A DNA stretch of 61,784 bases, counting the filler, from Sphacelaria rigidula (lineage: Eukaryota), in the NCBI GenBank assembly GCA_964200075.2. It is 11 parts of 11 records of this genome, joined end to end, with 100 filler letters (N's around TTAATTAATTAA, not from the genome) between each part and the next. Parts side by side here need not be neighbours in the genome. Positions count along the whole stretch, not along the records: positions 39,384 to 44,909 come from CAXNAA020026621.1; 10 more parts are not named here. One strand, 5' to 3'. The position numbers were made by a program, and so were the translations under genes. The notes below the pieces were generated by a model that worked only from the letters and a program-made list of their open reading frames with translations, was not told where the DNA came from and ran no database searches. Of the stretch, positions 1 to 61,784 are shown piece by piece. Within the stretch, counting starts at the first letter, position 1. Each line of letters starts with the position of its first letter.

Positions 1-11253: not shown

Positions 11254-14200
11254 AAGAAAGCGAGACTACAGGTTCACCAACATAGTACAGACGGAAAGCA
11301 TTACCTGTTTTCGTGGGATCATCCTCATAAGCATGAGCTCCCGAATCAGTGTCGAAGTGACCCAGAGACAGTTTGCCTGTTACTGGACGGTTCGGGACAG
11401 GTGTGTCCGTCGTATACGTATGTGTGGAAAAACGAAGCCACCTATCTCGACCCAACAAAACATCAAAAGACATGGAACCGTCGGGCACTATTAGTGCCCA
11501 TACGGACAACCGGGCAGTGGGAGTAGTGTCCTGGTAAAATTCTGATAAAATTGTATACTTAGTCTCACCGATTGATTGACCGTAAGAGATGTGGAGGAAC
11601 CAAACCCACCAAAAACACGAGGGTGCAACGTGGACAGACAATGCTCGTCCGCCGCGCCCGCGTTGATCATCTGTTGCCAGCAGCTGGCGGTAATGAGCGT
11701 TTGAGGTGAACCCGAGTCTGGTAGTGCAAGAGCTATCAAATGACAGCTTGCACGCGCTCCACTACGTAAACCTATTTTGGTCGTAAAAGAAGCATCATCC
11801 AGAGTTACAGTACCACTGACGAGATCGGGCCCGAATTCGGGTATGACATCTGACACATCCTGTTTCGCGTTTTGAACAAAGGTGCTAAAATACACCCGTT
11901 TATGATCCTGTGGGACAAGCTTTTGGTCGGAAGGATGGTGCGTGCATGGAGTGTCAGTGTTTGTGCCTGGAATATTTGTCTCATCAGTCGAGGGTTGAAT
12001 CTCATATACTGCAACGGAGGGGCGATGCCGGGGAAGGGCAGTTGTCGTGGTTGGACCCGACAACTGGTCTGTGCTTGGTATTTCACCCTTATTGGCCAAC
12101 AGAGGGGGCAAATCGTCATTGTGCAAAGCGGGATCAATTCCATTATCCAGCTTGGTCGGAACAGGGGACGATTCATCGGGGCGCGGTGTTGAGTTTGATA
12201 CGCCAATCAACTCAATACTATCACTAGTTAGGGCCAACATGGGAGGTTTCGGAGACGATTCGTCAAGACGCGGGGTTGGTAAAGCTGTACTGTTCAACCC
12301 GGCGTCTATTAAAGGGGCCAACGTGGGCGAGTTAGGAGACGATTCGTCTTGCGTAACACTTTGTTTGCCTGGTGACGAACACACGATTGAGGTGTCTTCA
12401 TGACTAGGATGCGAACGTCCATGAGTCGGCGAAGTCTCTGTCCCTACAGACGGCAACGCTTCATCGGAAATGGATTCTAACGTAGTGCACGGGGGGTGGT
12501 CAGGGAGAAGTAACGATCTGTTCGAAATCTGGGGAGTACTGGCCTGTTCTACTCTAAGGTTTTCATCTGTCTGAGCCCATACGCAATCTCTTCCTTGGAG
12601 TTCACGTGCGCTTGCTACATCAGGGTTATCTACATGATCATCTGGAGGAGCCAGTCTCTGGTGACGCGTATAGCGCACGAAAGGATCGGCGACTCCAGGA
12701 GCTATTGAAATGAGTTCTTGGACAGTCGAACCTAGGTCACGCTCTTGGCGCACCACCTGAGTCGCTGTCACTTGGGGTTCCATTCCAACTCGCTGAGGGA
12801 CGGAAAGCATGGGTTCTTTGCGGTTGCGACCCTTCAAGGAATAATTACGCTCATCAAATAAAAGGGAACCGGATACCGTAGTTTTTGCGGAACTCGGTAG
12901 GGTGGTTAGCCGGGCACTTGAGCAGTTGGGGGGTGCTTGAGTGTGTGGCTTCGAATTTGGTGTCCTCCACTGAACAGGCGAAGGGACAGCGACTACCGTA
13001 CCACAAGATATTTCGCCTCCTGATGCGGTAGAAACTGCACTTTATGACTTCCTCTCCCCCGAAGAGAAGGGATTCGATTGAATATGATTAGTACCGCGTA
13101 CATGTAAAACTGGCTGATCAAATCCAGGATTAATACGTTTGAGTTTGGTCACTGCTCAATTGATAGCCATGCAACGGTGCACGGGCTTCGACTGTCTTGG
13201 AACCCTTCAAGGCAGTGTCAGCATATCCAGGGAACCCACACCACATGGTTGAACCCGCGGTGGCCACTGTTGGTTCGTGCGTGCGATGTGCGTGACCTGG
13301 CCGAGCGAAAAACAAAAGTTGACATAAAAGTGTTGGGTACTTCTGCAGTGAATCACCGGTCATTGTATATTTTTAATCGTGGGATTGTACCAACTAAATG
13401 AGAAATGACTTACTGAAGTAGAAAAAAAATAGGTAGGTGGCGGGGCTTAGCTTTTGGGCTCAGCAACGCGTCCTGGGTTACCCCACTGTATGCTACTTGG
13501 AATCTCCGCAACTTGTAGACCGTTCCTAAAAGGTTGCCAAGTTGTGAGGTGAGCATCAGTGCTGTGTGGGTAGGTACCGCCCTGGCGGGGTTCAGCCGCG
13601 GCACTAGGTCCACTCACGTGTAAATGTCTACCGTTTTGTGAGTGGGCCGGTGCATGTGGTTGAACGTGTGCCAGGTCAGGTGGGTCAGGCGGTGAATCAG
13701 TTGTCACCTTGAGGGCGGAGCAGGCGACCGTACGAACGCAGCTGTGATTGCCAGACTTGCCAACATAGTCCAAAATGACGCGAAGCTTCCAAATGTCTTT
13801 GTCAACAGCCTATATTCTTGCTCCGCAATTTCCAGAGCCTTCGTGGATTTGCGTATAGCACGTTCTAGTTCATGTTGTTCTGTTGGCTTGTTCTCGGGAT
13901 GGACATTCATCTCACGGGGGACCTGCGCGGGCTCTTGCACCCCTATAAACCCTCATGTTGACCCGTCTGGAGACGGGCAAATTCCAAATCTCTCAACGCA
14001 TGTTCAAGCTGTGCTAGATTGCTGTTATTAATCTGGTCCCGGCACTTTTTTCGTGCAATTACCGAAAAATTGTACCAACGCAGGGGAATGGGGGCTGGGG
14101 AGGTTTGCTTGAGCTGGAAATATGCTTCGTCACGCGTGAGCGGGGATTGTTCTGGCTTGGGCTGGTTATCAACAGCCAGAGTGGGGCTATTACAGGGTTC

Positions 14201-14580
14201 AGCACCGGTTTGGGTGTAGGGGTCACTTGGAGAGGTGCCATCTGAGAATGAAGAGTGGGAACACCGTCAGCGGTTTGAGTGGCTGGTTGGTGTACAGGGG
14301 AGTGGGCAGCAACGGGTTCAGGGTCAGCATGTGGAGGGGGATTGTCTTCATCCACGCTGGCGTCCCTGAAAAGACGTCCTGCAACGACGCTATCATCAAC
14401 ATCAAAACGTTCCGATTTGTTTTTGCCAAGCGCCTCACTACGCATGATTTGGGTTGGCTGTACGGTTGATTTCACTATTGTCTGTAGGCAGCGCACCGTC
14501 CTTCGTGACATCGTGCTACGGTGAAAACGAAGGGCGATTGATATCAGACATGGCTTGTACACTTGCGCCATCGCGCCGAA
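11254..14580 (-). mobile_element. Degenerate Ty3/Gypsy-type retrotransposon, gag-protease region (frameshifted)
   Basis: ORF 12837-11491 contains ALPDSGSPQTLI (retropepsin D-S-G). It continues after a frameshift into …FDVLLGRD (the LGxD motif). Decayed gag-like reading frames lie upstream. Confidence 0.7.
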
Positions 14581-16879
14581 CCGGTAACGTAGAGACGCAG
14601 AGGTTGAATAGTGAACGCTTCGAAGTGGAATTGAGCAACTTAGTTGAGGAATGAGGCGGCGTGAACAAAAATAAAAAAGGAACAGAGTGGCAGGGTACTG
14701 TCGACAGTCGATCGACATGTAGTTCCGCGCACTCCGCACATGCATGAGGTCTACCACCTTGTCAATCAGGTGCAGACAAGAGAGAAAGAAAAACAAATAT
14801 GCCGAAGGCACGCAACAAACCGTAGGTGTGTGTATGTGTGTTGGAATACATTGTAACAGCAAAAGACGAGAAAACGAAGGTTGTCACAACCAACAGACAT
14901 ACAGTGTCTGTCACAAGCGTAACAGCGCATTAACAAACCCGCATGCCATGAAGGCATGTACGTGTGGGACGCGGCGAACCGCAACGTCAACCGCTTAGTC
15001 CTCTCTTGAGAACATTTATTATGAGGTTTGAGAGAAAATTAACACACACACACACACACAACTGTCGGATGTCGTATCGTATTTCCAGAGGCAATATCAG
15101 CGCAGTCGGCGATGCTCATATAAGGGCATCGCCTAGTTCACTGAAAATAGCCGAGTTGGCGTCTTGGTGACGTACATCGTCCAGATGGACAGTTAATAAA
15201 TATACAAACATAACCGAAATACAAATAAATGTGTAGTGCAGTGCAGACAGCAGCGTAAGAAGCACCAGACAATGAAATGCTGTGTGGCACAGTACAGTAC
15301 ACATGATCTTCACGTGGTCCAGCGGGCGTGCTCGACAGTGCAGTACGATACCAATTTGTTCGCATCACCTTAAACAAAATCCGACACAACGCTATGCCCG
15401 CGCCGTGTTCTTATCTACCATGCAATATAGATAACTTCGTTCAGATAGTAGCAGTACCAACGCCTGCTACAGTACGGCATCTCACCGTCCGCAAGATATT
15501 CCCCGCTAGGACCATTTGTAATTGAAACGGCGCTGTACTGTCGTCAGCACTTCAATTCGGAACAATATTTCAACGGGAAAGGTGAGTGGCCTTCTGGACG
15601 ACCAAGTATGTACTGTAGTGCGTGTTGGTGGGGCGGCAATCAAACTGCAGTGTACACTGGTGCCGTGTGAAAGTGGACAACTAATATGGGCCTCACGCCT
15701 CGCCGTGGTCAATCATGCTCGTGTACAAACAACATTCTCATCCTGGTCCATCATGCCGCATCGATATAATTCGGGGCGCATGGTGGCTCAACGTTCGGTG
15801 TTTGGGCAAGAAAAGTCGTATGTACAGCGGGCGGCGATTGAAACCGCCCGCGAACTCTTTACCTGCAAGCATGAACCAGCGTGTGTTTGGACACATGTCG
15901 GTCGATTCGGTTGATACAGAATCGACGGACTGTGAGCAGGGGCGCTTGCGGGGGCAGGTGGTCGGGAGGGCGGTGAAAAAGCTATGGACCCTTGAGGGTC
16001 GTATCCAAACAAGGAACGTGTGAGCGGCTTCATTATCCGAGAACCGCCCGTCGGTGAAAAAGGACACATCACTTCAGATCGAGTGTGCATGAAAACGCTA
16101 TGCATTCTCTGTGTGGTGTATAACGTTACCAGTGAGAGCGTATCCGCCGCAGCGGGTTGGGTTGTACCGTCGATATGACCTGCAGGGTGCGGGGAATATG
16201 CTTGTGCAGCAAGAGAAGGCTGATGTGTGCGTTCATACCTGAAGCGCCTTATGGTTCGGTCGCCACTGCCTGCAACCAACATGGGTACCGTGTGGCACAT
16301 CGAAGACCTGCAGCGAACTCGTGTCGGAATGAATGTCCAACTTCGAGTAAAAAACACAACAGCTGTCCAAGAAGCTGTATTTTTACCTTGGTGTATTACA
16401 CCGCTGAATCGTGTATACAAATATCAAGTAAAGATCAAAGACCGAAAATACAGGGCTTGGAAAAATCAAACCAACAAAGAGTTGTGGTGGGCTGGAACGC
16501 TTACAACAGTAGCCCACGGAGAGAAAAACAGTACAGCTTGAGGTCACAAGCTAACTCTGAAGCCCCAAGTGTGGTGAAACTACACCACTGTGGTGTAATA
16601 CACGCAAAGCAAGCCACACCCAAGATGGATGAGTATGTGGCGCACTGGTCCTGTTTCCGGCTCGTAAGTCAAACCGTATGTTTTTCTCACACAAGGGCAG
16701 TCGTCGACAGTGCACAGCTGTAGTTGAAAGTAGGCACTGAGCTCTTTCTGAAAAGGAAACACCACTGTGATATAAGGGGNNNNNNNNNNNNNNNNNNNNN
16801 NNNNNNNNNNNNNNNNNNNNNNNTTAATTAATTAANNNNNNNNNNNNNNNNNNNNNNNNNNNNNNNNNNNNNNNNNNNN

Positions 16880-16954
16880 GCTCCGTCTCGAAAGGGATGC
16901 GTGGTCAATGGTCAAACGACTAAGGCAAGCAACAAATGAGTACGCCCCCCCCCC
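16880..16954 (+). mobile_element. Family B LINE 3' fragment with C tract
   Basis: GCTCCGTCTCGAAAGGGATGCG…AAATGAGTACGCCCCCCCCCC. Confidence 0.85.
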
Positions 16955-17359
16955 ATGGCGTGTGTGGAAGTTGTGGATGTGGTGGCGGAGGTGGTCGGCT
17001 ATGCTTCCCACGAGGGATACTATGATTTGTTCGTGTGTTATTTTTCTCGATTTTCGATTTTCGAAAAGAGATCGGTTCGAAGGAGGAAGGATTGCGAATA
17101 TATAGGGCGCTCGCTTTCTCTGCCCTGGTTCTCGCGGGAGGGGGGGGGGATGTCGAATAATCGAAATGTAGAGGGAGCATAAGTTTATTGGTTGTTCGAT
17201 AGGCCTGTGCGTGTTTGTGGCATGCAAGATGCACGAATAGTACAGTGGTGTCTCCCATGACCCCCCATACGAAAGGCGTGCCCCCCGTCACATACATACC
17301 TCCCACAAACCAGCACAAGCTTAATCAGTCAGTGAACGCTCACACATGCGGACACGCAG

Positions 17360-20300
17360 GAGGAACATATGATGCGAGAAGCGGCCGCGATGAAAGCCAG
17401 AATAGAAGAGGAGTACCGAGTGAAGGCGGAAAACGAAGCCCGAGAACGCATCGAAGCCGAAAATCGCGAGAAGGACGAGATCCGTAGGCAAGAGGAGGAG
17501 GAAGCGGCTGAGGCGGCGGCTGCGGCGTCGGCAGCCAAGGCGGAGGTGAATGGTGACGCAGGCGGAGGAAGCGGGAGCAAGTATCGCGCGAATGGGATGT
17601 CGAGTGGCGGGCGTAATGGGAGCGTCGGCGGCAGCTCCCGGGGTTTGCCTCTAGCGAGTCCTGGTGGCTCCAGCGACGGAACCGACGTTGTTTCGTTGTC
17701 CGCGAGGTATGTGTATATGCATGTGTGCGCTTGTGTTGTGTTTGGAGGTTCTGTGGGGCTGTTCATTGGGGTGATGATGGCGGTGTTGTGTTGTCGTTGC
17801 TGGGTGTTGTGTTGTCGTTGCTGGGTGTCGATGCTGTCGTTGTTTGTCTTGTTGATGTTGGGGGTTGTCGGTGCCGGTGTCGTTGATATTGTCGGTGGTG
17901 GTGTTGGTTTCGGTGTTGCTTCCGAATCGTTTCGAAGGACGGATCGCATGCTCGTCTGTGGTGAGTCCGTACGAAGTCCCTGTCATCGTTCTGGGCCACT
18001 GTATATGTTTGCACAACCCCCACCCCCACACCAAGCATGTCGCGGTTCTCTTGGTTTTTTTCAATGTTGCGATGGAATTTTTGCGGTCGGCCTTGCTTCT
18101 AAAAAGACTACAATAGTGGGCGGTCTAACTATTTAGGGGTGTTTTGGGGTTTTCCTCGCGTACTTCTCTTTGATAAAAGTCGAAATTGCTAGCGTCGATA
18201 GATTTTGGTGGTTTAACACAACAGATCATCCTCGAAATAGAGTGCCCAAGTCAGTTTATGTTGGTGTTATCGGGCAAAACGAGTAAGTACCCCGTTCATC
18301 AGGAGGGTGGTATTGACCGCGAAACATAGTTTTTCGGCCCCAGTGCAATGAGTAGGCAGAAATAAAAAAAACAGAACTGCACATTTCTTTACAAATATGA
18401 TCAGGACGGGCTCGATCGACCTAAAATACAGAGGAGTAAGAATCTGGGCTGAAACGTGGCAGGACCCCCGATAACCGGTCAGCCCGTAAGTCACTCAATA
18501 TTGAGTACAGTTTTTTTTTTTTCTTGGAATGTGGAGCAGATACAAATATCTTCAGATCCCCGATTTGATAAGCGGTGGCAAGTGAAAAGTGCCCAATTAA
18601 ATCGCCAATTACGAAAAAATCACAAAGTGCCACAAAATGACTAGTTACCCCGCCCACTACTGTACATCCATTGACAGGACAATGTTTGCCTCTGCGTGGC
18701 TTCGCTCCTCTTCGGATATCTTCTCCACACGCCACTGTTTATTCTCATCCTTCCCCCCCCTTGTTTTGAGAAAATAGTCGTGGGTACGGGTAAGAAGGAG
18801 TCGACCCCCTAATTTTCAGTTTGGGGTGCAAGTCTCTCAAGCGCAGCCAGCCTATTATCTAAGTCACGTTGAAGTATCTGCGGGTTTCACCATGTGTGGT
18901 CTTGATTCAAAATTTACTGGATTTCGAAAGCTGCGTCTTGCTTTTCTGGTGTTGGTGGAATCATGTGCGAAGAGGTTGCAATCGTGAAGTCGCGTCTTGT
19001 AACATTCACTCCCCTACCCTGCGCCCCTGCCGCCTACTAGTAGATCAAGTGATGGGGGCGGCGCGCCGCCCTTCGCCGAGGGTAGGATGCTAGATGATAT
19101 GGAGGCGGAGGAGATGTGCTCGGCGATTACACAAATCTTTTTGAAGAAGACGGCCGGCAGCAGCGCGTTTGTGCTCTTCCATGTGGTACTCAAGACCAAT
19201 CGCCGACGGTGGACTATCGAGCGGCGTTACAGCGATTTCGTTTATTTGCACGAGGTAAGATATCGTTGTTGTTGTTGTTGTTGTCGTCTTCAAATTGAAG
19301 ACTGTTCCGATATTTGCGCAGTAGTCGGTGCTGGGCATTCGACGCGGACAACTCCCTTGATCACGGGCTTGATGGCCAAAATAGGGTTTAAGCGTACTTG
19401 AAATAAAATAAAATAAAGCACATAATTATTTCACACTGACGCGATTATATGTGGAAGAAAACACGAAAATACGACTAACGTCACAAGTACTTCATGTTGC
19501 AGTAGGTCATCATTTATAGCGTGCCCTGTCGAGTGAAAACGGTCGTGTGTTGCGGCGCGAAGCAAAGTTCAAGCATTCCGGTTCACCAATGCATAATCTT
19601 GTTTTGTTGTAGACGCTTATACCTCTGATTGTAAAGATTCTCAACTATTGGTGGTGAGTCAAGGGTTCGACTAGTTGAAACGCGCTCAACTCCCAGGATG
19701 GGTTCCCTGGGTCTGACGCTCATTTTTCGAGCGAAAGTGACGCCGACTCAAAATAATGAGCTATAACACCCGACCGACCCTCGCGATTGAAGGGTTCCAT
19801 ACTCTGAACAACGTATGATTGATGGTTGCAATAGACAAAAAAATGTACTGCGTAAAGTATAGACCTATTGCAGTTATTGCCGACGATGATAATGGTTGCA
19901 GTAGGCCTACACTTGACGCAGTACATTTTTTTTTGTCCATGTATAATATTGCAACTATTTGCATTTTGTGCAGGGTGTGTCAAGAGTTTGAAAATCTCGC
20001 CCTTGGACTGTGAACCGGTCTATATTGGGATCAGCGCGTGTTCAAAAATAACGCTCCAACAGCTCCGTGTATCGAGCTTTATGTAAACGACTGCTCCTTC
20101 AGGAAGGGGCCCAAACCCTTATTGAGACTTTGAAATGTATTTCTTTTCATGTACTGGTCTCCGTGCCATACTTTGCTCCTTTTGGAAGAGTACCGGCAGC
20201 TGAAATCCAATGCCCGTACGCTCTGATTCACGGAAGAATCCCAGTTTTTTTGTCCCTCAAAAAAAAGAAGGAAAAAGTGCTTGGTGTGGGGAGGCAAAAC

Positions 20301-20792
20301 CTTCACGCAAATCGAAATAAAAATAGCCAAGCACAACGAGCAGCTAGGAATTCCTACGCTTGGGTCCGTTCTCGCCAATGTCGCCCATATGAAACGCTTC
20401 AAGCAGCCTGAACCCGAACACCAGACGCTCTAAGGCCATTTTCTTCGGAACACTTTGGGGCTGGTTTTGAGGGGCTATCGTAGAAAGTGTCAGCTTAGGG
20501 TAAAATGTGACATGGCCTCGTCTTCAGGGACGGCCAACGTGGGTGGTTAGCGGCTTGTGAAAACGGGGAGTCTTGAAGTATGTAGGATTTTGGTGTAGAT
20601 GAATATCCAAAGAACATATTTCGTTGCTGTATTGACATCGTATGCTCGTACATGCGCCGCATATTTTTGCACCTGATGTGGACCTCAAAGCAGTTATGCG
20701 CATGCAGCACAAGATCCATCACAGGGCGTGAATCGTCAAGTGATTGGATTTGAATAATTTTTTCGGGTAGTTAGCTCAGGGTCAAAGCAACC

Positions 20793-20842
<50 letters not shown>

Positions 20843-22359
20843 TGCCACTGCCCCGCCCCATCCTTTGCCCGCCCTTTCGCCCACTGCGCGGGGGGGGGGN
20901 NNNNNNNNNAAACCCACCCAGGGGGGGAATCGTCAAGTTGGTTGGTTTTAAATATTTTTTTGGGGTGTTTGGCCCGGGTCAAAACCACCCCCCCCCCCCC
21001 CCCCCCCCCCGATCCCCGATCCCCGATCGAAAGTTCATGTATTCGGAACGATTCCACATTGGCGCAATACCTCGCGCCGAATTGGAGAGGGAGGAGGAAA
21101 CAACATTGCATGCACGTGTTTCAGGAAGCAAGTTCGGGGTCGCCACTGTTTTGATCGGGTGGATTTTTCGATCGGGTCGAGCTGTTATTTTGGGCTAATG
21201 AACCGGCAGGATTGGCCGTGATCCGTATAAATTCGAGGAACAACGTAGATTTTTTCGTCAAACCTACCCGCGGGGTCCCGATTGTTGGGAGACGAAGCTC
21301 AACCCCTTGGCCACAAGGGTAGTTCATCTAGATCACGCATAATTGATGCCGGCTCAACAGATTATCTACTCTCGCCCTCAAAGGATTAACGCACTCGTTC
21401 CTGACGGTGAACCCGAGGTTGCCAGTGTCTGAGTGGTCGCAGTTTTGGTCGGTTTCACGGCGTGAGAAGCCGCCTGAAATCGCCCGAAACCCCAGATTCC
21501 TCGGAGCAATTCCACCTCCACATATAATCTTCCGCCGTTTTCAATAAACAGAGTTTTGCACAGGTGCAGTTGAGGGGGAGGGGGGGGGGATACTCATTCG
21601 TTGCTTGCCCTATTCGTTTGGTCATCGGCCACGCATCCGTGACGAGACGGAGCTCAGGTGTGGTCGGAATCGGTCTTATTCGTCTCTTTGGATCATGAGC
21701 CGCTGGGTATGACCGGGGACCTCAGATGATGGGTGAAACAGACCAAACACTTGGATCACGTCGACACGAGCTACCACAAGTCCGCCCTCAGGAATACATG
21801 TGTTAAATGTCGTCCACTAGTCCTTAAAATCGGGGTTATGGTTGCCTGTTGGCTTTTTTTTGTGTGTCACATTAGTTGGCCTGTGTATCTTCTACGACAT
21901 GGCTGTATCTCCTACGCCCGGGATATCAATTTTTATCTGTTCCTTTTTTTCTTTTCTGCACTGTTTTTTCTTGGCTCGCTCCATTTCCATCTTCGGTCGT
22001 CGTGCTTTCGTGTATGTGTGTGATTCCATTTTTATTTTTTCGATTTTTTTTTGTCGCACTTTGAACCCCCCCCCCCTTGCTCGGGTCGAGTCCGTGGTCT
22101 CGAGGGATCAATCCATCTCTCCCCAGGTATACGCCTTGCAAATTCGTCTCGTGGATTGGGTCAGCACTCCCGCACTGCGGCAACTCACGTCAAACAAACG
22201 TACTCGACTACTACTCATCGTGTTGATTTCATTCACTGTATTTTGTATTATTTGCAGCACCTGGTGGAAGCAGGCCAGATGGATCTGCCTGAGCTACCCC
22301 CACGAAAAAAGCTGTTCGAAGACCCTCTGGACAAGGACTTCCTCAAGGCCCGTCAGATG
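17360..22359 (+). CDS. Phox homology (PX) domain protein with an upstream coiled coil; partial, exons 17360-17706, 19044-19254, 22258-22359
   Basis: Canonical AG/GT sites with matching phases. The spliced product reads …WTIERRYSDFVYLHE|HLVEAGQMDLPELPPRKKLFEDPLDKDFLKARQ, matching the PX RRYSDF..LH…PxLPxK…F…R signature. Confidence 0.9.
18111..18662. mobile_element. Tc1/mariner-type (Stowaway-like) MITE in an intron
   Basis: TIRs CAATAGTGGGCGGTCTAACTA / TAGTTACCCCGCCCACTACTG, flanked by TA on both sides. A second copy lies at 48059-48560. Confidence 0.85.
19826..19940. repeat. Short inverted-repeat element; related units at about 3213-3385 and 52445-52490
   Basis: GACAAAAAAATGTACTGCGTAAAGTATAGACCTATTGCA … TGCAGTAGGCCTACACTTGACGCAGTACATTTTTTTTTGTC. 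Confidence 0.65.
21574..21653 (-). mobile_element. Family B LINE 3' fragment (reverse orientation)
   Basis: G tract followed by ATACTCATTCGTTGCTTGCC…CACGCATCC…CGAGACGGAGC. Confidence 0.8.
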
Positions 22360-22505
22360 GTGCGAGTCATGCGTCGATATGGGTGGGGGGGGGGGTACTC
22401 ATGATNNNNNNNNNNNNNNNNNNNNNNNNNNNNNNNNNNNNNNNNNNNNTTAATTAATTAANNNNNNNNNNNNNNNNNNNNNNNNNNNNNNNNNNNNNNN
22501 NNNNN

Positions 22506-22858
22506 GTTGTCACTTCTCACGGTAATCTTGAGTTACTCGTCTCCCCCACTCATTTCCACAGTGTGCGCACTGGGGTCCGTAGCAGTCAACTCCGAACATA
22601 CTTCCTGTGCTGCAGCAGCTGTGCGCACCAGGCTATATCCCACCCTTTTCTCTTTGGGTCAATTTTTTCTTGAGGGTTTCTTCCCTTAAGGCCAATTTGT
22701 TTTACAGAGGTTTTTTCTCCTCTTTTTTCTTCAAAGAAAGTGCGTTCGACGGGAATCGAACCAGCGACTTACTTTTTGAAGGTTTGAGAGACAACCAACT
22801 AGACTACTGACCAGTTAGCGCTGACTGGTCAGTAGTCTAGTTGGTTGTCTCTCAAACC
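22506..22858 (-). mobile_element. tRNA-derived SINE with an inverted duplication of its head
   Basis: Minus strand GTAGTCTAGTTGG (A box) … GGTTCGATTCCC (B box). 22781-22858 is a 78-bp palindrome. Confidence 0.65.
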
Positions 22859-22992
22859 GTCACAGATCAGAGATCCCGCGAACTACTTTCGTTTTCACCT
22901 GTGCATGAGCATAAGCACCCTGTTGCAAGCACAGGTACACCAAACTCCACGCCGAAGGACAAAGTGCTATCAAGTGTTTTCAACCGCCTTAC

Positions 22993-25900
22993 CTCGAGGT
23001 CCCGCCATGCCTTGGTCCAGCCAGTGCTGCCGTCGTATACGTTGGTGTCGTCAATGTCGCCGAGCTTGTTCTCCACAGCATTCCAAGCTGCGTCGAGCTC
23101 CGCCAAGAGTTGCTCGTTGGTCTTTTCCGTTCCATCCGGGTTCAACAAGTTCAACTTATAGGTCGACTCGAAATTTTTCCTGCTGGCCGCCTCGAGCTTG
23201 GCTATCTCCTTCTTCACCTGACTCTCGACCCCAGCCGCATCGAGGTGCGACAGCTCCGCCGGGAAGTTGTTGTTGTTCTCTTCCGCCAGGCCAGCAGCGT
23301 CCCAGATCTTCAGGGCGACCTTCTTCACGTCTTCTTCCGCGTCGTCCAGGGGCAACGGCGACAGTTCAACATCGTCGATGAACCTGATGATGAGCGAAGA
23401 TTGTAGAGCCTTGAGGAACGCTGGGATCGTGCCCTGAGACACCGGGTACGCTGTCTTGAGAAGGTTGATTACCGCAGTCGGAACCTGGCGACAAGCATGG
23501 GACGCGCGGTAGATGCGGCACGTGAACGTCCGCCCGGGACGGAGAAAGTTCTCATTTGTGAAGAAGAGGAAGCTTACCTAAAATATGATTGCATGCATGC
23601 GCTCGAGGTATAGGTTTCGGTTGAGATATACATCGTTGGCACATGAGTGGCAAAACCAGAAGATTGTACGGGTTCGTCACGTCCAACATGGGGTCCACTT
23701 CCATCATGTACTCGTTAACACGAGGGGGGGGAGGGGGGGCTTCTGCGAACGAGACGATTGGGAAACAGGCAACAAGTATAATATATGCACCACTATACAT
23801 GCATTACAGCTGATACTACCTAACGTATCGGTGCCAAAGGGGCGGGTTCAGAGCGGAGATCCGGGGAACATGCATGGCCCACCATAATTAACAACACCGA
23901 GAGGAGTGTAGGGTATGAACGCACAAGGTATAGAACGGTACACTACACACGGTACTCGAACACGGTGGAGCGCTTGCCACAGCAGTAAGGTTCCCCCGAA
24001 AACGTGTGCCACCGGAGAAGTGTCTTACCTCAAGGTTGGGGTCGTCGTTGAGCAGGAAGCCCCAGCGCTTGGCCCGGCGCCTCCATGCCGCCTTGATGAA
24101 CAGGATCGCCAGCTGCGACGATAGAAAAGCACAAAGCATAAAAAACATATATTATGAGGCAACAAGAACGCCGACGTTCGGTCGTGCATACTGTTGCCTG
24201 TGTCTTCAGTCAAGAAACGGCACTGAGCTCTTGCAGTCGTACACACGGAATAAATAGTCGATGTTTGCATAGCGCATTGCCGTCTTCAACCAATAAATAA
24301 CATTCAATCTCGGGGCATTACAGATTTAACCACCGCCTCTTTTAAACGGCCATCTGCCTACCGCGTACAATTTTGGCCCTTACACCGCACCAGCACGATC
24401 CATAATTCGAAGACACAACGTGCAAGCAAATCATCTCACGAAGTTTGACGATCTCCTTCAGACAAAAGAACCCCCATGACTTCTCTTGGAGGCAAAAAAA
24501 CGCCGATAAGAAGTAAAAGCGTGTCGCAACACAGCTATCATGTCGCACCTCGAGCTTAGACCGGATAGGTTCGTCCACAGCCACCCTCGCGGTCCTCTCG
24601 AGCACTGCAGTGACGGGGACCATGGCCTCCAGCCTTCCCCGGTCTGTCACAGCCCATGTAGATGTGTCCGTGAACAGGGCCTCCGCGAATGTCTCCGGAG
24701 TAGCTGTGTTCGGCCCGACGCACTACACCGCACATACCACAAAATACACCGACGGGAGATTCGGAGGCACCGCACACATTCGTTTTGTTCGGGTGTAACG
24801 AAAGGGAGGACGAATGGTTAGCCGGGAACCGAGCGTGAGTGTAGAGGTGGAGCATATACATGGGAAATGTTTTCGTCGTTCTGTAGCCGGTTCATGCGGA
24901 ATTCAAGGGGTGATGTTGGGGTACACTGAACCCTAGTGAGCAGTTGTCCGTAGGTACGTTATTTCGAGCGCCCACGCTGTATCCACTCGGTAAATGTTGA
25001 TCAAAGCGAGTATTTGATTGAGATAGCCAGGGACACCCGACCGAAAAGTTGTCTTGAGCGGTCTTTTTCCTGGGAGTGACTTCATTTGCACCTCTTTTGC
25101 CAACTGTCATCTTTTGCTATTAAACAAAGGCCATCATTGGCGCGCAACAGTGCGCTTTCGGTACGAGGTTGCCCAGTATGTGCAGCAGTTGCAGCATCTG
25201 ACCTTCCTTCTCCCTATTTATTTAGATCGTCGGTGAACCACAGCCTAGGCGATTTTCTTAGTATAAAAAGTGAATGTGACGCCTGACCCAGAACGAACAA
25301 GGTCAAACAGCAAATACAGCATCCATGTCCCCAGCATTGTACTAGAAAAGCACAGAGACCAGCAGAGGAGGCGTCGGTAGACCGACCCCATAGCACAAAT
25401 AACGGCAGGCGGATGGACAAACGGTGGTGGAAAGGGACTACGAGCGACACCCAGACATTCGCAACATTTAATACGCGGCGAAAAACACGAGTCTGAAAAA
25501 GTCACCGCAGCAACACGCAAAACTCAAAATGGCAATAGCTCACCCTGACGTAGCTCTCGTACTGAGCGGTCTCCGTGGCCTCAGAGCTCCCTGCACCTGA
25601 AGACGATTCGTTGACCTGAAGGTTTCAAATAAAGAAGGGGTCGGCGGCGGCCAGAGTGAGGTGATAGTGGTATTGGATACAGTTCATAGCGTCTGCCGCG
25701 CTGCAACAATAAATCTTAATGGTCGTGCGGAGTAAAAGGCCACCCATGGATGAGGAGTGCCCCCCCGAGACGCAGAATTGGGGGTAGATTGCCGAGGATA
25801 TGACAAGGCTGATAAGGAACCCAGCGTCGACAGAACAGCATAAAGCCGCGACCAACGACGTAGAGATCTCTAGCCTCCATGTGTTTTTTCAGTCGCATGT

Positions 25901-27916
25901 CTAGCCTAGACTGCTCAGAGTTTCGCGGTGTGTACATACGACATAGTTACGTTCGCTCACGTGGAGAGCAAGGGCAAACATTCCCGCACCAACCAACTAG
26001 ATCCAAATGAGCGCGGCAGGCTCAACAAGCCAGGTACTCGTACACACGCATTTTACTTGCCGTCGCGATACCCGTGCTGGTGGCTTTTCCGAAAGAAACC
26101 GACGCCTTAGCCCCAAATCCGAGGAACGAGCCACCACCGCCTGCCGTGGTGTTCCTGGATGCACTCTTCACGGATTCGCTAGTTCTGGATGCTGCTGAAA
26201 ACATGCTAACTTCCGAAAACTGTCGTAAAAAACCATGAGCATCGCGGAGCAGGTCGTGGGGAAGAGGTCAGGTCATATGTCAGCAACCGATCGTCGTCAA
26301 TATCTGGGTATGGGATCACAACGATTGGCGGGAATATCGGGGGGGGGGGGAGCAGGCGAGGGGACGCTAGGTAGGGACGGGTTATGAAGAAAAGTAAACA
26401 GCACAGGTCTTCTGCGATGCGGTTTGTTTTGGTCAAGAAAGCACGAAACCAAAAGTGGTCTTCAGCAACGACAAAAATTACGATGAGTAATGATACACTA
26501 GCGATATCGCGATACACATGCACACCAATGGAGACATTAGTACTTGTGAGAGATATCCGTACTGATGACTCACTGCTTTCTCGGTGGTGAGGGTGATGGT
26601 ACTGAAGAAGATGCCTCCGACCTGCAGTATACAAGCCATGCGCAACATCCAAATTGGCATGCGACAAGGGGTGAGTGCACCGTAGAGCACCCAGTGAAAA
26701 CACGACGATGAGGGGAGATACGGGGGGCGGAGGGCGAGGGGTCATGACGTCAGAAAATCGCGCGCGCCTTGACGTATTTTGCAACAGTGGTTTCGTGCCT
26801 GAGGGATAGATTATCGAGCTAGCCGTGCACGATAGAGGGGGCAGCAGGGGGAGCTTGGGGTACGTGTCTCAGATCCACTATGGGAGGGTTAACCATGGAA
26901 GTGGTACTATCTCGAGGTGGTACTGAGCTTTCACATACGCAACCACCCAGTAGCAACGCCGCCACTTTACGGTGACGCCGTTAAAATGTACAAGTGTAGC
27001 GTGAGTTCTAGTATACTAAGAAGATCAAATTTTGAAAGCGTGATCCATGGAATGCAAAGCGCACTTTTTGCTTATTTTCGCTCTCGGTCGACCGTTGAGC
27101 GACTTGAGGTTGTTCCAGTGTGGTCCAGGAATTTGCATGCTTTTGCGCTTGAGGGATCACGGTCCGATAGTCTGAGAGCGGGTTGTGGCATCAGTCAAGC
27201 TTCTGTGAAGCACGCACTCGTTGAGCAATACTTACAGTTTGCCACGATTGTATAACGAGATACATTCTGCGTCATTGCGTAAACAGTGTCAGTTGCACGC
27301 CATGTTATGCCCGAATGAATGGTAAAACATCAATGGTTCAACGAGCTATTTTAGATATCCAACATGTACATCATCGAAAAGCCCCGCGGCGGTGTAACAG
27401 GGTGCTGCTGACACGAAGATATAGGCAATAATCCCCGACAGATCTTGACAATTTTGGAGAGAATGGCCAAACACAAAAATAAAACTGACCTTCAAAAAGG
27501 AGGTTGGGCGTTGCGATGCCGTGTATTCTCGTACGAGTCGTACGAATCCCAGATCCTCAGGCCCTTACTATTCTTTCGCAGTTATTGAATAACACTATTT
27601 GGTAAACATATCTCTTCAGTCTCAAGGGTGTGAATTATTATTAATTGTTCTCCTTGTTCTCCTTGTTCTTCTTGCTATTCTTTCCACACATTAGTCCGAT
27701 CTCTCGAACCCGTGGCCACAGACGTAACCTCGTCTCTTCGAATAAGTATGGCATGCATACACCCCTACCTCCTGACGACCGGTGGAAACATGGGAACCGT
27801 AGCTGTCCAGAAAGGCCTCAGCCATCTCCATGTTGGTGATCTCAAGGGCGCTCTCGAAAGCGTCAGCGTTCATCTCCATCTGGGACACTGGGATACGGAA
27901 AGACCTCATGGGGCAC
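22993..27916 (-). CDS. MACPF-domain protein resembling the N-terminal MACPF-like region of GVIN1/VLIG; partial, exons 27916-27769, 26621-26574, 26219-26057, ~25596-25544, 24722-24549, 24112-24029, 23484-22993
   Basis: Phase-compatible exons give CPMRSFRIPVSQMEM…AEAFLDSYGSHVSTGRQE|VGGIFF…GGGGSFLGFGAKASVSFG…YVR|CVGPNTATPETFAEALFTDTSTWAVTDRG. This includes the MACPF (Y/F)G(S/T)H…GG signature and the GP…TW.V.DRG motif. The junction between exons 3 and 4 is uncertain. Confidence 0.8.
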
Positions 27917-27929
27917 CTGACGTCTGTTT

Positions 27930-27967
<38 letters not shown>

Positions 27968-28187
27968 CCCCCCCCCCCCGCCGACCCCCGGGGACCCCCC
28001 CGGGGCGGGGGGCCGGGGGCGGGCCCTCGGCNNNNNNNNNNNNNNNNNNNNNNNNNNNNNNNNNNNNNNNNNNNNTTAATTAATTAANNNNNNNNNNNNN
28101 NNNNNNNNNNNNNNNNNNNNNNNNNNNNNNNGTTGTGGTGGGGGGCGCTCCAGCGTGCAGAGGGGTGAGGGCGTGCGGGCGGCGGGT

Positions 28188-28223
<36 letters not shown>

Positions 28224-28901
28224 CGTACTCATAAATAAAAGCACCTATAGGTGAGGGTTTCCGCAAAGATTTGATGCTTCAGTGGCTGAATAAGTGTATT
28301 AAATGGAATGGGATGCACAGGGAGTATGCCCGGGTGGGATTTGGCTCGTGCTGGGGTGTATTTGTTTGTGTCGCTCCTGCCTGTTGTTTCGATTGTGGGC
28401 GTCGTTTTTGTCGCCAGCCCCCATCCCGGTTGCGTTGGATGGATGGACGAGCTTTGGTGTATGTGGCACCAGATTTTGCACTAAAAGTGAGAAAAAATGC
28501 GACGAGATGGTGGGATATAGTAAAGGGGGGGCTATGATGTGCACTTTTCCGCGGGAACATGATACATTTGGCCTACATGGGGGTTACCATACGGCTGGAG
28601 CTGCTGTCAGGGGATGTGTAACTGTACGTGCGGTCTCTGGCTTGAACCTTGGCTGTGCGCGAAACGAAAATAAATCAGCCCCTATAGTTATACTCTCTCC
28701 AAAGTCACTGGAACCGTGAAATATGCACTGATGGAATGACGAGGTTGCGCAGAAAAACTGACGCGGCCCGACCTCATCATCGTGCATTCCGGGGTAATGG
28801 TAGAATTGCGTGCGCCACGAGCAAGAGCAGCAAAACTGGCAAAGCCGGCAAACAGCACAGTGCGTCTCTGAAGTCGCCCGACCTCTGTTTTTCCTGGACA
28901 G

Positions 28902-31900
28902 GGTTTCGAAAGCGCGGACGTCACTGGATGGCAGAAGTTCGATGTGAGCCAGTCCCTCAGCACCGGCCAGATCGTGGCGGGCGTCGGCATCATTATGCAG
29001 GGGACTGGTTCGGGTGCTACGGGGTTCTCACTGCTAGATGCTCGATTCGAGGGTGAAATCGTGGCTAATCCCACCGATGTTTTCACTGTGAGTTTTTATG
29101 TTCTGTTCTTGCTTGATGATAGGAAAGGACCTCAAGTGTTCTAGGTACACTCGATTTTTCACGATGAGGTAGTAGATCGGGCGCGATGTCAGATTCTACG
29201 GTATAGACCACGGGTGATTCGTACGCGCACGTCCTTGAGCTCTGCTACGTTGTTGACCGTCACCTTGCACGAATGATGATATATCTATCACTGTCTGTAT
29301 GTACTCATCATACATGTCTTCGGTGCTGACTCGTATATGGTGTAATGGTAGCCTGTTGTTCCCGTGCCAATTTTCACGGTTTCATCTCCTTTTTTGGTGC
29401 AACATATATACCTAGGTCGGCAGCGCACGCATAGAGGGGTGGACCGGCGGCAGATACCCCGATTTTGTGGGATCAGGGACCGGCGACCAGCAGGCCATCC
29501 AGGCTGCGATCTGCGCGGTGAAGAAGGCTTCTTTCGATGGCGTCGACTGTGTAGGAGGCGATCCCGACGCTACCGGGACGGTAAGATTTGGCTTCAACCA
29601 CGCCACTGCGGTAGTGTTTCACTCAAGAACGGTGCTGCGGGAGGCGTTATGTTGCTCGACTGAGTGGATGGATCTCATCCTTGATGATGACCCAGTAAAT
29701 CGCACGGTATGGATTCAAATGGACGTTCAATAATGTGAGGAGACTAGCGTGTCACCGAACGGCACCTGAAGCTGCGGTAGTTGTGCCGGGTTCATTTTTG
29801 CGCCGAGGGTAAATTCTTACTCCGGAGCCCACCCACACTATCATTTAGAAGCCGGTGTCGGCGACGTTCCAGGTGGTCCGGTGAAACAGTTCTTAACGAT
29901 GAAACCAGAGCTGTTTTTTCAACGGGGACAGGTGAAACAGATTCAATCAACCATATTTTGCGAGATCGTGTAGTAAACTGTCTCGCTTTAATTTCACTTG
30001 GAACACTCGACTTACAGCAGCCTCAAGTGTGGATGCTCCCGAATAAGCGCACAGCAAGTTGATGAGCTTACGAACAGAAGGGTGGAAGTTACACCTTTTC
30101 GATCGGGAAGGTTGCACGCGGGTAGCGTTTCGTGGTTGTCAGTGCATTGAAGTGTAACTCGACTGGTTGGATAATGCGAATGTTCCCGGCGTAAAGGTGG
30201 ATGCCTGTCGAGGTCAAGGATTCCCTGATATTCCTCGAAGGTCGACATGCCAACTACGTGTCAAATGGCTACGCTGCGTCTGTTCTTCTGCGTATGTTAC
30301 TCGAAACACGAACGTTTTGCCTGTCGTCTTTTTCGTGCGTATCAGGTGGAGCTATCCATGGGGAGCTACTACATTGACGGGAACATCTTCCTCAAGTCTG
30401 GTGTCCACCTCGAGGGCCAGTAAGAACATCTGTAACACCCTGTGCTTCGACTGCCATGAAACGGATTAGTCGTGTTGTTGTTCACTCCCAGTCACGGGGC
30501 CGGATACATGCGTTGAAGTCAAATTTCAAGTCACAACCGTATATTGGACAAGCCCTGGACATAAGTCCCGCTTGGCGCCATGTAGGCGCCCCGGCCGTTG
30601 TGCATGACGTCACTTTTTCGTGAAAAAGAAACAGACGGGACCTATGCAGGAAGTTGTGCAAAATGTAGGCTCATGTCCACAGCGGATTACTCCACTTGTT
30701 TTGTGATAATTTGAACACTGATAGCGGCCGCTCCTCCTGTGCAGCAGTGCAGTCTAATGTTTACTGGGTGAAGGAGGTATAGGTTTTTTTTCAAATATGT
30801 GCCGGTGTCCATGGGGTACGTTTCTTGTAGATAGGAGTCGGGTACGCATTGGGTGCGTCTTCCGGTTGTGTGACACAGACGTCGCGATCGAGACAGATAG
30901 CAAATCCGAACTGCAGTTCTTGCGGGCGATTTCAACACCCCAAGACAACGTACACTATAGCACATCTTGTTGGCTCGTCTTGTGCTCTTGACTCTGCACG
31001 CGCTCGGGAGAAAAAAGATGCTTCCCTCCCGACCCCGTGGAATTAAAGGGATGCAAAGACCTCCCGTGCATTGCAGATGCACTCCGTCAGTTCAAGCAAA
31101 ACTGTGGCATTCGTTGTCATGACCATATTGTACTATCATCCACACCCCGTGCTCCGTCTCGAAAAGGATGCGTGGTCAATGATCAAACGATCAAGGCAGG
31201 CAACAAATGAGTATGCCCCCTTACCCCCTCCCTCGAAAAACGATGGTTACACTAGGAGATAGATGGTGGCCACAGACGGCGAAACAGGACGGGGATAAGA
31301 TACGTAAAAGGTTTCTGTGCAATGTATGGAAGGTGCGACGAGCAATCAATCAATCATTCAATCAAATCAAGGAAGAAACGTAATGAGCGCCGGAATGTTG
31401 AAGGTGTCTCTACTATGAGCAGGAACGGTACTCCGTCTCGAGAGGGATGCGTGGTCAAAGGTCAAACGACTAAGGCAAGCAACAGATGAGTACGCCACCC
31501 CCCCCCCCAATTTCACCCCCTGCTCGTGCTTCGCCTACATTTTCCCCGCCCTCGCCCCACCTTTCACAACATTAGGTTTTCTATCGACGACGCCCCGAAC
31601 GAGACGCGCTTCATCTTGGAAGAAGGCGCTGGAGGCAAAACCGACGTGGCAGCTATGGTTGTGATCGACGGGGTGACCAATGCAATTGTGAGTGAAGTAT
31701 CTTGAGTTTGGCTATTGCTTGTGTCATAATCGTCGTTAAAGCAAGCGGGCTAGATTCGTCTTTTCTTGGCCTTTGTTTTTTTCAAGTGTCTCCGGTGTCG
31801 CAGGCCGGTTGGTCATCCTCTTTTTTGCCTCGTGATTAGTTGCCCACGGTACAGGATAGGTTTATCCATTGGATTAGTGCAGCAAACGATTCCGTTGACG

Positions 31901-33156
31901 TGCGGATGGTGTCTTGCTCGCTGGGCGGGGGTCTCTCTCCGCTTGTTGTATCGGTTTGATTGGTTCACCAATGTGACGTGGCGGAAATATTGTTGCGGTG
32001 GCAATGTAGTACGTGATGCCCTTTGCGGCATACTCGGACGACTTTGCGGCAAATTTAGTAGTCGATACTCATCGAGGCTCGACGCCGTGTATGGTGAAGA
32101 CTTGCCATTCTTGCCCCGCCGAGACATCAAGCGGCAAATCTCCACGGGTGTTTCCGGCATCCCAAACTGATTATGCTTGCTGCGGGATCTGTACAGCATA
32201 TGTCCCGGGACTCTCGACTCAAAATCTTTCGAGTTTCTTGGTGTGAACAGGAACGCGCCGTCTCACATTTGCTGCGGTGTAAATATCTTACTTCGAAGTA
32301 ATACTTGAAGTCTCAATCGCCATCATTTGGCCGGGACCTCTCTCAATATAAACTGTCACCTTTTGGGTGTCCTCATACGTTCGGTGTGCCCTCCCCCGTT
32401 TGTGCCTGACACTATCGTGAAACCAGGTCGAGGATTTGTTCATATTTGGTCTGTACGAGCCCCCGACCAGTACTGCAGGCCCTGCTGTTGCTGGCCTTGG
32501 ATCTACAGGGATCTCTGTCACGAACTCCGAGGTGAGGCGAAGCAACGTGCGGTGATTCTATATTCGATCAAGCGAGGTAGATGAGCGTAACGGGGTGGGA
32601 AGCACTGACTCTTGTTGCACGATGAAGAGATGTTTTGTTCTGTTTCCCCTCTACGTGGAAGCTGGAGGGCAAAAATGCGCGACATGTACGGACGGCAATC
32701 ACCGTGATTGAGGACCCGTCTCTGCGACATGTCTGGCACCGTGTATCAGACGAAAGCACATACCAAAATGATACCTCCCTCGTGACCATTCACGATGATT
32801 GCTTCCAGGGGTCCTCACTGTATATCCTTTGCGTCGGAGAAGGTTAGGTGTCAAAATTTTCGCGCTCTTCGTGTCTCGCTGACCTGCTCCCCTTCACCCC
32901 TCTTTTTCCCGGTTGCATTCCCGCCACACTGTACTTGTGTTTTGCGATGGCAACGACCATGCAATGACAACGGTCACCCCTACCACCAACACGGCCGCCA
33001 AAATAACGGCAACAACACCCAACAATCAACAACCTACGAAAACTTGAACACACAGGACATCACCTGCAAAGATATCTGGGTGACCAATATCGATGGAGAT
33101 GCCGTCGTGCTGCGGGATTCAGTCAACGTCAACGTGGACGCCGGTCGCTTTGACGA
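28902..33156 (+). CDS. Pectin-lyase-fold (right-handed parallel beta-helix) protein; partial, exons 28902-29087, 29416-29580, 30346-30419, 31576-31687, 32427-32531, 33056-33156
   Basis: All junctions are GT-AG and in phase. DQQAIQAAICAV…GT|VELSMGSYYIDGNIFLKSGVHLEG is the typical beta-helix N-cap, followed by PbH1-like rungs (ISVTNSEDITCKDIWVTNIDGDAVVL). Confidence 0.85.
31149..31508 (+). mobile_element. Two tandem family B LINE 3' fragments, each ending in a C tract
   Basis: 31149-31233 and 31235-31508 both end …AAT/GATGAGTA(C/T)G followed by a C-rich tract. Confidence 0.85.
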
Positions 33157-33496
33157 GTGAGCGGCTTTAGAAATATCCTGGACTCGATATACTTGTCTCT
33201 GTTCGCATACGTTTTCGGTCATGATACCGACTAACTGGATACGATGATCTTCGTCACTCATGAGAACATGCCCAAATATGATTGTTGGCAGTTGCAGTGC
33301 ACCGCATGTCGTTCACCAGCGAGACATGCGCCATGTTGAGTGTGTGTGGCGGTATGACGATTGCGTGGAGTTCTTATTTTGTCTCTCTTCTTACGTGAAT
33401 TCCGCACTATATTGGGGATGAGGCGTGCCACTGCCACTGTACAGGCTCAAGTAGTCACAACAACGTTTTCGATCAATTGCCGCCAAGCTTGTCCTT

Positions 33497-33657
33497 CCCC
33501 CCCCCCCCTCCGAACTATACACGGAGGAACGGGACGTGCTAGAGGGGGAAATACGGGACGTGAACAAACGTGGCATGAAATCGTGTGTAGGGAGAAAACG
33601 ATGGCTATACTAGGGGATAGATGGTGGCCAGAGACGGCGAAACAGGACGGAGATAAA
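33497..33657 (+). mobile_element. 5'-truncated family B LINE fragment preceded by poly(C), cut by the contig end
   Basis: Encodes …REKTMAILGDRWWPETAKQDGDK, the same peptide as 41803-42085. Confidence 0.8.
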
Positions 33658-33757
33658 NNNNNNNNNNNNNNNNNNNNNNNNNNNNNNNNNNNNNNNNNNN
33701 NTTAATTAATTAANNNNNNNNNNNNNNNNNNNNNNNNNNNNNNNNNNNNNNNNNNNN

Positions 33758-33915
33758 CACGGCGCTTCGCGCTTCGTGATTGAGTGCGAGCCTGGTCCGG
33801 CGAAAACCCGGCGAGCTCCGTCCCGGCTTTGTAGGGATACCAGGTCAATGGTCTCATTACTATGGCATCCATAATCATGAGAACACCCCTCCTGCCCCCC
33901 CCTTTCCCCCCTCCC
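33758..33915 (+). mobile_element. Family A element 3' portion with C tract
   Basis: …CCTGGTCCGGCGAAAACCCGGCGAGCTCCGTCCCGGCTTTGTAGGGATACCAGGTCAATGG…ATCATGAGAACACCCC. Confidence 0.85.
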
Positions 33916-34479
33916 CACCGCCCCCCTGGGTTCACCCACGGGACTGCTAGCGATATTACTGTTCCGAGATGAGGTTTAGTCAGGGGGTTCGAATTCTCCC
34001 GTTTACGTAAAATCTACTGCACAATTAACTGCTTTTATCGCAGGCCGACGGCACGATGCTACAGCCAATCACATTTCATTTTTTCAAGGCGTGAATGATC
34101 GCCCGATAGAAAAACACCGAGGAGTCTGGCTCACAATGGCGCACCTATGCAGACGTCAGATTTTGTGGGGAGGGGATTTTTTCCCTCTTCGTTTTTTCAT
34201 TACAGATTCGTTGTTCTCAGTCATCCAAATGTCTGAAAGTGATTCGACATCTGAACATGCTGCTTTTATGCTTTAACTCTCAGGTGAGTATACATGCGTG
34301 TGGACTGCACGAGTGATAACACTATTAGTACGAGTCAAGATATCAACCGGACTGCTCAACCGCGGTATAGCCAGTGGTGCAACTCAAGACAGCACTCAAG
34401 ACAAGGGAAGATCATCAGAAAACCCTGATCTACAAATATGACATATCCTAGACAAAAAAGACTTTCGACTCAGGGGACA

Positions 34480-34720
34480 CACCTTCAGCCCTTGAATAGC
34501 GGGAGTAAGTCATCCATTGAATCGGTATCAATTTCACTCGAAGAAATTATGCATGATCTAGATAAACTACTCTCGCGGTATAAGGGTAAACCCTTTGACC
34601 GCGCGGGTAGGTCACCTGTTGAATAAACATCAAATTCACTTGAAAAAAGTATGCGTGATCGAGACGGACTATCAATACCCGCATCGCGGTCTGAGGGGTA
34701 ACCCTTTGACCGCCCGAGGC
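34480..34720. repeat. Tandem ~105-bp units bounded by AGGGT(T/A)AACCCT; related copies near 21295-21390 and 55085-55195 (possible piggyBac-type mini-elements)
   Basis: Recurring GGGTAAACCCTTTGACCGC and GGTAGT(C/T)CATCT(A/G)…ATCA motifs. Confidence 0.45.
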
Positions 34721-35064
34721 GTCTATTCGTGGAAACGGCATAATTTTCACTCCAAGACGGAGTAAAAATTGATGTAGATCAAACAAATGTACACCTCCGG
34801 CGGTCAAAGTATTAAAATTGCGTGGTAGAGTACATGTTTTCGAACAAGGAATTTTTTTCCCGGCCGCAATCACAGGGAGGAGAATGACTCCATTTTGCAA
34901 AATTCAGACGTGAAAACACGACTAAACATACAGTTGTTGTACCGGGGAATCGTACCTGCAAAGCCAAATTAAAACGAACATGAAAAAATAACGCGGAAAC
35001 ACCTTTCAGTTTGACATAAAATATACCGTTTTTTAGCCATACGGAAAAAAAGCTTCCTACTTAC

Positions 35065-38000
35065 TTTTGTCAAAGGAAATGCCAAGTCGTCAGTTGTGAG
35101 CTCCACCGTCACGGGGAAATCCCGTCCCTTGACCGTCAGCCGCTTTGCCGCCACCGGTGGCCCGTCCTTTCCGAAAGCCGCTATGATCAGCCTAGCTTCG
35201 TCGGTGTTCAGGGCAGGGAAGCCCGACACGTCCGGCGCCCCCAGTTCATACAGATCAGCCTTGATTGATACAATAATCTGCATCAGAAACACACGGGGCA
35301 CATGTGGGACAAAGGTCAGCCAGCCTTGAACGCTACCGTACGTACTCACCAAGGAAGCGTGACATATGGTATCAGGAACAGCCATAGAACGGTATATGGA
35401 AATAGAACGGTATACGCGGCAGCAAAAGGAAACGCAGCATCAGCCTGGGCTGCTAGGACAGCCTGAAAAGACTGGCACGCACACATGAAGACAGGGAGAG
35501 AGAGAGAGTACAGATCAGTCTCCAGCAACGATCGGAGTTTGGGGAAACGTGTTCCTATTTCCTTTCAGAGTGTGAAAAATACACAAAATGTATGTAAGTT
35601 GCGACCAAACAGATTGTCGTCTGTAGATCAAATGTGGCTATCCCGTTGTCTACCTTCCTTCCCTGGTTTCCCATAACCCCTTGTGTACAATGTTTAGCAG
35701 GTACTTGGACAATTGATGCTCCGTCCAGTGTCGCCAAAAACACAATACTTGTACAATTTAGAAATTGGTATGCGGTGGACACATGAGACATACATACAGT
35801 ACATGGAGAGCTATATTTATTCGTCAACGTATATATGACGGAAACATATATACGCACACACACACCATGACACACGATAGAAACATAAATTATTCCCAAA
35901 ACATGATGAAAAAAATCCAACACACAGACTGTTTGCCTACTTGCCCTGGCGATAAGTTCCCCTTCTGATAGTTTCGCATCCTTCGAGAGCTCCTTCTGCT
36001 CCTCCGACTTCAGTCGAGCTTTCTGTGCATTCACACATACATACACCCGCCACCACACCGCGTGCATCCCGCCACCGCGGAGACAGGAATTCCCCGGAGA
36101 AGAAGAGCCACAACCAGGAGAGTTTGTGTTTTTTAATCGCCAAATCCCATCGAACGATCACGCCCCCCGCCCCGTCGCCGTTCCCAAACCAAGAAGACAG
36201 TTGGCGTGGTGTTGTTGTTGATGAAGAGAATAACCGAGGCGAGCCGACAGAAGGAAGGAATCATGGGTGAGACAGATGTGCAGAGAAACACGCCCCGCAA
36301 TCCAATCCGGCGGTTCAGCAGGCGATTTTGTGATTCGTGGAGGAAGACCAGGGTAAGGGTGCAAAGAGAGGGGGAGAGGACAAGCGCAAGAGGAGAGGGC
36401 CCGGGAGAGCAACAGCCACGAAAGGCGAAAGCAACAGGGGAATTGAAAAAAGCGGCGCGTTTGTGTTTGAACGGCGAGAATTCAACACTCCTTTGATACA
36501 CAATGTTTTGTTCATTTGAAATGGGCCACCGCGCACATCACTATAATAATTTAGTACTGTACATCAGTACCGTACCTTACCGTACCGTATCGTACCGTTT
36601 TACGACCCTCCTCCAATGATATCACACAGGAATGAAAGTATGATGGATACCACTTGCTTGAGCTCCGCACTTTATCGCGTTGTGATTGTGGTTGTGATCG
36701 TCGTCATCGTCACAGTTGTCGTTGTATGTGGTATTGTTAACGTTGCAGTGGTGACGGGTCATTTTCTTGTTTTACATTCCAAGCGCCGAAGCGGGGCCGA
36801 CTGTCGCAAACCAGTTTCATCACCTGTATATGGAGGCGGTATTTTGGAAGGTTAGGCGTCGAGAGAAGATGCACCTCGTGTGTCATGATGCCGAAACGTG
36901 GAGGATGAGTTAGTTCGTACAGATGTGTGTCGAAGCGACAGGCTCGGTGTCGCCAGGCGCTGAGGGCGCTGTGTGAGTTAAAACAGTGGTCATCAAAATG
37001 GCCAAGTTTACTTTTATATTTCATGCCTTGGGTGAGGACAACTACGAAGGGTAAAATATCAAATCGGCGAGGAGGCAGTCACGGATCCTGCCGACTGTTT
37101 CATGATGCTTCGCTCGCTCATGGATGAATGCTCGACGATACACAGCTGACATGCACCGTTTGGAATCCATTACATTGTATATCTGAGGGCACTGGGCTCC
37201 ACACTGCCGCTTCAACTCGAGCGACAGGTCGACGTGCAGATTCTCTCGCGCGAACTGTGGGTCCTGCCAAGGACCGCTGCAAAGCTACCTGGCGAGCGGC
37301 TATGTCCCCTTATAGGCAGTACCAAGACTCCTGGTAAAGGCATCATGTCAATGTGATACTCATGGAGGTGGTGGCTGTGGTATTTTTCTCCCAGTATCAA
37401 GTTAGAAAAAAGTGGCACCAGGTTTGTACGTGAATTCTCCGGTGATCTAGTCATTTCCACTTCATGTAGCTGTCGCGGAGTAGTCCATCATTCAACAAAG
37501 TGACGTTATGTTACGATGCACAGAGTGGCGCCTGCAGCTCTGAGAACACAGTACTAATTCAAATGAAGTCCTGGTAAGGGACACATTATGAGTAGCAACC
37601 GCTTGCGATCCGCGCCGTGACGTTTCTTCTGCACCGTGCTGATTCCTCCACAGTGGTACCGTGCCTGTGGCGCCAGCTGTCCATCCTAATCGTGATAACC
37701 CCTCTCCCCACGATGGTTTCTTCCCTGGGTGTCAAAAAACTGATTCCGTGGGGTACGACTACCTTAACTGGAGCACTACCGTCAATAAAAACAAGCCTGC
37801 ATATTATATAGAAGTTAACGATAATGAAAAGCGCCGGTACCGTACTACACTGCCCCACACCACACCACATCGCACCGCACCGCTCCGCACATATTATCAT
37901 GTTTTTCGGATACGAAAGAATGGACCTTGGGCTTACAACGTCGAGAATATCCACCCAAACATATCCACTTTTTTCCTGGGGCATAAGACAGTAAAAAAAA

Positions 38001-38383
38001 ATACACGTCCCTCCACGGCATGGTGTTGTATTTCTCTCTCAAAATCGATACAAGCGCCGTCTGTTGGTCTCTTTCTACTGTCGGCACCGTACTGTTGCGT
38101 ATAACGGTAGAAACAGACCCCAGCGAAAGAAGACCCAGGACACACAGGTTCAATGCACACCTGAGCCTCAGTAGTTTTCTCCACGAGCATCTCCACGGGC
38201 GAAAGCTCCGTTTTTGCCGCGCTTGCTGTCTGGACTGCAACAGCGTTCAGCGGAGAGAGCGCTATTAGCAACGCCGCGGAGGCGCTCACCACAGACTTTT
38301 GCCAACTTTGGCTGCTACTGCTGCCGCCGCCGTCGCCGCCGTTTACCGAGATACCCATGGTGAACGTATTGGTGTGCGATCGC
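35065..38383 (-). CDS. Probable plastid/thylakoid-targeted protein with a CcmI/CycH C-terminal-like segment; partial, exons 38383-38161, 36022-35945, 35277-35065
   Basis: Transit- and lumen-signal-like segment (SAALLIALSPLNAVAVQTASA). The last exon reads LIIAAFGKDGPPVAAKRLTVKGRDFPVTVELTTDDL. The middle intron needs a GC donor. Confidence 0.65.
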
Positions 38384-39927
38384 CTGTGGTATTGATGTAG
38401 TATGGAGAGGGCGGGGGTGGGTGTCAATTCTGGGCCCCCAACAATACAAAAGTCAAAAGTCGTACATGTACAGGCTGGTTCACGTTGATCACCCGGAAAA
38501 CACTCATCGGCAAAACCTCACGCCGTTTGAAGGAGTTAGACCGTGAAATTTTGCACGAATATTCTATGGATAATTACACAACTTTCGAAGTTTTTTCCTT
38601 GTTGACTTTTTTCACCGTTTTTCGGGGGTCCCAGTTTTTGGGGGAAACCTCGACCCGATCGAACCCCCGTGAAACGTAAAGCGGGAACAAATAAAAAAAA
38701 ACGTTCATCCAAAGTTGCGTAATGTTCCAAAGCGCAGTTGTGCAGAATTTCAGAGTCTAACTCCTTAAATCGGCGTGAGATTTTCGCTTTTGTGCGATGA
38801 ACTTTGCCGTGCCGCGGTGAAACCGCAAACTACTTGATTTTAGTACCAAAACGGCGTTTTTGGGCCTTCGTTGACGTGAACATGGAAATTCAAGCATCAG
38901 TTGATCAAGTTTTGCGACGACAATTTTTGGAGCCCATCCTTGGGTTATGCGGAGGCAGATAATTCGCGAAAAAATGAAAAAAAATATCGTAGTGCCGTTT
39001 TTCTGGGGTCTCAGAATGGAGACTACTTCGAAAAACGACTTCGATCCTGTCGGACCCCCGAAAAACGGTGGAAAACTCGAGAAGTAAAAAATATCGTCCG
39101 TAGAAATTTGCATAATCATACATACCATATTTATACAAAGTTTCAGGTTTTAACTCCTAATGACAGCGTGAAAGTTTGCGCGTTTGTGGAGGACGTGGGC
39201 TTGAAACGTGCGACTCCTAACTACTTGGTTTGAGTATAGAAACGTCTTTTGCGGTGAATTTGACGTCAAAAAAAAAAAAATTGNNNNNNNNNNNNNNNNN
39301 NNNNNNNNNNNNNNNNNNNNNNNNNNNTTAATTAATTAANNNNNNNNNNNNNNNNNNNNNNNNNNNNNNNNNNNNNNNNNNNNGGCCAAGGGTCAAACGA
39401 CCAAGGAAACAAAAAAAATTAAACCCCCCCTTCCCCCCCCCCCCCCAAAAGAGTGATATTTTTGGTGTGGTTGCCCCGGATATTTTCACCCTCCGACCGC
39501 GGGTCTGAAGAAAGGGCTGAAACGACTTGTTTAAAAAGGAAGTCTACTTGGCGACGAACAGTCGGAAAGAATGACATGAATAATTTCAACGGTCAAAAGC
39601 TTTTTCAGAAATCCCGGTTCTGTGACAAATGATGGAGCTTGTTTGCGAGTAAGTGACTCATTTTGATTCCTGGCCATATCCCGATTCCACACGCGTGGAT
39701 GCCCCTCTTTTTCCAACAGCAGCTTGTGCTTTTGTCAGTTATTATCCAGGGGGACAGCTGTTGGCATCTGAGCACACACAACAATATACGGCGAATTTTG
39801 CGTAGTCCTCCGACTTGATACGCACACATCGTCCGTCTTACGCGGAACCTGCTATGTGCTCCTTTTTTTCGTTCTTTGGGCCTCTTGCGTCATCCACGTA
39901 ACGTACTTCTAGCTAAAAAAAACATAC

Positions 39928-41183
39928 CAAGGGTAGGTCGAGTAGAGTATACTCAATACTCAGTATTTTTGAACACTCATACTTTTAGTACTCGAAGTTT
40001 GATTAGAGTATTTGAGATCATACTCAACGTACCCAAAATTTGAGTAGAGTATTTGAGGTCGTACTCAACGTACTCAAAATTTGAGTAGAGTAACGAGGTC
40101 ATACTCGAGCGATACTCTATACTCAAGTATTACTGAGAGTGCTTACTCAATATTTGAGTAGAGTATTTGAGGTCGAACTCGATCTACTTGAAATTTTTCA
40201 TAAAGTATTGGAGCCTGTACTCAACGTACTCAAAATTCGGGTAGGGTATTTGAGCCCGTACTCAACGTACTCAAAATTTGAGTAGAGTATTTGAGCCCGT
40301 ACTCTTCGTACTCAAAATTTGGGTAGGGTATTTGAGGCCGTACTCGACCTACTCAAAACCTGAATAGAGTATCGAAGGCCGGGTCCGATGTACCAAAACC
40401 TATAACTTTAACGTCTTCCTTCCTCTGGCGACTGTTGCGATGTTTTCCCGTCTTGCACTGTTTACACCGCTGAGTCACATATGTGGCCAGTAGAGTCGCT
40501 CATTTTGATAGTACCTACTCGACTACTCGTCTATTCGATTACTNNNNNNNNNNCCATAATGATGAGTAGCGCTCTGTACTGAAAGTAATATCGAAGGCGT
40601 TGCGAGGTATCGAGTATGAACTGCCGTGTGTGGGGGCTGGTGAGATGGTGCGCTGGGACAGGTACAGTAGGTTCATTCACCTGCACGCTTTTTTATTTTT
40701 TTATGGCCATCGTTCGCCCATGCATTCAACATAGTCTGTAAAGTGAGGTCACGAAGTCGCCGACGGTCAGGGGTACTCACCATACTCAGGCGATACTCTA
40801 TATTCAAGTATTACCGAGAGTGCTTACTCAATATTTGAGTAGAGTATCTGAGGTCATACTCGATCTACCCAAAAATTTAGTAGAGTATTTGAGGCCGTAC
40901 TCGACGTACTCACAATTTGAGTAGAGCATTTGGGATCATACTCAACGTACTCAAAATTTGAGTAGAGTATCCTGGTCATACTCAAGTGATACTCTATACT
41001 CGAGTATTGCTGAGAGTGCTTACTCAATATTTGAGTAGAGTATTTGAGGTCGTACTCGACGTACTCAAATTTTGAGTAGAGTATTTGAGGCCGTACTCGA
41101 CCTACTCAAACGTCGAGTAGAGTAAATACTTGAGTATTTTACTCGAGTACTCTAAAGTACATACTCTACTCGACCTACCATTG
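39928..41183. mobile_element. hAT-type non-autonomous element (MITE) built largely from 41-bp palindromic repeats
   Basis: 23-bp TIR CAAGGGTAGGTCGAGTAGAGTAT / ATACTCTACTCGACCTACCATTG (1 mismatch). Exact 8-bp TSD AAACATAC at 39920-39927 and 41184-41191. Confidence 0.92.
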
Positions 41184-41315
41184 AAACATACCCCGATGCG
41201 TCCCAACTTGCACCCTGTGTTGTTGAAGTTCTGTAGCCCTTCCTTCTTTTCGTGACTGCTTTTACCGGGTGCGCCGCTTTTTCTTTTTCTTTTTTTCTTT
41301 ATCTCCGAAAATAAG

Positions 41316-44097
41316 GTTCGGTCTGAGGAGTCAAGCTCGGACTCGGAAGGCAGCGACACGTCATCTGCAGGCTTCAACATGATGGGGCTACTGGGTCAAG
41401 CGATGTACGTCTTGATATCCGCAGCTGCTGTGGGCATGGGGTCGGGCTTGCTCATCTCTCGGCTGCTGAAGACCCTCGACATGAAAGAGAGCCCGGTGCG
41501 GCAGACAGCTATCCTCATGCTGGGCGGATACTTATCTTTCAGGCAAGCTGTTTTCTCCACCCTTCTTTGCGTCCCTTACGTTCTTCATTTTTTTCCCTCG
41601 CCCTGTACGAAAACTCTTGGCCGGATGAAGCTCACCCTTGATGCGAGTCGCCTAACACATCACGGCGCTTCGCCTTTGGTGATTGATTGCGAGCCTGGTC
41701 TGGTGAATTCCTGGCGTGCTCCGTCCCGGCTTTGAAGGGGTGCGAGGTCGATGCTCTCATGACTATGACAGGCAAGATCATGAGTTTTCCCCCCTCCCCT
41801 CCCAACGTGAACGAAGATATCATGAAATCGTTTGCAGCATTGGATAGTAGGGAGAAAACAATAGCTATACTAGGAGATGGATGGTGGCCACAGAAAGCGA
41901 AACAGGACGGGGATAAGATATGTCGAAGGTTTTTGTGTAATGCATGGAAGAAACGTTTTGAGCGTCGGAATGTTGGAGATGTCTCTTTTAGGAGTAGGAA
42001 CGGTGCTCCGTCTCAAAAGTAATGCGTGGTCAATGGTCAAACGACGAAGGCAAACAACAAATGAGTACCGTCCCCCCCCACCCCATTTCTTCCCTTCCTC
42101 CGGACGAGTCGTTATTCGCGAGAGAGAGTGAAAGGAACCCAAGTTTCCCCCAAGGTCCGAATCTACCTCCTGACCTGATTTTGTTTTGATGAGGTTCGAT
42201 TGGAACAGCACGCCTGCGCAACCTGTCGACTCTCAGTCGATTTTTGTTGTGCTAATCACGTTTTCACGCTGTCCCTGGTGGAAAATAAGCACATTCTACG
42301 CGGTAAGACCATGTCTGTCGGGGTTCCAACTGGTAGCCTCCCGCTCTGAAGTTTCGGCTGTTTGTGTACTAGATGGACCACTGAGGCACGGGCACGTTGT
42401 GCGGTATCTTGGTCACATTCACCCGATATAATATTTGTTGTTGCAAGGTCGTGATCTATATTCAATACTGTCGTTTGGGGGGGGGGGTTTCTGTTATGTT
42501 TCTCGGAGAGAAAGTGACATGATATATATATATATATATATCCGTTTCGCTCCACGTCACGACTTGAGCTACCCCGAGGATGTCCTATGTTTTTTGTTCT
42601 TGTTTTTCTCATTATGCTTCTCTGTTGTTGCCCCCCTCCCCCTCCCCGCCCGCACGCCGGCCTGCCCCCATCAACACTGAACGCTTTTCATTCCTCTCCC
42701 TAATCAGTTTGAGTGAAGCGTTGGATCTTTCTGGAATCCTTGCCGTGTTTTTCTGCGGGCTAACACTCAGTCACTACGCGTGGCACGCTCTGGGGGATGA
42801 CGCTCGGGTATGTGATGGTATACTTTCAGTTTTGCACGGTGTAAAGTTAAACTTCGATACTGTGGAATAGGTGATTATGTGCACGTGCACATGAGGTATA
42901 CAACTGTACCATGGGAGGTATATGTACGCATGGCCCGCTCTGCGGCATGGCGCACAATTGCGTTGCGAATTTATTAGTAATGCAAAAGTACGAAAGTGGA
43001 TATACCTGTTTTTTAGGTGGCTCGGTACATACACACATAAGGTACAGGTGTATCATGGGATATTCACTCATGATGTGCTCTGGGGAATGACGCACGGTTA
43101 TGTGGTCTCAGTATCAGTATTGAAGATTACAAAATTGGATACCTTTTTCTTCTAGGTAGCTCTGTACGTACACACAAAAGGGGTACATGTGCACCAATGG
43201 GGTGCTGTATGTACGTATGCCATGCTCCGGGAATGATTGCACGGTTTGACGTCATGATATTATTCGTGTTGGGGGCAGGCTTGGATGAATACCTTTACTG
43301 TAGGGCTGCTGTACACATGCACGCAAAAGTTTCCGTACGGTGCTGCGCGGTACAACCACTGTCTGCCTTGTGCGTACCCGCCGAGTTTTCGATAGATATA
43401 TTGGTTCATGCATATTTACTGTGAAGGCTGTTCACTCAAGGATCGGAACTACAGGTTGGTACTAAAAATTAGTCGTCAATCCTGACGCTAACCCCAACTT
43501 AGGCGTACCGAGAACCCTCGGGCAAAGGACGTGCGTGGGGTTCCCTAGGCAAAGCGTGGCGTTTGTAATCCCCAAATCGGCGCCACGAAACCGCGTTCTG
43601 CGCACACTGAGAGCACACGGGACTGTCAAGCCCCACTAAAGATACTCTTCTCGGTGTCCACACTCAAATCAGGTAATGCCAACCATGGAATAGATTATAG
43701 CCCAGCTCCGGTTCACTCTAGTGTTGTTTTCGATATGGTGGATAATGACATGAAAATATATGTAGCACTCCGCTCCCCCCCTCCCTCCCCCCCCTTCCCC
43801 CCTCCGTATTTTGTCGCCAACAACACATAATTTGGTCTACGGCATGCGAGAAACCTAGATATGAACCCACCATGACCACTGATGGGTTGGTGTTGAGGTG
43901 TTTGCCCACGTCTCTCTCTTTCTTGCTTCTCCCCTTTTTAATAAACAGGTTGCGTCTAAGATCACTTCTGAAACGTTGAGCATGATCGCCGAGGCGTACT
44001 GTTTCGCCGCGATCGGGTTGAGCGTACACGAATTTGACGCCAGCCAGTGGTGCTGGGGATTCATCGTGGTGATGATCTTCGTGCTCATGATTGCAAG
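41316..44097 (+). CDS. NHX: Na+/H+ exchanger, CPA1 (NHX/NHE) family; partial, exons 41316-41542, 42708-42807, 43949-44097
   Basis: The spliced product …GYLSFS|LSEALDLSGILAVFFCGLTLSHYAWHALGDDAR|VASKITSETLSMIAEAYCFAAIG… matches the NHX AE..LSGI..VFFCG…SHY.WH motif. Confidence 0.92.
41615..41802 (+). mobile_element. 5'-truncated family A element in an NHX intron
   Basis: Matches the 3' third of 45010-45627 (reverse complement); ends ATCATGAGTTTTCCCCC. Confidence 0.85.
41803..42085 (+). mobile_element. Family B LINE 3' fragment directly following the C tract of the family A copy
   Basis: Encodes DSREKTIAILGDGWWPQKAKQDGDKICRRFLCNAWKKRFERRNVG…RNGAPS; ends AAATGAGTACCGTCCCCCCCC. Confidence 0.85.
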
Positions 44098-44322
44098 GTA
44101 TGGATGGATCATGACATGATCACCGTTACAACGATATAGACACATGTTTTTTTTTTTTTCGTGTAATGCCAGGATATTTGACCATGCTAAAGGTATATAT
44201 GCACATTCGGCGTAGCATTAATGCCGATCTGTAGCGGAAATTATCGGAGGTTTGCAGCTCTAGGTTTCAGCGCGAGGGCGCACGTTTGAACGTACTTGCT
44301 CATCGTCTGATGGGGCTATGTA

Positions 44323-44337
44323 AATATATATATATAC

Positions 44338-44383
<46 letters not shown>

Positions 44384-44390
44384 AGAGATA
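44323..44390. repeat. (TA)n(GA)n microsatellite
   Basis: Direct reading of the sequence. Confidence 0.9.
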
Positions 44391-45009
44391 GGTACCCACC
44401 ATTACATTTGGTTTAAAGTTGTTGTCACAGATTGCGTTTTAATTTGAAGCTGTTGCTACACGACATATTCCAGAGCGCAATCAAATGTGCTATTCTAGGG
44501 GGTATGACACACATTTTGATATTACGACAACTTGATTGATCTATATCATGATATCATAATATCCCCTCTGGCGCCAGACCTCATTTCAGAATAATATCGG
44601 GTAGAACCAACTCTCCACCTAGAGTGGCTCTCGTGTATATGCGAGCACCTCTCCCGATGACAGTATGTATACCGTTCATCAATCACGCTCCATAGTCCCT
44701 TCCCTTGTGCGTACATTATTGAGTCGAAGCGACTGTTTTGGAATTGCTGTCAGTAGTCCAGGGGTGAATGCAAGCAGCGTTTAAGACAGACCGTATGTGC
44801 GGCAACCACGAGCCTGCCGGGAGGCATGTTCGTCTAATCCCGCCAGGCGGGGGGGGGGGGGGGGGGGGGGCGCGCGGGGTCTTCCTGGCCCTAGCCGAAA
44901 GAACAGCGANNNNNNNNNNNNNNNNNNNNNNNNNNNNNNNNNNNNNNNNNNNNTTAATTAATTAANNNNNNNNNNNNNNNNNNNNNNNNNNNNNNNNNNN
45001 NNNNNNNNN

Positions 45010-45627
45010 GGGGGGGGCTCATGATCATGCATGCCATCACCCGCCCGGGGGGGAAGGGGGACTCATGGCCATGCATGTCACAGTCATCAGACCATTGACC
45101 TCGCATCCCTACAACCGGAACGGAACCGGAACGGAGCACGCCGGGTTTTCGCCGGACCAGGCTCGCACTCAATCACCGAGCGCGAAGCGCCGTGGTGTGT
45201 TCGGCGAGTCGCATTAAGGGTGAGCCGCATCCTGCCACGATTTTTCGGCCCGAAGCCTACTGATTTATCTTGCATTTGGATGACAGCTCACAGTGAGTTG
45301 CTTTATTTTCTGATATCGCCACTTTCTGAGAGAGCCACGGCTTATACGCTGCGTCATGGGTGCCTCACCATTGTAACACGACGTGGTACGATCATCTTCA
45401 TTGTGCGGAGTTGAGGTTCTCCCACGCCGACAACATGATCTAGCTCGACCACCATCATGCTTACCGCAAAAAAAAAGGTAATTTGGTTGCCTAGCTTTCG
45501 CAGTGAGTGGCGCGTTTTATAGCGTCATCGCCAACAGACACCAACCCCATCGGAGGTCCGCCCCTACAAAGCCGGGACGGAGCACGCCGGGTTCTCGCCA
45601 GACCAGGCTGACCCGCCCGGGGGGGGG
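45010..45627 (-). mobile_element. Full-length family A non-autonomous element with terminal direct repeats, flanked by G tracts
   Basis: Direct repeat CCCTACAA…GGAGCACGCCGGGTT(T/C)TCGCC(G/A)GACCAGGCT at about 45107-45163 and 45562-45609. The tail is homologous to family B. Confidence 0.88.
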
Positions 45628-47329
45628 TCATGTGAGGAACGCTTCAAGCTTTTAAAAATGACATTTTTCTCCGCGAAGCAAGGTCAAGCCATCGGTTTTC
45701 GGGACAATATGTACGATTCCTTCATCCGGTTGGGATAACAACCCCCAGCTCCACTGCGCCAATGACGTTTTGTTCGCGGCGTTCTCATCGTCAAGCGGAT
45801 CTGTTGAACGGCACGTTTTCTCCTAGTTGGTAACGAGGAACAAGGAACGCTTCGCTGAAGAATTTCCGCGTTTGCCCCGAGACTTGTGTGCCGCAGGGCA
45901 ACACATTTCTCGTGAACCGATAACTTTGTAGGTTGCCCTCGTCTTGGTCACAGATTCATTTTCAACGCGAAAATCGTGATCACGCAAGCGGAAACTCGTG
46001 GAGTCAAAAGTTCAGGGTGGGCTCTCTCTTTTCATTCGATACCTTGACGGCTTTGTGGCTAAGGGACTTTGCAAACCTGCAGTACACACAAGGAGGTCTA
46101 CAGTAACCCCCAATGCCACTGTCATTTCATCCTGGAGCAGCTGGGCGTCTCCCCACCATAACAGGTGTACTTACTGGCACAAAAGCGAAGCACAGGTAGC
46201 GTTAAGGCTCCTGGCATTGCACTTGGACCGTGCATTCTTATGTTCGAGGAAGGTGGTAGACTGTTCCGTAGGGCCAATTAACCAAAATACCACTCAGTCA
46301 GCGCTGACTCAGGGTACAAAAAACACGGTCTGAGGACATGTACACAGTTACCCTCCTTTTATCTTAGGTGTGTTGTATTCGGTGGTATGTCACGATACTC
46401 CCATATGCGAGCATACAACCAGCGGTGCTGTAGACGGATTTGAATGGTAAGCCACCCGTCTCCTCGAAAACGATGCCCGACGGGGCGTGCGAGATGGGCA
46501 ATAAAGTCTATCGCAACACTGGCGATACTCACTGGTAGCCCATCCCTGCGGCCGCAAAACAAAACGAACATCATTGGTTTCATCCCACGGCTTATGCAGC
46601 ACAACACGTCGACGCCGCAGTTGACAACCTAAAGAGCAAGCGCTCGAATTGGATACTCGTGTTCTGCCACTCTCTGACCATGGCTGGATGTCGCAGCGGC
46701 ACCCACCACTGTGTGTTACGTCGCGCACGTTGGCGACGTAACGCACAGCCAAGCACACTTTCATTGTCAGCAAGTATTTTGAACTGAATACCTCGTGCGC
46801 TACGATACATGATGGAGCTACTGGGTCTACAATAGACTTGAATTATCAAGCGAACGGTCCAGTTTCCACCTCCCTCCGCGTGTTGTCCTTCCAGACCATT
46901 ATATGCGTGCATTCGTGGTTCACAGGGTGCTTGAAAATATTCCGAAGACTTTCGAAGAGCGTGACAAATCGTGCGGATCATTGAGTATGTGAGGCAGCCG
47001 GCCGGCGTATGTACACCGGCGTAGGCACGGTGCCAGAACCGGCCTGCAGCGTAGATTCAGTTCCACATTACATTGTGCAGACCCGCCGGTTCGATCAGCG
47101 CCATTCTTATTCCAGTGGACCCCTTCCTCCAAAGCTCTTGCCGTAACGAGAGCAAATGCATCATGTTGGTATCGTAGGCTTGGGGCTTGGGGGCAGTCTT
47201 CACGTGCCGCTACAGTCTCTACCGCAAAATGCGCTCAACCAAAGTCGAGATGCGTCAAAGATTGGATCTCCCAAAGTTTTGTTGAGCATGTAAATTATTT
47301 TTACAATTAGTCACCTGACAGAAAGTATT

Positions 47330-48058
47330 GAAGGGCAAGTCGAGTTGAGTATACTCAATACTCGGTATTTTCGAAAAGTAACACTATTAGGCCAACGCTA
47401 ATGGGAGACGTTCAAACCTCCTGTCGAAAACTGCCTTTTGGGCCCTCCTCCATCGATTTACACCCGGAAGGAGGGCTAGGCGGATGTTGACGCCTTGGAA
47501 TGACTTGCTGTACTCGTTGAGGCCGTTCTAGGGCAACGTTTCATGTCCCGCTGGCCGCATTATTATTTGTGGCCAAATGAGGCTAAACACGGATTTTCAG
47601 TGAAAAACGGTCAGGTGATCAAAATTTCCTGCTGTTTTTCGATTGATTGACCGGTTTTGTTGAAAATCCGTGTTCGGCCAAAAATGAACGTGCGGCCAGC
47701 GGGAAATGCAATTTTGCACTGAAACGGCCTCAATGAGTAGTGCAAGTCATTCCAAGGCGTGAACATTTGCCTAGCCCTCTTTTCGGGCGTAAAACGACGA
47801 AGAGGGACCAAAGAAGCAGTTTTGAGGAGGAATTTTGAACGGCTCCCATTGGAGTCGGTCTTAGTACCCAAAATTTGAGTAGAGTATTCGAGGACATTCT
47901 CTACTTTAAATTCGAGGAGAGTATTGAGGTCAAACCCAAGTGATACTCAACACTCAAGAATTACTGAGAGTACGTACCCAATATTTGAGTAGAGTATTTC
48001 AGGTCATACTCCATCTACGCAGAGTTGGAGTAGAGTATTTGAGATTATACTTTATCTA
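47330..48058. mobile_element. Old, degenerate copy of the hAT-type MITE, interrupted by other MITEs
   Basis: GAAGGGCAAGTCGAGTTGAGTATACTC resembles the left TIR; the 41-bp units resume at 47864. Confidence 0.7.
47390..47860. mobile_element. PIF/Harbinger (Tourist-like) MITE, foldback over almost its whole length
   Basis: TTA TSD at 47387-47389 and 47861-47863; termini GGCCAACGCTAATGGGAGACGTTCAAA / TTTGAACGGCTCCCATTGGAGTCGGTC. Confidence 0.85.
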
Positions 48059-48560
48059 CAGTAGTGGGTGGTCTAAATATTCAGGGGTGTTTTGGGGTTT
48101 TCCTCGCGTACTGCTCTTCGATAGAACTCGAAATTGCTAGCATCGGTAGATTTTGGTACAAGAAACAAATCATTATTGAAACGCACTGCCCATGTCAGTG
48201 TTAGTTGGTGTTATCGGGCGGTACGAGTAAATATCCCGTTCATCAGGAGGGTGTTATTGGCCGTGAAACACAGTTCTTCGGCTCCACTACAATGAATAGG
48301 TAGAATTTCAAAACAATGTACCGTACATTTCTTAACAAATATGATCGGGACAGGCTCGGTCGAGTGAAAATACCGAAGAGTGAGAATCTGGGCTGAAACG
48401 TGGCAAGACCCTCCATGTTACGACCGGTTAGCCCGTGAGTCACTCAATGCTGAGTACATTTGATTTCTTTTTCTTGGAATATGGAGTGGATACAAATATC
48501 TTCAGATCCTCAATGTGATCAGCGATGGCAAGAAAAGACAGCCCAAGAAAATCGCCAATT
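48059..48560. mobile_element. Second, right-truncated copy of the Tc1/mariner-type MITE
   Basis: TA|CAGTAGTGGGTGGTCTAA…, colinear with 18111-18610. Confidence 0.85.
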
Positions 48561-49516
48561 CCCTGAAGGTTCAGGGAAGTCAGGCGTGTAATTGAACGAG
48601 GGGTGAATTTCGGACCACCCCACTTCGTGCTTTTTGCTGAAATTTCGCTTGGAATACAAGGAAAACCACTTGCATCCCAGGGTTACAGTGTTATTCCTTT
48701 TCGATAATATGGAGGCTGTGTTTTTCATTGTTAGACGCCAAGAAAACCCGCACCTCGCTTGTGATGACGCCGAACCTTGGAGGATGTGTTGATTGGTACT
48801 ACAGCAACGTGTCGGAGCCGCAGCCGTGGCTGCACAAGGCGCAAGGCGCTGAGGGTTCGGTCTGCATTGATACGGTGGATACCATTCTCACCAGGTTCTA
48901 TTTTTATTTACCACCTCCTGTCTGATGACGATTACAGTAGGTACAACTTCGGCCAGGCTCGCAGACCGCAATGGATCCTTCCAGCTTCATCATCAATGTT
49001 CGACCAGTTAGGGATGAACGCTCGCAGAAAAACAGGAAAGAAGCAGCATCTGGGCCCCGCCATATATGTGAGGGTCTCGGCTGAACATTTGCCGGTTCGA
49101 AAAGTTCGACACATCAAGGTCAAGCTTCTCTCACCCGACCGCTGCGTTTCGCCATGGACCCTTCCCCACGTTCCCGACTCGTGCGCAACATCTCCGCACA
49201 GAGAGTAGCAATGCCAGCGGGAACAAGATCCTGACAGTCTGGCAGCCGGCAAGGTAGTTATGGTAGTGTCATTCTAGCGATATCAACGTACAGTGTGCTG
49301 GAGCAGACTTTGCAAGTGAATATTTTGGCGATTAACTCACCTGCAATTCATCTAGATGTTGCGGATTTTTTCACGATCTCACAGAGTAACATTATACGTG
49401 GGTATGTACCAGACCCTGGACGAAAATTCTACAGTCAGTACAAACACAACGTTACAGGTGTACTGCGCACAGTATGGAATATATTGCCGACTGTAATTTG
49501 TGTAATACTAATACTC

Positions 49517-50534
49517 CAAGGGTAGGTCGAGTAGAGTATACTCAGTATTTTTGAAGAGTCATACTTTTCAGTACTCGAAGTTTGAGTAGAGTATTTGAGG
49601 TCGTACTCAACCTACTCAATTATTCGAGTAGTTATTTGAGATCATACTCAGTCTACTCGAAATCTGAGTAGAGTATTGGGGTCATACTCAAGTGATACTC
49701 TATACTCAAGTATTACTGAGAGTGCTTACTCGATATTCGAGTATAGTATTTGAAGTCGTACTCGATCTACTCAAAATTTGAGTAAAATAATGGAGGCCGT
49801 AGTCAACGAACTCCAAATTTGAGGAGAGTATTTGAGGCCATACTCAACGTACTCCAAATTTGAGAAGAGTATTAGAGGCCGTTCTCGACCTACTCAAAAT
49901 CTGAGTAGAGTATCTGAGGTCGGATCTGATGTACCGAAAACCCATAACTTCAACTTCAGTATTCAAGTTCGTACGCAAGACACTCAAACTCGGGTAGAGA
50001 AAATACCCAGGTATCCCTGGAGTTGCCCATCCATGATGAGTGTTGATTGAAGATCAAACTTCAGCAAACATTCGGATCAAAACCAAGTGGTACAAAACTA
50101 GGGTAGAATGGATGTTGTGGTGTTGTCGAAGGGCCCTGCACGTTTTTTTAATTTCTTTATGTCCATCATTCGCTCATGTATTCAACGTAGTCTGTGAAGT
50201 GACGTCACGAAGTCGCCGACTGTCAGCAATACTCGCCATACCCAAGGGGTAATCTATACTCAAGTATCACTGAGAGTGCTTACTCAATATTCGAGTAGAT
50301 TATTTGAGGTCGTACTCGACCTACTCAAAATTTGAGTAGAGTCTTTGAGGCCATGCTCGATCTACTCGAAATTTGAGTAGAGCACTGGGGTCATACTCAA
50401 GTGATACTCTATACTCAAGTATCACTGAGAGTGCTTACTCAATATTCGAGTAGAGTATTTGAGGTCGTACTCGACCTACTCAAAATTTGAGTAGAGTCTT
50501 TGAGGCCATGCTCGATCTACTCGAAATTTGAGTA
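49517..50534. mobile_element. hAT-type MITE copy, cut by the contig end
   Basis: Starts CAAGGGTAGGTCGAGTAGAGTATACTC; same 41-bp units and the same internal GTCACGAAGTCGCCGAC segment as 39928-41183. Confidence 0.88.
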
Positions 50535-51502
50535 NNNNNNNNNNNNNNNNNNNNNNNNNNNNNNNNNNNNNNNNNNNNTTAATTAATTAANNNNNNNNNN
50601 NNNNNNNNNNNNNNNNNNNNNNNNNNNNNNNNNNGGGCCGAACAAACGTTAGGCTGGTCAACGCAGGAAAGGGGGGGGGAGATATTTCGTTGCACGAAAT
50701 AAGAGGCTCATAAGTGTGTCAGACATCCTTCCACACTTGCGCTGCGCTTGTATTTGGTTCCAAACGGTTGAGCGTTATCGATCCACAACAAGCTTGTTCG
50801 AACAACCGTTGTTGCTTTCAACGACGATCTGACTCGAAATTTCGAGTAACAAATGGCCCAAAATACCCTTCCCCCTATCGTAGGATGACTCTGATCTCGC
50901 TCGCATATCTCGTACCCTCTGTTGAAATTTCAACCGGCATCGCTTCGATTTTTACAGTTTTTTAATCGGCATCACTTTCGCTCGAATCGGCATCATCGCC
51001 GTCAGGAGCCTCGTGGTCCGCACTTAATGAAAATCCCCTCGGCTCGGGCCTCCTGTTCTGCACCGTCCCGGCATCTGCCGAAACGACTCTCCCAAGCACC
51101 GATGGTCAGCGCATCATCTCCTTCACCTCAGGTCATTGCCGGTAAAAAGATCGCTTTCTGCTGCCCTTTCAGCGGTCTTCTTTGTCGGGTAGAAGAGCAA
51201 TCATCCACTTCGGGACAGATTTTGGTCATATTCCTTCGGCTGTGGTCATTTTTCATAGGCACATGTCACCCCCCGACGCATTCATTCAGTCATCTTCATG
51301 TCTTCGAGCAACATCTTTGCCGACATCCCCCCCAGCACCAAACCAAAAACAAGCGACGTACACCCACGGCGAAGTGACTGGGCAGTGCGTCGTTAAAGGG
51401 GCGTGAGAACGACGACGCCACCCGTTGCTGTGCTATCTTTAGTAGGTGCAGCCAACTAAGCAACGCCGGGCTGCAAATATAAGATATCTATCCTCGCCAA
51501 CA

Positions 51503-51712
51503 CGTCGCCGTGCACCTGTCTAGTGGACATGCAGCCCGGGCGTATTATGTCTAGGGGTTCCGAACCTGAAGACTGGAAGAGCGGGTTTGTTCCGTGCGAC
51601 GCACAGAACAAACCTGCTCCTCCAGTCTTCGTCTTTCCGGCCTTCAGGTTCGGCACCCCTAGACATAGCACGCCCAGCTTCATGTCCACTAGGCAGGTGC
51701 AGCGTGGCGACG
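51503..51712. repeat. ~210-nt imperfect foldback (candidate small-RNA precursor)
   Basis: The arms pair over about 95 nt with G-U pairs, a few mismatches and one 15-nt bulge. Confidence 0.75.
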
Positions 51713-51894
51713 ATTCTGAGAGAACGGCCATCTCATATGTACGAGCCGTACATGGAAAGGGTGTTATCAAACATCAATAATGATATTTTCTTCCTACCCT
51801 GTCTCTGGGAAGACCCGCCACGATACGCACACGGCGCAGACGCTTCATTGTCCAGGGCACACAAAGATAACCGGTTGTCATATATCTTGGCCGT

Positions 51895-53380
51895 CGATCC
51901 ATCGAGCGCGGCGGCGTAAGCCGCCGAAACCCTTGTGTAACAACAGTGTCAAAAAACTTTTGCATGAGAAGGCTTCCCTGCCGAGGGGCGGCATTGTTTT
52001 CTGTCGAAGCTCTGACAGGCCCGCGTTTCGTCTACACTTGATTCTAGAGTTTAATCATTCATATATCATTCAAGATTCCTGTCAGACGCCGTTCGTGCAG
52101 AGAGGTGTCATTTTGCTGTCGACGCCTGAGAAGCCACCAATTCGACTATTCTTGGTTGTAAATCACGTCTCTACCGGGTCGCTGTCACACTTTATGATCG
52201 GCAACATTTTGGAGTACATCTTCACCGATCCTCGCCTCTCTTGCATTTCACTGGACATTAACGCGCGTTTCATTCCAGTTTGGGTTTGAAGTATATTCGC
52301 TTTCCGCGCAAGGTACTGCACGGGCGTTACACCTCGAGCGTGTTTTGACGTCGCTCGTATGTCTCCTCATTTTCCGCTGTTCTTGCTCGTCAGCTCCAGA
52401 GTTTTTTTTTTTTTTCATACCCTGGATAATGACAATAGAATACACAGTCAAAAAGTGCACTGCGTACAGTATCGACTATTGCGCCTATTGCACCAGACAG
52501 TAGATTCCATACTGTACACAAAATATTTTTTGAAAATAGAATATATTGTACAGAGGGCGTTTTTCTTCACCATCATGTTGTGACGGCATCATTATTGTTT
52601 TGAACTTAGATCGACGTCATGTCTGCAACGATCAGCCTGGTCGCTTTTCACACTCTTTGCTCGGCATCATTTTTACTTCGGATATCAACCCGCGTCGTGT
52701 CTGAAACGAACAGCCGTGTCATCGCAGTACCATTTGAATCCTCACTCGGGTTGCAGGGCACATTTTTGGCCGCTCTCAGAACTGGTCGACACGCTCTCGT
52801 CTCGGGTCTCCTGTTCCCTACCGCTCTGACTGACACCTGCGGGGTGAAGCTACGAGAAAGACCAACGGTCAGCGTGTCACCTTTCCTAGCTTCGGCATCA
52901 TTTTCACTTCAAATTCGATCGCCATAGTTTCTGAAACGGTTAGCCGGGTCATTGCGGTATAAGTTTTTTCCCTCGCTCGGGTTGAAGTGCACTTCGTGGC
53001 CCGCTCTCCTACTGGTTGAACATGCTCTACTCTCGGGTCTTCTCTTCTGTACCACTCGGACATCTGCCAGGAAAAAGCTCTGAAAAACGCAAACGGTAAC
53101 TTCATTTTTTCAAACTTTGAATCGGCATCATTTGAACAGGTGCTTACCCTTTCTGTGCGTGCACTGTGCGCGCGTCTCACACTAAACACCGTTCCTCATT
53201 GGATTCCGAAAATATATGTGCAAGGTCAAGCACAACGTGCTCAGCTGATGAACAGCTCACACCTTTCTTCTTCAAACTGTGCCATGTGCCATTTCGCAAC
53301 GCACATAAGTATCACCGGTGCTCAAGTATCACGGACTTCGATCCACTAAGCGTGGCGGCGAAAGCCGCCAAAACCCTTGT
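51895..53380 (+). mobile_element. Helitron-like non-autonomous sequence: two 3' termini and internal ~230-bp repeats
   Basis: GGCGGC-GTAA/GAAA-GCCGCC hairpin followed by AAACCCTTGT at 51909-51936 and 53353-53380. TCGGCATCATTT-initiated units at 52661, 52893 and 53122. Confidence 0.55.
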
Positions 53381-54364
53381 ATATACAAGTAAACACCATC
53401 AGCACTCAGTATGGGGTCGTGTCATTACTCTCTGTTCATCAGTTTTTTCTCTGGGTGTCCTTCAACCAGTGGTTGCTTCAAGCTTTTTCATGTTGAGTAC
53501 GTTTATCGTGATAGAACGGCTGGGTCCGAAGCAAATCACTCCGTGTCCGAAAGCCCACAAACAAATCGCTGTCCCGTGATTCGTACATGGGGATGTAGCC
53601 TCTGAACTCTGTTTATCCAGCTCAGCCCTCCCGTAATATCGCTGGCTAAATCGGATAGGTAGACGAAGAAGCGTCAGATTACCGCTCGAAATTTTCTGAC
53701 TCGCCATCATTTTTTTTGCCCGAACTTTTGAAACAAACGGGTCTGAAAAGAGAGAAGAGTTATTTCGAACATATTTCATTTTCGAGGTCAACCGATGACG
53801 TGCCCGAGAAATGAATCCTTTTTTGTTCAAGATGAATCATGGTTTTTTATACGCGTGAAAATGTTTCGCCCGCCGGACACGTTTACCTCTGCAAGAGCTT
53901 TCTCCCTCGACCTTAAAGAATCGCATTCTGCTCTGGCTTGCTTCAGCATCGCACCCAGCTCCCTGCGTCGCAAAATCACAGAAATGGAAAGACCATTACG
54001 CCATCCACCATTCATCGTTAGGGCGCACCGGGGGCATAGGGGGGCCGGGAAGAGATCGGGGAAGCGGGTTGCTCACATGATACGAGTTCGTACCCAGCTG
54101 CTTCCTACCTGGGTGGAGTGATTCTATCGTACGGGTACACTTTTTGTCCAAACGTTTTCGGAGGCTGCACATTAAGGCGCAGATGTTTGTCATCGAAAGG
54201 GTGCTAAAGTGCAGACCACCAGGAAAAAAACGTGCACCCCTCCCGTGGAACCACTCGATGGGTAAAAACAAAGTATGGAAGATGACACAAGCATATCAGC
54301 AGCCACTTCTTGTTCGGTGGGCGAGGGTGTGGAATTGGGACACGTCACTTTAGTGTACAGAACT

Positions 54365-54689
54365 GGTCGCCTCGGTGGCTTAGTTGGTGACGTGGAAACC
54401 CTGTGACGGCTGGGATGTGAGGGTTCGAATCTCGCTTGAGTCACACGATCTTGGATTCTGTTCTTCTCACATCATGCCCAACAGTGGAGAGTGGAGAGTG
54501 GAGAGTGACTAGGTCGCAGGTACACAAGGTTCGACTTCACCGTCGACGAGGGGAAGGGACCGTCGAACCCTTCTCGCGATGACAACCAAGTCAAGCACCG
54601 CAGAAGGAGGGTGGAGTGCTGGAATAAATTAAAAAAAACAAAAAACATCCTGTGTTGACCTATCGCCTGTGCGACCCTGGCTGATGCGG

Positions 54690-54744
<55 letters not shown>

Positions 54745-54787
54745 CGACAACGACAACAACAACAACAACGACAACGACAACAACAAA
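54365..54787 (+). mobile_element. tRNA-derived SINE with (AAC)n tail
   Basis: A box TGGCTTAGTTGG (54376-54387), B box GGTTCGAATCT (54422-54432), unique body, then (AAC)n at 54691-54787. Confidence 0.85.
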
Positions 54788-55683
54788 CAGTACAATTCGA
54801 CATTACAGCAAAGTAGTCGACTGAGTGTGGTTGACGTGAGTTGACGCGGCGCGGGAGTGCTGATAGTCATGACCCAAGCCGCGAGACCAAAATACGAGGC
54901 GTGTACTGGGGAGAGAAATGGGATGATCCCTTGAAACCACCGACTCGTTCCGGGAAGTGGAGGGGTTCAAAGTGCGACAAAAAAAATAATGATAATAAAT
55001 ATATAAAGCACAAGAGAATGTACTGGTCGCTGCGTATCATTGGAACTTTCCACGTGACGTCACCATCAACTTGCGACCGGGAGACCTAACTGTTACAGCG
55101 CGAGAGGTAGTCCATCTGAATCATTCATACTTTTTTCAACTGAAATTGATGTCAATTAGACAGATAATCTATTCTTGCCTTCGAAGGGTTAACCCCAACT
55201 CCGAATACTTTGGGCTGGACTCTTACTCTTACCCAGAATTACACCCTTATTCTGAAACGGGGGTGGGGGGCTGGCTCTGACATAATAAAAAAAGAAATAA
55301 AACTATGATATGGAGCCACCACTATATTTCTCTCATGTTTCTTCGACGTCTCTCTCTTGGTATTTTAATTCGGTGTTATTTCGTTTGTCTTTCCTTGGAG
55401 TCCCAGCAAAAAATCAGAGCCCCATCTCTTGTAAGGAAAAGGAGGGACGGCATCGGAATGACGGGCCTACATCTGTGACCTCGGCTTCAACAGATCGGGC
55501 TCATGTGTGGAAATAACAATAAAAATGAAAGATTATAATAGACATGAAGACGAACAACGCATCACCCGTACAGACATTGCAAGCAATTTGGCCTGCGAGA
55601 ATATTTCAACTGAGTTGGCTCACGCGGCTTTTCCGAGTCAACACAGTACACTTGCAACGTCCGCGGTTACCCACGTTGCATGA

Positions 55684-56095
55684 CGTTCTCAACTCCTGAT
55701 AGAGACACCTCCAACATTTTGGGCGCTCATTACGCTTCTTCCATACAAAACACATTACCCTTTTACAATTTTTATCCCCATCCTGTTTCGCCTATTGTGG
55801 CCACAATTCATTCTCTAATATACCCATCGTTTTCTCCCCACTCTCATGTACCAAACGATTTCATGCCACCTTCGTTCACTTCCCGCATTCCCCCCTCTAG
55901 CACGTCCCGTTCCTCCCTGTTCAGTTCACATTCTGCCGCTAAATGAGTTCTGCTCTCTATTGCTTTGCCACGGGGGCCATTCTGTGCATGTGCTTCCTTC
56001 ACTTCTTCTTTCTAGCATGTACAGGTCCCCCACCCGAAATAGCAGTTTCAATTTTGTCGCCGCGTCCACTGGGCCATGCAGACATATTTTCACGG
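55684..56095 (-). mobile_element. Longer degenerate family B LINE fragment (ORF2 C-terminal Cys/His region)
   Basis: The minus strand gives decayed LHGPVDAATKLKLLFRVGDL…ESRTHL..EC…EERDVLEG peptides, continuing into the REKT/ILG..WP region. Confidence 0.75.
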
Positions 56096-56259
56096 TTAGG
56101 ACAAATAATGATTCGTCAGGAAATTACTTGGTTTTAGTATAATACGTTGACTCGTGATGNNNNNNNNNNNNNNNNNNNNNNNNNNNNNNNNNNNNNNNNN
56201 NNNTTAATTAATTAANNNNNNNNNNNNNNNNNNNNNNNNNNNNNNNNNNNNNNNNNNNN

Positions 56260-56981
56260 AAATTATGAGCCATGCACTAGGTCCAAAAGGCGCGGGATGA
56301 CCATTCTGACCAATCACGGTCGTCAAAATAAGCACTTTTGCTACGGTATAAATAGACACCTAGTGGACACATTCGCTGTCTACCCTCATTACTCATTGAT
56401 CATTCCTAATCAACCACTGATTGTATAACCAACACGCAGGTGTTTGATCATCTTCGGTACACTGTTGTGTCTGTCTGTTTAGTACTGCCTGAGCGTCGTA
56501 CTAGCTCCACACCTCCATCTGGTATCAAACGTCATGGCGTAATACGCGAGCGGCGGCTAGAAGTACCCGACGCACGTAGATGTAGACAAGTACTTCGACG
56601 GTGAGGCGATCGCCATCGTCGAGCAATTGCTCTACGGTAGTCAGGGGCGTTCGCGGTGGTAGTCATAGTGCGATATCCAACGCATGCTGCGNNNNNNNNN
56701 NCTGTAAGATCTAGTATGCTGCAGACCGCACGTGCAGCCGCGGCACGATACACTACAGACTGCACAGCAATAATATGACGCGTAATAATCAAGTGGTGCA
56801 CAACCACACCACCGTCTGTGTTGTGACACAACTATGTACCTCCTATGCACTCCCGGTCTCTTCCGCCGTAGAGTAGGCGTTTTGAGTTGTGACAAAGAAA
56901 TGATTCTAACCCCAAAAAGCGTGGTGTCTACCTCAGTAAACCAGCTGGGGGTCGCTGTCTAAGGGTAACCCTTAGACAGCG

Positions 56982-57013
<32 letters not shown>

Positions 57014-57698
57014 CCCGCCCGCCCCCCCGCCCCGCCCGACCCGCGTCGCCATCCGCTTTCTCGCCGCGCCNNNNNNNNNNTCTTTACCCAAGAAACCCGG
57101 TGGGGGGCCCTCTAACAAGGTCCACCCCCACACCCCCCCCCCCCCCCCCCCCCCCCCCGCAGGTGGAGCGAGATGGACTGCGTCACATTTCGGGTTCAGA
57201 ACGGTTCTTTTCTCCCTGCACGAGGAATATGTTTTGTTTGTTATGTGGATGCTGGGAATCTATAGAACAAATCGTTGCAGAGAACCCCTGACCAATTTTG
57301 ATCGTGCAGTCAATAGCGTGCAAAGTCGGTATTGGTGCGGCATGTCTCCGCTAGATACAACTGCAAGAAATAGTCAGCGTGCGATCGCTCTCTACTGAAC
57401 ACCATGTACTCCAAGATGCTGATTGCTCTGCTTAGTGTTCAACAACAACGTTTCAATGTCAAGATATGCTGACAACACATGAGGCGTCGGACAGGCGGCA
57501 GAGATCCGAAACAGAGTACAAAAAACGTATGTGTGCCCATGTAATTTATGGTTGAATTACCACGGCCGACATGATAAATATCGCTGGACAGCGAAGTAGT
57601 TCACCTATAGGGGCACTACGTGTTCGTTTCGTCGGCGATGATTGGTCAGAACGGTCATCCTGCATACCTCGGGCCACGTTCGTGGCTCATAATCCTCC
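56260..57698. mobile_element. Long-TIR (MULE-like) non-autonomous DNA element, left end cut by the contig start
   Basis: 56261-56350 (ATTATGAGCCA…GGATGACCATTCTGACCAATCA…) is inverted at about 57605-57693. The TSD cannot be tested. Confidence 0.55.
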
Positions 57699-58567
57699 AC
57701 GAGAAACTTCCAACACACACGGATGACGTAGTGAGCTTCGCCGCTGTTCTGCGGACAGATCACCCCCCTCCCCCGGCCCGGAAAACCACCCCTCCCGACC
57801 ATCGGAAACCCCCGGATGTCTCCGGACTATCAGCCTGTGAAACTGTTCCGACCCGACGCTCGTCGTCCGAGGGATGGAAAATTTGAACCCGTGGATGTTG
57901 CATTCAAAAACTTAACAAGCATCATAGTGCCTTCGAAACAGCCCTTTGGTCGAGAGTATCATCTCATCATGCACGTACTCAACGAAGAATGTGCGTATAG
58001 TGTCTCACCATGTGACGCGAAAAAACAACAGCTCGCGAACCGTGAAGCCGTCATCACGTTCGTGGGCAGGATCACGAACTTCCCACACCACTACGCAGGT
58101 GGGCACAAAATGTTTTCATTTTGCCACAATACGCACAAGGAACGGCAGTACTGCAGTTCGTTTGCAGAGCCAACGCATGTTTCCCGGTGCATCGGTAATC
58201 ATATTTTCTTCCCGTTGTGCCAAGAAAAAAAAAACACCCCGAAACCCAACCGCACCCCACATAACACAATTTTACTCCTTTTTTTTTTCCCTTTTTTCCC
58301 CCTCTTTTTCTTGTTTGAAATCCATGTACGAGTAGACTGACGAGGAAGATAGTCCAACCCCCCGTCGCATGACTACTGACTGAACGACTGAGCATACGAT
58401 GGATCTGGAGGATGCGGAGACTAGGTCATACTTGCTCCTGTTTGATAGCCTAATGAAACACATAATCAAAATAAATAGCAGGGACGAGCGCTGTATACGT
58501 CGCCTGCTGGGTCTTGTCTTCATTCCTCGAGCTAAATTGTTAATTCAAGAGATCAACCCTGCCGGTC

Positions 58568-58616
58568 GAAGGGTTAGGGTTAAGGTGAGGGTAGGATTAG
58601 AACCCTACCCCTGACC
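58568..58616. repeat. Short degenerate telomere-like (TTAGGG/CCCTAA) converging repeats
   Basis: AGGGTTAGGGTTAAGGTGAGGGTAGGATTAGAACCCTACCCCTGACCC. Confidence 0.55.

Positions 58617-61784: not shown

What the first reader, a model, noticed from the sequence alone, without database searches (positions are those of the whole stretch)
41615..42085. A LINE and a non-coding partner element share a structured ~75-nt 3' terminus with structure-preserving changes
Seen: family B (LINE ORF2 C-terminus) ends GTGCTCCGTCTCG-AAAGGGATGCGTGGTCAATGGTCAAACGACTAAGGCAAGCAACAAATGAGTAC. Family A (~600 bp, no ORF, otherwise unrelated) ends GTGCTCCGTCCCGGCTTTGTAGGGATGCGAGGTCAATGGTCT(G/C)ATGACTATGGCATGCATGATCATGAGTAC. 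Both fold into the same multibranch structure. The closing stem is GTGCTC/GAGTAC. Hairpin 1 is CGTCYC/GGGATG, with a GAAA loop in B, a 9-nt loop in A, and a U-G to C-G change. Hairpin 2 is GGTC/GACT. Established: SINEs mobilised by stringent LINEs borrow the LINE 3' stem-loop. Inference: A is a non-autonomous parasite of B or a B-related LINE, recognised through this cloverleaf-like 3' RNA. Unlike usual SINEs it has no visible tRNA/5S Pol III head. About 15 fragments of A and B occur across 10 of the 11 contigs, so the system is very abundant.
Basis: partly seen in the sequence, partly recalled or inferred. Interest (0 to 1): 0.78.

Follow-up and report, generated by a model that had tools for sequence, protein, structure and literature searches.

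The report
Brown-alga LINE and its non-coding hitchhiker
Two very abundant repeats in this brown-alga DNA, a LINE that encodes reverse transcriptase and a roughly 570-base non-coding hitchhiker, end in the same ~66-72-base tail plus a run of C; the pairing is real, but it was described for Ectocarpus in 2025.

Summary
The sequence observation holds. Family B and family A share a 66-72-nt 3' end: 82% identity over 66 aligned columns, with nothing alike upstream. Every tail is followed by a C-run.

B is the 3' end of a single EN-RT LINE ORF. Its stop codon lies inside the tail, 4 nt before the end. A is about 560-594 nt, has no conserved ORF and has no tRNA/5S/7SL head.

The pair matches RTEX-N1_Ec32 (non-autonomous, ~600 bp) and the RTE-X LINEs RTEX-1/2_Ec32, published for Ectocarpus in PMC12477816. 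The matching features are the (C)n tail, C-rich target duplications, tandem copies and "60 bp 3' end 83%". The host here is a brown alga, but not one whose proteins are in the database (best exon identity 81%).

The structural claim is only partly supported:
- The B consensus folds into the proposed three-helix shape.
- The A consensus does so in only about a third of the ensemble.
- Single copies fold no better than shuffles.
- 16 tails show one compensatory pair, which is not above shuffles.
- A/B differences do avoid the stems (2 of 40 against 10 of 26 columns).

A/B fragments lie in 8 of 11 pieces, not 10.

Verdict: real, ordinary and essentially already known. The tail fold is a plausible but unproven addition.

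The parts
41608..41787 (+). Family A copy, 5'-truncated (about 180 nt); its shared tail is 41716-41787
   Evidence: BLAST to the full A copies at 78-79%; covariance-model hit at 41716-41787, E 2.9e-17
41788..41804 (+). C-rich spacer, the (C)n-type tail of the A copy, into which or beside which the B copy sits
   Evidence: read directly
41805..42068 (+). Family B copy, 5'-truncated LINE 3' end. ORF C-terminus is 41822-42061; the shared tail is 42003-42068; the family's TGA stop falls at 42062-42064
   Evidence: tblastn to P0001 residues 1281-1360 at 72.5%; BLASTP E 6e-30; model hit E 5.6e-22
42069..42085 (+). C-run after the B tail
   Evidence: In run X1, 156 contig ends run on after 42068 into G plus a C-run
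45047..45640 (-). Full-length A copy. The head at 45564-45609 repeats the 46 nt that open the 3' module at 45126-45163; tail is 45059-45139. Flanked on both sides by the same 15-nt C-rich stretch (target duplication)
45010..45046 (-). Very short 5'-truncated A tail end plus a C-run, cut by the end of the piece
1961..2520 (-). Full-length A copy; head 2475-2519, tail 1971-2042
   Evidence: 76% identity to the 45-kb copy over 576 columns
2533..2609 (-). 5'-truncated A tail (about 55 nt) between two C-runs, head-to-tail with the full copy downstream
   Evidence: model hit E 1.9e-7
5483..5527 (+). A head, directly after a C10 run, cut by the end of piece 1
   Evidence: 98% identity to the head at 45563-45607
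33758..33897 (+). A 3' part, cut by the start of piece 7; tail 33813-33884
9128..9193 (+). B tail only, followed by C-runs
16880..16943 (+). B tail, cut by the start of piece 4, followed by C10
21590..21655 (-). Diverged B-type tail followed by C10
31149..31214 (+). B tail, followed by a C-rich spacer and then the next B copy
31237..31493 (+). 5'-truncated B copy, head-to-tail with the tail before it; tail 31428-31493
33512..33657 (+). B ORF fragment, cut by the end of piece 6
55684..56099 (-). B ORF fragment (P0001 residues about 1195-1338) that stops just before the tail
39384..39446 (+). B-like tail variant at the start of piece 8; it keeps hairpin 2, has a different A-rich end, then C-runs
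   Evidence: 85% identity to 42028-42061
41316..41542 (+). Host exon (Na+/H+ exchanger family). The A+B insert lies in the intron after it
   Evidence: brown-alga PF00999 proteins at 62-81% identity; a 3066-nt contig of run X6 covers only 41315-41542 (that X6 is RNA is a guess of the tool)

Best explanation
B is the 3' end of an autonomous non-LTR retrotransposon. It has one ORF with an AP-type endonuclease and a reverse transcriptase, and it is most probably the RTE-X families described as RTEX-1/RTEX-2 in Ectocarpus, or their orthologues in a related brown alga. A is its non-autonomous partner, the counterpart of RTEX-N1_Ec32 and probably the old 'Sower' repeat.

Both RNAs end in the same 66-72-nt module plus a C-run. 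In the LINE this module also encodes the last ~21 residues and holds the stop codon.

Inferred mechanism (target-primed reverse transcription; inferred, not shown):
1. The LINE protein binds this 3' module (stringent-type recognition).
2. It nicks C/G-rich DNA.
3. The C-run of the RNA pairs with the G-run of the nicked strand.
4. cDNA synthesis starts there.

A carries the module and is therefore copied in trans. Because the preferred targets look like the elements' own C tails, new copies land behind old tails. That gives the head-to-tail arrays and the frequent 5'-truncated copies seen here.

Whether the protein reads the three-helix fold or the primary sequence is open. I put the fold at about even odds.
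For: LINE link:
- Four metagenome loci carry an open 345-codon frame that ends in the tail.
- Its full-length relatives P0001 and P0003 have EN and RT domains.
- L090 has the whole ORF (1068-5147), the tail (5086-5151) and a C13 run.
- The window's B copies match only residues 1166 and later of these proteins.

Shared tail: 82% identity over 66 columns between the family majorities.

Tail under extra constraint:
- Among 6 B copies, tail identity is 86-97% against 63-91% for the 210 nt upstream (10 pairs without the gapped 31-kb copy).
- A/B differences fall on 2 of 40 paired against 10 of 26 unpaired columns, and all 6 indel columns lie in unpaired (loop or junction) columns (Fisher p 0.0009).
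- Hairpin-2 loops vary while its stem is kept.
- In run X1 the majority letters of the family restore stem positions that this copy has lost: 41754, 42015, 42020-42021.

C tail and target:
- Every tail is followed by a C-run.
- 156 contig ends in X1 continue after 42068 into a C-run.
- The full A copy at 45047-45640 is flanked by the same 15-nt C-rich stretch on both sides.
- There are four head-to-tail junctions: 41787/41805, 31214/31237, 2533/2520, 45047/45046.

Abundance: summed contig depth in the A/B bins is 10^4 to 10^5 times that of the unique flanks in 4 runs. The tool warns that this is not a copy number.

Literature (PMC12477816, passages and supplementary file 1):
- RTEX-N1_Ec32 is 604-607 bp and non-autonomous, with '60 bp 3' end 83% RTEX-1/RTEX-2', C-rich TSD, 'can be present in tandem' and '5' head unknown'.
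- RTEX-1/2 are annotated as 'single EN-RT ORF; (C)n 3''.

Stringent LINE/SINE tail sharing in general: PMC3747384 (passages).
Against: - No mobilisation or binding experiment exists here; trans-mobilisation is inferred from the shared tail.
- I could not read the published consensus FASTA files. Identity of A and B with RTEX-N1 and RTEX-1/2 therefore rests on matching descriptions, not on an alignment.
- The host exon is at most 81% identical to any Ectocarpus protein found. The species differs from the published one, or the gene is an unannotated paralogue.
- Clade RTE-X was not tested (no Repbase library).
- The fold lacks support. There is no significant covariation. Single copies fold no better than shuffles. 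The consensus folds are only modestly better than mononucleotide shuffles (z -1.6, with 6-8% of shuffles as good). The A consensus prefers an alternative hairpin.
- The stem-versus-loop contrast is biased, because the structure was derived from the same conserved columns.
- The tail is coding in B, so part of its conservation could be at protein level.
Confidence: 0.85

Rival explanations
1. The tail works as primary sequence plus C-run, and the three-helix fold is incidental. The complementary segments are conserved because the protein reads their bases, and in the LINE also because they code for the C-terminal peptide.
For: - No covariation above shuffles in 13 or 16 tails.
- z-scores of single copies run from -1.11 to +0.94.
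- The A consensus puts only 0.33-0.39 probability on the closing stem and hairpin 2.
- The tail peptide is nearly invariant in P0001-P0004.
Against: - The B consensus folds into exactly this shape with pair probabilities of 0.81-0.99 for all but one pair.
- 92-94% of cells pair, against 22-49% when partners are slid by 1-3 columns.
- Loop letters of hairpin 2 change freely, causing amino-acid changes, while the stem letters stay.
- A keeps the stems although it does not code.
Confidence: 0.4
2. A is not an independent SINE-like element but an internally deleted LINE: the LINE's extreme 5' end joined to its 3' end.
For: [quoted passage not shown]
- There is no Pol III head.
Against: - BLAST of both full A copies against L090 (1067 nt of 5' UTR, the ORF and the 3' end) finds only the tail, at E 6e-8 and 3e-9. 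One weak match (E 4e-4) lies after the LINE's C-run, outside the LINE.
- The A tail differs from the LINE tail at 12 of 66 columns plus 6 indel columns, consistently in 4 copies.
Confidence: 0.15
3. A is a small LTR/TRIM- or DIRS-type derivative. The 46-nt direct repeat at its head and near its 3' end would be the remains of terminal repeats, and the similarity to B would be a nested B fragment.
For: A 46-nt direct repeat sits at the head and about 470 nt further on, in both full copies.
Against: - The second repeat copy is followed by about 45 more nt of tail and a C-run, so it is not terminal.
- Copies are 5'-truncated to varying degrees and keep the 3' end (41608, 2588 and 45046), as target-primed reverse transcription gives.
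- The target duplication is 15 nt and C-rich, not 4-5 nt.
- The family-specific tail differences recur in all A copies, so the tail is not a nested B insert.
Confidence: 0.02

Closest known systems
RTEX-N1_Ec32 with RTEX-1_Ec32 / RTEX-2_Ec32 (Ectocarpus; PMC12477816, Genome Biol 2025; passages and supplementary files 1 and 2 seen)
   Same: - A partner of about 600 bp with an unknown head.
- A 3' end about 83% like that of the LINE (82% over 66 columns here).
- A LINE with a single EN-RT ORF.
- (C)n 3' ends, C-rich target duplications and tandem copies.
- Highest abundance among the repeats.
   Different: - The consensus sequences could not be read, so sequence identity is untested.
- The host here is a brown alga whose one tested exon is at most 81% identical to Ectocarpus proteins.
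- The full copies here measure 560-594 nt without their C tail, against 604-607 bp.
- The paper's main text has no occurrence of stem-loop, hairpin or secondary structure, so the fold model and the stop codon inside the tail are not stated there.
'Sower', the most abundant unclassified repeat of the first Ectocarpus genome analysis (PMC3145265, one passage seen)
   Same: It covers about 1.2% of the genome, ~2.5 Mb. That is the same total as RTEX-N1_Ec32, 2.48 Mb. It is short and unclassified.
   Different: No Sower sequence or description was available. The equation Sower = RTEX-N1 = family A is my inference from the matching totals.
Stringent-type LINE/SINE pairs such as eel UnaL2/UnaSINE1 (PMC3747384, passages seen; details of the eel work are recalled)
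   Same: A LINE and a non-coding partner share a conserved 3' end that the LINE's RT is thought to recognise. A short repeat follows the conserved end.
   Different: - The eel tail is a single hairpin in a 3' UTR with TGTAA repeats, and it has been tested experimentally.
- Here the module is coding in the LINE, has up to three helices, ends in a C-run and is untested.
- The partner has no tRNA-derived head.
Mammalian L1/Alu (relaxed type; PMC3747384 abstract and passages)
   Same: An autonomous LINE mobilises an abundant short non-coding element, and new copies often land in older tails.
   Different: L1 and Alu share only poly(A). Here about 70 nt of specific sequence is shared.

Membership tests
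Non-LTR retrotransposon (LINE) with AP-endonuclease and RT | ORF with Exo_endo_phos and RVT_1 domains continuous with the repeat's 3' end | tested here: met
   P0001 has EN at 170-414 and RT at 740-989. The window's B aligns to P0001 residues 1281-1346. L090 has the full ORF running into the tail. The window itself holds no EN/RT coding: tblastn matches only residues 1166 and later, and there was no RVT_1 hit in 136 of 156 ORFs scanned.
Non-LTR retrotransposon (LINE) | 5' truncation with 3' ends kept, and variable target duplications | tested here: met
   B copies of 66 to about 415 nt and A copies of about 25 to 594 nt all keep the 3' end, except 55684-56099. One full A copy has a 15-nt duplication.
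RTE-X clade | RT-domain phylogeny with Repbase RTE-X references | not testable with these tools
   No Repbase or Dfam library is on hand. The clade name is taken from PMC12477816 supplementary file 1 (best blastp RTEX-4_NV and RTEX-1_BF).
RTEX-1/2_Ec32 | Single EN-RT ORF, (C)n 3' end, length 5.5-5.9 kb | tested here: inconclusive
   L090 has a single ORF and a C13 run. L090 is 5259 nt and lacks the extreme 5' end. No alignment to the consensus was possible.
RTEX-N1_Ec32 | About 600 bp, non-coding, with a 3' ~60 bp about 83% like the LINE | tested here: met
   Copies of 560 and 594 nt; no conserved ORF; 82% identity over 66 columns.
RTEX-N1_Ec32 | C-rich TSD and occurrence in tandem | tested here: met
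RTEX-N1_Ec32 | Sequence identity to the published consensus | not testable with these tools
   The FASTA supplements are listed as unreadable.
SINE in the strict sense | Pol III head derived from tRNA, 5S or 7SL | tested here: not met
   ARAGORN finds 0 tRNA genes. Rfam gives 0 hits at gathering score on the whole window, and on the A copy only two chance-level hits at E about 2.
Stringent-type LINE/SINE pair | Partner shares the LINE's specific 3' end | tested here: met
Stringent-type LINE/SINE pair | Conserved 3' stem-loop supported by compensatory changes | tested here: inconclusive
   92-94% of cells pair and slid controls give 22-49%, but only 1 pair is changed on both sides and this is not above shuffles.
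Stringent-type LINE/SINE pair | The tail is required for retrotransposition | not testable with these tools
   Needs an assay.
Ribozyme-bearing retroelements (hammerhead, HDV-like) | Match to a ribozyme model | tested here: not met
   Rfam scans.
LTR / TRIM / DIRS derivative | Terminal repeats at both ends, a short fixed TSD or none | tested here: not met
   The 46-nt repeat is not terminal at the 3' side, and the TSD is 15 nt and C-rich.

The most novel reading that the evidence does not exclude
The 3' module is a true structured recognition RNA, and the two ends of the elements communicate through it.

The partner's first 46 nt are a direct copy of the 5' half of its own 3' module: the 5' strand of the closing stem, the 5' strand and loop of hairpin 1, and 22 nt before them. 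The one LINE 5' UTR available (L090) holds a perfect 13-nt antisense match to the same tail segment.

If these are functional, the head could compete for or complete the tail helices. Possible roles are to bind the RT at both ends, to favour template switching that makes head-to-tail arrays, or to carry the promoter.
Probability: 0.1. Interest if true: 0.5.

Novelty: already known. Interest (0 to 1): 0.2.

Why it matters
These two families are, by the published count, the most abundant repeats of Ectocarpus (RTE-X elements 3.41% of the genome; RTEX-N1 2.48 Mb). Here they sit at many ends of the 11 pieces that make up the window. They therefore shape assemblies and introns of brown algae.

What this check adds to the published description is small but testable:
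- a concrete fold model for an RTE-X 3' module;
- the fact that the LINE's stop codon and last ~21 codons lie inside that module;
- stronger conservation of the module than of the neighbouring coding sequence;
- the repeat of the module's first 46 nt at the head of the partner.

None of this changes the picture of how LINE partners work.

Tried and rejected
- No whole genome is held for the window.
- The metagenome loci could not be extended through the genome search because the records are not held.
- Pfam on 136 of the 156 stop-to-stop ORFs of 97 aa or more gave one chance-level hit and no RT. The 20 left out were nineteen of 97-101 aa and one of 114 aa at 25-366.
- The tail core pattern in viral contigs gave 1 chance match. 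In metagenome contigs it gave 88 stretches, of which only 4 are real B copies.
- The protein profile found nothing in viral contigs.
- The 516-aa ORF at 11494-13041 found no relatives at near lengths, so it did not help to name the host.
- Sequencing runs: no RNA holder is listed. Four runs are only guessed to be RNA, so expression of A or B is not assessed.
- In one search all runs were contigs, so no starts, ends or strands of RNAs could be read. The many short joints inside 41877-42022 are other copies of the families, not alleles of this locus. No contig was seen that joins the flanks without the insert.
- Rfam at permissive E-values on the A copy and on the finding gave only chance-level hits.
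- Earlier findings of this scan: nothing by place, sequence or words.
- Rejected: a hammerhead reading of the CTGATGA in some A tails. The motif is not conserved among copies and there is no Rfam hit.
- Rejected: an RTEX-N2 (188 bp) reading of 41608-41787. It aligns to the long A copies over all of its ~180-200 nt, not only over the last 100.
- A possible degenerate duplication flanks the whole A+B composite (41584-41607 against 42083-42106, about 16 of 22 letters alike; read). It is too low in complexity to count. It would fit either two successive insertions or one chimeric one.
Full report
**What the window is.** The 61,784 bases are 11 pieces of about 5,526 nt joined by N-TTAATTAATTAA-N spacers. 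Several pieces begin or end inside the repeats in question: 5527, 16880, 22405, 33657/33758, 39384 and 45010. One exon next to the finding (41316-41542) encodes part of a Na+/H+ exchanger. Its best relatives are brown-alga proteins: Ectocarpus sp. 12 at 81%, Ectocarpus sp. CCAP 1310/34 at 79%, Pylaiella at 79% and Scytosiphon at 71%. None is identical. The host is therefore a brown alga, but not one whose proteins are in the database, unless this gene is an unannotated paralogue.

**The observation.**
- At the given coordinates lie a 5'-truncated A copy (41608-41787), a C-rich spacer, and a 5'-truncated B copy (41805-42068) followed by a C-run.
- An 11-nt core of the tail occurs 9 times at up to 1 mismatch, against 1.65 expected (0 of 100 shuffles reach 9).
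- A covariance model of the tail, run with filters off, finds 11 tails in the window: 6 of type B, 4 full tails of type A and 1 truncated A.
- The majority tails of A and B are 82% identical over 66 ungapped columns, with 6 further indel columns. Upstream of the tail the families share nothing detectable.
- All in all I count about 16-17 A/B fragments in 8 of the 11 pieces, and none in pieces 3, 5 and 11.

**B is a LINE.**
- The window itself holds no RT. No RVT_1 hit came from 136 of the 156 ORFs of 97 aa or more, and tblastn with the full-length relatives matches only residues 1166 and later.
- The link comes from outside the window. The tail pattern found 88 metagenome stretches, of which 4 are real B copies. 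They carry an open 345-codon frame that runs through the tail and stops at a TGA 4 nt before the element's last base.
- That frame has full-length relatives: P0001 (1360 aa) and P0003 (1328 aa), both with Exo_endo_phos and RVT_1, and a chimeric gene model from Ectocarpus sp. CCAP 1310/34.
- The window's B frame at 41792-42019 aligns to P0001 residues 1281-1346 at 71% identity, E 6e-30.
- One contig filed under a bacterial bin (L090, 5259 nt) holds the whole ORF (1068-5147), the tail (5086-5151), a G and 13 C.

**A is a non-coding partner.**
- Two full copies (45047-45640 and 1961-2520, both on the minus strand) are 76% alike over 576 columns.
- The stop-free stretches on the sense strand are at most 83 and 66 codons, and they lie at different places.
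- ARAGORN finds no tRNA. Rfam finds nothing at gathering score and only chance-level hits at E about 2 on the A copy.
- BLAST of A against L090 finds only the tail, plus one weak match that lies after the LINE's C-run and so outside the LINE.
- A feature I did not find described: the first 46 nt of A are a direct copy of the 46 nt that open its own 3' module. This is seen in both full copies and in a third head at 5483-5527.

**C tails, targets and tandems.**
- Every tail is followed by a C-run.
- In run X1, 156 contig ends continue after 42068 into G plus a C-run.
- The full A copy at 45 kb is flanked on both sides by the same 15-nt C-rich stretch.
- Head-to-tail junctions occur four times: A then B at 41787/41805; B then B at 31214/31237; truncated A then full A at 2533/2520; and full A then truncated A at 45047/45046.
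- Summed contig depth in the A/B bins is 10^4 to 10^5 times that of the unique flanks in all four runs laid. The tool warns that this is not a copy number.

**What is published.** The 2025 Ectocarpus transposon paper (PMC12477816; I read passages of the main text and supplementary files 1 and 2) describes:
- RTEX-1_Ec32 and RTEX-2_Ec32: RTE-X LINEs, 'single EN-RT ORF; (C)n 3'', C-rich TSD.
- RTEX-N2_Ec32: a 188-bp element with a similar tail.

An older review (PMC3145265, one passage) says the unclassified repeat 'Sower' covers about 2.5 Mb. Sower is therefore probably the same element; that is my inference.

Every descriptive feature matches what I measured. I could not read the consensus FASTA files, so sequence identity is not shown. 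The main text of that paper has no occurrence of stem-loop, hairpin or secondary structure.

**The fold.**

For it:
- The B consensus has this fold as its minimum-energy structure (-17.3 kcal/mol) with pair probabilities of 0.81-0.99 for all but one pair.
- 92-94% of cells pair, against 22-49% when the 3' partners are slid by 1-3 columns.
- A/B differences fall on 2 of 40 paired and 10 of 26 unpaired columns (p 0.0009).
- The loop of hairpin 2 varies among lineages while the stem is kept.
- The tail is more conserved (86-97%) than the 210 nt of ORF before it (63-91%; 10 pairs without the gapped 31-kb copy).
- The family majority restores stem letters that this particular copy has lost.

Against it:
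- Only one pair is changed on both sides, in one sequence. That is no better than shuffles: 334 of 500 with 13 tails, 274 of 500 with 16.
- The alifold covariation term is -0.18 kcal/mol.
- Nine single copies have z-scores from -1.11 to +0.94, and only one has all three helices as its best fold.
- The consensus folds are only modestly better than mononucleotide shuffles (z about -1.6).
- The A consensus prefers an alternative hairpin, leaving 0.33-0.39 probability for the closing stem and hairpin 2.
- The stem-versus-loop contrast is biased, because the structure was derived from the same conserved columns.
- Genomic copies decay neutrally, so only differences between master lineages are informative, and I had few of those.

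It is also not refuted.

**Mechanism.** Shown here:
- a LINE with EN and RT;
- a shared 3' module;
- C-runs;
- one C-rich duplication;
- 5' truncations;
- tandems.

Inferred from what is established for stringent-type LINEs (PMC3747384, passages): the LINE protein binds the module, nicks C/G-rich DNA, primes on the RNA's C-run and copies the RNA. The partner is copied in trans, and old C tails are preferred targets.

**Verdict.** It is the pair already described in Ectocarpus, or its orthologue in a related brown alga, and its kind has been known since the 1990s. The fold model, the coding tail and the duplicated head are modest additions.

Noticed in passing
window 45564-45609 and 45126-45163 (-); 2475-2519 and 2025-2066 (-); 5483-5527 (+): The first 46 nt of the A element are a direct copy of the 46 nt that open its own 3' module (22 nt, then the 5' strand of the closing stem, then the 5' strand and loop of hairpin 1). 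Heads sit directly after C-runs. The published note calls the head 'unknown'.
   Followed up: partly
L090 508-520 against 5085-5097: The only LINE 5' UTR in hand has a perfect 13-nt antisense match to the start of the tail. About 0.2 such pairs are expected anywhere in a 5.3-kb element, so it may be chance. It could not be checked in a second LINE.
   Followed up: partly
L090 1-186: Three tandem units of about 62 nt lie at the start of the LINE's 5' UTR. They are reminiscent of promoter monomers of other LINEs (a recalled comparison).
   Followed up: no
L090 (whole locus): A contig filed in a bin labelled as an uncultured bacterium is a eukaryotic LINE at 88% protein identity to P0001. This is contamination of the bin.
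   Followed up: no
window 39988-41142, 47864-48055, 49571-50516: Arrays of a 41-nt unit rich in the palindromic words GTACTC/GAGTAC (30 units found). They lie directly upstream of the host exon next to the finding.
   Followed up: no
window 20722-20842 and 20919-21010; 56947-57012; 27931-27990; 28187-28260 (-): Other sequences that end in long C-runs (23-47 C). Two neighbouring 80%-alike copies end in a short GGGT...ACCC hairpin. One has a perfect 13-bp hairpin right before C31. One ends ...ATGAGTACGA plus C35, like the A/B terminus. They may be further (C)n-tailed families. Several lie beside N10 assembly gaps.
   Followed up: partly
window 55684-56099 (-): A B ORF fragment that stops exactly where the tail should start and continues with unrelated sequence. 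It is either a 3'-deleted copy or a LINE variant with another end.
   Followed up: no
window 39384-39446 (+): A tail variant that keeps hairpin 2 (with G-U changed to G-C) but ends in an A-rich stretch instead of the closing-stem strand, followed by C-runs.
   Followed up: partly
window 54673-54800: A long (CAA)n/(CAACGA)n tract. The Ectocarpus paper lists (CAA)n as the 3' end of its RTE-1/RTE-2 LINEs. I did not check whether an RTE end lies before it.
   Followed up: no
piece ends at 5527, 16880, 22405, 33657/33758, 39384, 45010: Six piece ends fall inside A or B copies or their C-runs, as expected if the assembly breaks at these repeats.
   Followed up: partly
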